Positions 1-64,000 of a stretch of 64,000 nucleotides of DNA are shown here, piece after piece (the first letter of the stretch is position 1; each line of letters opens with the position of its first letter). This stretch comes from Marsupella aquatica (taxonomy: Eukaryota > Plantae > Marchantiophyta). The notes beneath the pieces are model-generated. The model was not told the DNA's origin and did not search any database. It worked only from the letters and a program-made list of their open reading frames with translations. Where the stretch lies: NCBI GenBank assembly GCA_973895155.1, contig OZ316895.1, positions 5,910,687 to 5,974,686 on the forward strand, given 5' to 3'. The position numbers and the translations under genes are program-made.

Positions 1-3000
1 CTGGTGTCGATGGTACTGGCGCTGCCGGGGTTGCTGGTTGCGTCTGTGGTATTGGTGGTGGCGCTGAAAGTGGAACCTGCCCATGCATAGGTAGAGGTCC
101 CAGCAAGTGTTGCTGATGAAGAAGTTGCTGCACCTGCTGGGGCTGGGTATGCTGCATCAGCTGATGCTGCCGTGACTGTAATTGCTGTTGTTGGAGTTTC
201 AAGGCATTCTGTTGCTGGAAGTGCAGATGTAGCTGTTGCTGCTGATGTGCTATATTATTGACAGGTAATGATGAAGCATGAGGTGTAGTTGGCCTACCAG
301 CTGGCAAAGGAGGAGGTATATAAGACATGGGTTGAAGTGCGGACGGGAGGTTGTTGTTAAGTGGGGTAGAGATAGGCGATGGAACAGCTGTTGGAAATTG
401 CATACTACCATGGTGTGGCGTACTATGTCCAACAGGAAGAGGAGGATTTACAGATGCCTGGGTGGACCTTCCAGGTATACTATATGGGACACCACTCTCA
501 TCTACATAAACTGCATTAGGAACGTGTACTGGCCAGGGGGGCTCTGAGGTGTTAGACAGAGGGGTTCCCTTGGCAGTCGCCTCCGCAGGTGGCCATTGTG
601 GCGTAGGGCCAGGAAGAGAAGGATACGGAGTAGCACCTGGCCGAGCTGAGAACATATTCGTAAGCGGTGATGGTAAGGTTGAGTCTAATCTATTCTGGGC
701 AGCGTCTGGGTGCCATTGACTTACTGGAGGTGGTGGGGGTGGAAGAACTTGTCTGGACACATCTGTTGCTGTCCTCTCTCCATGCTTGTCAGGAGGCCGA
801 GGCCTTGGATCAGTTGCATAAGAAGCTGAGACGACCCCCTTGCCCGAGCCACTGCTTGGATCTGTCACCGGAGTGGACGGCAGAGGCCTGTGGTCTAGTA
901 CACCCATTGGCAAATTCATGTGCATGGGCTGAGAACTATGATGAGGCATTGCACTAAATGGAGATTGTTGAGTCAAAATGTTTGCTTGAGGTTCCCTTAT
1001 GCTATGTACAGCTTGAATGGGTTCCTTTGGTTGCCTTGTAGAATGAACTGAAGATGAGGTAAGCTGCCTTGCCTCCCTCACAGACGACAAATGTACTGGA
1101 TTCTGGGCATCCATTACTCTAACGGACGTACCACTATCCCTCGCTTGAGGATCAGGTGGAGGAGGCAACCCAGTCGTTGCTTGCATATTCTTGGCAGTTT
1201 GAGACTCAGATAGTTTTTCATTAATGGACGGTGGGGTTACAGCAGGCCGGTCGCCACCCGGGACCCTTGAGTTCGACTGTGGTTCTGATGGCCATGAATG
1301 AAATGGACTTGATGCTTTCTTGTCCGACATGGTACGAGCTGCATTGAGTGTCGACGTCCCAGATACTGTCTTGGCACGGAGATGTACCTGCTCGGCTGCC
1401 AAACCACTGACTGTCTGCACAAATTCTTCCTTCTGTGTTTGCACAAACCCAGCCAGATTTCGAGCCACGCTTGCTTGGAGAGTGACCTTGCTTTGAAGAA
1501 GCAGCATATCAGCAACCTGTGGAGTTTTGACACTGTGAACAGAATCGGTAGTGGTACTTATGGAGCTTGACGAGCTGGATGTTTTCTCGGACTTCACATC
1601 TGCAGTAGTGGAGGGTGCAGAAGCACCGCGATGAGAAGCCTCTCGATTACTGACAACTGGCGCTACTGCAGCGCTTTCTGCAACTGAAACCTCTTCCCAT
1701 TGCTGCTCAGAACCTTTGTCCTGAGGGGTGATACTTCTTTGACCATCTTCCTTTGCCATCTTGTTAGGTCCGTTAGCTAATCCTGAATGGCCTTTTCTGC
1801 CCGTGTCCAATACTGGGAGACTAGAATTCCTGGACAATTGGTGGTCATCAATTCCGCTGTTCGTGGCTGACAATTGTTGACGCTCCTGCTGCTTTGCCAT
1901 AAACTCATCCACATGTATTGAAGGAGGCCTTCCACTACCAGAAGTAGAGCGCTGAATTGGTGCCGGACTACTTCCACTAGTAACCACCTCACTTCTTTCA
2001 CGCGCAACGTAATCATCGACATGCATCGAAGGAGGTCTACTAGTGTTAGGCTTCCTCTGTCGGAATGTGTCCCGCCGGTTGAGAGCAGAAGCTGACGTTG
2101 CAGAGGCTGGCAAAGGACGCCCTGAGACTGGAGTTGAACCGATGCTATTAGGTGGCATTCCATCTATAGGAGGTGTTGATGTAACGGAGATATCCATGCC
2201 AGGCCGTTTCCTGCTGACTTCAATCATTGCCATGGCTTTTCTCTTTGATGAACTCCGTGGCATTACGGGTCTGTCTTGTAGAACAATAGGGCATTCCCAC
2301 AGAAGTACACCGCTTGAATCCAAGCCAGACGCCTCAAGGCCCTTTTCTGGTAAACATTCAGTTGAATTACTTTCGTCCCTTTCAGACTCAACACGTTGCT
2401 TTGTTGAAAAAACTAGAGCAGTACTCAGTCTCGCATCTGGGCGCCATTGGACTCGTTTGGGACTCGTCTTGTGGGCGGCATATGCTAAGGTTTGACCTTT
2501 CATGTCAAGGATAGCTTTCTCTATCAATTCTCTCCCAATGTCAGGTCTTCTAAGTATCCGCAAGGTTGTCATGAGACCGGTATATACCTGCGTGTAAAGG
2601 AGTTTCAAACCAGATTATTACCAGATAAAGCCTTAGATTGCATGCATACAAACGAGTACATTTCGGACCAAGTTATACGCATTAACATTCTCAAACCCCA
2701 ATAAAACAGGTGGGTACAATTTTGAAGGAAGTCAATAGGTAGGTGGATACCTCCTGAATGATAGGCTGGGGAACTGAGGATACACAAGAGATGTCTGTGG
2801 CTGAGACTCTGTCTGGGCCATCGTCGATACTGTGTTTTCTCAGTCTTGCGGCAACGCTCACAACTGATCCTAGCTTCTCTTCGCAGGACTTTTCTGTTGA
2901 GAACCCCTGACCGATACCAAACAGGCAACTTAAAGCAGCTACACCACAGGTACTGCACACCCAGAAATCCGATAGCAAGTCTTTGTCAGCCTTATTGAGT

Positions 3001-6000
3001 AGAAAGCTTTAATTTACTATAAGTTTATGATCTGCATGACATCCAACTCATCAGAAGATGACGATGACAAGGTAAGGTACAGCCAAACAGGTTGCGATTA
3101 AAATATTTCCTCGTCTAGACTAAAATTACACCGACCTTGCAGAGATCCTAATACCGAGAGGGAGGCCATTGCCTTCATAGACTGGCAAACCTCGCGGTTC
3201 CAAGTACCAAGCTTGAATAGACAATTCCTTACATATGACGCTGTTAACATGAAAACCCAGTTCACCACTCTCTGGTCACCTTGGAAACCTGAGTCACCTC
3301 AAGTTCCAACCCTGCATAGTTTAATTGATGTGACTCAGACTTAAACCTGGGTAAAAAGAGTACCAACTAACAAAGTAAAAACCAGACAGGATTGCTGATC
3401 GAACCTCTTCCCTGCAGCTGAGAGCGTAATAGCCAATCTTGCAAAACGTCGGATTACGCCAACTAGTAAAATACCATCGCACTTGTCAGAGTCCATGGTC
3501 CTTTCTATCCGCAGCCATAAACTCCCAAATATTGAACTCTGGTGTTCTTTGGTCTTCTCTTTTGCCACCTCCGGAACATTACAATCGTTCGCAGCTTGAG
3601 GTATCCCAGAATCTGTTGTAACTTCCTCAACCTCATTGGTCTGGTCTTGTCTTCGAACCGAAGCATACCCAACAGCAGTTCTCCCCAACTTATGGCTGGA
3701 TATTTTTTCGAGTGCCTCCAAAACCACTTCAAAATCATTACCAATAGGAAGAACCTGCAAGAAAAGTCAATAAGCCAGAACTTTTAGAGAGAATGCGACG
3801 ATCTCTTTAATAGTAGTTCTAAGATGAGTTCAATCTTCCCATGCTAACTAAACCAAGCAACTTCCACTACTGTATCGAAAACCCACACTTGGGTGGAATC
3901 AAGCCTAAGGTTCCGCAACTACAAGAGATATCCCGCAACAAAAGGAATAGTTGGAACATCTGCTGACATGTCTTTCGTGCAACAAGAACCAAATGTCTCT
4001 TGCTAGTTTCTAATTTGTGTCGTGAAATTGATCTCCAGGGATGGTCATTTGGGTGGAGCTTCACAAGCGATAGCTATTAACCTCTATGGAGCAGAGAAAT
4101 AAAGAAGGAGGCCCCGGCAAGGGATTGATCAAACCTAGAGTTGGATGGACCTCAAAGCACCAAGGATAGAGTTTAGCTTGTCACTATACATCAAACCATG
4201 CAAACAACCAATCCCTAGAATAATCTCTTTAAAGGTACCAGCGGAACATGCACCTGCAAAAGAGTCAGAAGCCAAGAGACAATGGAGCAGCAATCTCCGA
4301 AATTTGGGCAATCCTCCATGATACGCCTGAAGCAAATGGACAATGAAAATGAGAGAACACTTGAGGGATACTCAGTGCCAAGTTCGAAAAATCACAAGCA
4401 CAAAAAACATTGACGTAGTGCTTACATGCAAGCAGGACGAGTTTGTGAAATCAAGGATTTTGAAATAATGTACACAACGAGCCTCATTTTGCGTGTCAGT
4501 GTCTGGGAATCTCAAATACTAACTACCAACAACCATCTTGAAAGGTAGCAGTATGTATCTAATTGAAACGATAGATTTGTAGGTGAACAGCTGTGCAAGG
4601 GAGCCCTATAGCGAGCCTCCCCAGCCCACTGCCAGGAAGAGCAGGGAAGTCGCATTATCTTTTTCGTCGCGCAAGTTCTCATCCTTGAGTGACCCTTGCT
4701 ACTGTGCAGGAACAGAATACTGGTTCTGTAAATCCTCTAAGTTGTATTTCCCTTTGTCTAACATGGCACTTTCTCTCTTTTTTCCTGGCGGACAACCACA
4801 GCCCCCCTTTTGCTTGTGCACAACATACAAAGCCACTTCGTCATCTGTGCTGAAATGTACCTGCTACGAGCCCTCAGTGGCGCCAGGGAAATATCGGGGT
4901 CACAGAGGGCCGTGAAAGCTCGTGCAATCCAAAGCCACCGCCCCACTGCAGCGGAATTGAAAATTTCTGGAGAAGAAGATTCGTCTACAATCAAAGGTTG
5001 GCTTGGGATTTTGCAGGCGCTCAATAAAATCTCAACAACTGCCTCACGAAGTAAAACTGCCTGCATGAAAAGTTTCAAACAGAAAATGCAGTGAGGTGAC
5101 TCGGGTGAAAATGATTTTCGGACTATTATTCCAAATGAACAGCTAATTTAGGAGACGTTCAAGTACTTCAAAACAGCGTTCAAAATTATGGCTCACAAAG
5201 TTTGCAAAAACACAAAAATATCTACAGTAGTTCGATCGTTCTAATCTTGGACGGTCCACTAAACTCCGATGAGTTAAGTATTAAACGATCACCTGCGTAC
5301 GCCTAAGCTCTGTCCCACTCCACTCTTTCCAAAGATTTCTATCTCCTAGAATTCAGGCAAAGACTTCATGTGCCAAAAACCATGAACGATTCAGCATTGA
5401 ATTTTATACATATATTGATAATCTGTATATATATATGTTGATAAGTCTATTCAAACTTTATGGATTATCAACATATATAATTTTCAAACTTATATTTGGA
5501 TTTTTTCACACCGACCTGAGGCTTAAGGACCAGGTTTGTACCTTTGAAGCAGGATGCACAGCAAGCCCAGCAACAATTTGAGCACTATGCTCCACCTGTA
5601 CATGTCAGTGTGAAAGGGGTTGGTGGGCTCTCCTATGTGTGGAGCAATTAAATGACAGAATCACCTAAGCTGGCTCTGTACTTCATGCATATTGCCAAGA
5701 ACTTGTAATGGTACTTAATTGAGGGAAATAGGAAGGGGCTACTCGACTACATCTTGGAATGAACCAAAACTTGCCCTTCTTAGTATAGACTTGCCTGTAA
5801 CGTTTCTATCTCAGATCCAGTCATGCTGAGCGCACTTTGATCTCGGATTTGATTAATTATTGGTCGCAAAATTGTAGCAGCATGATCTATGTTTAAGCAT
5901 GATAAGCGGATGATGAGGAGTTTGAGCATGTCTCGCAGGACTCCACACACCTGGAATGGAGAAGTCATCTTGTCAAAAGTCCCAAACATCTTAACTTCAT

Positions 6001-9000
6001 TCTAGACTTCAGACTCAAATTAACTTCATTCTAGACTTCAACAGGACATCAAATGATAGAGAAATATACCCTGTATCTCAGCATTTGTACTCAATAGAGA
6101 AAGAGGCTATTTACCACGACGACGTTTAGTCTGTAGTATCCATCGAAAATGATCCCCTCACCGAGAAGAAAAGCTACAATTGAGCTAAAAGCGAGATTTC
6201 TAATTGCATCACTGAGACTTGACGAACCAATTCATAGATCCTTGGGCTGAATTGAGGGGACTTTCTAGTGGAAGAGACGTACCGTTGAGGTGTTTTGTGT
6301 AACTATCTCACCAATCTGGTCCAGGTAGAAACCAAAAGCTTGCATAAATTCATCTGAACGCGGTGAGCGAGTGTGCCATCTGACAGCAGATGCACTCTGA
6401 CATCCTAAGACATTGTCCACAGCCAGACTTCTGTACATATCCGACAGAGAGCTCTCGCTATTGCACAGCCGAGGACATTCCGTTGGAAGCATATCAACCT
6501 GAAAGAAGATGATGACAAATTAATGAAGGTGAAATATTTTGTCATTTCCCTCCGTATTTTCTGCTGGCACACCAAATCAACAGCGCAGCCCAAATGCAGA
6601 TCATCATACCAGAAGTGAAAGTACACCACAAGTCGCTGCAGGTTCCATTGGAGGCAGTACTGGATTTGGCATGGTGCTAGAGTTATCTAGACCAAGTAGA
6701 CGTGGAAAGAATGGAGGCGTCCACTCAAAAATTGGCCAGCAAATCAAAACTGATGCCAGCACCTGCCGGACAGCAATGAAATCCTGTGTGATTCCCGACC
6801 AGGCATATGGTGGCGCAGACACGTAGCTTGCTATCCGAGAACTGTGAGTTTGGCAAAAGAAGTCGAAATCATCACCACCGTCAGATTACGTCATATTCAG
6901 CTAAGCAGAAGCCCGCCAAAAAAGAGGAGGGCAACTTCAAAACGCCAACAAGAAACAAACTTCTTCAATAACCTTTGTTAATTATCCCCACCTCATCTGC
7001 TGATGTAACAACAGTAGAACATCGACCAACTTCGTATTTTGATAATTCCGAACTGCAGCCTAACACAAACAAATTCACACTGTCACACAGCAAGCAACAG
7101 AGCAACGGACTACCCTAAGCTCTTGGCCAGCGCCACGCCATAATGATGCAATAAGAGTTAACAAAAACTTTTCAAGCCATAAAAGGTTCCGGCTTCTAAA
7201 GCATCAACCATGAACTGTAACAACTACGACGTGGAATGGACCCGATCCATGGCCGGCTTTCCCACATAGTCCATAGTGCTTAGAGGGAACGACCAATTAG
7301 GGTCAACCTACTGTCTGAACCAGAGGGAGCTCTACTCTTACAGGCAGCAGTAGTTTGGTCATGCAAATCATGATTGAAAATGCCCTAAAAACCCGGTTTT
7401 GTCCCAGATAGATTCTTGACTGCCTGGCAGTCCAAGTTTTAAGCAGCATGTAGGCATGCCCTTGAAGAAATGCCGGACTACACAAAGCAGGAATCTTTAA
7501 CTCGGTAAGGGGTTACTTGATCCACATATGCTTCTCAGTCTTCACAATTAAGGTCTCTGGTATACATGAAGTCCTTCTGGAAAGAACTATAACCTGTAAA
7601 TTTTGAAGAAGAGTTAACAAGAACAAGAGGGCTGGCAGCAGCAATCCAAGTAGCAGATGCTCCTTTGCATGGTCCCCAAGGTTTTCTGCTGTAACGTCAA
7701 ATTCCATGTCTTCATCATCCATTGTTGCATCTGCTTTCAAAAGAGACAGATCACTTTAGTCTACTTTACAAGTAAACATAGGATTATACTAAAGTAGAAT
7801 TACACAGAATGACTCAGAAACTCAATCTCAGGGCAGAATGCGCCATATACCATAAGCACTCGAAGTCAACTGTAAAGCAGTTGAACACTGATCGAGGACA
7901 GAGCACACGACGGCCACAGCTCCCTCTCCACAAAGTACAGTAGCCACGCCCTTCAGAGACAAAACAATCATTGGCGCAGGAATGTTTATATTTTGCAAAG
8001 CTTAGATTAGGCATCCATGAGCTGTAAATGCTACAACAGCAGAGTCGATGACACTAAAAAATCAAACTTGAATTTGTCAATTACCATGTCCGCATGTAAA
8101 TGAACCAACGATGACTTTTGCGCTCGGCAATACTGCTTCCGCCCGGGATCTAGACTAGTTCTATTGATATAGATTACATACTTTTACCAAAAAAATTGCT
8201 TGATAGCAGAATTCCATAATTTATCACAACTTCTAAGAGGGTGCTTGCCATACCGGATAACAAGACACCAAGGCCAATATCCGAAATGCAACTGTCATTT
8301 GCACAATTGCTGCGTCTGTTAGTGGAGCAGCTGTAACTTCCGTCCCAGCCCACTTTGCTTGATATGGCCCAGCTGCATTGCCCAGGTCATTATTTACAGC
8401 TTGATCCCCAACATTGGCATCAACTTCCATGCTATCCACCAATGGCAGTCCACCTGCTAGTATTGCTGAAGCATGTTTCAGCAACCCCACTGCACCCTTT
8501 TTGTGATACACTACCGCCGAATCCAGCCACTCTAGAAGACCAGAACAGGCCCCGTTCTTAATCTCATATCCACCTGCACTGGTGGAAAGTGATTCATCCA
8601 TCTCCGCTGTGGAGGCAAGAATAGCACGCTGCATAGCCACTGCGTGAGGTGTCCATGCAGCAACCGTTGGAGCTGCTGCATCACTTACAACCACTTGAAG
8701 CACCTCAGCCACAAAATGCACTGCTGCGCCGCGCCATGTTTTGCCTGTCAAGATATCGAGGTCATAGACAGTTCAGCCAAAATCCTCTGGAAAATCTTCC
8801 AACATACAGAGCTCTATTCACAGGCAAAAATCTTACTACTCACCAAAAACCAATCCTGGAGAACCCTCAGAGCCCGAGTAAAACGACCCTACCAAGAGAG
8901 TCATTACCTACACATTGAAAGATTGGATATCAGTACAGGTTTTTTTTTCAGAAAGACTTGACTGTTCTCGCTTGGCAACAGCTTGACACGCAGGTCTTGT

Positions 9001-12000
9001 AGTTAAAAAGTGACAGTAACTGATTGAAAGAGACAATGCAATCACCTCTGGAAACCATGTCAGCATCAAGAGAGCCTGACGTCCACTCTCGAGTCTGGAC
9101 AAGTAGACATCAATTTTGTCAGTTGGCATTGTCCACAACGGATTTTAGGTGTTGTTAGACATGGTTGATATCAAACTTACGTACAGCACACCTTGAAATT
9201 CTAGAATCTTTACTTCTTGCACAACGTCTCACAAACATACGACCTCGACTCTTACAGCCTGCGCCTTGATCTCCATCAAGATGGACAGTTCGATGAAACA
9301 AGTTCGTCAGATTTTCCACTGACCTTGATATTGTAGAAAGTTCCCAAAGGGCCCACAATGACTCTTCCGACTGTTGACGAGCACCCAGTAAGCGATCCAT
9401 GGCACTTATCTGGAAGACCCAGGTCAGTGTAAAGACGTGTAAGGATCACTTAGAGAATTAACTCTGAACTTTAACTCTCTCAATATACTTGTAAATTGAA
9501 TTAGAGAGGAAGTATAGTCCCCACCACAGAAAGACAGGTTTGAAACATTCCACTAAGGTCGTGTGGATGGCACAGAAATCCAGCTGTAGTCAGAGCTATT
9601 GTATGACGGAGTGGACAGAGATCTTTCTCATGCAACTCCTGGATCCTTTGGAAAGAAGCCAATAGGTTTCTAGATACCTCCGGATCATTTGCTAGAAACA
9701 GCAGCCCTGCCACAATACTTAAAACAAATCAGGTCAATATGAGCAAAGCATGAAATGTGTACTTCTAAGTCCAATTCTCTAATGCCTGCACGAGAACTAA
9801 GGAAGAAATTTGAAGGCCATGCAGAGTTGTAAGAGCAGAAACAAACTCCCAACAGTTTTCGGGTAGACAAGGTCCTATTCGAATGCTCTATTCCTTAAAC
9901 ATCTACTCCGTGTCTTCTTCCATATCAAACTACAGTATCAAAATGAACTCATCCAAATAAGACTTACTAAACTCACCCGATCGACAACTTAAAAGTGCCA
10001 ACAGCAAAGCTTCAATAGCACCCACGAGCTCTGTACATGATTTCATAGCTTGTCCCTGTAATGAGCGTAACCTCGGAGCTGACACTAGAGCAACCAGCAT
10101 AGGAAGCAGCCGTCTCTCCTATCAACATTCGAAAGGGTAGAAAAGTTCAACTCACTCATTCATGGAACTCTTTACTTAGGTGTTCGAAGAGCTAGGATTT
10201 TCTATGGCACAAATTTTGGCAGCAACAAAGTATGAGCACCGGGGCAGATCGATAATCTAGTCAGTCAATGAATAAATGATTGATTTAAAGTACATGGGGA
10301 TCTAAGTTAGACCATGGTACTAAACGTGCAGAGTGTCAGCTAGAAAATTCAATTTGAGACTTTCAAAGGTGATGCATAAAACCGACATCAACCAACTTTA
10401 AAGTAATACCTGAAGTACTGATAGCAAATATGGGTCAATATCCTGTCTTGAAATAATGGAAGTTGTCGATGGAATAGCTCCATAGGCAGCAGAGGGAGGC
10501 AGCTGGTTTCCACCGTCCTCACCGTCTAGAGCTAACCAGTGAGAGAATCGTGTGGATGGACCTTCTTTCACAGAAACTTCTCTGGCAGTGAGCAATTTCT
10601 GTGCCACAGTTCACAGTTCCACGATGTCACAGGACAGTTATTATAATCGTCAGAGGAACAACAGTGTCTCTGGGCGATCATTACAAAATTTAGCGTTTCC
10701 TATGCAAGATACTTACCAAAATTTGTTTGATGAGCACCGTTGATTTATCTATTGCTTTGTCTTCACTTTCCTCTTTGCGGGGACTTTTTGGTAACGATCC
10801 AGGTTCCTTGATGAAGTTCTCCATAAGTGGCTGTCAAATAACAAAGATGTCAGCTAGGATAAGAGAGCCTTTGTTCCACATTAGTCGTGGTCAAACTGCG
10901 GCACCAACCGATACCTGAATTGCAGCAGTCAACTCATACACTCGAAGTCGATGAAGCACCCGAGCTGCAACGAGGACAATTGGTCGTTGCTGAGGTTGCA
11001 GAAGAAATTTCAGTAGTACTGAATAGCCTTCGCAAGTCCCTCTTGACTCCCAACCTTCTCGACAAAGGGCAATATTCGGGGTCCACCAGCCCAGCAGTGC
11101 GTCACAGCCAAATGCATACCGAGAAGCACATTCAACGGCTCCAAGCGCCAGCAAAGTCGTTGCAGAAAAATTGCCAACTACATGCTGGAGCACATCCAGG
11201 AGAAGATGAAGGCCCCCTGCCAAAACAAATCTGTAGCATTCTCGTGCATCTGTGCAGAGTAGCTGTGCGGCAGCAAGGCCACCTATCAATCTTTCTACCT
11301 GCAACGCCGACCAACATAAATTCACCTGGTTCACAACGTACTTTCGTACAGAAGTTTTCATGTAATTCAGGTACTTCAATTGTTTAACAAACTTTTCAAA
11401 TCAGCCAACAAGGACCACAGATTAACACTTCGAGACAGACCCAATACATTGATTCGCTGTATTCACGTTGTATGTGAATACATTGATTCACATATTCAAG
11501 CCTGTTTGTCTGGCCGGGCAATACTCCTCTTCCTAATCTTTATCTCTTGATTAAATTCGCTTAAGCTTGGCGTCTACAATTTTTGTCGTGCACAAGGGAC
11601 CAGTAAGTGCCTTCGTTGAAGATTTACTCTATCTTCAGAAAATTGGTTCAATTTAACTCGCTGCCAGGTTGATAGAGTCTCAAAAGGACTTACAGATAGC
11701 AGTGCCGGGCTTTGCAAGTCTCGTAAGTGAACACTGCTCTGAATCCAATGCAAAATCAACTCAAGCACCGAATCCGAATTCTCTGACTTTTCGTTAACTT
11801 CATCCTGCTCCATCTTTTCCGATCCTTGCACAACTTGAACATATCCTCCGGTCTTATCTTCTTCTTTGTCTTGCGGCAAATCAAGTAGCTCGCAAAGCTC
11901 TTGTTTTGCGTCAAGAAGAAGACTGAGCTCTTTCTTCTGCTCAGACTCCTCACTAGGGGTTGGTTTGGAAAATGCCGGCCAAAAATCAAAGCAAGCAACA

Positions 12001-14103
12001 TTTGGAAGCCTGCTTTCTGAAATATGTAACGAAGCTGCTGCAGATACAAGAGACTTAACAACCTTGTGTAGAGATTTAGTGTCTAAGGACGCCCGACCAG
12101 TCTGCCCTGCTAGCTGTAGCACCTTCTGGATAACTTCAGCGTTTTCTTTTTCGATCTTGATAAGATGCAGATAATTACAAGGACCGAAAGGTCTGTCAAC
12201 TTTGGCTCGTTGAGGACGCAATGCTTCTGGAAGGTCCTCAAACCTGTATGATACCTCACTTAGCAACAAGTCTGGAAGTTCCGAGCCCAGGTTGCAGTCA
12301 ACACCCACTTGACCAATCTGACTAGCAAGATTGCCATACACAACCAACGTAAGAGAGTCATATGTGCCTCGTACCACAAGATGGTCGGTCACTGCTACCT
12401 GCAGTAATATTCAAAGAACAATTAGTTGCGTTTACTTCCACGCACATCGACGTTTGGAATAAAATGAAACCTGAGAATCCCAACAATTTATTAAGACTGC
12501 TAAATACAGTAGCACGAATCCCAAGCCTACCAGTTGTCCATCATCAGCAGTCTGCTTATTTCGAAGACCAGACTTATAGGACACTCAAGGCCGATGACTG
12601 GATATCCTAAAAAATCTTAAACTAACCTGAGCATCTAGGAGTGCTGGTGCTGAAGCAGAGTAGAGAAAAGCATGGCAAAGTCGCTTGAACCGGGCATCTC
12701 CGAGACTCCGGACAAAAATTTCAATACAAAACGACTGTGGACTACTGGCCCTGCAAGCATTCCAGACAGTCTCCTTCAGTGCGTGCAAGAAACTGATCGG
12801 AAAAAGTAATGCAGAGTAATCACAAACTACTTCCCGCACTAAGCAAAACTAAGATAACTACTAGAACAGTAAAAGAGATCTCTCCAACAGAAGTTGGTAT
12901 CAGGATTTAATACGATCGAAGCCGATTCATCACCTCACAATTTTCAGGTTAAAAGGACATACCCACTAAGTGAAATAGCCCTGCACAGTGAACTCGTTTG
13001 CTGTTCGAGTATTTCACATGCAGTGATGACCACTGGCTCGGAAAAGCGTACCTGAAAACATCTCCAAGTGACGAGCAGAAGCATCAAAAGCAGCACAAGT
13101 ACCCTGACCAAAAGTCAAATTAAATAATAGAAGACCAAAGGTTATCAATTCAATCCTTCCTTAAATTATGGACTACATAGTTGAACAACTTTGATGTACG
13201 CCAGAAGGTCATCAAAACAAAAATGGTGGTGTTGAATGTCGTATCCACCTATTTTTCTTGAGTTGCAAGACATCCGTGCAGTACATCGGGACTCGGATAT
13301 TAAATTGCCAAGAATTACCCCTTTCGGCACAACCCTAGACCCTGATGGTAATGTCTAGGAGAAAATTATCGGCACCTTATGACAGATCACTTAGGTCTGA
13401 TGTGCCACAGCAAGTTTGTGAAGGAAAGTTGTCTTGTACAAACTGTTGCAACCGATACACAGCAAATTTTGCATTGGCAAAGGTGTTCCCCTATCTTTCA
13501 TACTTAGATAGCCACGGTAATATTCTCTAACAACCTCAGAGTGAGGTCCCGGGGATCCAGCCTTTGATAATATACTTCAAGCCCGTTTCCAGTATACCGG
13601 AAAATTCGTTCTAATATGCCCTACTGTAAATATTTACACAGCTGGTGCTGCTAATATTTTCAACCATTGTCCATTGATTTCTGACAACTTCCCGCCTTAG
13701 ACCTTGTCCGTTGCCCTTAATAGAGACGTGATCAATTTCCATTTTGAATTTCTGGAGTCATTTTCTTGCACGTCCCTTGACCCCGACGCAGTAGAAATAT
13801 GCATCGTACGATATGGATTGAAAAACAAACATTGCCAGAATTGAGATCATCTGAGCGACGTTATCATTTATAGCTGATGCCTCTTGTCTCCTTGCGGCTT
13901 GCGGCTTGCGGCTTGCGGACTCCAGTGTACTCCCTCGTCCGCAGAGGGATTTGAATAAAAAAGCCCATTCAATGTCAGATTATTCATGCAAAATCCTTTA
14001 TGAAGAGAGATTGCAGAAACTGTCTTACCTCGTCCACATGCTCCCCCGGGTGATAATGCCGGAAAGACTGCGAAAACAAGACTCTGGGAGCAGGGCGCCC
14101 CAT
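1..14103 (-). CDS. VIR: VIRILIZER / KIAA1429 (VIRMA) homolog, m6A methyltransferase complex subunit; multi-exon, 3' end lies beyond the left window edge
   Basis: Exon 1 (14103-14029) translates MGRPAPRVLFSQSFRHYHPGEHVDE followed by gtaag. Exon 2 (13051-12963) is VRFSEPVVITACEILEQ. Next come SPQSFCIEIFVRSLGDARFKRLCHAFLYS and TDHLVVRGTYDSLTLVVYGN, matching the plant VIR N-terminal domain. C-terminal motifs RRDTFRQRKPNTSRPPSMHVDDYVARE (~2080-1995) and RPPSIHVDEFMA (~1930-1895) precede a long Pro/Ser/Gln-rich tail. GT-AG introns; internal exon boundaries are not all resolved. Confidence 0.92.
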
Positions 14104-14476
14104 TCCCGAGCGAAGTGAGGGCTCTCCCTAACAGAAGTGTTGTCCGTCCGCAGGGACTTTGTCTGCATGGAGAAATTCTTCAACCGACCTGCATTGTAAT
14201 TGCGAACGAATCGACGAATCAAACCAGCGCTCCCAAGGAGTGAACGAGAAAAGGAACGAAAAAGAGTACGCCCTCCTGCACTAACAATACAGCACGAGGT
14301 GACGCTACTGCACCAGCGAACGATAGGCACCCCAGCGAAGGTTTTGGGGTCAGAAAACTAGTTATGTCAAAACATTTCTGGCGGAAACAATAATGCAAAG
14401 GCTTCGTGGCTGTCTAAGTGCTTCGAGTGCTGACGTCTCGGTTCAACTTATTAAGGCATTTCCGTGGGTTCCAAAC

Positions 14477-14477
14477 C

Positions 14478-14528
<51 letters not shown>
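14477..14528. repeat. (CT)n microsatellite upstream of VIR
   Basis: Direct reading: near-perfect ctct run of ~25 units. Confidence 0.95.
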
Positions 14529-14530
<2 letters not shown>

Positions 14531-14614
14531 ATTTCGCTGGGTTCCAAATGCTCTCATTCCCCTCATTGGCGGGAACCTGGTTCCTTTATTTTTGGCTCTC
14601 TATTTTACTTTTCT

Positions 14615-15545
14615 ATACCGTAACCCATCCCCTCTCCTCTAGGGGCTTTAGGTGGGTGTAGGGTAACCCATGGCACCAAGGGGGATTAGTTTTCATACCG
14701 TAACCCAAGGCCCCAAGGGGATTAGTTTTCTATAAGGTAACCATCCCCTCTAGGGCTTTAGGTAGGTGTAGGGTAACCCATGGCCCCAAGGGGATTATGG
14801 GATATACAAGCATGAATGCTCATTCTTTGAAATATTAATAGAAATCATGATTCATGGTTCTCTGCAAATTTTGGTGGGGTGCGAGAATCATGATCTAGAG
14901 GTTTCACTCTAGAAACCTAGGCCCCAACTCTAACTTCTGTTTGCAATTTTCTAGTAAGATAATGGGAGATGACAGTGCATAGGTAAATCTTCCCCTCGAG
15001 GGCGTAACCCATGGCCCAAAGGGATTATGGGAAATAATGGGCAAGTACAGTAACCCTTCCCCTCAAGGGAATGTAATTGGCTAGGGCGGTGCATAGGTAA
15101 CCCTCCCCTGAAGGGCAATATGTAGGTGTAGGGTAACTCATGGCCCCATGGGGATTGTGGGATGTAATCAGCAAGGGCGGTGCATACGGTAAGCCTTCCC
15201 CTCAATGACGTTAAGTAGGTGTAGGGTAACCCATGGCCCCATTAATGGGGTTATGGCATGACATTGGCAAGGGCAGGCTACAAGTAGCCCTTCCCCTCAG
15301 CGGGGTTAGGTAGGTGTAGTGTAACCCATAGCCCCAAGGGGTTTATTGGATGTGATTGGCAAGGGGAGTGTATAGGTAACCCTTCCCCTTGAGGGCAATA
15401 GGTAGGTGTAGGGTAACCCATTGCCCCAACGGGGTTATGTGATGTCATCGTGCAATGAGGGTGATGTATATGGTAACTCTTTCCCTTGAGGACATTAGGT
15501 AGGTGTTGAATAACCCATGGCCCAAGCGGGTCATGGGATGTAATC
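14615..15545. repeat. Degenerate tandem array (core gtaggtgtagggtaacccatggccccaagggg), period ~105-120 bp, roughly 7-8 copies
   Basis: Core recurs at ~14652, 14761, 15002, 15122, 15216, 15310, 15402 and 15499. Confidence 0.75.
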
Positions 15546-15552
15546 GATGAGG

Positions 15553-16550
15553 TGTTAGGATTAACTTAGGTCTAGAGTTACAATTGTACCGCAATTAGGG
15601 CTAACCTTAGTCGTAGACTAGGTTAGGTTAGTCATGTTGTGCACACTCTATATCCCAAGCGTTGTTTGCTTGCATAGGGGGAACTCAGGCTCATTGTTAC
15701 GGAGCCAGTTGAGAGATAAGGAGAGCTTGTGCTATGGATGTTTGGTATGGCTTGAACTCATTGAATTGACTGCTAGGGTTGCTATTGGCACTCGTCCCAC
15801 ATAGCTTAGGTCCTGGTTGTTGGAGCCCTGTTCATTCAGTGTTGGGGCCCCCTTTGCCTGTGAGCGGTGCATTGTTCTGTTGTTGTGTTGCTTAGTTTTA
15901 ATACTTTCTCCCCACTTGGCCCTCCTTTAGAAGGTGACCTTGTGAACTGTTCGGGTGGTTTTTGGCATGTTGTAGTTGTTTGAGGTGCGTGTGGCCCTCA
16001 GTGTGGTTGTTTTCTGCCTCAATGGTCTTTGCCGCAGACGGTGGCTTCTCTAATAAACAGTCATGTATTTCACCAAAAAAACAAAATACAAAAAAAACCA
16101 AAAAAATGGATGTTTAGTATGGCGTGCCGGTCGACCTAGAATGCAGTAAAGCGTACCTAGAGGTGAACCACGTATCTCTATATGTTGACTACTTGATCCT
16201 TAGATGGTTATGGGCATGCCATTGTGAATGTTGTCTTTGCTCAACATGAGGGCGATGTATTTTGCTCCATTTTGACCTGAAAGTTGTGCCATAAATAAAG
16301 ATCTGTGGTTATGAGATAGACTCTCAAGGCGATCCATATTCTCATAATCTGGCTAGGTTTACGATATGAGTTACTTGTGGATATAGTTGTCAATGTATCC
16401 TAGTAATTCCTGTGATTTCAGGGTCTATATATCTACATCCCAATTACATAACGTAGCAAACTGACACAAGTGGGGTATGTAATGTGCTTTACATAATGTT
16501 ATGAGTTATTCTCCTTGCACAAGTAGGCCGCATAACTTAGGGTTCTAACA
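15553..16550. mobile_element. Possible solo LTR (~1 kb)
   Basis: Begins TGTTAG and ends CTAACA (6-bp terminal inverted repeat); non-coding. No target-site duplication found. Confidence 0.3.
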
Positions 16551-17859
16551 ATCTGTTTGTTTTCAGGAAGCCATACAATCATGCTAATCATTGTCACAAC
16601 TGAAAAGGCTTCTTGAGAAGTTCATACATGGATCACACAATAGTTTAGTGAAAATCCTTACTTTATTCAGCGGGGATCTTGAAATTTGATCCACCTTGAA
16701 ATTTGTCACTTAAAATTCAGCTTTTAATGCGGAGTCATAGCTTACAAAGCTATTACGTACCTATCCTCCTTCTCATCATCTTTTGCTTGAACAATCTTTA
16801 TCATCACATTGCAATTCTAAGAGTTATTACCCAAGCTGTTTACAATGAAATTAGTCAATGCATCCCCTTGGATATACTTTGTTAATCCATGAACATACAA
16901 AACTTCCTTGTCCCAATCAACTGCATCGAAGTCCTACTCACTCTTTTCATGAATATCACTGACTGTCACTCCATCATGAGTCCCATCACCAGGTTTGTAT
17001 CTCATAAAATTTGACCTTTGTCAATATAGGGCACAATGCAAAAAATAATGATTACAAGGAACATTTTACTTGAGTTGGTCCCACAACTATAGTCAATTGC
17101 AGAACACGTTTTTTGCTCACCGTCTTCACCATAGGTGTGAATGCATTCAAATCCACCAATGATGCAACATTTTATAACAGGAGGATAATTATCATTTATG
17201 CTCCATGTTGCTATTGTCATAATCTTGAGCCTGCACATTTATGGCCAGATAACCTTTCTCCGGACAAAATTATGCACAAAATTTGATGTATGATCAGGGG
17301 TTACTATCTATAACCTTGCGTCCAGAATGTTTGGACGACTTACCACCTATTATCGCATATTGGTCCACCTCATCACCCCAACTTTCACAGTCAAAGGGCA
17401 TTAGTTTGGACAAGTTACAAGCCCTCCACATTAATTGTGTGCCATCTCAAAATGAGTCTAGACAATCTGGTTAAGCAAACCCACAGGCAAAACGGATTTT
17501 GGGCAAACCCCAATATTGAGGGTGATCAGTGTAATTAGCCCTTGCAACTAGGGATGTTGCTGCCCGTTGCATGAGCCCATTGCTCTTACATGTATCAATG
17601 CTAGGCATGAAAGGAACCAACACCAACCAGCGTTTGGGTCACTGGTCTACCAGACGTGTGGGGAAGGCCATGTGTAAGGACTGAATTTGCTAAGAACATT
17701 TTTTCTTTTGACACAAACCCCACCCAAAAGTTGATTTATTCACAACTTTTGACACGTGGAAAAATATACATGATCCAAGTCTCCCAATTCTCGCAGGCAG
17801 CAGACTGAGAGGGCGAGGGTGGCGAGTGCTTCAGGTGACAGGAGGCGAGGGCAGCCAGT

Positions 17860-18150
17860 GTTGTTTGAGGCAAGGGGAGGGCAAGGGCAGTGAGTGCTTG
17901 AGGCTCACTATCTCACTAACCTCAAGTCTTGATATGGCTCTTGGGGACCTGAATCAAAATGTGGGTAACCGTGATAAGTAAATTAGTTTTGTGGGCAAGT
18001 TAGTAATTTTGACGAGTTAGGGGACAAAAAAGGAAGGATGGGACTTTAGTAAACTGGTAGTTGAGGCCAGGGCAGCTAGTTTGTTTGAGGCAACGGGAGG
18101 GCAAGGGCACTGAGTGCTTAAGGCTCACTACCTCACTAAACTCAAGTCTT
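17860..18150. repeat. ~70-bp direct duplication upstream of the WD40 gene
   Basis: ttgtttgaggcaa.gggagggcaagggca.tgagtgctt.aggctcacta.ctcactaa.ctcaagtctt occurs at ~17861 and ~18081. Confidence 0.7.
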
Positions 18151-18624
18151 CTTGTGGACAAGGTAGTAGTGTTGACGAGTTATTAGGGGACAGGACAGGA
18201 AGAATGGGAGTTCACTAAATTGGTCGTTTGCCTGGACTACTTCTGGTCCCTGTTATAGACAAGGAGAGAAGAGCCCTGTTAAGTAAATTGGTCCTTTTCC
18301 CATCACTCCTTGTGTTCAGTGTTCCATTGTCGACGAGGGCAAACGCAAAGAGAGAGACGGAGAGGGAACGAAGTCTGGAAGTGTTTGAGCGTCCTAGCAG
18401 ATGCATGCGATGGCCCAATCTGCGCAACGGCACCTCGTGGGTTCGCAATCGAAAGACCAACCTGGAGAGCCTTCGTTTGCGGCACTCAGGTTCCACCGTG
18501 CCCAATACACTCCTATGGAAAGTTACTCCACTAAAAATGGAGCTTCGGATGTCCTGTGATTTCTCACACCTTTGCACCGTGCTAGATTTCATGTCTGTTG
18601 GTATCTGTGAGGGTCTGAGATCGA

Positions 18625-21600
18625 ATGGTTGTCAAGTAGGGTCTGTTGTCCTCGCATAGTCATCCAAAGGCTTCACTCATTGCGATTGTGTCGATTTTTG
18701 GATGTCAGCCTTGAGAACGAGGGAGGAAGTGAACTGCGAGAACGTGCTCAAGGGGCTCTTTATGCTGGGACCCCAAGGAGGATAATTGGCGATGATGACG
18801 CCATTTTCGATCACAACAATCCTAAGATCAAGGAGGTGAGTAATTATTTCCAACAAGAGAATTAAGCCCTGGCAGACATCGCCCATGGGAATTTCAACCT
18901 CTTCTTCGGGTCCCGCAGAAATTGTCATTCATGATGAAGGGTTTGTCAAGACCATGTCGAGGTGAATGGCATGCTACTGTCCAGATGTTCAAAGGCAATC
19001 TACATTGAACTCAGCTATCTAGTGGTTGAGCAACCGTATTTATTCACCTGGACAACTTAAATATTGCAGGGACAGTGGTGGCTTGACTGTTCTATGGTGA
19101 ACTGCAGGATATCATCAAGATGGTACTTCAGTATCTCCAGGATGAAGGATATTCCGCATCAACGATGACCATTCAGGATGAAGCAAATGTAAGGATCAGT
19201 GAGCAGGTCCGAAACCGCTCTCAATTCAAGCGCATAAAGACTGCAATAACTGGTATTTGACAATGACAGTCCGACTTCTTTTGTTAAATCATATGTTATT
19301 CTATCTGCATGTTTTTCTTTGGTTTCTTTGTTATCGACTGTGGATCCTGTTTGGAAGCCTAACGAGGGTTATTGTGCTGTCTCGTCTTAAATAGATGGAG
19401 AATGGTCTGAAATGGAGAAGTTGATCCAAAAGACTCCACTGAAAGACCACAAGCATTTCTTGTACAATGTGTTCAAGCAGCAGTATTTGGAGCTTATTGA
19501 GCAACAGGAATATCAGAAGGTCTAACTCTTTTTGTGCTCGACTGTGTGTTCATTGCTTAACTAATGCGGGTATATGCATCTGAAGGACCTGCGTACTCAA
19601 AAGAAGGCGCCCATGTTTACTTTTGCATTCTATCATGACCAGGCGTTTACACTTCTCACTAAACGGCTGAAACCTCTGGAGCAAATGGGAAGCCTGCACA
19701 ACGAGTTTAAGGATCTCTGTTATCTGTTAACGTGCAAATGCATTCAAGACGCTCCTTTCTTTAAGAACTGGGAGAGTGTCGCAGCTTCACGGTGAGTACA
19801 CTGAACTTTGAGGATATGTTCTAAGCTTAGAATGACGTTGTTCTTGCATCTGACGTCCACCTGCTTTCTTTGGAATCTGTCTGAAGCGCACTGGATATCT
19901 TAGTTATACTTAAATCGGTCTTTCTAGCTTTCTCGAAACCTTTATTCACTTGGATGTAATTGATCAGCCTGTTTATATTGCAAAATATTCTCGTCGTGAT
20001 GGCTACAACGCCAGTCCCGATGAATGATCTTCTCAATCAATGAAACTGAGTCTAGAATTATGGTCGTATTACAGTGAAAAGTTGGTGGAGCAGTTTTCGT
20101 CGATGTTGGAGATTGAGAACAATGATCTAGCAGGTACTGAGCCAGCAAATCAATCGCAGTTTCTGACTCCTGTTCTTTGCGAGGTTGTGTAGTAGACTAG
20201 CAGAATAAGTAATCGTTTTAATCATTAAATTGAAACGGGCACTTCAAGAGCCCATCAGTTCAGTTTTCAAAATACAGGTAGCTGCGGTGTCTCTTAATTC
20301 TATGGAAGTTATCGAAAGACCCTTATTTAGTGTCGGTCTGGCCCTGTCTAGACAGTTGTATCTCGAGGGCCTGATAGACTTGTTGTATTTGGCATCAGTG
20401 GCAAGGCAGGAGATGCAACAACATCGACTTTTGCATTTGTTGAAGCAAGCAGTGCGTTATCAAATCGAGTTCAGCAGATATCATCCCAAGGTTGTGCCTA
20501 TTGTTCCAACGTAAGTGCCTCGCTCTGCTGTAAAGTATTGAGTCCTTGTTCTTCTCTGGTTTACGGTGCCGTTGATATTTGGAACTGAAAGTCTACCCCC
20601 TTACTTCCCAGGCAGTTACCCTGTATAGACTGAACAGTGCATCGATGATGGAACTTAGAGGTTCTATTTGAAGGGTTTCGTTGGGTAGAGGCCACCTGAA
20701 TCATCTCACTGAGAGGTCCAACGAGGAATTTGACCAAAGAAGACTATTCTGCGTGCGCTTCCAGTGAGAGTAGTCCATACCAGCTGCTTGATCTTGGACA
20801 TTACACCAAACAAACCGCTTTTTTGTAACAGCATTTTGTTGATCCATATAATACAATCCTGAGCCTCTCTACTCGAAAACAATGAAAGATTGGGTACTGT
20901 AAATCTTTGTTGTAGGTCTAGTTGAATACAAAGCTGGACGAAGACAATGAAGTAGCCATAAGTACTGTTATATATAATGAAAGGCATAATTAGGTGTTGA
21001 TGGAATTGAGTCTTTGGCAGGACCAAGTTTCATGAGGGGGGTAGCGACTTTCATTTGGTCATGATGCTGGTCTGTGGACAGATTGCTCGCGGATTATTCG
21101 TGCTTTGTACTTCCAAATGCTCACAGAATGACATTCAGTGGACATCGGAGCAATGTCAAGTACGTTGTCCCTTTCGCTCTCATTAAGCATAAAATAATGT
21201 CTGATAAGGTCAGGTCGATACTTTGGAGATTTATTTCAGTTATTTCAACCATTCTCTGGTCTTTCCGAAGCAATATGATTTTATTTGCTGAGATGATTTT
21301 ATGCTTGCTGCACTTTGCTGAGAGTATCTTCGATTGCAGGTGTGTTGATTTCGTTGGAGCAGAGGGCTCTATGCTTGTTTCAGGATCAAGGTCAGTTTCA
21401 GAAACCAAGAGGAGTTGATAAAAATAGGCATAGGATCAGATCCGATAAGTAGCGCATTTTCTTACTAGAATAACGTGGTCAACACAGGCCTTGTAGCTTT
21501 TCAATATGTCCATTGTTTCTAGCAGACCCTTCTTAAGAGCGGATCGTATTTCTTTAAGGCCCCCTCCAAGTCGGTTCAAATGAAATGTTCTCTGAACTCC

Positions 21601-24600
21601 AATCTCAACTAGTCCAGGAGGGGGAATGTTAAGACACAGTCGTGGTGGCAGACAGAGTATGTCGACCCGAGGACCGAGTGTAGTGGTGACCTTCCTTTCG
21701 GGGTGCATTATTTGCTGATCGCTTGTGTGAAGCAAACGATTATGATTTGAATTTCTTTTCTTGGCAGTGACAACACTCTGCGAGTCTGGGATGTGGAAGA
21801 TGGACAGTGCTTGCAGGTCTTTGGCAACGGGGACAGTAGCAGTAACGATGGGCATACATCAAGAATTTGGGATGTTACATCAAGTACTACTGGCGATGTG
21901 GTTGTCAGTGCTTCAGGGGACTCAACAATCAAGGTGAGAACAGCCTCCGGCCATTGCAAATTAGACGCAGACACGTACTGTAGGGAGTGAGTGATTCATG
22001 TCTGTGGGGCCGATGTAAGTATCTGCTTAGATTCGTTAGTTAACCCTAGTCCAATATATCGTTTCATCAAGTGCACACAAGGTTGGAAACGCCTGCGATG
22101 AAAAGAAAATCTATCTTAGAACATATTGTGTAATGGCAATTCTTGGGTAGTGTCTGCGTTATTAGCTGGATCCTAGGTTTTCAGTTAAAGGTTTTCAGTC
22201 GCTTGGGAATTTCTAAGGGGATGAATTAGACATACTTGCTGCAATGCCATAGAAGGATCGAAATTGAGATTTGATGAACCCTCTTTCATTGCAGGTTTGG
22301 AATGTTCGTGGCACTACGAAATCAGCTTGCTTGATGACTTTATTGGGCCACGAGGGGGATGTCTATAGTGCCAAGTACCACCAGTCAAGTGTGAGTGATC
22401 TATGACCACTGCTTTTTTGAGGTGCTCCTTTCCAAGGGATTGTTGGCCACGTCCTCTAGCCCGGGTATTACAGAAAATTTTACGTCGTAAGAAGTAGCAA
22501 GGGATGGCCGAGTTGGTTGTCTTGTTATGTATCGACCAGTGGTTGACAAGTCCACCTGTACTCTACCTGGCTTGCACACAGTGACAAAGATATGTAATAT
22601 GCGATTAGTTATAGAATATATTTCTCTGTCTCTTACCTGCAAGTACTGAACTAGCGGACCATTTATGTACAGAACTATGTTGTTACTGGTGGTTATGATA
22701 AGACGGTGAGACTATGGGATGTGCGTACTGGAACTTTACTAAGAACTTTCAGTGGACACAAGTCCTCAGTATCTCGTGTAATCTTCAATCCATTGGGGAA
22801 CCTTGTCATTAGTGGGTATGCTCTTGTACTTTCTTTGAGATACTTTATTCTCTTACCTCTCGCATCTGATAAACTGGCAGGACTATCTGTTGACGAATTA
22901 AAGGATGTCATTTTCGTTGTACAAAACGGTTCGACTATGCCATGTATGCATGTGGATTTTTATGTTTAAGTCCGTTTGTTGGTTTGCTTTTAGATGAAGT
23001 TCATCATTTCATCTGTCACGTTGTTATCATCCCTGTAGCATGTCCAGATCTGCATGTGACTGCAGACTGCTTTTCGGATATGTTGTATATTGATTCAAAG
23101 TTGAAAGCAAGGTGCGCAAGATATTATTCGTTTTGTCAGTGTGCATATTAACTAACCAGAGAAATGCTCACAGGTCAAAGGACAGCACAATTAAGTTTTG
23201 GGATCTTGTTAGTGGAGTATGTGTTAAGACATACAGCTCTCATCTTGGAGGTAAGTTGAGGATACTCCTTTTGGTTATTATTTCGCGTGGTAGAAGTCTA
23301 CTTTTGGCTCTCATTGAAATGCTCCGATGAGGACGAGAGGTATCCTTTTCTGTAAGTCATGTTTGTCTGTTTTGTTTGGTTTGTCTTCGTTGTTATTCGC
23401 ATGATGGACTTTATTGAATGATTCCGTGAGGACAAGATTTGAAAAGAGGCTTTTCTAAATTCAGAGGTTACATCCGTGGAGATGAACAAGGACGGTAGTC
23501 TGTTATTAAGTGGCTCCAAGGATAACTCGAACCGTCTCTGGGATGTGCGACTGGTAAGACATAACTGGGTTCTTATTGCTACCAAAGCTGCATGTTTACT
23601 GATTTTTTACTTTTTTTGCCTCCTATTCCTCGCAGTTGTAATTTTCTTGCTCATGATGTTTTTCGAATTAGACAACTTTAAGAGTTGTATGTAGATAATA
23701 ATGGTGCAGAAGATTTAGGGGTGGGGCGCTTCGAGTTCTAAAAGAAATCACAAAACTGAGGGGCGTGATGGCTTTGATTGATGTGTCGAAACTTTGTCAG
23801 GCTCGGCCAATAAAAAGGTTTAAAGGCCATCAGAACACCAGCAAGAATTTCGTTCGGGCGAGTTTTGGACCCGACGAATCGCTAATTGTTGGAGGATCAG
23901 AGGTCTGTTTATCTTACTGCTCCTATTCTTTGAGATGTTCCATTTTGCTGATCCTGGTTGTCATATTGTGACCCAGTCATATTTCTAGTATGCTGTGAGA
24001 CTCTGGAGTTGAAGTGAGCTTCAATAGTTTGTTATGCCCAAACCTTCTTATGTCATTGTCTTTTGTGTCAATGTCCTTACTCCTTTATTGTTCCTTTCAT
24101 TCTATGCACACGCAGATGCTCTTGTTTGACTAATTCTGTACCACTTGGGAAGCTTGTATATACTCGCTGCAACCCTTTTCATGAGAACTTTTGGGTACGC
24201 TTCAGTAGTCATTGGATATTGTTTTATGATCCCTGGCTTAACGTGAACATCAAATCTGTTTTTGTCTCAAAACTTCCCAGGACGGGCTAATATACATATG
24301 GGACGCAACCACAGGAGAAATTCTTCAACGGCTGGGGAGTAATAGTCCTCTTAGTCACCAGGACGTTGCATACCGCGCGATATGGAATGCCCACCAGAGC
24401 CTTTTAGTTAGGTGAGTACATGAGTTCCATCAGGCCTCATACTCTACTTGATTTCGTTCTCTTGCCATGCGTCCTAACCCTGCCTCACTAGGAATGACGC
24501 CTCCGTATGTGTTCCTTTTGAGAGGCACGTATGTCATTTCTAAGAGCAAGGATTTTCATCGGCTGAATTTATGCATCAGGTGCCATAAAGACGGAAGTTG

Positions 24601-24797
24601 TCTCACCCGCTGTTATTTCACACATTTTTTGTTGTGAGGATCACAGACCCTACCAGTTAATTTAATTTTCACTAGAGTTTTCTAAACGTATCTAAGTCCT
24701 TTTGACTTTCCGGTGTTGCAGTTGTTCGCATGATAGCACACTCAAGACCTGGTGGTACGATGAAAAGCAAGCATTTGATCAGGAGGATGACTTCTGA
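18625..24797 (+). CDS. LisH/CTLH-like N-terminus + WD40-repeat protein (WDR47/SMU1/WDR26-type architecture, possibly WDR47-like); ~16 exons
   Basis: Spliced reading: MVVNLENEGGSELRER... DIIKMVLQYLQDEGYSASTMTIQDE (LisH-like), DGEWSEMEKLIQK...QQYLELIE (CTLH-like), LLHLLKQAVRYQ. WD40 repeats follow: SGHRSNVK, DNTLRVWD, GHTSRIWD, GDSTIKVWN, GHEGDVYS, GYDKTVRLWD, GHKSSVS, SKDSTIKFWD, SKDNSNRLWD, GHQNTSKNF, DGLIYIWD, SHDSTLKTWW. Ends EDDF-TGA at 24797; GT-AG junctions. The start exon is inferred. Confidence 0.85.
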
Positions 24798-25550
24798 TCT
24801 TGGACTTGGATGTTGACAAACTGCCAGTGTTAGCAATACAGTAAATTACCGTTACCTCAGCATATTCTGCTACAGACATGAAGTTAGGCGGTATCTTCTT
24901 CTTGTTGAGATATCATTATCAAATTGCATGTCTGAGATCCCCCTAAATTGCCACTTCCAGGTATAACGACTCCTACGTGGAGTTCCCGCAAATTGTAAAT
25001 CGCATTCCACGACGAATTGTAGAATGTACTCGAGAGGTCTGAATCATTCTCGAGTTCTGTGAGATACCTGATTCATTTTCGAAAAGTGTTCAAACAGCAA
25101 TCTCCTCGAATTCCTTGCCAAGAAAAGTGGCCGATTTCTGACAACCCTGGTAGACGTGTGGCATTTATATTCCGAACACAGAATGCTGTGCCTAAAAGAA
25201 AAACCATTGACAATATTGAACACACCTGGCCTAATCTGCAAGGAGTCATCAGAAAGTCTTGGCATCGACTAGGAATATACCTCAGGCAGGACTGGGCCCT
25301 GCAGCAAACTAGAATCCGGGATGGAAAGACTGCATTCAGGGATGCCCACCACGACATGTCCAGGCACTATGGGACCTGGACAGGCCTGTGGCTGATACAT
25401 GAAGATATTCTTCCGGTCCTGCCTGTAACTCCACACCCGGGTGATCCCCCATCCTTGCTCAGGTTTTGAAGTTGCATTGCAGATTGACTGATTGAGTCAA
25501 TGCTCTCACGGACCCACTGAAGGAATCTCGCTGGAACCTGATCACTGGCC

Positions 25551-25636
25551 GGTCTTAGGAGTGTGGCAGGTCTTAGGAGTGCTCGCTGGAACTTGATCAC
25601 TGGCCGATCTTAGGAGTGTGGCAGGTCTTAGGAGTG
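25551..25636. repeat. Short tandem repeat, ~18-bp unit ggtcttaggagtgtggca, ~5 copies
   Basis: Direct reading, with one interruption (ctggaacttgatcactggcc, itself duplicated). Confidence 0.8.
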
Positions 25637-25699
25637 TGGCAGGTCTTAGGAGTGTGCTGCCCTGACTGTAGTTTCAAAATTTCTTGTTTAGTTGCCTCT

Positions 25700-26230
25700 T
25701 TTTGAGGCCCAGCTTCCTTTCTGGTACCCCCCTCCCCTCTTTTTTAGCACATAGACTTTTGGTCCCTCTGGACGGTGCTCATTTTTGGGGGCCCAGCTTC
25801 CTTTCTGGTACCTGCCCTCCCGTTTTGAGCACATAGACTTTTGGTCCCTCAGGATGGTGCTCATTTTTGGGCTAGTTATTTGAATGAAATTCATTTAGTT
25901 TTTTGAAGGCAAATTCTTTTTTTGAAGGCAATTTTTTTTGTATGCTGGTTCTTTGAATGAAATTCATTTGATTTTTTCAAGGGAAAAAAAATGTGCTCCT
26001 ATTTGGGCCCCTTGTTTTGTATGCATATTATTTGAATGAAATTTATTTAGTTTTTTTAAGGTTGACTATTTGAATGAAATTAATTTGGTTTTTGTTTAAG
26101 GCAATGTTTTTTGTATGCTAGTTGTTTAAATAAAATTCATTTGGTTTTTTCAAGGGAAAAAAAAATGTGTTCCTTTTTTGGCCCCCCATTTTGTATGCAT
26201 TATTTGAATGAAATTCTTTTGGTTTTTTTA
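25700..26230. repeat. AT-rich degenerate repeats (gcccagcttcctttctggtacc x2; tatttgaatgaaatt x~6), probable DNA-transposon subterminal region
   Basis: Repeated motifs are visible directly; the transposon assignment is inference. Confidence 0.45.
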
Positions 26231-28307
26231 AATAAAAAAAAAACCATTGATGAATGTCTCAAACTTAGATTCACTAACAAGCGAATGCCATCGCCAACTA
26301 TTAACGAACAATCCGGGTTGGGCAGATTTAAGATCCCATAGAACTTCGGGAACCTTGGGACTTTCGGACTCTGTCCATGACGAATGTGTGATAGGACCTT
26401 TAATTCGTGCCTTGACTATGCAATGCTTGTGATAAGTCAACCTTGAGAAATTCTGCTAAATTGGGTCCAAACGGATCAATTACGGTAAAAGATTTTCCAG
26501 AATGGGATTTTGTTGGGTAAGGTAGTACAGTAGATAGGATTGAGAGTTCACCCAGGGATCACACTTCGAAAACAGAAAAAAAGGAGTACTGGACAGCCAC
26601 GAAGCTTCCACGAGAAACGGATGACTCCCATGTCCAGTGACTGTACAAAATGAGTTCTCGAGTGCCATGTCATCTCTGAGTCAGAAACAAAACGATTATT
26701 GAGCGCCACGTAAGAATCGGGTAATGGACTCACGTCGACTGTAGTCCGACTGCTGTTCGGCTCTTGAGATACTATTACTTTTTAGAGGTGCGGAGCACGG
26801 CCGTTGTCTTATCTGATCAGCTCACTCTTTGATCCAATCAGTTTCACTTCGCAGCACTTCTATCGGTTCTGCCCACTTGCGATCCAATCGGTTTCAAAAC
26901 TTATATCGGTTCAGCTCACAAACATGCGATCCAATCGGTTTCAATGCTTATATCGGTTCAGCTGTCAAACAAGCGATCCCTCTGTCTCAGTTGCCGCACT
27001 TTCCAGGAAATCGTTGATCGACGACGTGAACTCGTCAGGGGGATCACTACTGTTACGTTATCGTTTCAGCTGAGCGCATTGCGATTCAATCAGTTTCATT
27101 TTGCCGTAGGTGTACATAATCGGTTCAGCTCACTAGCTAAATATTCAGTTTCCGTTTTGCAGCACTTCTATCGGTTCAGCACATTTGCTACCCTTCAGTT
27201 TCAGTGTTGCAGCACTGTCCAGGCATCCTCGAGCAAAGACCATGGACGTCCAGGCATCCTCGAGCAAAGACAATGGACGTATGTATCTAGACGAGTTTTC
27301 GATCCCCGAACGCATTCGATTTTGAAACGTGAGACGTGAGAGTGGCTGAATGCAACAACTACCTTTTGCAAATAGTCTAATGTTAGTAAGCAAGAGACTG
27401 TTTACAGAAGTACTTGTTACATATTGCCTACTCAGTCATGAATGGCTGGCAATACCGTTTTGGAGACTCACTGCAACTATTGTGGAACTATATGCTTCTC
27501 CCATCGAAGCGTGCACCAATCGTGATCTAGACGGCTTCTTCTCTGTTGACAGTACGCGAATCTTTGCCAATGTCTCTCCATTGTTTTCAAGGATTGTGGG
27601 TATATCAAGATGATGCAGTCAGTGATACAGACAAACCTGTGTGTGGTTGGGTTACATTCACTTTTCCCTGCAGTGGGTCCAATCGAGTGTAATTGAAAGG
27701 ATCTGGGTGACCTTGACTAAATACAGCTCGCTCCATAATTTTGTACATTCCCCATGTTACAATCGAGTATTGCAAAGAGATTGCACATGCGTACAGCCTT
27801 CCTATGGATCCTAATTAGGGTAAAACCCACTTTTTCCCTTTAAAAACCATTTTGTCCTCCTTTTCGAATAGGAGCTGCACTATGGTTATTTTCAATTTAT
27901 TGGTTTGAAGTATCACAATGTTCATTTACCTGAATGTCGCAGAAAGACAAGGAGGAAGCCTGCAGTTGGATGACATTCAGAAATTTGCTTGGTGGGTCCT
28001 CCCATGACACAAACCATGGGCCTCTCCCTCTTCTAAGTCCAGTTGGATGACGTTCAGAAATTTGCTCGGTGGGTCCTCCCATGACACAAACCTCCACTTC
28101 TTCTAAGTCCACTGCTGGTTACAAGCACTGCCCGAAACTGCACAAGAACCTTGGGACCCACCAAGAAAGTAGTTCATGAGTGTACCTCAGTCCTCACCAA
28201 TCTAATTTTTGTCCCACTAGCCCACCAACTTAATCTCTGGATGACCTAAAGCCCACCTACTCAATTTCTCCGTGACTTTCTATCAAACAAATAATTTTCC
28301 ATGTACG

Positions 28308-28835
28308 GATGGAGACCCAGGTTGAGCTCATCATCAACTTATACTCTTAAGAAAGAAAGCAGCAATTCGTTTTCCACTGAAAGAGATTCGAGATGTCGAT
28401 GGAGACCCAGGTTGAGCTCATCATCAACTTGTATTCCAAGAAAGAACTCTGCAATTTGTTGTCCATTGAAAGAGATTCGAGATACCAATGGAGGGCCAGG
28501 TTGAGCTCATCATCAACTTGTATTCCAAGAAAGAACTGTGCAATTCGATGCCACTGAAAGAGATTCAAGATACCGATCGAGACCCGGGTTGAGCTCATCA
28601 TCAACTTGTACTCTAAGAAAGAACGCAGCAATTCTGTTTTACTGAAAGAGACGTGATACCGATGGAGATCCAGATTGAGTTCATCGTCAACTTGTACTCC
28701 AAGAAACAATGCAGCAATTCGTTTTTCCTCCGTAAGAGATTCGAAATACCGATGGAGACCCAGGTTGAGCTCATCATCAACTTGTACTCCAGGCAACGAG
28801 AGAACAAAGCAATTCGATTCCGAGAGAGATTCAAA
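28308..28835. repeat. Tandem minisatellite, ~88-bp unit, 6 copies
   Basis: Unit gatggagacccaggttgagctcatcatcaacttgtactccaagaaagaa...gaaagagattcgagatacc starts at ~28308, 28398, 28488, 28575, 28661 and 28751. Confidence 0.9.
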
Positions 28836-30439
28836 GAGTCGCTCAATACGATTGTGCTCAGGAGAGTCCTGTGTGGGATGAGATTCCGTCAAAAAATAAT
28901 ATTGTTGCAGGTAGCGATGGAGGATTCAATTGAATTCCATGACGCAAACAAGGCTGATGATCTGGAGTGTGGAGGGCTTCAAGCTTCAAGTTGGTTACAG
29001 TAGTGTAGAATGGCACACTCTTTGTCTTTTTGAGTTCTCCTGTACAGGGATTGAACAACCACCATGTCCCTTCACCAATTCGTACTACTCAACTGTAGTA
29101 GTAGGCTTGCCATAGACTACAACAGGTGACAGGACTAACGGAAGGATCGAATTGTGTTCATCGACAAGTTGTTATGGATGTTAGTTAACTCTCTAAGTGC
29201 ATGCACCCCTGAAGAAGCATGACCTGATGTGCAATTAACAAGGGTTTGCACTATGTGATCAGTGCATACCCCTAGAATTGTGCACTTACTGATAAGAGCG
29301 CACCCTCCTTCAGCGAGCAGTCTTGTGAGTTGTGACACTCAAATTGTACATTCCTGCTCTAAATTAGGTGTACTATTTCATAGTGGATGTATTCCATTCA
29401 CCCCAAAACAAAACCCTCTTCGGTGTGCCCCATGTTTGGTGATCCCTCCCTTTTCCACTCCATGGTTCCATGGGTGTTCTTCACCCTCAACAACAGGTTT
29501 GTTTAGTGATGGCGCACCGGCTCCACATGACATGACTACCAGGAGCTTCTCATTTTTGTTGATCTTGGGTCTGTTTTCCTTGTTCCCCTCACATGTAGGT
29601 CATTCCCCTCTCATGTGTTCATAGTTTGTTCTCCCCACACGCCTTTGTAGTTTGGCTCACTTGCCAAGGGAGGTACCACTTCCTCTTGAAAATCCATTCA
29701 TTTAGGACAGCGTTTTTTTGACCTAGATGACAATTTTGCGTGTGCCCTGTGCGTTCCTATTGCCATATTGCTTGAGCTTGTTGCCATTGATTTCTCACTG
29801 CTGGCACTTTCCCAATAATTACTGTGCTTAACATCCCATTGCCTTGATCCAGCAGGGAATCTCTGGACTTTGTAATTCTGAATTCAGTGAAGTACAAATC
29901 TGGGTGGGTAGCTCACTCTGATTAATCTCTCTTTGAGTGTAAATTCTACTCTTCCCCACAACCTTCTTTGCAATAGTAGCTTGGACTCTGTAGAAATTCC
30001 AGTTGTTCATAGAGCAAACTGGTAGCTTCGTGATTTGGTTTGTGTTACCTGGAAATTTAGCAGACCACGTACTGTAGAGGACCAAATTAGACATATACAC
30101 TAATGCTTCTCAGATATGGACTTGAATGAAGATTCAAGCATATCAGATGAGGGGACGGTTTGGCAGGGTTGAAATCATGACTATATTGTTGCCTTTGCCG
30201 CAACCACAATGGCTATCATGACTATTGGAATGGTGTCTGCATTGGTACAATTATGGCTAAACAAATTGCATGGAAGGGATTGCCGAGCAGGTTTTGACTC
30301 ATTCCAGAAAAAGAAAGAGGGAAGATTGGGGGAAGATGGGGGCTAGTTTATAATCCTTTGGCACTTCCTCAACATGCAAGCTACCTGGTTTTCCATAGCG
30401 AGATCCTGACGAGATGGTATATTAGACCTAGAATTTGTT

Positions 30440-31290
30440 CAGTGAATTCATTCAGATGGATGACACTGAAAGATTCAAGGAGTATTCTAGAATGAGCCCT
30501 TCATCTTTCTGCCACATTTGTGAGATGGTGTATGCTGAAATGGTGACCAGGCCTCCTTGTGGATTGAGAGATGCACCAAAAGAGCGCGCTGCCAATGATG
30601 AACTACTGGCGGGACTACTGGTACAACGGCAGGTGACAGTGTCCAGCTCTAAGGAGGCTAAGCACAGGTTATCAGATTCTTGGCATTGTGAACTTTCTGG
30701 GTTCTCAATTGTGATTGCCATGGAAATTTATCAAGGCCATCAATGCTCGGCATACTAGACAGGAAATTAGATGGTCTGCGGTGCTGAAACAGAAGCATTT
30801 AAGGCAGGAATTTTACAAAAGGGATTCCCTAATTGTCGCAGAGCATTAGATGACACTCATTTCCCCTATAGCTGCCTCTTGAAGAACGTAATGATGATTA
30901 CTACAATTGGAAATATAATACTCAATTATTACACAAGCAATTGTTGATTTAAGTTACAATTCAATGATTTTGTACAGGTTGGCCAGGTTCAGTCCAGGAT
31001 AGTACATTGCTCAGAATCTCTGGATTTTACAGCTCAGATATGTACCAGCATTGGAACTTGAGGGGGCCACTTCACAGGTGCACAAACGGAGAGCATTTGA
31101 AAGAGCATGTTCTGGGTGATGTAGGATATCCATTGTTTGATTGGTTGATAACCCCCTATCCAAGGGGATTGGATGAGCATTTAGATGAATGGAACCACTT
31201 GCACTCGTCAGCCTGCATTGTGGTGGAGAGGGCATCTGGTCAGCTTAAAGGTGTCTGCAGAATTTGCAATGTCTCATCTCTTGTGCCTCA
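30440..31290 (+). pseudogene. PIF/Harbinger (HARBI1-like, DDE_Tnp_4) transposase remnant, frameshifted
   Basis: Fragments in shifting frames: FKEYSRMSPSSFCHICEMV, GFPNCRRALDDTHF, GWPGSVQDSTLLRISGFY, VLGDVGYPLFDWLITPY, WNHLHSSACIVVERASGQLKG. These match Harbinger motifs FRM, GAIDGTH, GWPGS.HD, GD.GYP and R..VE.AFG.LK. Confidence 0.85.
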
Positions 31291-32687
31291 CTAGAACGCT
31301 ATTGTGCAATAGGTGGGTGGACTTTAAAGCTGACTTTTGTGGAAATGGTTCATGGTCAATGAACGTGATCAAGTGACTCGGGGCCTGAACGACCACTAGT
31401 GAAAGCTGGAATACCTTGTAAGTAACTCCTTGCCCTACAAAAGCTACTTGTCCTTCCAGCGTATTTATTGCTTTTTATCCTTCGTCCGCCGAGAGTTTTC
31501 AGAGCATGCAAGAAATGAACTTTTAGTACATGTACTCCTATGAACCTGCAATTGTGTGCAAGCAAAAGATTGCATAGCTTCCTGCAAACTTTGATCCATC
31601 ATTTTAAAGTCAAAATATGGCTAGCATTATGATGCAAGAAGGGCAACCTAGCTTGTGTTGGCCTTATCATAGGGGGCCATTGCCAGGGTTGGAGTCTTCT
31701 TGTAGTGGCCAATCTGGTGTAATGTCTGTAAATTCTGTGCCTTTAATGTAGTTTCTTTGTCCCAAGAGATGCCTCAACTTGAACTGACTTTGGAATTTAG
31801 TACCACTAAATATTGTGCACATCAGGGTGAGGTATGTAACGTGCACAAGGAAACCATAGTGCCCAATGTAGAGTTCGGTACAGCTCAGGGCAGTTCCCGC
31901 AAAGACCAATAATCTACTCTGAATATTAAAGTTAGGTCAATTTGAGTAGAAAAGACCTTGATTCAACCACTCTAGAAGCACACAAAATGGAGAGAGTATC
32001 GCTATAGGAAAATCTTGAGAGAAACTTTAACTCTTGGACTCAAGTAGCCCAATTCCTATCAAAATAGAGAGATAGCTGCACAATTGCAAATCCTTTCAAG
32101 GATCACCCAAAACCCGTGAAGTATTCACCAATTCTCAGCAAAAATACAAACTAAGGAGTAGCAACAGAAATTGACAGTTGTGAGATACAATCTCAATCAA
32201 ATGATTGCTTCTTCAAGTCAATCTGGGCAAGGATTTTACGCTTCTCACTTTCCTGCTTGTGACACCAAAGCTATTACCATCTTTGCATTGGCATTCTTGA
32301 AGTGATCTTCAAGTCTATCTCTCTTCTATTTTTCAGCAAACGGCCATGTGTGGCAGGATGATTTGGGACTTGATTAATTAGACTCAGAATTCTTCTCTCT
32401 AGTGGGCAGTTGATTCCTCTCACTAGTTGTAGGTGGTGTGCTGTAATTCACCGCTTCTGGTTGTGTACCCTCATCACTTGCTACTGGTTGGGTACCTGCA
32501 GAACTTGCCGCTAGTTGTGTACTTTTTGCACTTGCAATTGGATGCCTGTCCTTCCTGAAGTTGTAGATGGTTGCCCAGACTCTCACACAACTCAACTGTC
32601 CATCAACTCCTTAGGTTTAAATTAACAGCTCTCCTACCATGGACCCAACACAGACTCCATCAGTTTATAAACCTCACTTTTGTATTG

Positions 32688-33080
32688 TAGGGGTAGCGAG
32701 GATCCGATAACTGATATCAGCGGCTGATATCAGTTATCAATTTTTCCGCTGAATTTTTTTTGAATCTCAGCTGATCTCGCCGAGATCGGCATGCGGACAA
32801 AAAAAATGGAAAAAAAATGAAATTATTTTCTTGAAATTTTCAAAACGAAAAAAACATTTGAAAAACATTTTCACCGAAATTTGGTGTCCGTATCGTACAG
32901 ATACCTGGCCATCTTGACTGGTCCCGCCGAGAAGTGATGTCTGTACGGTACGGACGCCCATAGTAAAAAAAATGAAAAAAACATTTCGCATTTTTTTCGG
33001 CGCCGCATCTTGGCGGCCTCTCTGAGATGATGTGGCGACTGATATCAGGTCGACTGATGAAAACAACTGATAACTGATGA
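32688..33080. mobile_element. Small MITE-like insertion with ctgatatcag / gataactga subterminal motifs
   Basis: Compositionally distinct ~390-bp block starting TAGGGG, with palindromic ctgatatcag repeats at both ends and poly-A/T runs. No complete TIR pair or TSD found. Confidence 0.35.
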
Positions 33081-33592
33081 TGTAACTTTACTCTGTATTG
33101 CAGAGAGAGCTTGAAACACTTCCTATCTTTAGACCCCATCTCAAAATCAGCTTGAAATAGACAAGTTGGCTTGAGGGAGGCCTTTTCTAGTAATTGTGAA
33201 TTTTCTTGATTCACACAAAGGGAACAATGTGTCACAACATTTGAACCCAAGACCTATCAGTGTCCACTCAAGTGAGCTACCACACAGCCATGCCTCTATA
33301 GGCTCTATAACAATTCTTATCTGCATTGACTTACACAATGCCACTGCATCTCTTGCAACCTCAACAACTTCCCTGGCAGTGAGCGACTTACAAATTTTCT
33401 TCACGAATGTCTGGGGTACTCAGTATACCTTGGAGACGCTTTCTTACGCCACCAACAACCATCCAAGGGGTTTATTATGTGACACCAACTCTTGCCAACA
33501 AGTCCCAAGTTGCCCATGAGTCACAAGAAACTTTAGTGGAGATTCCCTGTCCACTAGGTACTTCTGCTGGGGATTCAACACAATTATAATAA

Positions 33593-33790
33593 AGATGGAA
33601 AGTGGTTGAAGTGAGTTTGATGATTTGCATAAACAAAGCATTCATGACACACCCCTTTGATAGGATCAAAACTATTGCAAACGCCCAGTGGAAGGAGGTA
33701 AGTGTAGGACTGAAGTATGGCTTCAACATAAAGCAGACTTTAATCTGGAAGAAATGGGAGAAGTTGATGACGAATTTCTGTGGGGTTTTC
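33593..33790 (+). pseudogene. Myb/SANT-like (trihelix) DNA-binding fragment, typical of the second ORF of Harbinger elements
   Basis: RWKVVEVSLMI...NAQWKEVSVGLKYGFNIKQTLIWKKWEKLMTNF has the W...W...KW.L spacing of Myb/SANT-like domains. Confidence 0.5.
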
Positions 33791-34729
33791 AAAAATTTCC
33801 CCTTAGTTAAAAGAATTAAAAATATATATAAATAAAAATGCTTGCAGACCAAATTCCAAGGTCACTCACAAATCTGGAATTGGACTGCAGTTTGGGGAGT
33901 CTATGCAGCACTATCATTGATTGCTTCTTGTAGGTTATAATCATTCACTCTAGGACCATAAAATTTGATTCAATCCTAAGCAAATGCCCAAGTAAAGCAA
34001 TTGCATTGAGAGTGTGATGGTAATGATTCCAACTTGCAACCTTAGTGGAAATACGTCAACTTCAAGCTTGCAACCAAAACTCCATTAGATAGTAAAATTT
34101 CCATTGAGCCCTGTCATTCTTGAATCCGAGCGTAGAGAGATTTCATGAACACCACAAGATGAGAAAATAACTCATGGGTGGGAGATGAGGAAACTAAAGG
34201 AGTCTAAAGTGGCATTTGCCATCAAAGTTGCATTGAATAGACACCATAGCACAAGCCCACACTGGGTAGTGCACATGAGAAAATTTATGCAGCAGTCAGA
34301 AGGGGGTGGAACTACAATCATGAAGGCACATGATCGAGTCAGCCAGAAAGGGCCACCTAGATGCCTTTCTGTTGCAATCCTATTTGAGGGTACCCCCAAT
34401 ACAACAAATGCTTGTGATTTACTCCAACAATTTTGGAGAGGGTCACAAAATGGGATCAGTCAGAAAGGAGGGCCAATGTTTGGGGGGTTGACTAATAAAA
34501 AATTTTAGGAATCACGTGCGATCCAAAATATGTATTTTTGGCAGATTTTAACTAAATTTTTAAAAAGTGTAGGAGGCAAAAGAAGGTATTATAAACTCAT
34601 GTTTATAGAATATTCTTTAATATATACCCTTTATAAAGTAAAATAGGTTATTAATATTGAAAATAGAGAATATTCTTGGAATATTTTCTTTATAAAATAG
34701 GTCTATTTTTATTAGGCTAGGATCGCACG

Positions 34730-35059
34730 TGTCACACCATTATGAGTGGTAGTATAGGATATCGGACTATGTAGGTTTGAGGCTTTCATATGTGTGTTAT
34801 CTAAGTGGTTTAGGGTTAGTGTATGTTTGTGAGGGATAGTTATATATCTCTTTGTGTTGGCTCAAAGGTCTCATCTTTTGATGTTGAGCCTTTCGAGCAC
34901 AAACTCTAGCGGCTATGGTGTGGTTGTCTAGGTTGTGTGTACGTAATGTGGATTCCTTGAGGCGCAAGGTGCGTTTGGCTTGACATAAGTGTGTGATCGC
35001 GTCAGACAAGATTGTGTGTTTGATTGGCATCAATCGTTGCTCGATTATTCTTGAAGATT
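34730..35059 (+). repeat. Terminal repeat A1 (330 bp; contains TATA-like ttatatat at ~34840 and the self-primer at 34870-34884)
   Basis: Matches 43834-44163 with about 5 substitutions by eye, all transitions. Confidence 0.95.
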
Positions 35060-35074
35060 ACATCAAAAGATGAG
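35060..35074 (+). promoter_or_regulatory. Self-priming primer binding site (Tf1/sushi type)
   Basis: acatcaaaagatgag is the exact 15-nt reverse complement of ctcatcttttgatgt (34870-34884), which lies ~30 nt downstream of the TATA-like box. It starts immediately after repeat A ends. Confidence 0.85.
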
Positions 35075-35723
35075 CTTCAAACTCTGTTGTGCGGACTGTG
35101 CAGACAGAAGTTTGATTTCATTTTGGTTTTGTTGTTGACGATTCGTGGTAGCTCGGATCGGGTGTTGTTATTGAACGGATCGCTGGTATCTCGATCTATT
35201 GCAAGTTGGTGCGACGCTTGCGTAGTTCAAGTGAAGCTTCAAGTTGTTGTTGCTAAGTTGTGGTTTTGGAGTTGCGGTCTTCATCGATATGCGGTGTTGC
35301 ATCGTGGAGGATTGATTGTGTGATCGACAAGCGAATGTTGCTGTCGACAATTGTGTGTGAGACAGACGATGGTGTCTGGTCCTATTTTGTGAAGGGAAAG
35401 TAGTCGGATGTGCGACTCTTTGTGGTTTTGATTGAGGTGGTTCAATTGGGAGCCCGATAGTTGATTATGTTTACAATTTTTTGTAGGATGCAGTTCTGAT
35501 TTGCATCAAGTTCCTTGTTGATGGATAGTGCGTTTCTATGAAGGAAACGACGTTGAATGTTGGTGAATTGTGTTGGCAGCGCGCGACAAGATAAGGCACC
35601 GCGGAGAGGCAAGGCGGCTGTGACTTAGGGCACAGAGGAAACGACAAATACTGAATAGTGATTTTCCCGTCAATTGCGGCGTGTTTAGCGCATGACTTGA
35701 GCAAAGAGAGTTTTGGTGGGGAG

Positions 35724-36297
35724 GCACCCACAGCCCGCGGCCTGTGACCAATTCATCTTGGTTGTGTGAGTTGGCACCCACAGCCCACGGCCTGTGACCT
35801 CTTGCAGCTTGGCTAGCACCCACAGCCCACGGCCTATGGCCTCTCATAGTTTGGTTGTGTGGGCTAGCACCCACAGCCCACGGCCTGTGGCCTCTCATAG
35901 TTTGGTTGTGTGGGCTAGCACCCACAGCCCACGGCCTGTGGCCTCTCATAGTTTGGTTGTGTGGGTTGGCACCCACAGCCCACGGCCCGTGGCCTCTTGT
36001 AGTTTGGTTGCGTGGGTAGTCACCCACAGCCCACGGCTTGTGGCCGATTCATCTTGGTTGTGTGGGTTGGCACCCACAGCCCATGGTCTGTGGCCTCTTG
36101 TAGTTTGGTTGCGTGGGTAGTCACCCACAGCCCATGGCTTGTGGCCGATTCATCTTGGTTGTGTGGGTTGGCACCCACAGCCCACGGCCTGTGGCCTCTT
36201 GAAGTTTGGTTGCATGGGTAGTCACCCACAGCCCACGGCCTGTGGCTGATTCATCTTGTTTGTGTGGGTAGGTACCCACAGCCCACGGCCTGTGGCC
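35724..36297 (+). repeat. Tandem array in the element 5' leader, 12 copies of cacccacagcccacggcctgtggcc, period ~42-52 bp
   Basis: Core at ~35724, 35774, 35816, 35867, 35918, 35969, 36021, 36071, 36122, 36171, 36223 and 36273; internal inverted repeat ccacag/ctgtgg. Confidence 0.95.
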
Positions 36298-36315
36298 TAG
36301 GGTTTTGGAATCACG

Positions 36316-37998
36316 GAGTCTTCCAATAATGCAAAGCTACTTGGTGAACAACGGACTGGTTTCACTCAAAGTGGAGTGCAATTTCGGCCAACGACATTGC
36401 TAGCAGATACTAGTAGAGCTTCAGATAGTGATTCTGACGAGGGCTCTGTAGTCAACTCTCCTCATCATCAGGTAGTTGCACCATTGTTGTGGGATATGGA
36501 GGAGACGTATGGGTCCACTAAGGGCCCTAGAAGATACTCTGGTGCAGTTGGCACAATTGATTTGGATGATTTCATCCAAGAGTTTGATACGTGGTGTGAT
36601 ATGCAAACGATGCGTAACGCCACATTGTTTACACCTTTCATGGCATGGAAAGGGTTGTTTCAGCATTTGGAGGGTCCACCCATGGATGATTACCATGAGT
36701 TTCGGAAGACCCATTTGGATGATATTGAGATATGGAGACAACATTGGTCACCAAACTATGTGTCCATCACTTACGGCACAAGTGCGGTTTCTCAACCTAT
36801 TGCCCCGGCTGTTGCTTCTTCTAGTAGCACTAGCTAGAGTGGCACTCCACCAGTATCCACTGTTACTCCTACCAGTGCAATTGTGGGTGGGAGTGGAGTT
36901 GTGCCAACATTTAACCCTGTGGTGAAGTTCTTTGATGTGTTGAAGCAGAACTACCAGGGTGTGAGAACTGATAAGTTGAAGGGTCTTCAAGATTTTTAGC
37001 ACAAGACTGGAGAGAGTCTACGCGAGGCATATACTCGTATGCGAAGATTAATTATAGTCACCAAGGGAGTGACATAGGCCCAAGCAGTTCAATTTTGGTA
37101 TGCAATTTTGGATAGAAAGTTGCGGCGTAGAGTAAGAGATGCCACTCTATTGAGGGATTCAGATCCCACATTGGCTATTGTTTTTGCACTAGCCGAGCGC
37201 ATTGAGCTCAATATGGTGAATGAGAAGGTGGTGACTTCCGGATTTGTCAAGGAAGGCTCACCAAAGGTTGCATCTACACCCACACCGCAACCTATTGTAA
37301 GGAAGAGCCAGAGGGAGAAGCCTACAACACGGGAATCTACTAGTCAGAGACCTGTGCCCTCCTATGCTAGACAACAGTCAGGATGTTGGACTTGTGGTGG
37401 GGATCATGCACAAAGATATTGCCCGGATAATAGAGGGTCCGGAGGGGCATCTATGCCCGATCAACGATTATGTGATCATTGTGGAGTTTCTGGTCACACC
37501 AAAGATAGGTGTTTTGTACTCCATCCTGAACTACGACGGGGAGGATCGCGTACATATGATCAGGGAAGAGGAGGTAGAGGTGGTGGTCGTGGACGAGGGA
37601 TGCCACATGCAGGGAGACAACAAGGTGATGCTCCTGCCACTACCATAGATCCAAAAGATGCAAAGATTGCTCAATTGGAGCAACAACTAGCTGCCATGGC
37701 CAGTTCTCAGGTTAGACCTACTTCTGGTGATGGAACTTCTACATCTTATGGAGCTGACGGAGACTTGGCCACCATGGGATTCATGTGTGGCAGTGCCCAT
37801 GTTGACGCATTGGCAGCTTTGACTAGAGGAGCAACCAAAGTCCATGAGCCCCGAGGAGCAATGGTAGAGTTGGATCCTCAAAGGGGGGAGGCTCGTCAAC
37901 AAACAAAGCTTCCTCAATCGTTTACGTTGTTAGAGGCAGTTCACACTACCTCTATGAACCCGGTTAAGACAAATCCAAGTGTTGATAAGTCGGTATAA
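36316..37998 (+). pseudogene. gag: Gag of the DNMT-carrying element, two CCHC zinc knuckles, interrupted by three TAG codons
   Basis: One frame from ~36316 with TAG at 36835, 36997 and 37075. Contains RRYSGAVGTIDLDDFIQEFDTWC, KTGESLREAYTRMRRL, CWTCGGDHAQRYC, CDHCGVSGHTKDRC and an RGG-rich tract. Start codon uncertain. Confidence 0.85.
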
Positions 37999-40234
37999 GG
38001 GTGATGTTGCAGCAGGTCTAGCAAGTACCTTGTTGGGGGCGGCCACTAACATTGTGCGCACCCCATTATTTTCAGCAACAGATATATTGGCATTGGGAGT
38101 TAGTCCAGCTGAAGTGTTCAGATTGGTGGCCACATTATGTGAAGACACTCCAGTTGTTGCTTCTCGTGCAGACACAATGCATAAATCTGAAGTTGTGGAG
38201 TTGATTCCACCTATTGCTAGTGGTGAAACATGGGCAGCAGCAGCGGCGAGGTTGATGGAGTTACCAGCACGCCCTGCCTTTGAGAGAACTAGGTTTAAAC
38301 CTAGTGTGGTATCATTGGATAATCGGAGTGATATCTTTCGATTAATTGGGCCTTTTGGAGCAATATACCAGCCAGAACGAGTGTTATTGGATACTGGTGC
38401 TCAGCCCTTGATGTTGGGTAAGTCTGCGATACAAGGATTGGGATTGTGTCCAGATGATTTGGAGGAGTGTCCTTTTCCCATTCAGACTTCATTGGGAGGA
38501 CCTACACCCAAACAGCATATCACCAGACGAGCACTTGAACTTAGGATTCGAGAGGATCATCCAAAGGATAACTCACGGATCCAGGCTCAAGCTATTTTGA
38601 CTAAGGCTAAGTCGTATGATGTGTTAGTGGGATGTACAGTACTTTATCCTATGGGATTTATTCTTGATTTTTGGGATGAGTCGGTGTCGTATCGACCCGA
38701 TTGGCAATCTGGAGATGCTCGATTGAGCCAATTGCCAATGCGATTTAGTGGACCTGTGGGAGGTCCTAAATCTGCACCATTGTCTTTGGCAGCATTCAGT
38801 AGTTTGATTACTGGATCTGATGAGTTGATTGAAGGTAATGCACATGCAGCAGATGTTCCGGCAATGGAGGAGCCACGTGAGGAACACATGATGGGTGTAT
38901 TACCTGTTGATACCATTGTGGCACCAGTATGGGGTACTGGAGAGGCCTTGCAACAAAATGCGACCCAATTGATACATGATGCCTGGCGTCATGCTTTTAC
39001 ACCGGAGTCAGGAGCACAACAGTCTTTTGCAGATGGACCGGTGACCCTTTCACCATTGGATACTACTCCTATTGTGTGGCAGTATCTAGAGGAGGGTATT
39101 TGTTTGTTGGATTTATTTGGTGGGATTAGCACTGGATTGGCTGCTATTCTTCAAGCAGGAATTCCTGTGCGTCGTTACTTGTACGTGGAAAATGATGAGA
39201 TAACACGGAGGATCTCACTACGTCATGTAGCGATGATGGTGGAACGTTATCCACATTTGTTGCCAGTGGATGCCGTTCGTGGTTATCAGCATGCATTGCC
39301 TGCTGATATTTCATTATTGGGAGTGGATTATTTGGATCGTGTTGGCCCCATTGATTTGGTGATTGCGGGTTGGCCATGTCAGGGTCAATCTCGGGCTGGA
39401 ATTGGACATGGATTTCATGATCCAAGATCTGCATTATTTTGGGAGATGTTACGTGTGTTGCGCCATCTTCAGATGCATCAGACACATTCTCCTGCATACA
39501 TTTTGGAGAATGTCTCATTATTGGGTGATGATCATCATCGAATTGTTGCTAGTGTTCATCAGGTTCGATCTTGGATTGGACCTGCTGTGTTATTGGATGC
39601 TGCACGTGTGGGTTCTCGTGCACATCGTCCACGATTATGGTGGACTAACTTGTTACCATGTGAGGTCTTAAAGCGAGCATTTGATGGTGTACCTCGCTCA
39701 GCAACCTTAGTGATGGATAGTATTTTGGATCCAGGGCGTCGTGCACAAAGTGTTACCCAATCTGATCGAACCCCATTGGCAGTGGTGAATATTGTTGGGC
39801 ATCCGCGTTGTGCATTACCCACTTTTGTGAGCCATTCTGCTTCATACGCATTTCGAGCAGGTGGCCCTGGACTTGTGTGGGATACAGCTCTACAACGACT
39901 AGTAGAGCCTACCGCTAATGAGAGAGAGCGGGCTATGGGATTTTTGACTAGCACCACTGCAGTGGCCTCGGTGTCCGAGCATTCACGTTGTCAAGTCCTT
40001 GGTCAAGCCATGGATTTGAATTGCTTGACTTGGATTATCAGCTTGGGATTAGCTGAACAATTGCGAATGCGCACTTCTAATGTTACAGATCGTCCATTGG
40101 TGAGCTTGCGGCCTATCGAGACAGTAGCGGCCACAGCTGGGGGCGAGCAGATGCTTGATGGACCTATGGCAAGATTGGCCAAGGTAGAACATATTGTTGA
40201 GCAGAAGGAGGTTGCTCAAACTATTGATAAATAG
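37979..40234 (+). CDS. Pol N-terminal part: aspartic protease fused to a C5-cytosine DNA methyltransferase
   Basis: Protease VLLDTGAQ (~38381-38404) and YDVLVG, then a complete MTase domain. The ORF ends at one TAG that is in frame with the downstream RT ORF. Confidence 0.93.
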   Translation: MLISRYKGDVAAGLASTLLGAATNIVRTPLFSATDILALGVSPAEVFRLVATLCEDTPVVASRADTMHKSEVVELIPPIASGETWAAAAARLMELPARPAFERTRFKPSVVSLDNRSDIFRLIGPFGAIYQPERVLLDTGAQPLMLGKSAIQGLGLCPDDLEECPFPIQTSLGGPTPKQHITRRALELRIREDHPKDNSRIQAQAILTKAKSYDVLVGCTVLYPMGFILDFWDESVSYRPDWQSGDARLSQLPMRFSGPVGGPKSAPLSLAAFSSLITGSDELIEGNAHAADVPAMEEPREEHMMGVLPVDTIVAPVWGTGEALQQNATQLIHDAWRHAFTPESGAQQSFADGPVTLSPLDTTPIVWQYLEEGICLLDLFGGISTGLAAILQAGIPVRRYLYVENDEITRRISLRHVAMMVERYPHLLPVDAVRGYQHALPADISLLGVDYLDRVGPIDLVIAGWPCQGQSRAGIGHGFHDPRSALFWEMLRVLRHLQMHQTHSPAYILENVSLLGDDHHRIVASVHQVRSWIGPAVLLDAARVGSRAHRPRLWWTNLLPCEVLKRAFDGVPRSATLVMDSILDPGRRAQSVTQSDRTPLAVVNIVGHPRCALPTFVSHSASYAFRAGGPGLVWDTALQRLVEPTANERERAMGFLTSTTAVASVSEHSRCQVLGQAMDLNCLTWIISLGLAEQLRMRTSNVTDRPLVSLRPIETVAATAGGEQMLDGPMARLAKVEHIVEQKEVAQTIDK
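39095..40040 (+). other. DNMT3-like C5-methyltransferase catalytic domain (within Pol)
   Basis: Motifs in canonical order: I LDLFGGISTG, II RYLYVEND, III ADI, IV GPIDLVIAGWPCQGQS (catalytic PC), V LFWEMLRVL, VI YILENV, VII VLLDAARV, VIII AHRPRLWWTNL, IX ERERAMGF, X RCQVLGQAMDL. Confidence 0.93.
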
Positions 40235-40257
40235 CAACGAGCGACTGACTCTTCCAT

Positions 40258-40445
40258 CCATAGCCCACGGCTTGTGGCCTCTTCATCTCCAAAGGAAGAC
40301 GTCACAGTTTTGATGGAGAGTCACAGCCCACGGCTTGTGGCCTCTTCAACTCCAACGGAAGACGTCATAACTTTGAAGGAGAGTCATAGCCCGCGGCTTG
40401 TGACCTCTTCAACTCCAAAGGAAGATGTCACAGCTTTGATGGAGA
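40258..40445 (+). repeat. Three 60-bp in-frame repeats in the MTase-RT linker (SHSPRLVASSTPKEDVTxLME)
   Basis: ca(c/t)agccc(a/g)cggcttgtg(g/a)cctcttca at ~40259, 40322 and 40385; same core as the 5' leader array. Confidence 0.9.
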
Positions 40446-43270
40446 GTTGGGAACCACAGATTGGTCCTAAGTTGACCGGGAGGGAGAGACGTTGCATGCA
40501 TCAATTCTTGAAGAGTTATTGGAATTGTTTTGCATTTAGTATGAAGGATTTGGGGACATTGAAGGGTCTTGGTATTCAGATCGAATTGGCTAGTGATGCG
40601 CCAATCTTTCGACGACCGTATCGGTATAGTGACATGGAGAGGGCTTTGATCCAGAGTAGAACTCAGGATTTGTTGGAGGCTGGTTTGGTGGAGATCTCAT
40701 ACGGGGAGTATGCATCTGCCACAGTGATGCCAGCCAAGAAGGATGTGCATGGCAATTACACAGATAGGCGAATGTGTGGTGATTATCGACCTATTAATCG
40801 TCAGACAAAATCTGATCGATATGCCATGCCAACACCGGAGGAGATCTTTGATGCTGTGGGGCATGCAAAGATATTTAGTTCGTTGGACCTCAAGGCAGGG
40901 TACCATCAATTGCCAATTAGGCATTCGGATAGATCCAAAACAGCATTTTGGGGAATTGATTCTTATGGCAAAGATCGTTTGTATCAGTGGTTGTTCTTAC
41001 CATTTGGGTTGAAGAATGCACCAGCTGAATTCCAAAGAGTTATGGATCGAATTCTTGCAGGTTTGGATTTTGTGAGATGTTACATTGATGATATTTTGGT
41101 CTATTCTTCGACTGTGGAAGAACATCAAAGACACTTGCAGATTGTGTTGGAGAGATTGAGAGAACATGGATTGAAACTCCATCCTGGCAAATGTAAGTTC
41201 TTCCAAGACAAAATTGAGTATTTGGGCCACACTATCTACCCAGGAGGATTGGGTGTGCAAGAGACTAAGGTGGAGGCCATTACACAAATTCCTCGTCCTA
41301 CTGATGTGAGTAGAGTTCGTGCATTCTTGGGATTGGCGAGCTATTATAGACGGTATGTGAAAGGATTTAGCCAACTTGCTAAACCTTTAACTATACTCAC
41401 TAAGTTGGACCAGGAGTGGATTTGGGGTGACGACCAAGAGCATGCTTTCCAAGAATTGAAGGAAAGATTGGCGTCAACACCTATTTTGAGAAGACCCGTT
41501 TCGGGACGACCATTTCAACTACACACTGATTGGAGTGGAGTAGGACTTGGAGCAGTGCTGACTCAGAAGGATGATGAGGGGAATGAGTTTGTTGTGGCAT
41601 ATGCCAGTAGATCAAACAATTCAGCAGAGGCTAAGTATAGCTCGTATGAGGGAGAGTGTTTGGCAGCTATGTGGGCTGTGGCACATTTCCGTTGCTATTT
41701 GTTTGGTAATCCGTTCACCTTGATCACTGATCACCAGCCCCTCAAGTGGTTAATGGAGTCTAACAAGCTTACAGGAAAGCTTGCACGATGGGCATTGTTG
41801 TTACAAGAGTATGATTTCCAGGTTGTACATAGGCCTGGTAAAGTGAACTTGGATGCGGATGGGTTGAGCCGTAATCCATGTACCAATCAAGAGGATGAGA
41901 CTGGAGCTCGATGGCATGATGAGTCGGATAAGGAGAGTGTGCCAGGATGGCATGCATTTGCCTTTCTTTGTTGGGTTCCAACATATAGTGGATCTATGGA
42001 CTCTACTTCATTGGATGGGGTAGACGTTGAGTCTTCAGATATGGATGTTGATGAGGTAGTTTTTGGGCAGCAAGATATTCATAACGACAAAAGAGTGTTG
42101 GAATATTTGCGTGGTGGCTCCATTGTTGGCAATTGTGATGCTAAGGAGCGAGATAGGGTTCTACAACGAGCCAAGAGGTTTCGATGGGAAGGAAACCATC
42201 TTTTGAGGATACTACGTGATGGCAAGGTGTTGGTTGTACCAAAACCGTCACAACGAGTACGTTTGGTGCGACATGCGCATGAGGAGTTGGGTCACTTTGG
42301 TGTGAAACGCACATATAGCTTGTTGCAGACACAGTATTGGTGGTGTGGTATGCGCACTGAGGTCCAACAATTGATTGCTAAGTGTGTGGTATGTGATCGA
42401 GTGCGAGCATCGTTCAATGCTCCCACTCCCCAATTGCATCCGCTATCGATAATGGGTTTGGGATATCGATGGAGTTTGGACTTTGCTGGTCCATTACCTC
42501 TTACCCAACGTCATAATCGATATATTTTGGTTATGGTGGAGCACTTCTCCAAGTGGATTGAACTAGTGGCATTGCCAGATAAAGCTGGTGGAGGAGTGGC
42601 TATCACATTTTTGGATCGAGTACTCAGTCATTTTGGAGCACCAGCTGAGGTGTTGACTGATCAGGGTACGGAATTTCATGGAGAGTTTGAGGGTTTGTGT
42701 GAGAAAGCTCTTATTGATCATCGTACTACTTCTCGTGATCATCCTGAGGCAGATGGATTGGCAGAGAGAGTTGTACAAACCGTGAAGAGAGGATTGCATA
42801 AGTATGGCTTGCAGGTTGGTCATTTGGGAGATTGGGATCTCCAGCTACCTTGGTTAGCTATGGGTTACCGTTTTAGTCGACAAGCATCACTTGCATCCTT
42901 CTCACCTTATTTCTTGCTCTATGGTAGAGAGCCAGATTTGTCAGCGGCTATTCGTCGTGATGTGGCAATTGTTGTGGATTTGGACGATCCCGATGTTTGG
43001 GTCAAGGTGTGTTCAGAAAGGGCACGAGTTTTTGAGAGAGTCATGCCCATGGCCTTTGACAACCTTGCCATTGCCCAACATCGTGATACTTTGAGGTATG
43101 CCACTATTCGTGGAGGAGGTTATCGTGCGAGGATTCGACGGTTTCATCTTGGTGATTTTGTTTATTTGCAGCAAACAGCACCCACGACACTTGATGTGAC
43201 CGCAGGTCGGACAATCTTACGTGTGCGTGAAGTGTTGTCTTTCTGGTGTCCTAATGTTGGAAGGACGTAA
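40274..43270 (+). CDS. pol: Pol C-terminal part: reverse transcriptase, RNase H, DDE integrase
   Basis: RT: RMCGDYRPIN, SLDLKAGYHQ, LPFGLKNAPAEFQ, YIDD (41081-41092). RNase H: LHTDWSGVGLGAVL, YEGECLA, TDHQPL. Integrase: HEELGH...CVVC, LDFAGPLP, LTDQGTEF, GLAERVVQTVK. Confidence 0.97.
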   Translation: MASSSPKEDVTVLMESHSPRLVASSTPTEDVITLKESHSPRLVTSSTPKEDVTALMESWEPQIGPKLTGRERRCMHQFLKSYWNCFAFSMKDLGTLKGLGIQIELASDAPIFRRPYRYSDMERALIQSRTQDLLEAGLVEISYGEYASATVMPAKKDVHGNYTDRRMCGDYRPINRQTKSDRYAMPTPEEIFDAVGHAKIFSSLDLKAGYHQLPIRHSDRSKTAFWGIDSYGKDRLYQWLFLPFGLKNAPAEFQRVMDRILAGLDFVRCYIDDILVYSSTVEEHQRHLQIVLERLREHGLKLHPGKCKFFQDKIEYLGHTIYPGGLGVQETKVEAITQIPRPTDVSRVRAFLGLASYYRRYVKGFSQLAKPLTILTKLDQEWIWGDDQEHAFQELKERLASTPILRRPVSGRPFQLHTDWSGVGLGAVLTQKDDEGNEFVVAYASRSNNSAEAKYSSYEGECLAAMWAVAHFRCYLFGNPFTLITDHQPLKWLMESNKLTGKLARWALLLQEYDFQVVHRPGKVNLDADGLSRNPCTNQEDETGARWHDESDKESVPGWHAFAFLCWVPTYSGSMDSTSLDGVDVESSDMDVDEVVFGQQDIHNDKRVLEYLRGGSIVGNCDAKERDRVLQRAKRFRWEGNHLLRILRDGKVLVVPKPSQRVRLVRHAHEELGHFGVKRTYSLLQTQYWWCGMRTEVQQLIAKCVVCDRVRASFNAPTPQLHPLSIMGLGYRWSLDFAGPLPLTQRHNRYILVMVEHFSKWIELVALPDKAGGGVAITFLDRVLSHFGAPAEVLTDQGTEFHGEFEGLCEKALIDHRTTSRDHPEADGLAERVVQTVKRGLHKYGLQVGHLGDWDLQLPWLAMGYRFSRQASLASFSPYFLLYGREPDLSAAIRRDVAIVVDLDDPDVWVKVCSERARVFERVMPMAFDNLAIAQHRDTLRYATIRGGGYRARIRRFHLGDFVYLQQTAPTTLDVTAGRTILRVREVLSFWCPNVGRT

Positions 43271-43517
43271 TGGTATGGTTTGGAAGGATCATGTGCACAA
43301 TTGTGCACCATGTCATCTTTCAAACATTGACGATACAGTAGATCCAAGTTTGGCTCATGTTCGTGCCGGCTTGAAGTGTATGTTGTGTGGATCTGCTCAA
43401 GGAGCAGCCACTATGTTGATTTGTGATAAGTGTTCTAGAGGATGGCACATGTCGTGTTTGACACCACCATTAGAGGTGATTCCTAGTGGATCATGGTTGT
43501 GTCCTCAATGTCGGTGA
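43240..43517 (+). CDS. Integrase C-terminal extension with PHD finger (separated from Pol by a 1-nt frameshift near 43240)
   Basis: CMLC-x11-CDKC-x4-H-x2-C-LTPPLEVIPSGSWLCPQC is a canonical C4HC3 PHD finger. Confidence 0.9.
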
Positions 43518-43681
43518 AGCCGACTAGTTACCATTGGTGTTCTCATGGAAGGTATAGATTGCAGGAAGGTGAACGATGGGGCTCACTTGCACCCGGCCTC
43601 CTGATCTCTACACTTAAAAAGGTGTATATCAACCTTGTAGAACTTATGGCTAGCTAGAGTTAGGGGACCTCACTCCCAGCT

Positions 43682-43689
43682 AGGGGGGC
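43682..43689 (+). promoter_or_regulatory. Polypurine tract (aggggggc)
   Basis: G-run directly abutting the first base of repeat B1. Confidence 0.7.
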
Positions 43690-43833
43690 GATTGTGAGTT
43701 TTGGACATGTGTGGATAGGAGTTCCACTTGTACTCCATTCTCTTATGTTTGTGATGTTGATTGTGACTATATATGCTTAGATATGTGTGACAAACGATGT
43801 ATGTTGTGTAGCGATGTTTATGCGCACGACAGC
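43690..43833 (+). repeat. Repeat B1 (144 bp; inferred 5' part of U3)
   Basis: gattgtgagttttggac...gcgcacgacagc, repeated at 44164-44303. Confidence 0.95.
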
Positions 43834-44163
43834 TGTCACACCATTATGAGTGGTAGTATAGGATATCGGACTATGTAGGTTTGAGGCTTTCATATGTGTG
43901 TTATCTAAGTGGTTTAGGGTTAGTGTATGTTTGTGAGGGATAGTTATATATCTCTTTGTGTTGGCTCAAAGGTCTCATCTTTTGATGTTGAGCCTTTCGA
44001 GCACAAACTCTAGCGGCTATGGTGTGGCTATCTAGGTTGTGTGTACGTAACGTGGATTCCTTGAGGCGCAAGGTGCGTTTGGCTTGACATAAGTGTGTGA
44101 TCGCGTCAGACAAGATTGTGTGTTTGATTGGCATCAATCATTGTTCGATTATTCTTGAAGATT
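43834..44163 (+). repeat. Repeat A2 (330 bp)
   Basis: tgtcacaccattatgag...attcttgaagatt, a copy of 34730-35059. Confidence 0.95.
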
Positions 44164-44303
44164 GATTGTGAGTTTTGGACATGTGTGGATAGGAGTTCCA
44201 CTTATACTCCATTCTCTTATGTTTGTGATGTTGATTGTGACTATGCTTAGATATGTGTGACAAGCGATGTATGTTGTGTAGCGATGTTTATGCGCACGAC
44301 AGC
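44164..44303 (+). repeat. Repeat B2 (140 bp), right terminus of the element
   Basis: Copy of B1 with two transitions and a 4-bp (tata) deletion; ends cacgACA(gc). Confidence 0.93.
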
Positions 44304-47300
44304 CGTGGTACCCCAAAATATACACTTAGTTAACCCCCTGAGGGCCAATGGAACACAACCCTAACTAAGTGTAGTTTTTACTATACTAAAAGGGTATGTA
44401 CTTACAAGGAAATGAAATCTGATGGGAAATGCTACTATTGCCCTCAAAACAACATTAATACACTTAAATGCGTAAGCCATTTTTCACTTTTTACCGTTTT
44501 GGCAAAAGTAATGGGAATTTTCCCTCTACCCAATGCAAATCAAGACTGTATGTCTTTATGAGAACTCCCATGAAAGTTGTGGAAGCCTATCAGTTGCGGA
44601 ACTTGACTACCTTAACACTTAGCTCCGGCGGCGCTGACTCCACGCCGAGCTCCCCTATGGTCCAGGCCCGGAACAACCATCTAGGGGGGACTTGTGGGCA
44701 ATGGGGCGTGGCACTGGCAAAGGCAAGGCGCTAAGCTGATGATATACACTAAGGACTTAGATTAGCTGAGGGCTAGTCCGGTCAAGGGGAAAGGGCTAGA
44801 CTCAAGGTCGACCATCCGGACCTCGGACGGACTTTGAGTTCAGAGGGCTTGATTGAGTTTAGGGTTTAGGGTTTAGAGCTCCTCTTGGGCCTAAGGCAAA
44901 TGGAGTTTACTCCATGGGCAACAAACGCTTGGGGCATGAGTTACGGCCCGATCCAGGTTTGGCCGATCCGGGGTCCCGGGCGACAACGGGATCTGAGAGC
45001 TTAGGCATGAGCATCATTCGGCCTAATCACAACTGTCTAAGGCATTCCGTTTACAGACGTCTAACTAGAAAGTTATGGGCGTAGCCAATTGGTGGCGCGC
45101 CCAGAAGTGCGTTGGGGTCCAAATGGGGGACCAAAGTAGGTCCGGGGGTGGCAGGTCTCCAAAAACATATATGAGGGGAGTGGTGTCTCCCTAGGGGCTA
45201 AGGGCGAGCCGAAGTCATGAGCCGCGACGGTCGCAACACCAAGGGAAAACGTCAAACAGAAACGGGTATAACTTCCTAGCGGGAAGTCCGTTGGAGAACT
45301 TCTTGAGTGCGTTGGAAATCTCTCGAGGAGGGCTACGTCCTCCTGAGCTCAGATGGGTCTAGGGGTGCCATGGATTATCGGGGTTTGTTGGGGCTATCTC
45401 GCCCGCTTGCCAAATCCTGCTGAAATAGCAGTCAAACCACGTTCAGTCTCCAAAGGGAGCTTGCGTTGGGGAGGCAAGGCCAAGTATGCATGGAGGTTGA
45501 GTTCAAGGGTACTTGGCCCCTAAGCCGTCAGTGGGGTGAGAACCGGGAGTTGGTTGCCTGAGTCGGGGCCATTCTGGTCCGACGTGTTGGGACAAGCTTG
45601 GGACGAGCTTTAGGACAAGCTACGCTATTTGGGCCATGAGCATGTCTTGGGGGCAGGGTGGTCAGTTGGTGATGGATAGGTACAAGGGGGAACCCGGGCT
45701 GCACCCAAAGAGGGGCCGTTCAGGACGAACAGCGGGTGTCGGCTTTGGTTCCCGCTTATGGCAACGGGATGACCGATCGTTGACCTACTTACCAAATGTC
45801 TATTGAGCTTGAGTTAGGATGCTATACTTGGGGAAATCTAGATCCTGTCGGGTTACTTACTGAGGTACTTGGTTGCTTGTGCAGACTGTGAGAATCGTTG
45901 AGTAACAGTCATGTTAGGGAGCAAGTGCGGCTTCGTATGGGAGGGGTCGCGATCGGTGCAAGGGGCACCAAGTTGCTTGCTCGAGGAGTTTCGTGGGGGC
46001 TTTCGGGCACCAGGGGCACTTAGGCGTGGGTGCTGGGATTGGTGAGGGCGTTGGGTGGCAAGGTCCACCACTCTATCTTTTGTTCCCTTAAGGAAGTAGT
46101 GTGGGCTCAACACTTAACCTGTAACCTTAATTACGGTCCATTAGCGTTAGGCATGACTATTGTGCAAACAATTTGGACTATAGCCTATGAATGTGATATC
46201 TGGTAGAAATTTAGGATTCTGCAAAACTGCAATGAAGTGCTAACAATGAGTTACTTATCAACCTTTTTGCTTGTGACCATCATCCCCTGGAATTTGGGGA
46301 TGATGGTTGAAAGGCAGCTGGGCTGTTGATTAGCTTGTGATGATTTTTTGTTAATTCCCTGGAATTTGGGGATGAGACTTGAAAGGCAGCTGGGCTTTGA
46401 GCCTGATGTGGCTCTTCGTGCTTCATTGGGGGTGACAGCAGGGAAAGAGAGGAGACATATAATACTGTTGTTGGGAAAGCTTTGCCCCAAAAATCTTTTC
46501 AAAGCCTAAAGTCTGGTGTTGACCTGTAAAGTATTTCTCCAGATGAAAAGTGAGTTCTTATAAAGCTACCGGACAGTGGGAATGAGCCGGGTATACAACC
46601 CTAACACAAAGCATTTCTTAGTTTTGTCAAGAAAATCAATGGCCTTGCCTTGACTTGACAAGGATTGAGCCACCGTATGTATCCTAAGGCAAAAGGGATG
46701 GCTGTCTGAATTTGTTAGCAATTGTGGGAACTGAAACTGAAATCCCACTGAAATTTAAACAAATGTTGCTGATCTGTTGGTGTCATAAATGCATCGTACA
46801 GCTTTTTCAAAGCATGTTCGTGACATTACAGACACTTTGTAAAGTCTGTTTTGTGACATTACGGACAGTGTTAGCAGATATGGAGGTTAGACCATACCCC
46901 TCATGGGGCCGGTCAATGCTGCCTCATCAGATTTGTAAAATCAAGTTACGGGATCAACCATGATTTCTCTGTGGCCAAGTTCTGAGACCCGCTTTTAGAG
47001 AAAAACCCAAGTAATCTTTTCGTGGCCAATATGAACTTCCCAAGTGACTGAAATTGAACTGCGGTAGATGCTCTATAAGCTCTTATGATTTTCTTCTTGA
47101 CGGAGGTACTTGAGATGCTTGGTCCTACACCTAGGTGTTAACGTCTCCTGGAGTGATTCATCTTCTCATCAAACGTACTGAAGCACTGCTAGAAATATGT
47201 TAAGTTCAAATCTGGAAAAACGAAATTCTTCAGTGGAGAGTGAGGCAACTGAAGAATTTCGTGGCTGAGCACTCATTTGCCTTGTATTAAGATCCAAGAA

Positions 47301-48248
47301 TGACTTGCTCTGATTTTGCAAGAGGTTCTCTTTCGGGACTCCATTGCTTCCTTTTGATTTTGTAAGAGCTTCGTCTTCGAGTACTTTTTCGTAAGACGAG
47401 AAGTCTCTTGTGTGCGTTAACTCAGAATTTGAAGGTTGCTTAGTTCACCTCCAGACTTAGGTACTGGAGATCCTTGCTCTCTCAGGACGGATATCATAAG
47501 TGGAGCTTCTGGAGCATCTACTGCGGTTCGCACTCAGGAAGTTCACATTGGCCATTAGACGGATCACTCAAGGAGACATGGACACCTAGGTCCAGGAGCA
47601 TGCTTTATAAGTACCGAAGTCTGGAGGTGAAAGGGAGGATGACTCTGGAGGTACAGAAGACAATTAACACCCAGATACCGCACATTAAACAGATGTGAAA
47701 ACAACGCGACAGCTCCAGGCGACAACCTGGGTTTAACTTGATTCAATGAGATGAAAAGAAGCAGATCCATCAAGTAAAATCTTCTTAGAATTGCAACACC
47801 CGGATCTCCGTCTGCTACAAGTGATCGTAGATCATACACCGGACCTGGTTCCTATCTGGGTGGATTTGCAGCTTTTCCAGCTTCAAGCTGAATACTTTCG
47901 CTACAAACAAACTCACATGGTCGCTCAGACTTGCTGTGTACTTTTTCATATACTATACAGAACACATTTGTCCTTTCATTGTAAAGAGAGGCTCTGTCTC
48001 GAAGGGACGTAATTGACGTCCTTAAGACAACTCTTTTCTTCAGTATTTAGATCAATCGTAATTGAACAAAACACTGGATCAACACAGGACAAAACATGGC
48101 ATCTACAAACCACATACATATTATTGTGGCAAAGAATGGTGGGATTTTGCTTCAGCATATTCTCCTATGGCCCCATCTGGTAATTCCACATGAGAAGCTA
48201 TCCTATCGACATTTAAGCTGCTCTCGTCCAGAGGGATACGTTATACAG

Positions 48249-51200
48249 TTACCATGAATGTAAGCACTCTTTTGGCGCTTGCCAGAAGACTCTCTCTTCC
48301 TTCTTTTGTTGCGGTGACATGGCCTTGTACTGGGCCCAATCCGAAATGGTAAGTTTCAGATCAAATAGTTTCCTCTCGAGCCCTGTACAGCAATTGGCAT
48401 GCATGGTGCATACTTTTGAAAGATCCTGCGATACTTCACAAAATCCTCCAAAATAGATGGTCTCAAGAAACTCGATCTTCAGCTTAAACCTGGCAAACTC
48501 CCTAGTTTTCTTGATAAAGTTGAAGACATCCTGATCGTGTTGAGTAGGATGTTTTAGGCGTGATTCGTGCCAAAACTTGTAGAAGTCGACAGTCTGCTGA
48601 TTTGAGCGGACGAACACAAATCCTCCATTGGGAAGATTAGTAAGGTCAGTTGGATTGCCATTGAAGTGATCGCAGGCAATCTGGAAGTCCGCATCGGGTG
48701 AGAGATGTGGAAAAGGGTCCCGAAACCACATGATGTCTGCATCCTGCAAGCCAGTAGAACACAATTTCAGGTCAGTACACAGTTTTCTCAGTGGAAAGGC
48801 CGTTGTTTGCAGGAAATGCCTACTGCATCATAGGCACATGCATTAAGTTACTCCCATAGCACAGCTATTGCAGGTGGGCACACATTACAATCAATTAACA
48901 TTTGTCTAAAACTCTACTTCCCCAAGAAAACACGAAAGATTCCATATTGCAGATTTCTCCATGGTTATAACCAAGCACATCCTCGGCACAGTTGAAAAAC
49001 CAGGCGCCTACTAAATACCATTTACCAAAGGTATAAGATAACGCAAACCAATTAGACGAAATTCAGAGGACACGCCATCACTAAGCGATAACAGAGTAAA
49101 TCCGTCTCTCATCACATGTGAAGAAACACCAGTGGAAGTCTGATCTGCTGGACACGTCGAGACTCCCTTGATCATTTCTAAGTACGGCGACTTTCCAGAG
49201 AGTTACCCTCTATCACCGGGATGGAAAAGTGGTAAGACAACAAAAACGACAAATTTTGTCAAATCTGCACACCAGTCGTGACCGAAAGAAGTTAAAAGAC
49301 TTACTGAAAATAGCAGGTCGTAACCCAGTTCGAGCACGATTCTCAAGAATTCAACTCGCCGCCACATCATCTTCAAATAATCACCGCTCATAAAAAATTT
49401 CTCCGTAGCAAAGTCAACACCCTCTGTCTCTAATCTAAAGCAATGATGATGAATTTCCAGGCATCGATCGTACGATGTCTGATCCAGAGCTATGATCAGG
49501 AGGTGATTCAGATAGTGGGAGATCCCGTCGCCTGCATGAAAACTCCCCAAAAAGAGATCAATCATACTGTCCTCTGAAGCCCAAGCTGCATTCAATGCAG
49601 TCATTAAAAGAGTTCTATTCGGCAGTGCCGCCTTCTCGAGTATCTCAAAGAGCCCAGGGAATTCCTCTTCAATCTGAAAATACAACACATAGAGTCAGAA
49701 GTGTTCCTACGAATTTTCACTAGTACACTCTAAACGACGAAGACATTCAGCCCAAACATTTTATCCAAGTTCATTCAAAAATACGTCTCCAAATTTAATA
49801 CCGGAGCAAGAAGACCCATTCAACACCGACCGCCTTGTGCTGCAAGGAATTTGCCTTCCAATCCAGAAGAGGGAGTAGGATGGTCACAACAGGTGGACGG
49901 AAGGTTTTCTAACAAGTTAGAGAACAAGATCATGTTTGTAAATGTTTTACACAAGGCAGCCAGAATTAGAACTATTCACTCAACCAATTATTTGGAGAAA
50001 GGACTCGCACACCAAAATAGAGCAGACGTTTTGACATATTTAATTTTAAATTTAACGCACTCCTGGTCCTGGGCAATTGGCCAGAAGGAAAATTGCAGGG
50101 GAGAAAACTCGTGCGAATGGTGCCTAGGTTGTCCACTAACAAACACACTAGCACCTGCTCATATTGGAACACTGCAGAGAGTAAGAGACCCCAGAGGCGA
50201 CTATCCAAGGAAGAGCACGAGTTTCAGACTCATGCTCCGAGGCAAATTTACTTCAGTTTAAGGAATTCAATCCGCGGATGGACCCTAATTCTGCTGTGTA
50301 GAAATCCTCTCCTAGTTAGCATTCCTTAACAGATTTCCCTCGTATAAATTGGGCCAACTATGCGGAAATCTACACTCCTATTTGATTCGATCCCCAGGAA
50401 CCTGAATGCTGGAGTCTCTGTATCAGAAGTAGGAGAGGAGGCTTAACGAGGCATTCTGCACGGTCGCAGCCATCTGAAATGACCCAACGTGACTCCATGC
50501 GACGCACTCAGGAAGCGCACCGGCTTCTCGATTAAGCACAGCGATAGACCCCCCGGATGCTTCTTAACCAAGCCCAGTGCGAGGAGATTACATAATTCGG
50601 GAAGGGGTAAGGATCAGCCCTGTGGGAGAAAATTACCAGAATTCATTCTGTCCTAGAACAAGTATAACAATCCGGGGGACCCAACGTTAAATCCGGGCCA
50701 GGCGAGGAAAGTAAAATTGAATCGAAATAGCGCTCGTTCAAGAACTTGCCGAAACTCTTTGGAGGTGTCGTGAGTAGACATGAACGTGCCCACTCCAGTC
50801 CTAATGAACATGTTGACTGCTGACTACCGTGATGAGCCTGTAGAGTTTAGTCTACGAGCGTACCGCCTGCCAGATTCGCTCCATCTCCAACTGTGCAACT
50901 ATCTCCCTAGACAGATCGAGATCCAGATCCAGATCCAGACTCACACAACTCAATCGGGCCAATCGGAACCGCTGATTAGACCAGATCATCCGAAATGTAC
51001 CAAACTGGTATAGACCTTCTGCACGGCCACGACATTCAATGGTCTTTCCTTCGTGGCGATGGCATCGAAAGTTCACTGCAGAGACTACGGACCCCTAGAT
51101 GTGCATCATCACGATGTTCCAGAACATGGACATGCACATTATCACCCCACGACGACTGCACTGAAGCATCACTCTAGGAAATCTGCAGCGAGAGACAGGT

Positions 51201-51512
51201 CAATATAGATCGAGATGGATGGGGACAGATGGAACTTACAGCTGAAAAATTCACGCCGGTCAGTTTAGTTTGAAACACAGGTGGACTGAATTTTGCTGTC
51301 TGATTTGCAGAGGATCCTCCCTCGTCAGATAAAATCTCTCTTCCCTCTCCATCGGTGTTCGTCCCCAGGAAATAATTGAACCGATTAGCCAGTGCATTCT
51401 GGACGACCATCGCAGTGGGAGTATGCATTACGAGGAAGTAGGGGAGGATTATTAAAGGAGTCCATAGTCCAAGAACAATCAGATCCCTCAACCGGCACTT
51501 CAGCATCGCCAT
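48249..51512 (-). CDS. Nucleotide-diphospho-sugar transferase family (PF03407-type) glycosyltransferase, type II membrane protein, 3 exons (51512-51240, 49673-49305, 48743-48249), ~378 aa
   Basis: N-terminal TM segment LIVLGLWTPLIILPYFLV; TALNAAWA, IDLFLGSF, DYLKMMWRRVEFLRIVLELGY; DxD motif FS|DADIMWFRDPF; NGGFVFVRSN, HDQDVFN, FGGFCE, MHANCC. All junctions are GT-AG in phase 0 and preserve the frame. Confidence 0.92.
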
Positions 51513-52589
51513 TTCTCGTCCTTCCTTTCCCTCCTCCTCTGAGCTACTGTATCTCAAGTGTTCGCTCCTCCTTTCTCCTCGTACTCCTAGAGTAAGTATC
51601 TACGACCTGTTCCTGCACTTAACCATACTCTTCACACATAATATTGTCCGATCATGGCCTCCGTCAGTCCCTAAGCGTCATCCCTCGCCAGTTAGCTTCT
51701 CTCCTTTGAATCCGCACCACGGAGCCTCAACGAGGAAGCACCCCGCTGAAAACATCCATTAGGTCAACATTGCGTCGACAGAAAATCGAAGGAATGCACA
51801 GGGCAGACCCACGCTCCGTGACTCTTTTCAGCCCGATTGAGATAGAAGAGTGTGCACAGATGCCGTCCCGCTCGAAAATGAACCCTGTCTGACCATACCC
51901 GCGCACATTACTCGATGTCCCTTCCCCGATTTCCCCTTTCGCACGAACCCTCCTGCCGGCGAATCCGCACGCCACGCCACGCCACAGTACTGTAAGAATC
52001 GAAGAGTGGAATACTCAAAAAGGGCGTATCGACTATCAACAAAGTCTGCCTCGTGCGATGCGAAGTCCTCGATCCGAGTCAAACGCGTGATCCAGCCATG
52101 TCACCCTCTGTTTCTCGCATTCACAGAGTAAACAATCAATCTTCCTCAGAGCTCAGTCCTCACTACTCAGTCCTCCGCTCCTCGCCCTCGTTCTCGGTCA
52201 CTCCGTCGTCTCCTGATGCCCTGCCGCCGTGGTGCTGTGATGCCATTGCGCAGGAGCGCGATCTGGAAGCTGGAGGACTGCTGCAGCTGCTGCTGACGAG
52301 CATCATCATCATCGTGCAGCAATCGGAGCACAAGAAAGCACTCTTCGTCTCTTCTCGACTGGAACTCTGGAAGGGCCGCTTTTTGGCCCGAGAATTTCGG
52401 GTCTCGAGCGGCATGATTGAAATTTTCGCATAATCGTTAAAATCGTCAGTAGCGCGGCTCAGAATTCCCCAATTAATGCATTCATTCTCGTTTTACTATA
52501 CTAAATTACTTTATTCGAGCATTGACAAGTGTTTGCAATAATTATGGCAACTGCCATGTTGTCATATATACTGTATGTATGAGTGTATG

Positions 52590-53410
52590 TACAGCAAACG
52601 CTCGCTATTCATCAAAGGCCAAAAAAAAATTCAAACGCTCGCTATCGTATACCAAACTGCCAAAGAACAAAAAGTGGAACACAAGAAATCAAAGGCTCGC
52701 TATTGTACACCAAATTGCCAAAGAATAAAAAGTGGAACACAACATATCACACGCTTGGTAGTGTACAATGTACTCAATCTATATGTTTTAGTTTAGTTTG
52801 GCACTCTTCTTTTGAGTTTGGTTTTTGTCAGCTTTGGACCTCTTATGTTTGTTCTTTTGTACTCATCTGTTTGGCCCTTTCAATAAAAAGTTTGTATTCC
52901 TTCAGAAAAAAAATCAAACTGCAACAGAACAGAACTGGAAGACATGAGACAAGATCCGTACATAAGGAACTATACTCAATAAAAGGGAGAAAACAAGGGA
53001 CAACGAGTCTTGTCTAACCATTTGAGTATCCCCAAGTGTTTGCAATAATCATATCAATCAGATTCTTGCTATTGTAAATCAACTACCAAATAATCAAAAG
53101 ATCATATTCTCACTATTATATGTCAAACTGCCAAGAACAGAACTGCAAAACCAGAGTCAAGATGCTTAGACTCGGTGAAAGGGAGAAAACAACTGATGGA
53201 AAAATCCCATACAGGTCAAACTTTCCCTTTCATACATGAAACTGCCAAAGAACTAAGAGCATCTAACTAGAGACAAAATGCTTAAGGAATTATACTCGAT
53301 CAAAGGGAGAAAACAAGGGGGAAATCCCATACTGATTAAACTCACTATTATATAAAACTGCCAAAGAACAAAAGGAGTCAAACTAGGCACAAGATCCCAA
53401 AGGAATGAGA
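52590..53410. repeat. Degenerate A-rich repeats (caaactgccaaagaac..., aaagggagaaaacaa)
   Basis: Motif recurs at ~52652, 52710, 53124, 53238 and 53354. Confidence 0.55.
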
Positions 53411-54220
53411 TCCAATTAAGGGCAAACAAACGGGAGAAGCCAAAACTACTATGTCCACAAGCATTTTGGGGGACCCACTACTGTCCAAAAAGAATTGGGA
53501 GAAGTCTAGTACAAGGGACTTGTCAATTTTGTGTAAAGCCCAAGTGGACAGATCACAGTTTTGATGAAATCTAAAAACAAAATTGTGGCAGTGATCTATC
53601 AGTTTTTGTACTCTCGTTTATGTAAGGCCTCCCTTAAAGTTCTAGTAAAGCTTAAGAGTGAACCTTTTATGAGGGTCACTAAGTGGAAATGTCTAAAGGC
53701 CTAAAACCAACAGCTCTCTCCACAGAATAGTGAATACCTAAGCCCTTTGTAGTGCAACAAACACTCACTCACTGTTGAAAGATGGCACGGAGGACAAATA
53801 TTGGAGAAACAATTACTCTTGTTTGAGCCCTTGTTCAAATTTGCAAGTTTACGTGAAAGCCATATCAGAGCTAATGTGGTTTTTGAAACATAAAATACTG
53901 AGATTTATTAGGTTGCCATTGTTGTTTTCAAATACTCATTGAAGTTTTCTGTAATGTGCCAAAAGGCGGATGAGTCGTCTGTCACTTTACTCGGGTTCGG
54001 GGTGAGTTAAGGTTCCAACCCTACATGAACTGTTGCGTGTTTGATTAGTGCTTCTGAAAGTGACTCTACCCTAAGTCACCCAAAGTTCTTGTGTTCTACT
54101 TGGTGAGCTATGATACTCTTCAATTGTGTGCACCTTTGTGTTCAATGTCTGTCTATGCTGATCCTCTACATTTGCGGTTTGAGATTCTTGCTTTGTTTTC
54201 CATAAATACCATTGTAAATG

Positions 54221-57200
54221 TGTCACACCATTCTAGGCAGTGTTAGAGTGTATCATACTATCTAGATCTGTATGTTTAGTATTGTGCTATATGAGCCGAT
54301 AAGGTTCTGTTAGGTTTGTGTGAGAAGGTAGTTCTCTCTTGTGAGACATCAAAAGGTTATCTTTCGATGTTGAGCCTTGGAGAGAAGAGCTCGTGTTGTG
54401 GCTATGGTGGTCAGAGCTCCTTCTATGTAGCATGGATTCCTTGAGTGCAAGGTGCGTTGGCTTGACATATGTGCGTGATCGGAATGGACGGGATCGAGTA
54501 CGTATTGTTGGCGTTGATCGTGGTTTGATTCTATTGAGATTACATCAAAAGATCGTTCAAACTCTGCTACCGTACGGACTGTGCGGACAAAGCTTCGGTT
54601 TCATTTGATCATGTCGTTGATGGTTCACGGTAGATCAAATTGATTGGAGCTATTGCTGTTGTTTGGATCCGTGGTAGCTCGGATCATGGAGTGGATTGTC
54701 GCTGGTATTTCAATTTGCTATAGTTGGTGTTGTCCGATCTGAGTTGTTGTCCAATCGAAGCATCATTGGACAGATCAAAGCATCATCAGACAAATTGGGA
54801 GTTCTGTGAGCACTTGTTTGGTGACTATGAGTTGTAGATTGCTCTCATCGTGTGCTCCGCTATGTGCGATGTGTTGCTGACTGTTTTGTGAAGGAATCGG
54901 GGCTGTTTGCTGCAAGTTGATGCTCTGTTTTGTGAATGAAAGAGGCCCCAAACGTTGCATTTTTTACATCCAATGGCTGCTGTGCGGAAATGACTGAACC
55001 TCGTATTTTTGCAAAGGAAGTAGCATCGGAAGTTGCTACTTTTTCACTCGATGACTGAATTTTTGCGTAGCCGTTGTGTGCAGATCCGAATGACCTTTAT
55101 GTGAGGGAAACGATGGTTGTTTAGCCGAATGTTGTTGATCCGAGTCATCTATCCGGCGTAGCAAAGCGTTGCAGGCTTGGCGTTTAGAGGCTTCGAGGCA
55201 ACTTGCGGTAACTTGGGACTAGGGGCGTGAGGGCGGAGCAGGAGCGGGCGGGCCAGCAAGCTTGCTAGTACATGAGGAGAATTACAAGTGTTGTCATTTT
55301 GGAGTGGCAGATTTGGGTGCAAAATGACAAGTGAGAGGTCACCCATCCCAAAGTTATTCCTCATCTCATGAGCTTAACTAGCTAGTTCTTATGTGGTGCA
55401 TTGTACATGCTTCCTTTCATACTTGATGTCCAAGGAATGAGGCCCTTAGTAAGGGTTTTATGCACTTTTGAATTCATCTAGCTACTCTGTTTGAACTCAT
55501 TTGTAATGGATTCTTAAATATTTGACTCAGGATTCTTGAGGCCTATTATGAAGGTCTTACATTGAACTATATGAACATTATTTTCAGGTATTTTTTATTG
55601 ATGGGTGTGGAGAGTTGTGGTAAATCCGCTTCTTGTTGTTGGATCCTCTACACACATGCTTCTTGCCCATGTGCCATGTTAGTGTTGTGTGGGCGTTTGA
55701 TTTCATAGGAGTGATTTGGGTTTGCAACCGAACACTCTAGCTGTGTTGTGTTTTTTTCTCATGGTGATGTTGGAGTGATGCCTAACACACCATGGTGAGT
55801 GCTTTTGGTACTGGCAAGGATAGATTGCCCAATTAGGGTTAGCACATAGATTAGATTGATGACTATAATTTTGTGATTGGTCATCACTGATTCTTCTGGT
55901 GCTTCGAGGCTACCCGATGGACGGTGAACGGGTTTCACTCGGAGTGGGGTGCAATTTTGGCTAGCGACATTGGTAGCAATTGGCAATGCAGCTTCAGACA
56001 ATGATTATGATGAGGACTCAGTGACCAATTCTCCTTGTCATCAGGTGGTTGCACCTTTGTTGTGGGATATGAAAAAGATGTATGGAGCTACAAAGGGCCC
56101 ACGACAATATTCTGGTGCAATTGGCATGATTGATCTAGATGACTTCATCCAAGAGTTTGATACATGGTGCGATATGCAGACATTGCGTATTTCAACAATT
56201 GGAGGGGCCATCCATGGATGACTACCATGAGTTTTGGAAGACTCATTTGGTTGAGATTGAGGCATGGACGCAGCATTGGTCACCTAATTTTGTGTCCATC
56301 ACCTATGGCACTAGTGCGGCTGCCCAACCCATTGCCACAACTGCTTCTTCTTCTAGGAGCACTAGCTAGAGTGGCACACCATCACTAGTACCACTCCAGT
56401 AGCATCCACCGCTACTCCTACCGGTGTGATTGTGGCAGGGATTGGAGCTGCGCCAACATTTAACCCGGTGGTGGAGTTCTTTGAGGTACTAAAACAAAAC
56501 TATCAGGGTATGAGGACTGATAAGTTGAAGGGCCTCTAGGAGTTTTAGCGCAAGACTGGAGAGAGTCTACGTGAGGCATACAAGCGTATGCAAAGATTGA
56601 TCACTATCACCAAGGGAGTGACATAGACCAAGATAGTCCAATTTTGATATGCAATTTTGGATAGAGAATTGCGACGCATAGTGAGAGATCTCACTCTAGC
56701 TACTTAGGGATGCAAATCTTACATTGACAATTGTTTTTGCACTTTCTGAGTGCATTGAGCTCAATATGGTGAAGGAGGAAGTGATGACTTCTGAATTTTC
56801 CAAGGAAGCACCAAATGCTGCATCTACACCCACATCACAGCCTACTGCACGTAAGAGCCAGAGGAAGAAGCCCACTACATGGGAATCTACCAGTCAAAGA
56901 TCTGTGTCATCCTATGTTGGATAGCAGTCAGGATGTTGGACCTGTGATGAGGATCATGCATAGTGATATTGCCCTGATCATAGAGGGCCAAGAGGGGCCT
57001 CAACACCTGATTAGCGGCAGTGTGATCATTGTGAAACTTCTAGACACACCAAGGATAGGTATTTTTCACTCCATCCTGGGTTACGGAGAGGAGGATAGCG
57101 CACACATAATCAAGGAAGAGGAGGCAGAGGTGGTGGTCGTGGCTGAGGTATGCCACATGCACGGAAATAGGGAGGTGACATTGCTCCTACTATGACCACA

Positions 57201-59023
57201 GATCCTAAGGACGCTTTGATTAAGAAATTAGACTGTATGAAGAATAACTTGGTTTTGTGTGAAAATATGAAAATAAAGATTTGTGGTAACAAGTAGATTT
57301 TGATTTCTACCAAAATAAAATTGTAAGTATTGATAATTTTCAAGAATTATCATAGTGAATCTAGAATTTATCATAGTAAAAAAGTAAATTTTGATAACTT
57401 CTAAAATCTATCATAGTAAATAGTAATTTCTTAAATTTACCATAGTAAAAGGTAAATTGTGGTAATTTCTAGAATTTACCATGGTAAAAAATTAAGTTCT
57501 AAAATCTGCCATGGTAAAAAAATAAAATCTAATAAGTTCTAGTAATTTCTAGTATCTTCTAGGATACTCTTGTAAAGGGACCAGCATGGTCTGGCTCCAA
57601 CTATAAATAAGAGGAAGATTGACTCATCCAGGAGAGTTCATTTTTCTAGCATTTTAAGCGCATGAGTGCAAAGATAGATAGTGCATAGAGTGCATATTGT
57701 GTACATTAGATTTGCATTGAAGTAATGCTTGAACATTGGTTCTATGACTAAACAGAATGGCTATGTCATCGGTTTCTATGGTTGAAGGGTTCTAAGTTTC
57801 TTAATTCTTGGTCATGTAAGGCCTTGTTATCACTCGAGTATCTTAAAGATGGAGTTTTGAATCTGGCAAGATCGGCTATGCCGCCAATACCATAGATATA
57901 ATGTCTACAAATCTATGATCAAGTAGGGACGGCTCTGTCACTGAACCTCTCTTGGATAGAAAGCATATAGAAAGTATGAATATCAATATTGATTTGGATG
58001 AAAGTCCGTCATTCTAAGGATTTGAATTTGTATTCTACGGTGAGCATTAAGTTGATAGTAAAGAGGAAGGTAGGTATTAGGCAGGTTTTTACATAGAAGT
58101 TTGAGAAAGAAGAATACACTGCAATTATCACATCGTCAGATCCATTAATACTCTATAGATGCACAAATGAAGATGTTGGTGTTTTCATAATAGTGTAATA
58201 GATAAAAGATCATAGCCAAAAGTTGAAAGAAGTACGTAAAAAAGATTATCACTTGGAGAAAATATTTGTGGAGTGTGAATCTGGCCCAGACTACTATGGT
58301 GTTACTATCAATAACTGGAATAAATCACACATATCTCTTGGTACCAAAAGTGCTTAGGGATCCTTGCAAAAAAGGGTACGCCCTTTCCAGCCAGTTTATT
58401 TGAGGAAAATTGCAAGAAGCACACGGAAACCCAATGAACTTGAGAAATAGTCGGGAGGGGACAAGGCTCTCAAGGAAATTGGTTCTAAGCATGAGATCTC
58501 TTATAAGTGGTGAATAGCATAATTAGCACATGCAACCAGATACCCAAAGTGTTCTTGAGAGCTTACTATTCCCATGACAACCCTAAGTTGCTCAATTGGA
58601 GCAACAACTAGCTGCTATGGCTAATTCTCAGGTGAGACCTACTTTTGGGGATGGGGCGTCTACATCATATGGAGCTTCCACATCTTATGGGGCTAATGGA
58701 GATCTTGCCACCATGGTATTCATGTGTGGCACTACACACATTGATGCATCAGCAGCTTTGACGCGTGGGGCATCAAAAGCCCTTGAACCCCAAGTAGCAG
58801 TTGTTGAGTTGGATCCTTAGAGAGGGGATGCTCGGCGTCAGACAAAGCTTTCCTAGTCTTTTACATTGTCAAAGATAGTTCAAATTGTCTCTATGAACCC
58901 GATTAGGACAAACCCTAGTGTGGGTAAGTTGGCAAAATCACATGATGTTGTAGCAGGGATGATAGGTACCTTGTTGAGGACGGTGCACCCCATTATTTTC
59001 AGCGACAAATATGTTGACATTGG
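54221..59023 (+). mobile_element. Older, degenerate, 3'-truncated relative of the DNMT-carrying retrotransposon (A repeat + leader + gag)
   Basis: Starts tgtcacacca; A-like repeat ends gagatt|acatcaaaagat at ~54541. Gag homology (APLLWDM...GPRQYSGAIG.IDLDDFIQEFDTWCDMQT) runs from ~55900, resumes at 58585 and stops at ~59023, before the protease. Confidence 0.9.
57216..58579. mobile_element. ~1.36-kb insertion inside the degenerate gag, probable solo LTR
   Basis: Interrupts collinearity with copy 1 (DPKDA|K.AQLEQQ). Flanked by acgct/accct (5-bp TSD with 1 mismatch); ends TGACA; contains ctataaata and catagtaaa repeats. The left end lacks a canonical TG. Confidence 0.6.
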
Positions 59024-59800
59024 CTCGAACATTAGGGGTTGGTTCCCCTGGGCCCTCACTCTTTGTATATTATACAATCATACTTGTGAGCCTCCCCTAT
59101 AGAGGTACCCCTATTATTTCTCCTATAGAAATTATCCTTGTTTTTTATAAAAACCAAAAATTTCCTCTTATTAAAGTATCTTCAGTGTATTACAAAAGGG
59201 AGTTTTGGGCAATAATAATTATCCTTCATATATTATAATTTCACTCCACACACCCGGTCCATCCCCCATCGCCCCCGGGATCGCCCCCAATCCTCCCTTC
59301 AAAAGTTTTTTGGCTTAGCATAGCTGCCAGTATTAACATTTTAATCTATGAAGGAGATATGGATATTGTAAGGATAATACACGTGTACCAATTATAATTT
59401 GACACGTGTACCAATAATATGATGCCGCGTGTTGCTACCTATTGATTTACCCTTACGCAAAAGTAAGAAGGATGTCATTTCAAGGGATCTTGCAAAATTA
59501 CAAAGTGGTTTTGATATATATGCGGAGGTTGCGGAATTGTAAGCAAAATATAAAAATTACCGCCGAAGGGATAAAAATGACCCTTGAACGGTTCCCACGT
59601 CCTCCCCATATTAGAAAGGAGTGGGGGCCCAGGGCCCCAAAGTGTATTCTTTGAATGATTGATTGAGTTCACCGATCATTGGGTATCACAATCAACCATC
59701 CATTGCCCAAGATCATAGATGCTTCTTGACATTAGATTTACCTCTGATCCAGTATCAATCAATGCTCAGGCTTTGCCTTCCATCCCCACAAACTCCACTT

Positions 59801-62043
59801 TCACCACTGAGCAAGTCTTGCCCAAAATGGTTCCAAGATGGACTCCTTGCCATCTCCCAATTCAAGATTCTTCATGGCAAAGGCACACATGACCCACACA
59901 CTTTGTGAAGCCTTGAGTACCTCCTCTTGACTGATTTTTGTCACTTCTTGTGACTTGTCAAACTTTTCTTCCATCAATGGTTCCCATCTTCCCAAGTCCA
60001 ATAGCTTAGCTTCTGACACCTTTGGTTCAGAAACTACCTCCTTCAAAGATTCTGGCATCTGTGGTCCAAAAACTTCATCATTTGAAAACCCTAGCATATG
60101 TGGTCTAGGGATCTTCTCCTTTGAAGACCTTGGCATCTGTGGTCCAGGGATCTCCTCCTTTGAAGACCCTAGCATCTGTGGTCCAGGGATCTTCTCAACA
60201 TTCACTTGATACACTTGACACTCTGTATTAGCTCTTGAAAATGAACCTTCTCCATCCTCTCCAACTTTAGAATAAAACTCTGCTCCCAATGCATGAGGTC
60301 CTTCTTTATAAAATCTTTTTTGCTTCACCTTTGCAAGTAAAGCATCTTGAGCTTTGGAGTTCATGCAAGCAAAAAACTCCTCATTGGTGACTCCACTCAC
60401 TGTGGTTTTCCAAAACTTGTCAGCAACCTGGTCATACTCTATGTGTTGCTCGACATCCCTTCCAAGTATCCAACCAGGTCCTTTCTTTTCTGCTTTCTCC
60501 TTTTTTACTACTTCCAACTCCTTTGAAGGGGTTGAAGTAGACTCTTTTGGTGTGCTTACTCTGTCCTCAAACCGAACACTCCTTCTCATTGGCACATCAA
60601 ATGATGGCCTAGGAGTAGAAGGTCCAGAATCCACTTTCTGTTTTCCTTTAGCACATTCTTCCAAAGGCTCCACAGACTTTCTTTTCTCCTCCACCATAGA
60701 ATCCCATAGAGACCCTACTTCTGTAGTAAAAGCAGAGATCAAAATAGGATCATTCCAACCTGATTTCCTTCTTACAAACTCTGCTAGCCTTTTCTTCTTT
60801 GTCTCTGAGGATCCTACTGACGAAGGATCCCCAAACACAGTGTAGACATCTCCTTCATGCTCACCCTTGTCCCCATAAGCTATAGCAATGGCTGAGTTAT
60901 GATGTTCAACCATTCTCTTCTCCACTAGTACCTTCATGCCACCTTTATTGGCATTGACTCGACTAAGTTCATCTGAATCATGGTAGGCAAGCTTTCTTAT
61001 GCCATCGTGCTCATTAAACTTAACCATTCTCTCCTTGGAGCAGTAGACAGCTCAACACACTCTCTTCTAGAGTGTTCTTTGCTATCACACCAGATGCAAT
61101 TCCAGCTTCTTGGTCCTCCGATAGAACTTCCTGCTCCTCCACTACCTCTTGATGGTGGTCTCGATGTATTGCCTCCAATTTGTCCCAAAGCTTGGGTGGC
61201 AAGAATGGTAAGATTCTTCATGAGTTCAGACAACTCATCCATCTTGTCCACACTCTTCTCACCCCTACCGGTTGTTGATTCCATCTTCTCCACTCTCCTC
61301 ATAGAAGTCACAGGTGCTACTGTGTCCAGAACACCTTCATGACTGAGCTTCTTCCTTCTGTGCTTTTGACTAACTTTTAGCACAACAGTCTCAACCTCCT
61401 CCCAAGTTGGCTAATTAACCCCACGACTCGGGTTCATTAGTTCAAGAGCAAGCTCTAACTCATCTTGAAGCTTCTCATCAGCAGCCCGGATGAGCAAAGT
61501 AGCCTTTTGGACCTTGATAACTTTAGATCCTATCTCCGGAAGTTGATTGAACTTCTTGACAAACTCCCTCATCAATTCTTGAGGTCCCAACTTCTTACTT
61601 CTATCAATCACCCAATCAAGGAAAGATGTCTGGGTGACCCTATCTGGATCTGCTAGCTAAAATTCTTCTTTCATTCTCAGCTCAAAAATATTCTATGTTT
61701 TTTCTCCATTAGCTCCTTCTGTCAAGGAAACAACAATTTCCTTGAGTTCAGGTTCCGTCAAAGACACAAACTCCTTGACTGCTACCTCAGCATCAATCTT
61801 GTGAATTGTAGTCTCTGTCTAGTATCCCTTGAGATACCTTGTCACATTCCGCCCATCAAATTCTCCTTCCTTAGTAAGAACCGAGTGCAAGTACTTTGTG
61901 GTCCTTCCAAGCAACTCCTTCTTCTTGTTCTTCTCCATCTCCTTTTTCTTCATTCCATGTAAGTATGCAGCAAGCAAAGATGAAAACCTCTCCATGTCAG
62001 TTGGATTAATCTCAGTTCCCATGATTGCAAAAATTCCCTCTTG
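59801..62043 (-). pseudogene. Gag-like region of a different LTR retrotransposon, with stops and frameshifts; no pol seen
   Basis: KEGEFDGRNVTRYLK, REFVKKFNQL, zinc knuckle CIWCDSKEHSRREC, charged low-complexity tail with 13-aa repeats (EKIPGPQMLGSSK). Confidence 0.7.
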
Positions 62044-63029
62044 ACTAATGATATACTCACAATTTAAGGACTTATAGTTCCAAAATTATATCTCTCTCCA
62101 TCAACCAAAACTTAGACATGCACAAGTTAACTCCAAAATCCAGCGGTTCCCCAATATGGTCGCCACTTATGTCCGGATGACCGTGTTTTCTGGTAAGAGC
62201 ATGTTGGCTCTTATAAAGTTCATCTTGCATGCCCATAAGTTCTACACTAAAACCAAAATGATAACTTTTGTAAGAAGGGTGATGGGTATTAAAGAAAGGT
62301 TCAGGTAAAACTAATATACTATTAAATTCTACTTCATCATACTTGCGGATCAACACATCTTAGAAACTAATTTTTCTACGACATACAATCCTAATATCTC
62401 CAAGAGAAAATGAAATAAAAATGTCATCTGGACTCTTATTTAGATCCATGACTTCAATAAAGGACAAAGATAATGCACTCTCACTCTTCTCGGTAAGACA
62501 CTACTGGGTATACTATTGGCTCATTAGAACTCATAATAGCAGCTACAAATTGAGCTCCAAAGTGATAAGTTAAATGTTACCTCATGGATGACTTATCTAA
62601 AAGATGGATTCTCACCAAAAATGGGATATGAAGGGGAAGATTAGGGATATCTCTTCCTCTTGGATTCATAATGATTCTCTTATTCTTTTGCTATCCGGGC
62701 CAAAAGATGCCCCACCCCTAAGTTCCCAAAAAGACCTTGTTCTCTAAGGTCCCATCTATAAGTCTACCACTCATTCATTTGCTATCCGGGCCAAAAGATG
62801 CCCCACTACTATGTACATAAGGCAAAGAATAGAAGAGAAAGATGAGAGAAGAAAAAAAGATCGCTTTGACGCGAAAATTATCAAAATGTAAGAATGAGGA
62901 GAGAGTGCCCCTCGCCACTTTATTTATATTGAATCCAAGAGGGCATGGATTACGCCCAAACGCTTGGATGAAAGCCAAGTGGCACACATCCAACGTAGGA
63001 ATATGTGCTAATACTATTGCAATCAAAAT

Positions 63030-63410
63030 AAATAATGCATGCAAGTAAAACAACTAATGCATGCACCTAAAACAATTTGTGTATGCATGCACCTTGTGAC
63101 TTGCACATTTGCTCACCTTACATGAGCATATAAAACAACTAATGCATGCAAATAAAACAATTTGCATGCATTTTGTGGCTTGCACATTTGCTCACCTTGC
63201 ATGCACATAAAATAACTAATGCATGCAAATAAAATAATTTGTATGCATCTAAAACAATTTGTGCATGCACCTTATGGTTTGCACATTCGCTCACCTTGCA
63301 TGCACATAAAACGACTATTGTATGCAAATAAAACAATTTGCACATGCATCCAAACAATTTGTGCATGCATATTGTGATTTGCATAGTTGCTTACCTTGCA
63401 TGCACATACG
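63030..63410. repeat. Tandem array rich in tgcatgca palindromes (tgcacatttgctcaccttgcatgcacataaaacaactaatgcatgcaaataaaacaatttg), ~4 copies
   Basis: Direct reading; unit ~80-100 bp. Confidence 0.85.
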
Positions 63411-64000
63411 TAATAGTCAAATTATTTAGTTACCCCGTAACAAAATATAAATCTAACCTATATACTTACTAATATACTTAGTGATAATGATTTTATCATG
63501 AATAATTGAATTATCATGACACCGGTTCCGCTTAGCTAGTGTTGTAGACGCCGAACTACCCTTCCGCTTCATCTCTTCAGTCCCTGATAACTCTCCAAGA
63601 ATGGTCTCCTTGATCGAAGCCAAAGTGTGACCCTTCAGCTCCCATACCGGCTACCCAGCGTTCTTAATCGCCTCTCAAATTCCAACGACTCGATCTCTCT
63701 GATCAGCAACTCGTCAAGCTCGACACTGGTTGGACTCCATAAGAATTTCTCGAGTACCTCCTCTATTCCCACAAAATCCGTCTTATAAATTCCCCATAAC
63801 CGCGCGAGCTCTGCCCTTTCCCTCAGTTGCTGCTCGTACCGGCTCGACGTATTTGTAAGTTGGTATGAGTTGTCGTGCTTCTTCAAGCAAACAGCCCCAA
63901 AACTTAGTCGCTTGATTCACCGTGGTCATTCCACCAAATAAAAAAGGAGCTTGAGCAATTTTCTACCCACCTCCCTTGATCGACCGACAGCTACTTTCGC

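Follow-up and report, generated by a model that had tools for sequence, protein, structure and literature searches.

Permuted terminal repeats and a candidate internal integrase site in a Ty3/gypsy element of Marsupella aquatica

Introduction

In textbook LTR elements the integrated ends are the ends made by reverse transcription, and the LTR circles of other DDE retroelements are dead ends or a side reserve. A retroelement in a 64,000-nucleotide stretch of Marsupella aquatica DNA (hereafter the window) raises the question of how an element with a DDE integrase can carry split repeats, with a unit A alone at its left end and a polypurine tract (PPT) followed by B1-A2-B2 at its right end. The initial annotation proposed that such an element is integrated from a 2-LTR circle cut inside the LTR. 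We found that the permuted repeats of the window are real and family-wide, and that the interpretation by a 2-LTR circle is partly supported.

Results

Coding capacity of the window element

The element is a decayed Ty3/gypsy element of 9,572 bp arranged as A1...PPT-B1-A2-B2, with the termini TGTC (34730) and GACA (44301). Its internal parts, and a second member of the family, are:

35657..36298, + strand: tandem array in the 5′ leader, unit ~51 bp
36301..37998, + strand: putative Gag-like region with Cys/His knuckle-like motifs, interrupted by in-frame stops
37958..40234, + strand: protease motif (DTG) and C5 cytosine methyltransferase domain (PF00145, E 2e-11; motifs)
40235..43270, + strand: reverse transcriptase (RT), RNase H and DDE integrase (frame residues D749, D809 and E844; Pfam and alignment)
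43200..43517, + strand: C-terminal PHD finger, frame-shifted in the window copy (PF00628, E 6e-12)
54221..59023, + strand: second family member, diverged and truncated, whose left end is A alone and begins with TGTC

Protease, C5 methyltransferase, RT, RNase H, DDE integrase and PHD domains were recognized, with the PR-RT-RH-IN order and the Ty3-type RT of Ty3/gypsy elements. The best solved relative of the RT/RNase H/integrase frame is Ty3 Gag-Pol (E 1e-97). That the enzyme is a DDE integrase, as initially annotated, was borne out by Pfam (PF00665) and by the D, D and E residues, which are conserved without exception in the 20 aligned proteins. No Pfam match to a tyrosine recombinase was obtained with the 62 stop-to-stop frames of at least 55 aa on both strands. 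The C5 methyltransferase (PF00145) lies within Gypsy Pol, and the identical architecture is present in many relatives. A Pfam search with region 36301..37998 gave no match; its position suggests that it is Gag.

Repeats, ends and target site

The repeats and borders of the window copy are:

34726..34729, + strand: left target-site copy, CACG, within a high-copy host repeat
34730..35059, + strand: A1, left terminal repeat, begins with TGTC; contains the predicted promoter, R and U5
43682..43690, + strand: PPT, a G-run with the end GGGGGCG, at the same position in all families tabulated
43691..43831, + strand: B1, predicted 5′ part of U3, terminates with GACA
43834..44163, + strand: A2, second copy of A
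44165..44301, + strand: B2, right terminal repeat, terminates with GACA
44302..44305, + strand: right target-site copy, GCCG (versus CACG)

The PPT adjoins B1, and no copy of B besides B1 and B2 is present in the window, in agreement with the layout initially described. Of the 330 bases of A, 5 differ between A1 and A2, while two substitutions and one 4-bp indel distinguish B1 from B2. Divergence is equal in both pairs, about 1.5%, as predicted for a single insertion event.

Two borders had to be moved. The start of B, initially placed at 44164, was set to 43691/44165 by comparison with relatives. The right end, given as 44303, was corrected to 44301 on two grounds. In four public runs the best supported loose B ends lay directly behind GACA (20, 18, 10 and 18 contigs, among the matches listed); the flanks of these contigs were mixed (agreement 0.39–0.44), and in one run six more contigs ended one base later. 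In contigs with an empty site in the flanking repeat, 9,576 bases are missing (6, 11, 6 and 13 contigs in four runs), i.e. 9,572 + 4, which gives a target duplication length of 4 for the window copy. Contigs spanning the whole element were found in neither the empty-site nor the loose-end search. The right duplication of the window copy has 2 mismatches in 4 bases, and its first two bases, GC, equal the centre of the palindrome described below; GC directly follows 1 of 32 right ends. Another reading, in which GC stays in the element and the duplication is 2 bp long (CG), was considered and dropped, given the loose ends behind GACA and the 4-bp duplications in relatives. Summed contig depth was higher for B than for A; this is not a copy number and was not used as evidence.

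A palindrome at the internal B|A border

43828..43837, no strand: attachment (att) palindrome GACA-GC-TGTC at the B1|A2 border

The B|A border of the window is a 10-bp palindrome, GACAGCTGTC, present as a single copy in the window, at 43828. The palindrome was found at the B|A border of 26 loci across the RT tree and is conserved in the clade; the centre variants GT, AC and AT are transitions of GC. Integrated ends consist of the start of A and the end of B and lack the two central bases, a loss expected of staggered nicking 3′ of CA by a DDE integrase.

Layout of relatives

Relatives were next compared by layout, the copy counts being those of relatives and public-run contigs and not of copies in the host genome. 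Most relatives are short-read metagenome contigs, which can collapse repeats, and five of them read PPT-B-A-PBS and are unable to reveal the integrated form. A search of viral contigs did not find relatives. Among 32 distinct and intact right ends, 17 are B-A-B and 15 are B alone, while B or A-B upstream was seen at none of 12 left ends (Fisher p 0.001). Complete copies are A...BAB rather than ABA...B by 5 to 0. One right end is B-A without B2 (L066), and at one site (L067/L077) B is followed by a short A. The initial annotation had asked whether A...BAB is the rule of the family: the permuted layout is general, but about half of the right ends, unforeseen, are B alone.

Clean 4-bp target duplications at TG/CA were present in 7 of 8 complete relatives (the exception is L062), and A...BAB copies with 4-bp duplications occur at independent sites in several families. 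The idea that TG/CA ends lie at the internal border, with a target duplication of fixed length, was therefore upheld, and recurrence of the permuted layout speaks against B2 being an artefact or a one-off tandem duplication. The element ends do not carry a pair of complete, identical LTRs with PBS and PPT at their borders, so the element is filed as a variant Ty3/gypsy element and not as a canonical member. It has the A1-B1-A2-B2 split direct repeats of PAT/Ngaro elements and lacks their tyrosine recombinase gene.

Self-priming

34841..34847, + strand: TATA-like motif of putative function, 29 nt 5′ of the predicted self-primer, with comparable spacing in other families
34870..34884, + strand: predicted 5′ end of the RNA and predicted self-primer, fully complementary to the PBS
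35060..35074, + strand: primer-binding site (PBS) of self-priming type, adjoining A1

A primer-binding site adjoining A1 was present as initially annotated. It is complementary to the predicted 5′ end of the element's own RNA, rather than a site matched here to a tRNA: positions 35060–35074 are the exact 15-nt reverse complement of 34870–34884 within A. Such a self-complement was matched by 0 of 300 shuffles for the window, and the predicted primer and PBS pair in folded RNA (z −2.8). Across the rows compared, a self-complement reached by at most 1 of 300 shuffles was found in 9 of 12 rows, with sequences unrelated between families, and also in three more families outside the 12-row set. The exact-match test failed in 3 of 12 rows, and one passing row (L055) matched elsewhere. 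As in Tf1-type elements, a TATA-like motif of the 5′ repeat lies a short way upstream of the PBS complement. The element RNA is likely to be self-primed in a Tf1-like manner.

The A2|B2 joint

44163..44165, + strand: A2|B2 joint, where the two predicted cDNA ends meet, with an additional G; assigned by comparison with relatives

Since B starts at 43691/44165 in relatives, the A2|B2 joint of the window has one extra G. Joints of 17 copies were inspected by eye: 7 are flush, 7 have 1–3 additional nucleotides, one contains filler and 2 were not called. In the window family, joints restart at the start of B after loss of up to ~170 bases of A, the short side of these deletion joints being supported by 22–23 letters. 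The joint does link two ends expected of reverse transcription, as initially proposed, but it is not precise. Its variation between copies (flush, 1–3 additional nucleotides, filler, deletions) strengthens the idea of end joining. Loose ends at the start of B or the end of A were not seen among the matches listed (24 rows), an absence to which no weight was given. Circles were not deduced from the cyclic contig L081 or from other contigs reading PPT-B-A-PBS, since assembly collapse explains them.

A proposed integration route and its alternatives

The reading we prefer, with a probability of roughly 0.55, is that the TGTC...GACA ends are generated at the internal palindrome, that the RNA is self-primed, and that the cDNA ends are joined by the host into a circle whose 5′ att is opened by the integrase. 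Transcription would begin inside A1, and minus-strand synthesis would be primed by the first ~15 nt of the RNA, base-paired with the PBS. Standard LTR reverse transcription would then yield cDNA of the form BA...BA, because the PPT lies before B and the PBS after A, with ends lacking TG/CA. In Tf1, as described in PMC11042837, self-priming leaves primer-derived tails at cDNA ends. Host repair would join the untidy ends, probably before insertion and hence in a circle; variation from copy to copy suggests that the end of A and the start of B are joined afresh for each insertion. Staggered nicking 3′ of CA would produce the start of A and the end of B, without two att bases, as the ends seen in the sequence.

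If the circle were free and symmetric, ABA...B copies should be as frequent as A...BAB copies; no ABA...B copy was found, so an additional bias is needed. Use of the 5′ att by the integrase would provide it and account for the absent ABA...B: this att should become double-stranded first, the minus strand needing ~470 nt after the second jump and the plus strand ~9 kb. Copies of the form A...B may derive from circles with one LTR, from two distant att halves that pair with each other, or from B1-B2 recombination at a later time; without R redundancy they would be dead.

Joining after insertion fits the data too. Linear cDNA could be cut and inserted at the 5′ att while protein keeps hold of both fragments, the short one (B) and the long one, the host joining the end of A to the start of B after strand transfer, or the substrate could be a head-to-tail dimer; a free circle is then dispensed with, while the internal att and self-priming are kept. 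The A...BAB product, the duplication and the variable joint would be the same, ABA...B would be absent provided that no att is used but the first to become duplex, and L066, with A2 but no B2, could be a failed join. However, every insertion would break the chromosome, yet failed joins are suggested at only 2 sites, compared with 32 complete right ends, an argument that is weak because failures may be lost. We regard this route as a serious contender, if an unlikely one. Considerably less probable is a route as in PAT/Ngaro, in which RNA spans A1 to B2, the A2|B2 or B1|A2 joint is copied from a template, and the DDE integrase opens a circle whose B|A junction is templated. The A1-B1-A2-B2 layout is that described for PAT and Ngaro in PMC4157794, and absence of ABA...B would be explained directly. 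This is difficult to reconcile with an A2|B2 joint that differs within one family (primer-side extras, filler, one-sided loss of A), with PPT and PBS conserved exactly at both sides of that joint, and with a predicted start in the middle of A and not at its 5′ end.

That an ordinary LTR element (repeat A+B, TG...CA) was rearranged later, or that the layout is an assembly artefact or a local tandem duplication, is very improbable and already largely refuted. A2+B2 alone does resemble a 468-bp TG...CA LTR, and the whole element is not spanned by a single contig of the empty-site or loose-end searches. However, several families show the layout, with 4-bp duplications, at sites independent of one another, B1 and not A2 directly follows the PPT, the left end never has B before or after A, and the A and B pairs have diverged equally.

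Comparison with known systems

The circle-based reading places the element in an old green-lineage Ty3/gypsy clade, from algae to land plants. We lean slightly towards the view that in this clade the integrase site has moved into the LTR, host joining is obligatory and LTR circles are normal integration precursors, the split-repeat layout having converged on that of tyrosine-recombinase elements without a recombinase, probably since self-priming leaves untidy ends. In the sequence record of the clade, the ends made by reverse transcription come to lie within the element, and an internal palindrome, distinct from them, supplies the termini. If confirmed, routine opening of an internal site by a DDE integrase would occur in a natural system, making the question of circles as precursors testable; the system could also supply an integrase that inserts circular DNA with one short att.

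With canonical Ty3/gypsy elements (Metaviridae) the element shares PR-RT-RH-IN, the DDE triad, the PPT, TG...CA ends and a fixed 4-bp duplication; in contrast to them, it ends off the PBS/PPT borders, its repeats are permuted and the end-to-end joint is internal. The A1...B1-A2-B2 layout is common to PAT, Ngaro, TOC and VIPER as described in PMC4157794, but these encode a tyrosine recombinase, whereas the window element has a DDE integrase, a PPT, a protease, a 4-bp duplication and a variable A2|B2 joint. A PBS complementary to the element's own predicted 5′ end is also reported for Tf1/Sushi and plant Tcn1 (PMC4600332, PMC6317226, PMC11042837); those have conventional terminal LTRs, and Tcn1 elements are chromoviruses, whereas the window clade has PHD and methyltransferase domains. 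HIV-1 integrase cuts the palindromic 2-LTR junction (PMC1905944, PMC4372172), an internal palindrome of two att halves, as proposed here. In HIV-1, however, the palindrome is the end-to-end joint itself and cleavage a side route that yields an ordinary provirus; in the window element the position of the palindrome, away from the cDNA ends, is fixed in the sequence, and it apparently serves the main route. For Gypsy elements, the literature searched offered no description of a mechanism by an internal att or a circle, subscription journals and Repbase reports being outside the scope of the search.

KnitGypsy-Dnmt3 of Klebsormidium nitens (de Mendoza et al. 2018, PMC5890265) resembles the window element in having a C5 methyltransferase in Gypsy Pol and DIRS-type repeats: the legend to Fig. 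4c there gives the repeats a DIRS arrangement, defined elsewhere in that paper as A-coding-B-A-B. The permuted layout of a Gypsy element has thus been noted once before, in a figure legend and without a mechanism. The section of that paper on the element does not give its ends, target duplication, priming or mechanism, and a KnitGypsy passage was not found in the supplement text. In a quick RT tree, 14 generic Ty3/gypsy rows separate at SH-aLRT 100, and the branch uniting the window and K. nitens groups has SH-aLRT 86 in a data set that includes no KnitGypsy-Dnmt3 sequence. Three K. nitens proteins fall within the same broad RT group; they are fragments without methyltransferase, so that identity with KnitGypsy-Dnmt3 is not implied.

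Elements of the clade fail LTR finders that need matching terminal LTRs with TG/CA, a selection used, for example, in PMC6317226, and are therefore probably under-annotated in genomes of algae and non-seed plants. Gypsy-7a_cRei of Chlamydomonas reinhardtii, likened here by its description in PMC9940879 only, is an active PHD-bearing Gypsy element whose left LTR is without the final 8 bp of the right one.

Organization and coding content of the element

The decayed Ty3/gypsy element is organized as A1...PPT-B1-A2-B2, A and B being parts of its terminal repeat and PPT the polypurine tract. All four repeats are present where the initial annotation had placed them. Over 330 bases, A1 (34730-35059) and A2 (43834-44163) show five differences; B1 and B2 are distinguished by two substitutions and one 4-bp indel, and no further B was found anywhere else in the window. 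The B1|A2 border is formed by a palindrome, GACAGCTGTC, which occurs once within the window.

The part enclosed by the repeats comprises a Gag-like region, a protease motif, domains for C5 methyltransferase (PF00145), reverse transcriptase (RT), RNase H and integrase (PF17921, PF00665), and a PHD finger. With several in-frame stops and changes of frame, the copy is decayed. The proposed DDE integrase is confirmed by the PF00665 match and by D, D and E residues unchanged in 20 of 20 aligned proteins, and none of 62 frames from both strands matched a tyrosine recombinase. Ty3 Gag-Pol was the best match among solved relatives. The named relatives belong to liverworts, Closterium, Klebsormidium and a chlorophyte; the host itself is probably a non-seed land plant. 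One short motif recurs both in the leader's 51-bp tandem array (35657-36298) and in three 63-bp repeats within pol (40259-40447).

Ends of the element and target duplication

Empty sites of the host repeat, seen in four runs, omit 9,576 bases, same-family contigs with mixed flanks depart from B directly behind GACA (20, 18, 10 and 18 contigs in the four runs), and several pieces among those listed begin at TGTC with long foreign extensions. The element is, therefore, TGTC...GACA at 34730-44301 (9,572 bp), accompanied by a 4-bp duplication. A perfect 4-bp target duplication at TGTC/GACA ends was seen in seven of eight complete relatives and was absent from the eighth, L062. The window's own target copies differ (right GCCG, 44302-44305, versus left CACG). 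The two altered bases of the right copy equal the centre (GC) of the palindrome, and GC directly follows the element in just 1 of 32 right ends. For this single case of GCCG, three origins are conceivable: a 5' overhang kept after staggered cleavage, conversion from B1|A2, and a polishing error. Flanks 34400-34729 and 44306-44700 belong to one high-copy repeat hosting the insertion, with many empty sites in four runs.

Layout and internal palindrome among relatives

A scan of metagenome contigs retained 80 of 418 matching loci, and eight were added from genome contigs; only loci reaching an end were informative for layout, with repeated sites removed and the window counted in. Complete right ends (n=32) read B-A-B in 17 cases and B alone in 15. 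Outside this count are L010 and L042-L046 (all with B shortened), L067/L077 (B and 60 bp of A), contigs that stop within either repeat part, and five contigs in which PPT-B-A runs into the primer-binding site (PBS), explicable by assembly collapse. Also outside it is L066, where B-A gives way to foreign DNA and a PPT-B piece in inverted orientation (L066:4373-5305), possibly a failed join or nested copy. Neither B nor A-B was found upstream of any of 12 distinct left ends, including that of L042, whose start is decayed. Complete copies comprise five A...BAB and four A...B. The split-repeat layout is the rule of the family; the suggested check, A...BAB as the rule with a fixed duplication, came out as expected for the 4 bp and for the B-A-B ends, but not for those with B alone.

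A second family copy at 54221-59023, 69-77% identical, has A alone as its left end, carries other DNA at ~57215-58587 and is truncated near 59023. Relatives of this eukaryotic retroelement also occur in records labelled as bacterial genome bins (L081-L086), likely contamination.

At 26 loci the palindrome marks the B|A border, relatives with just 43-44% Pol identity (L027, L083) included; in the six families with measurements it lies 95-177 bp downstream of the PPT. Together with the duplication at those ends, this bears out the internal site resembling an integrase attachment site (att) noted earlier. Its centre is GC or transitions thereof (GT, AC, AT), variants that would fit methylated-CHG decay. 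In a quick RT-RNase H tree, palindrome loci are spread over a group containing three K. nitens proteins; this group is separated from 14 generic Ty3/gypsy rows with SH-aLRT 100, inner joins being weaker.

The A2|B2 joint and the proposed route of integration

Joints were judged by eye against family A ends and B starts (n=17). Seven are flush, seven have 1-3 extra bases, one contains 17 nt of filler together with two bases of the PPT, and two were left unclassed. The extra base in the window and in L001 is a PPT-side G; in the L080 family, whose border can be placed only to within ~2 nt, the extra bases are probably PBS-side. One window-family contig in each of four runs lacks the extra G, and others skip 61, 80 or 172 bases and continue at the B start, weakly supported by short sides of 22-23 letters. 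The bases lost are on the A side, the end last reached by plus-strand synthesis. With extra bases, filler and skips of A among copies, the initial description of this junction as precise does not hold.

With the PBS and PPT so placed, standard reverse transcription would yield BA...BA cDNA with ends lacking TG/CA, and A...BAB would need an A end joined to a B start. Opening of the palindrome at B|A in the 5' repeat would also be required, with loss of its two central bases and a 4-bp staggered transfer. This chemistry has a precedent, since HIV-1 integrase is reported to cleave a palindromic 2-LTR junction (PMC1905944, PMC4372172).

We put at roughly 55% the probability that the cDNA ends are joined prior to insertion, as a circle. 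Two equal palindromes would be present in a free circle, so ABA...B copies would also be expected; none was found among complete copies (5 A...BAB to 0; p 0.03), and left and right ends differ accordingly (0/12 vs 17/32; p 0.001). As a proposed explanation, the integrase would assemble on the 5' att, as that site would turn duplex first. Joining after insertion is a less probable, tentative alternative that would leave the same genomic copies. PAT/Ngaro elements have the same layout with a recombinase of their own, in contrast to the DDE integrase here (PMC4157794); a templated PAT-like route is improbable, since a copied joint would not vary between copies. Such variation would be expected if the joint were made afresh by end-joining of untidy cDNA ends. 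That the layout is an artefact is very improbable. Several sources are conceivable for the A...B copies: circles with one LTR, pairing between distant att halves, B1-B2 recombination at a later stage and, for some contigs, assembly collapse.

KnitGypsy-Dnmt3 combines DIRS-type repeats with Gypsy domains according to a Fig. 4c legend (de Mendoza et al. 2018, PMC5890265), section 9 of that paper dealing with neither ends, priming nor mechanism; a 2026 preprint, in the portion available, mentions streptophyte Gypsy-DNMT3 just in passing. The literature searched contained no account of an internal att, 4-bp duplication, variable joint or self-priming for this Gypsy clade. The comparisons strongly suggest that relocation of att into the repeat, with end-joining of cDNA ends, is a real and new variant of Ty3/gypsy replication.

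Predicted self-priming

The 15 bases behind A1 are perfectly complementary to 34870-34884, a stretch 29 nt past a TATA-like motif. Folded RNA from 34870 contains the corresponding helix (z -2.8; 2 of 200 shuffles equally stable). Of 12 rows put to an exact-match shuffle test, nine reach <=1 of 300, L055 at a different position; the second window copy and L062, which fail, pair with one mismatch, and L042 also fails. Self-complements of 14-19 nt occur in three further families. The paired sequences are unlike between families, so the conserved feature of primer and PBS is pairing rather than sequence.

This predicted arrangement is of the Tf1 type (PMC4600332, PMC6317226). Single-stranded tails from the primer, as well as non-templated bases, are reported to persist often on Tf1 cDNA (PMC11042837), which suggests that untidy ends of self-primed cDNA may be a reason for favouring an internal att.

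At 34860-34889 a local hairpin has the predicted self-primer as its 3' arm, with the 5' arm just upstream of the predicted start. A similar hairpin is seen in L015/L034 and L003/L081, but none is evident in L080. In the RNA, such a structure could mask the primer's 3' copy.

Other features of the window

Features outside the retroelement copies
48249-49694, minus strand: exons of a host gene with a match to nucleotide-diphospho-sugar transferase (PF03407)
59801-61051, minus strand: 416-aa open frame with 39-bp repeats, no Pfam match
14625-15543, 25527-26242, 28259-28790 and 63014-63408: local repeat arrays with 55-100 bp units

Follow-up and report, generated by a model that had tools for sequence, protein, structure and literature searches.

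Retrotransposons that encode cytosine methyltransferases (MTases) have been reported from dinoflagellates and a charophyte alga (de Mendoza 2018, PMC5890265), as the initial annotation of the sequence studied here had noted. The DNMT3 domains of the dinoflagellate elements carry out de novo CG methylation in yeast, and KnitGypsy-Dnmt3 of the alga Klebsormidium nitens gave no methylation of yeast DNA, a result its authors regarded as inconclusive (PMC5890265). The activity of the Gypsy-type enzyme has never yet been demonstrated, and it has been an open question since 2018 why a transposon keeps an enzyme of the class that silences transposons. Here we describe a Ty3/gypsy element at 34730-44301 of a 64-kb window (the whole stretch of DNA analysed) from the liverwort Marsupella aquatica, which carries a DNMT3-like C5-methyltransferase; all features given below lie on the + strand. 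The suggestion that the land-plant setting is without a published precedent holds in the literature searched, where we found no land-plant report of such an element; the supplements of PMC5890265 and bioRxiv 10.64898/2026.05.21.726589 may contain land-plant sequences.

The MTase domain (39095..40040) lies in a 758-codon open frame (37958-40234) together with the protease motif LDTGA, as first annotated. Its motifs stand in canonical, unpermuted order (LDLFGG at 39107, YVEND at 39182, GPIDLV-AGWPCQ at 39344-39382, LENV at 39503, AHRPRLWW at 39620, ERERAMGF at 39920 and QVLGQAM at 39992), and the catalytic PC, ENV and RxR are all retained. The PF00145 search proposed in the annotation gave a match at E 2e-11; it was the only Pfam match in the MTase frame, where DUF3444, C-terminal in host plant DNMT3, was not found, ruling out a host plant DNMT3. 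In a profile search against solved proteins the best matches were DNMT3A/B/C (E 2e-28), ahead of DRM2 (1e-12 to 1e-15), HhaI (3e-9) and DNMT2 (4e-6), which bears out the reading as DNMT3-like rather than DRM. The predicted model, built from a 72-row alignment, reached a pLDDT of 95.8, and ranks 1-50 listed by Foldseek were all DNMT3A/B/C (top TM 0.70/0.84); the best viral model had an E of 4.5e-18, yet an rmsd of 8.0 versus 3.2. The most conserved positions of the domain are the catalytic residues, with Cys kept in 62/62, Asn in 65/65 and Glu in 57/65 metagenome copies. By profile, modelled fold and active site the domain is DNMT3-like, and methylation activity is predicted.

The element around it has the gag-PR-RT-RNaseH-DDE integrase order of Ty3/gypsy elements (Metaviridae) in Pfam searches. 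The gag region (36496..37998), with two CCHC-like knuckles, is 54-57% identical to Marchantia ORF1 proteins, which themselves match Retrotrans_gag weakly (E 0.008). It is followed by an aspartic protease (38315..38740; LDTGA at 38387; Asp_protease_2 E 0.008, and 3e-6 in a relative), reverse transcriptase with RNase H (40460..41900; YIDD at 41081; E 1e-34 and 1e-36) and an integrase with an H2C2 zinc domain and DDE core (42080..43270; E 3e-16 and 3e-12). A PHD finger at the integrase C-terminus (43242..43517; PF00628, E 4e-12) is out of frame in the window copy and in frame with the integrase in relatives; its best solved matches are CHD4, DPF3, ATXR5, KDM5, PHF21A and UHRF1. The claim of a polyprotein with an intact MTase stands for the domain, which is complete, but not for the element: three gag stops (TAG at 36835, 36997 and 37075) and two frame breaks, near 37960-38000 (before the protease) and near 43240-43270, make this a non-autonomous, dead copy. 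A 51-nt tandem array occupies part of the leader (35716..36298), and its core recurs in three 63-nt in-frame repeats (40262..40447), past the stop that ends the MTase frame, which are absent from relatives, judged by gap lengths. Rfam gave no matches across 34000-45000. A second element at 54221..59023, an older, truncated relative (69-77% identity) with A repeat, leader, gag and a 1.4-kb insertion, matched for gag only, with no protease, MTase or RT found; the window holds a single MTase-bearing copy.

The element has relatives in Marchantia, Calypogeia, Sphagnum and green algae. Searches gave 73 loci related to it, along with 855 protein clusters, at E 1e-10 or better; viral contigs yielded 30 distant phage MTases and nothing else. 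Five Marchantia ORF1 models are full-length (1278-1281 aa) with motifs I, IV, VI, VIII and IX; Mp4g09160, Mp5g06330 and MpVg00370 are Marchantia genes with a natural MTase domain of this kind. The MTase is under purifying selection, with dN/dS of about 0.12-0.27 overall: 0.13-0.15 between the window and six loci (dS 1.7-2.1, near saturation), 0.21-0.27 against two distant loci, and 0.12 at dS 0.26 for the pair L037/L039. Among 41 close copies dN/dS was 0.51 for the MTase and 0.39 for RT, as expected of decay after insertion; counting rare against common variants in these copies could not tell selection and decay apart, deamination hot spots being hit repeatedly. For several comparisons no RT ratio is given, as RT dS was often saturated. 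MTase and RT trees of 84 elements were correlated (Mantel 0.72, 0/999 permutations), and 23 of the 35 supported MTase splits were identical in the RT tree, with 5/35 in conflict. The MTase is thus present family-wide and co-inherited with RT; neither confinement to one copy nor neutral evolution, two of the outcomes that the initial annotation had set against itself, was found. In an MTase tree of retroelement, dinoflagellate and phage enzymes only, holding no host DNMT3, DRM or DNMT1, three dinoflagellate domains were sister to the window family against the phage enzymes (support 0.982), and Closterium MTases stood in the same tree as the window family. In the RT tree the window family shared its wider clade with Klebsormidium RTs (support 0.906); none of the three K. 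nitens RT proteins found included the MTase.

Between the MTase frame and the next one, a 1011-codon frame in matching phase that encodes RT-RNaseH-integrase, stands a single TAG (40232-40234), as annotated. The MTase does lie between protease and RT, but not within one Pol frame: it forms the C-terminus of ORF1 (Gag-PR-MTase), and in many relatives the Gag-PR-MTase proteins end shortly past this domain. The stop is not decay, since a stop followed by CAR is retained in 46/55 loci, compared with 37/740 random premature stops; 37 of the 46 are CAACCC from one subfamily, and some are the same insertion twice. Its context is kept across seven subfamilies whose 5' flanks are unrelated, the conserved part being 3' (CAR-NYA or close), and TAA versions are scattered over tree tips. 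The type I readthrough motif is UAG-CAR-YYA (PMC3542737), and TAG-CAA-CGA (40232..40240) is likely a programmed readthrough signal of related kind: UAG then CAR is shared, and exact CAR-YYA occurs in L037, L039, L054, L055, L064 and L071, whereas the window's CAA-CGA and the main subfamily's CAA-CCC both depart from it, and the stop sits past protease and MTase rather than past Gag alone (PMC3542737). With a leaky TAG the MTase would be made together with Gag.

The termini are equally unusual. Repeats are split as A-internal-B-A-B, two complete terminal LTRs being absent: A1 (34730..35059, starting TGTCA, with the same 5' end in relatives) is 98.5% identical over 330 nt to A2 (43834..44163), and B1 (43690..43831, ending CGACA) is 95% identical to B2 (44164..44301, 3' end CGACA). 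The A2/B2 join equals the base before the primer-binding site joined to the base after the polypurine tract, and B was directly ahead of 0/17 5' ends. The element has TG...CA ends and a polypurine tract (43677..43689, CAGCTAGGGGGGC) conserved in relatives. A 4-bp target duplication is perfect in 5/6 relatives, and in the window copy only 2/4 bases match. The primer-binding site directly after A1 (35060..35074) lacks a tRNA-type TGG start, and its exact 15-nt complement is found at 34870..34884, the predicted first bases of the RNA, some 25-30 nt past a TATA-like box (34840..34847) of putative function. Complementarity of 15 nt was reached in 0/20,000 shuffles, and the helix is part of the MFE fold (z -2.95), from which self-priming of the element RNA is predicted. 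At 43827..43838 lies an internal att-like junction, CGACA-GC-TGTCA. Ten relatives, L037 and L062 among them, have this junction after a polypurine tract, in a pattern search whose 20 matches also included 9 unrelated places. Taken together, split repeats and 4-bp duplications suggest that the DDE integrase works at the internal junction, an unusual route.

We consider it about an even chance that these elements form a green-plant Ty3/gypsy lineage whose ORF1 encodes Gag, protease and a DNMT3-like MTase, with the enzyme likely present in the particle and methylating the element's own new cDNA before integration. Packaging and cDNA methylation are what we infer from this arrangement. The element RNA would begin near 34870 and act as its own primer; ribosomes would mostly halt at TAG-CAR, giving approximately one MTase per Gag, with RT-RNaseH-integrase-PHD made by rare readthrough. 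Freed by the protease within the particle, the MTase would methylate the cDNA, so that the new copy arrives pre-marked like host repeat DNA. The cDNA ends would then be joined and the integrase would cut the internal CA-GC-TG junction to give A-internal-B-A-B, while the PHD finger could steer integration to chromatin with unmodified H3 tails. In sister lineages the MTase is found within the frame of RT or downstream of RNase H, so a Gag-level dose is not obligatory everywhere. A bolder version, in which a green-plant-wide, formally undescribed lineage with apparently intact Marchantia copies combines capsid-dose MTase and self-methylated cDNA with guidance of DDE integration of an end-joined intermediate by the mark and the att junction, seems doubtful to us.

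Other readings have to be weighed against cDNA marking. That the window copy once captured a host DNMT3 gene now drifting is refuted: this copy is dead and alone in the window in bearing an MTase, but the related loci and clusters, dN/dS well below 1, the missing DUF3444 and the congruence of MTase and RT trees all contradict it. As to expression only, passage of the TAG by splicing or re-initiation would fit the main subfamily, with its T-rich stretch before the stop and an ATG three codons past it, and the inconsistent 3' stem-loop predictions (z -0.4 to -3.7); since conservation lies 3' of the stop, the ATG is not kept elsewhere and the frames are continuous, we think it unlikely.

The enzyme might instead be an active nuclear one that methylates chromosomal DNA, be it at the insertion site, in copies already present or in competing elements, and tunes silencing. 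Much of the protein would stay free if it is made in bulk alongside Gag, host DNMT3 is responsible for CHH methylation of transposable elements in bryophytes, and the encoded PHD finger resembles readers of unmodified H3, the specificity of the matched PHD proteins; the ADD domain of animal DNMT3 offers a parallel. Yet the PHD finger is on the integrase, past the stop, and in Pfam searches the MTase carried neither a targeting domain nor DUF3444, and we regard a nuclear role as rather improbable. Still less probable is a service to integration, in which CG methylation within the att-like end (C-G-A-C-A) would show the integrase which of two identical junctions to cut or shield the joined intermediate. 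MTase and split repeats do occur together from Klebsormidium to the window family, the junction keeps its CG even in L062, where the MTase follows RNase H, and the asymmetry of the 5' ends (0/17) is unexplained by a plain two-repeat circle; the pairing may nonetheless be plain common descent. We give slightly less credence again to a domain that binds or methylates RNA, or is a nucleic-acid-binding part of the particle: its place in ORF1 with Gag and the negative yeast result for DNA methylation by the algal relative (PMC5890265) would suit this, but fold and motifs fit DNMT3 far above DNMT2, and the catalytic residues are the best conserved. What the enzyme does for the element can be addressed experimentally, because the lineage occurs in mosses and liverworts and the five Marchantia models place it in a model plant for which genetic tools and methylomes exist. 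As the Marchantia copies are annotated as hypothetical genes, they may also confound bryophyte DNMT counts and methylation studies.

Several described groups were compared with the window element. DIRS/Ngaro is ruled out by rve and Integrase_H2C2 matches and no recombinase match; Troyka (CG...CG ends, 3-bp duplication, animals only) by the TG...CA ends and 4-bp duplications; and Phygy (tRNA-Trp primer-binding site, NCGN duplication, no extra domain) by the primer-binding site and duplications. Host plant DNMT3 of non-flowering plants has the same unpermuted DNMT3-type catalytic domain with a C-terminal DUF3444, whereas the window domain is intronless, without DUF3444 and inside a polyprotein (PMC6453930). 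Tf1/Sushi and moss Tcn1 likewise lack a tRNA primer-binding site, with a primer predicted from their own RNA, but have a chromodomain, ordinary LTRs and, in the account available to us, no reported MTase, against PHD finger, split repeats and MTase here (PMC6317226). EpiLTRs of Cymbomonas and Euglena are LTR elements that likewise combine a cytosine MTase with a domain reading chromatin. Their enzyme is sister to DNMT4 and joined by Dam and a chromodomain, whereas the PHD and DNMT3-like matches from Pfam and profile searches exclude an EpiLTR here, and their authors set them apart from streptophyte Gypsy-DNMT3 (bioRxiv 10.64898/2026.05.21.726589).

SymbioDIRS-Dnmt3 of dinoflagellates likewise bears a Dnmt3-like enzyme, with de novo CG methylation shown (PMC5890265), but belongs to the DIRS class and integrates by tyrosine recombinase, unlike the DDE integrase of the window element. 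KnitGypsy-Dnmt3 has Gypsy domains in common with the window element, as well as a Dnmt3-like domain that is unpermuted and free of introns, an MTase under purifying selection and a DIRS-like A/B repeat layout (PMC5890265). It differs in its algal host and in its MTase, placed by the authors in the ORF of RT, whereas in the window family the MTase ends ORF1 and is followed by a conserved stop; the portion of its description available to us mentions no PHD finger, readthrough, self-priming or 4-bp duplications, all present or predicted in the window family (PMC5890265). The window element is therefore, given this conserved in-frame stop between MTase and RT, a land-plant variant of KnitGypsy-Dnmt3, a kind known from algae (de Mendoza 2018, PMC5890265), and not a member of the same family.

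The methyltransferase (MTase) lies complete behind the protease (LDTGA at 38387) in an open frame of 758 codons on the forward strand (37958-40234), and the RT-RNaseH-integrase frame of 1011 codons continues in the same phase after a single TAG. The initial annotation, which described an in-frame DNMT3-like domain between protease and RT, was accurate as judged by frames, Pfam, profile and fold, and the HMM search proposed with it finds PF00145 in the MTase frame (E 2e-11). Against solved structures the single sequence ranked DNMT3A first (E 9e-11; 32 sequences matched), while a 72-row profile gave DNMT3A 2e-28, DRM-type enzymes 1e-12 to 1e-15, HhaI 3e-9 and DNMT2 4e-6. In Foldseek, every match listed for the structure predicted from the 72-row alignment (pLDDT 95.8) was DNMT3A, B or C (top rmsd 3.2); the best viral model had a similar E-value but an rmsd of 8.0. 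The probable descent from DNMT3 is argued from profile and fold and from the work of de Mendoza et al. (2018), the MTase tree covering retroelement, dinoflagellate and phage enzymes.

The MTase is a real, selected and family-wide feature of this Ty3/gypsy element. Capture by one copy, which the initial annotation considered, is not borne out, given 855 clusters (50% identity, E 1e-10 or better), 73 fetched metagenome loci and trees in agreement. Nor does neutral evolution hold. Compared pairwise on the MTase, the window and six loci gave dN/dS values of 0.13-0.15, at a dS close to saturation, and two distant loci gave 0.21-0.27 against the window; a pair of loci short of saturation gave 0.12, with 0.05 for RT and 0.13 for the protease. 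In a set of 41 close copies, decayed for the most part, the MTase stood at 0.51 and RT at 0.39. In the 84 elements that have both, MTase distances rise with RT distances (correlation 0.72, a value reached by none of 999 permutations). Of 35 supported splits in the MTase tree, 23 recur in the RT tree and five conflict with it. Both trees separate the 67 elements whose MTase follows RNase H from the 17 in which it precedes RT, and a single old capture followed by a change of position would fit best.

Named hosts among the 63 MTase-region proteins are Marchantia polymorpha (21), Calypogeia (2), Sphagnum (2), Closterium (1) and Cymbomonas (1); longer protein forms extend this to Chromochloris, and RT relatives to Klebsormidium, Riccia, Tetraselmis and Coleochaete. 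From these relatives, the host of the window is probably a bryophyte. No vascular plant appears by name among the MTase matches. Two of the 63 carry bacterial MAG labels; the family members filed under such names (proteins P0024, P0064 and P0412) probably represent DNA of plants or algae mis-assigned to bacterial bins. In an MTase tree of 130 retroelement, dinoflagellate and phage sequences, 103 others having been dropped at random from distant types, the window falls in a clade with Calypogeia, Sphagnum and Marchantia (support 1.0). It forms a separate subfamily there and shares 70-71% identity with the domains of Calypogeia and Marchantia and 84% with one further protein. The RT tree (185 sequences) agrees (support 0.998) and places Klebsormidium and Closterium in a wider clade (0.906). 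A large algal branch (locus L062, 146-5090; proteins P0292 and P0363) carries its MTase downstream of RNase H and upstream of integrase, and keeps the PHD finger. In one Gypsy Pol protein (P0139), protease and RT flank a Dam adenine methyltransferase, and a PHD finger precedes integrase. Motifs I, IV, VI, VIII and IX are present in seven of 11 cluster members examined, and among the 11 are five full-length Marchantia ORF1 models of 1278-1281 aa, which make direct tests possible.

The main copy (34730-44301) reads A1-leader-gag-PR-MTase-TAG-RT-RNaseH-integrase-PHD-PPT-B1-A2-B2, A and B being split terminal repeats (A1/A2 98.5% identical, all five differences transitions; B1/B2 95%). It is incapable of moving by itself: three stops interrupt gag, the reading frame breaks ahead of the protease, and the PHD finger is no longer in frame. 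Some 1770 codons downstream of the gag stops are free of any stop except the junction TAG. The gag stops (36835, 36997, 37075) occupy the same codons as TAG stops at 56367, 56546 and 56624 in a second, older remnant (54221-59023; 77% identical), through either recurrent CAG deamination or descent from a gag-defective lineage. A 51-nt leader array (35716-36298) and a 63-nt in-frame triplication behind the stop (40262-40447) have one core sequence in common. Flanking genes are plant-type and split by introns: on the reverse strand lie a nucleotide-diphospho-sugar transferase gene (48249-51599; two exons with PF03407 matches) and exons of a likely Virilizer-like gene (8233-12410; weak VIR_N match in Pfam, E 0.004). 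Also on that strand (59801-61410), a frame of 416 codons lies downstream of another that encodes a CCHC-like knuckle and contains 39-nt repeats; neither has a Pfam match, and the two are probably a remnant of another retroelement. Unannotated tandem arrays occupy 14625-15544, 28259-28790 and 63014-63408 (periods near 92, 89 and 77-99 nt).

The last stop ahead of RT is followed by CAR (CAA or CAG) in 46 of 55 loci with both junction sides present, window included, most of the 46 being one subfamily and some the same insertion twice; premature stops inside domains gave 37 of 740. All seven subfamily representatives with unrelated flanks have TAG-CAR or a single-transition form. The nine exceptions comprise two with the motif still present, two with C-to-T in CAR, three in which the stop position reads as sense and two others, and TAA forms are dispersed over the tips of a 37-locus tree. 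UAG-CAR-YYA is described as the type I readthrough motif (PMC3542737); six loci have it exactly, and the window deviates. The C-terminus lies within 181 residues past the domain in 35 of the 36 full-domain PR-MTase or Gag-PR-MTase proteins listed. The stop is therefore likely a signal, the MTase probably being produced with Gag and RT-integrase through readthrough. Two loci (L033, 7023-7417; L042, 5093-5486) are internally deleted, with a shortened RT fused to B and TAC at the junction stop.

The complete A-internal-B-A-B layout recurs in loci L022, L047 and L058. Elements end in TGTCA...CGACA, and of six relatives with both ends five have perfect 4-bp duplications and the sixth matches at three of four bases. 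Comparison of the main copy's flanks, CACG (34726-34729) and GCCG (44302-44305), revealed no target duplication (two of four bases agree); it is possibly a recombinant or imprecise insertion. The GC of the inner junction stands at its end as well. Behind the PPT, the B1/A2 join CGACA-NN-TGTCA is found in the window and ten loci, the distant L037 and L062 among them, and the A2/B2 join sets the base preceding the PBS directly beside the one that follows the PPT, as though the ends of a cDNA had been ligated. The element has no tRNA-type PBS; the 15 nt behind A1 are complementary to 34870-34884, just 3' of a TATA-like box (0 of 20,000 shuffles matching). The moss-type subfamily has another sequence with the same pairing, which nine of 14 copies have in the corresponding position to within 3 of 14 bases and five do not. 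B precedes none of 17 5' ends, where a symmetric circle would permit it. One locus (L030, 5014-13653) is A-internal-B only, with a perfect 4-bp duplication, by integration with a single repeat or by B1-B2 recombination.

It may be, and we put the chances at about even, that reverse transcription is self-primed inside a particle loaded with MTase, that the MTase would methylate the cDNA, and that integration would proceed through the internal junction, guided by the PHD finger. The best solved matches of this finger are CHD4, DPF3, ATXR5, KDM5, PHF21A and UHRF1, most of which bind unmodified H3 tails. That the MTase would instead act on chromosomal DNA seems unlikely; a part in choosing the junction is less probable again, and a role with RNA or in binding slightly less than that. 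The algal relative KnitGypsy-Dnmt3 gave no methylation in yeast, where DNMT3B also failed (PMC5890265).

The literature searched, mainly open-access, yielded no report of a land-plant case: later papers, in the portions consulted, call the KnitGypsy type streptophyte and name no land plant (PMC12344493; bioRxiv 10.64898/2026.05.21.726589), and the accessible parts of a Marchantia methylation preprint (10.1101/2021.02.12.428880) and of a plant LTR survey (PMC6317226) mention no such element. The initial remark that no characterised land-plant case was known holds within these sources. The kind of element was known from KnitGypsy-Dnmt3, and ours is a land-plant variant of it, here as a dead copy. 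For the Klebsormidium nitens element, de Mendoza et al. (2018, PMC5890265) describe DIRS-like repeats and an MTase that shares one frame with RT, whereas in the window element the MTase frame is ended by TAG ahead of RT.

Follow-up and report, generated by a model that had tools for sequence, protein, structure and literature searches.

The window, by which I mean the whole 64,000-nucleotide stretch of Marsupella aquatica DNA that was analysed, carries a retroelement whose parts follow one another in the order repeat A1, open reading frames, polypurine tract, repeat B1, the dinucleotide GC, repeat A2 and repeat B2. Its repeats, coding features and repeat borders lie as follows:

34730..35059, plus strand: repeat A1, 330 bp, the left end of the element, starting with TG
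36301..37998, plus strand: disrupted gag-like region lacking a Pfam match, in which two CCHC-like motifs were made out by eye
37958..40234, plus strand: open frame with a weak aspartyl protease match (E 0.053) and a C5 DNA methyltransferase, with an in-frame stop at its end
40235..43270, plus strand: reverse transcriptase, RNase H, integrase zinc finger and integrase core (D749, D809 and E844 of the frame; DD(34)E)
43377..43511, plus strand: PHD finger, in a separate frame here and in frame with the integrase in relatives
43691..43831, plus strand: repeat B1, 141 bp, ending with CA
43785..43792, plus strand: 8-mer that is the inverse of the A start, not conserved
43828..43837, no strand assigned: palindromic B1/A2 junction GACA-GC-TGTC, predicted integrase attachment and cleavage site, conserved in related loci and the place to which copy ends map
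43834..44163, plus strand: repeat A2
44163..44165, plus strand: A2/B2 seam, predicted two-LTR circle junction, with one extra G (44164)
44165..44301, plus strand: repeat B2, the right end of the element, ending with CA

The coding region is disrupted by stops and frameshifts; its domains stand in the Ty3/Gypsy order of protease, reverse transcriptase (RT), RNase H (RH) and integrase, with the protease match a weak one, the integrase is a DDE enzyme with a zinc finger, and the C5 methyltransferase (PF00145, E 2e-11) lies within pol. There is no chromodomain after the integrase, the PHD finger being found in its place, and the element's 42 reading frames of at least 70 aa contain no Pfam family of tyrosine recombinases. 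When compared with solved structures, the integrase is closest to those of Ty3 and foamy virus (the best match being Ty3 Gag-Pol, E 9.6e-20), and its alignments to both show a one-residue gap at the D-E spacing, which is 34 residues in 73 of the 77 proteins with the motif (window 42659-42766; proteins P0001-P0120) and 35 in the remaining 4, namely Cordylochernes and other distant matches. All identifiable homologues are Gypsy-like, the nearest named ones belonging to liverworts, Klebsormidium and Closterium, which would make a bryophyte the likely host, and others occurring in many metagenomes. In a quick RT-RNase H tree (59 rows, midpoint root, composed without DIRS sequences and with L075 and L102 omitted for short coverage) the window element, all 14 of the junction-bearing loci included and the DNMT-bearing Klebsormidium nitens Gypsy protein P0041 fall into one 42-row clade (SH-aLRT 100), across which the DDE triad is intact. 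A 51-bp tandem array in the leader (35657-36298) and a 63-bp in-frame triple repeat before the RT (40259-40447) share a common core motif.

The repeats tell a different story from the proteins. A1 and A2 are 98.5% identical (5 substitutions), 2 substitutions and one 4-base indel separate B1 from B2, and the element as a whole has the TG...CA termini of Ty3/Gypsy elements; the two whole identical LTRs that such elements carry around the coding region are not found, the arrangement being A1...B1-GC-A2-B2, and what is present is the split direct A-B-A-B pattern of DIRS elements such as PAT and Ngaro. The element is therefore Gypsy by its proteins, by its ends it is not a canonical LTR element, and it is not DIRS. 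The extra G at the A2/B2 seam is the same base as the last one before B1. A second, older relative lies at 54221-59023 (69-77% alike, with the same A start); it has a primer site after A with one mismatch to its arm, is broken at about 57215-58587 and ends near 59023 without a B.

At the border between B1 and A2 the first-pass annotation had drawn attention to a perfect 10-bp palindrome, GACAGCTGTC (GACA-GC-TGTC), with halves equal to the element termini, and both points hold: the palindrome occupies 43828-43837, and the element starts with TGTC at 34730 and finishes with GACA at 44301. As a bare motif it is unremarkable and at chance level, and by itself it says little, since the window contains 78 perfect 10-base palindromes. 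What goes beyond chance is its position at the B1/A2 border together with its recurrence in relatives, the exact 10-mer being found 8 times where 0.57 occurrences would be expected under uniform base use, in the 596 kb of loci L066-L151, a set that contains repeat samplings of the same insertions. The same annotation had noted an 8-mer further upstream as the inverse of the A start; the word is there, but at 43785-43792, two bases before the noted start of 43787, and it has a second copy at 44255, arises in 0.23% of B shuffles and is not conserved. Because its best match is just 4-6 of 8 bases in 21 of 21 testable relatives, it is probably incidental, and I have ruled it out as a second attachment half-site. 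Just left of the insertion, bases 34724-34729 are the same six as those preceding the last three of B (43823-43828), probably by chance, and relatives' flanks show no such likeness.

Relatives were found by an alignment-based scan of metagenome contigs (a single-protein scan of metagenome contigs gave no matches), and a scan of viral contigs gave 65 loci, mostly RT-only, from which L001-L004 alone were used, as outgroup controls. Among the 44 loci that reach the end of pol, which I sorted by a classification of my own, 22 have the junction, 13 stop at the CA of B and pass into flanking sequence, and the remaining 6 and 3 are too short and disrupted, respectively; the 22 junction loci represent some 18 separate insertions or contigs (L081=L129, L088=L143, L140=L141=L144). 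CA is kept in all 22, TG in 19 and the spacer GC in 16, and 5 of the 6 non-GC spacers are C-to-T or G-to-A changes. Two loci have changes in both arms and are palindromic all the same (GGCA-GC-TGCC in L103 and TACA-GC-TGTA in L127), L125 has one mismatch, and L081, L141 and L144 show the complete A...B-A-B arrangement. A CA-NN-TG palindrome extended by at least 2 pairs was sought within 1.5 kb downstream of the match in the outgroup and found in 0 of the 7 loci examined. The palindrome thus keeps its position in relatives whose RT-RH identity is 41-76%, as its earlier description as an integrase site would have it, and the idea that the spacer is copied from the flank was ruled out because GC is kept across families. 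Elements on contigs L146-L151 occur in genomes titled bacterial and are likely misbinned eukaryotic DNA.

The ends of other copies point to the same place, falling on the CA and the TG of the palindrome, so that both tests which the first-pass annotation set for its reading, conservation of the palindrome among relatives and the mapping of copy ends to it, came out in its favour. In four public runs from two studies, with contig depth not taken as copy number, 36, 22, 32 and 38 contigs have loose ends behind 43831, and since the sequences beyond agree at just 0.37-0.39 these flanks are unrelated. Among the matches listed (24 of 454 loose-end rows), three contigs pass from other sequence into the element at 43834, some run through the junction into another A subfamily, and some join the end of A (44163) to 43691 without the extra G. 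The right-flank consensus of the four runs shows a CA at +6/+7, which was dropped as a candidate signal, being absent in relatives' flanks. On these comparisons the palindrome is a conserved head-to-head join of the element's two insertion ends, and it is very likely the integrase site, at which I infer the cleavage itself.

The boundaries of the cDNA are suggested by four further features, of which the polypurine tract and the self-priming site had escaped the first-pass annotation:

34841..34847, plus strand: TATA-like box, 29 bases upstream of the predicted start of the RNA
34870..34884, plus strand: predicted RNA 5' end and self-primer arm, a perfect 15-base complement of 35060-35074
35060..35074, plus strand: predicted primer-binding site of the self-priming type, directly after A1, with no tRNA-type TGG start
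43682..43690, plus strand: polypurine tract, a G run and two bases, directly before B1

The primer site is complementary to sequence in A1, with the RNA start placed from the TATA spacing alone. In 20,000 shuffles of A1 the longest complement match was 13 bases as against the 15 observed, and the 15-base duplex appears in both the MFE and the centroid folds (z -3.2). Duplexes of 12-19 bp and of differing sequence occur in L122, L067, L146, L071, L102, L103, L127 and L148, and the downstream arm begins at the end of A where that end is placed independently (the window, the L088-type family, and L146 compared with L147), the A end of L071, L102, L103, L127 and L148 being without such placement. 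A TATA-like box stands at the same spacing (-26 to -31) in L067, L146 and L122; at the expected place it is absent in 4 of 8 rows (L071, L102, L127, L148), and none is seen there by eye in the window's second copy. In L148 the self-primer arm overlaps a TATA-like word. A perfect arm of at least 9 bases is missing from 5 of the 10 left ends, which may be put down to decay. In several families a local hairpin overlaps the predicted primer arm (L082 1832-1854, L122 9810-9832, L067 8827-8854, L146 7228-7255) and could compete with priming. On the other side of the coding region, the G run adjoins B in 23 of 23 rows of the L088-type family, and distant families have a G-rich tract 53-191 bases before the junction. 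A primer site behind the 5' repeat and a polypurine tract ahead of the 3' repeats are placed as in Ty3/Gypsy elements. Because the polypurine tract before B1 and the primer site after A1 would bound the cDNA, its LTR is likely B-GC-A, a repeat that has the palindrome at its centre and no TG...CA at its ends.

I consider it probable, from these layouts, that the ends of this Gypsy cDNA are joined into a two-LTR circle and that the DD(34)E integrase cuts the internal palindrome and inserts the circle in permuted form. The RNA would start near 34870, and, in the manner of Tf1, its first 15 bases would serve at 35060 as primer of the minus strand; ordinary LTR-type reverse transcription would then yield a linear (B-GC-A)-internal-(B-GC-A), bounded by the polypurine tract and the primer site, and end-to-end ligation of this molecule would create the A/B seam found here as A2/B2. 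At the primer-side palindrome the integrase would cut each strand behind its CA, producing CA ends with a 3'-OH as well as 5'-GC overhangs, and insertion with a 4-base stagger would give the product A-internal-B-GC-A-B, while one-LTR circles, or the cutting of both sites, would give A-internal-B, a form unable to copy itself. The 34-residue D-E spacing may be tied to the cutting of an unbroken junction. Going one step further, I lean towards the view that an old green-lineage Gypsy clade shifted its attachment site to mid-LTR, so that the circle would be obligatory for replicable copies and the integrase would act as a site-specific endonuclease on an unbroken palindrome.

The seams, the short copies and the orientation of the permutation all bear on this two-LTR circle. 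In 7 of 10 independent cases the A/B seam runs flush from the primer-side A end to the PPT-side B start, so that seam variation is modest, and the other 3 (the window, L075 and L081) retain one or two bases from the polypurine-tract side, once with filler, as is expected of end joining. In one case (L099 3244-3880) B-GC-A and the primer site are followed by an inverted A leading back to its own start, as if a plus strand had folded back through the primer site. Copies of the form A-internal-B with 4-bp duplications exist (L096, L122 and L135) and could fit one-LTR circles, double cutting, later B1-B2 recombination or assembly collapse. The main result that speaks against the model concerns the mirror form A-B-GC-A-internal-B, to be expected if either palindrome of a circle were cut at random: none of 9 independent left ends has it. 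With 3 of the 9 proven to be A...B-A-B the test is weak, but it points against a random choice, and integrase site choice would accordingly need a bias. Contigs that run from B-GC-A through the primer site into the internal region (L067, L071, L102, L103, L127, L148) were rejected as evidence of circles because they are likely assembly collapses of A1 and A2, and the closed contig L146 was set aside on the same ground.

The target site gives a further view of the insertion, with two short features at the element's borders:

34726..34729, plus strand: left copy of the likely 4-bp target duplication
44302..44305, plus strand: aberrant right copy of the duplication, two bases equal to the junction spacer followed by two duplicated bases

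The insertion flanks match their first description, and the empty site predicted from them was found, the left flank standing directly before 44304 in 32, 9, 28 and 11 contigs of the four runs (agreement 0.78-0.82; the host of the insertion is itself a high-copy repeat). Because these empty-site copies show the sequence before insertion, the insertion can be said to have added the element and four right-hand bases, of which the first two equal the spacer and the last two repeat the left flank. The first-pass annotation had wavered between a 5-bp duplication with one base lost and a shorter cg/cgt one; relatives have 4 bp, not 5 or 2, a length within the 4-6 bp of Ty3/Gypsy elements, and the 5-bp version with one base lost still fits the window copy. 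Among five independent relatives with both ends, L081, L141 and L096 match at 4 of 4 bases and L122 and L135 at 3 of 4, 5 bp never being a full match, so a duplication of 5 or 2 bp finds no support as a family rule in relatives, the 5-bp length staying admissible for the window's own family. The window copy itself matches at 2 of 4 bases. Its right flank is fitted equally well by a 4-base stagger with a kept 5'-GC overhang, in which repair would have retained the overhang as the additional GC found at 44302-44303, and by a 5-bp duplication minus one base; I hold the first to be somewhat the likelier and the second to be a serious contender. Of 24 other right ends not one starts with GC, so the kept overhang, known from this one case only, would be at best a rare event. 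The insertion lies about 35 bases from the end of the high-copy host repeat (34700-34729, 44304-44342); many contigs leave that repeat at 44338 or 44342, and another high-copy repeat begins at 44591-44592.

The alternative that survives best, which I nevertheless think unlikely, is a templated circle like that of PAT and Ngaro combined with a DDE integrase, in which the RNA would span A1 to B2 and a B1-GC-A2 splint would rebuild the junction for cutting; the palindrome would still be the cut site, and the A2/B2 seam would be inherited instead of newly made. The repeat order is indeed the same as in PAT and Ngaro, the polypurine tract before B1 could prime the splint, and such a scheme would yield the observed permutation alone (mirror forms 0 of 9) and seams that are flush, as they are in 7 of 10. 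However, it offers no account of a primer site that lies exactly at the A1 end and covaries in sequence between families, or of a seam exactly between the primer-side A end and the PPT-side B start, and it leaves the polypurine-tract remnants at 3 of 10 seams unaccounted for.

Quite improbable, in my estimation, is a route with no free circle, in which the integrase would cut the palindromes on linear cDNA and the B piece would be joined within the complex, or two cDNAs would be joined head to tail. It would explain why there are many single-B right ends (13 of 44 loci) and why the mirror form is absent, but only with an extra joining step for which I found no precedent, whereas a circle reaches the same product by one ligation. 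Taken alone, A2-B2 resembles a normal 468-bp TG...CA LTR, and one could imagine an ordinary Gypsy element with an A+B LTR in which B was lost from the left LTR and an additional B arose by rearrangement, the palindrome being a by-product of the meeting of two LTR ends; this is very improbable, given that layout and spacer recur in many families with 41-76% RT-RH identity, that the polypurine tract precedes B1 and not A2, that the primer site follows A alone (the window's second copy included), that the layout is reported in K. nitens and that A+B left ends number 0 of 9. Least credible of all is a crossover site for the tyrosine recombinase of another element, suggested by the DIRS-type layout and by the six bases shared between the left flank and B, since no recombinase is encoded in the element's 42 frames of at least 70 aa, the DDE triad is intact across the clade, the duplications are of 4 bp and other left flanks are unlike B.

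Among known systems, the split-repeat layout itself is already on record. In the Fig. 4c legend of de Mendoza et al. (2018; PMC5890265) the repeats of KnitGypsy-Dnmt3 from K. nitens are given as DIRS-like and its domains as Gypsy, so that this element resembles the one in the window in combining a Gypsy pol and a C5 methyltransferase with DIRS-like repeats. The accessible text of that paper mentions no junction palindrome, primer site, polypurine tract, target duplication or mechanism, and the available portions of two other sources (bioRxiv 10.64898/2026.05.21.726589; PMC8557442) contain a mere mention of Gypsy-DNMT3 or PHD domains. I found no published mechanism for a split-repeat Gypsy layout in a literature search that took in few subscription journals. 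Surveys that require two whole LTRs, such as those using the LTR-FINDER criteria as outlined in part of PMC6317226, likely miss such elements.

According to the excerpted text of PMC7192593, PAT, Ngaro and VIPER have split direct repeats in the order A1...B1-A2-B2, the same as in the window element, and a circular intermediate has been proposed for them; the window element differs in having a DDE integrase, a protease, a polypurine tract, a primer site and 4-bp duplications and in having no tyrosine recombinase. In Tf1, Tj1 and Tcn1, as in the window element, the primer site behind the 5' repeat can pair with a stretch of that repeat, which is the anatomy of Tf1-type self-priming (excerpts of PMC4600332 and PMC6317226), but these three are surveyed there as two-whole-LTR elements, with Tcn1 belonging to a chromovirus clade. 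The window element departs from all three in its split repeats and its PHD finger.

HIV-1 integrase, for its part, is said to cleave palindromic 2-LTR junctions. The cleavage chemistry proposed here has a precedent in foamy virus, whose integrase opens a palindromic junction by cutting each strand just behind CA, so that 5' overhangs of 2 bases result (as described in part of PMC1180852). The likeness to both viruses thus lies in a DDE integrase making after-CA cuts on both strands of a palindrome with 2-base 5' overhangs, and the difference is that their palindrome arises at the end-to-end seam, linear ends also being a substrate, whereas the window element carries it within the LTR itself and its predicted linear ends have no TG...CA. 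Two-LTR circles are commonly regarded as dead ends for DDE retroelements, and drug-withdrawal observations reportedly hint against that view in retroviruses. In vitro hints against it are also given in part of PMC1180852. If the reading favoured here is true, circles would be a normal insertion route in this clade and not a dead end, the question of circle integration would become directly testable with a defined 10-bp substrate, and a repeat layout that was recorded but left unexplained in 2018 would have its explanation.
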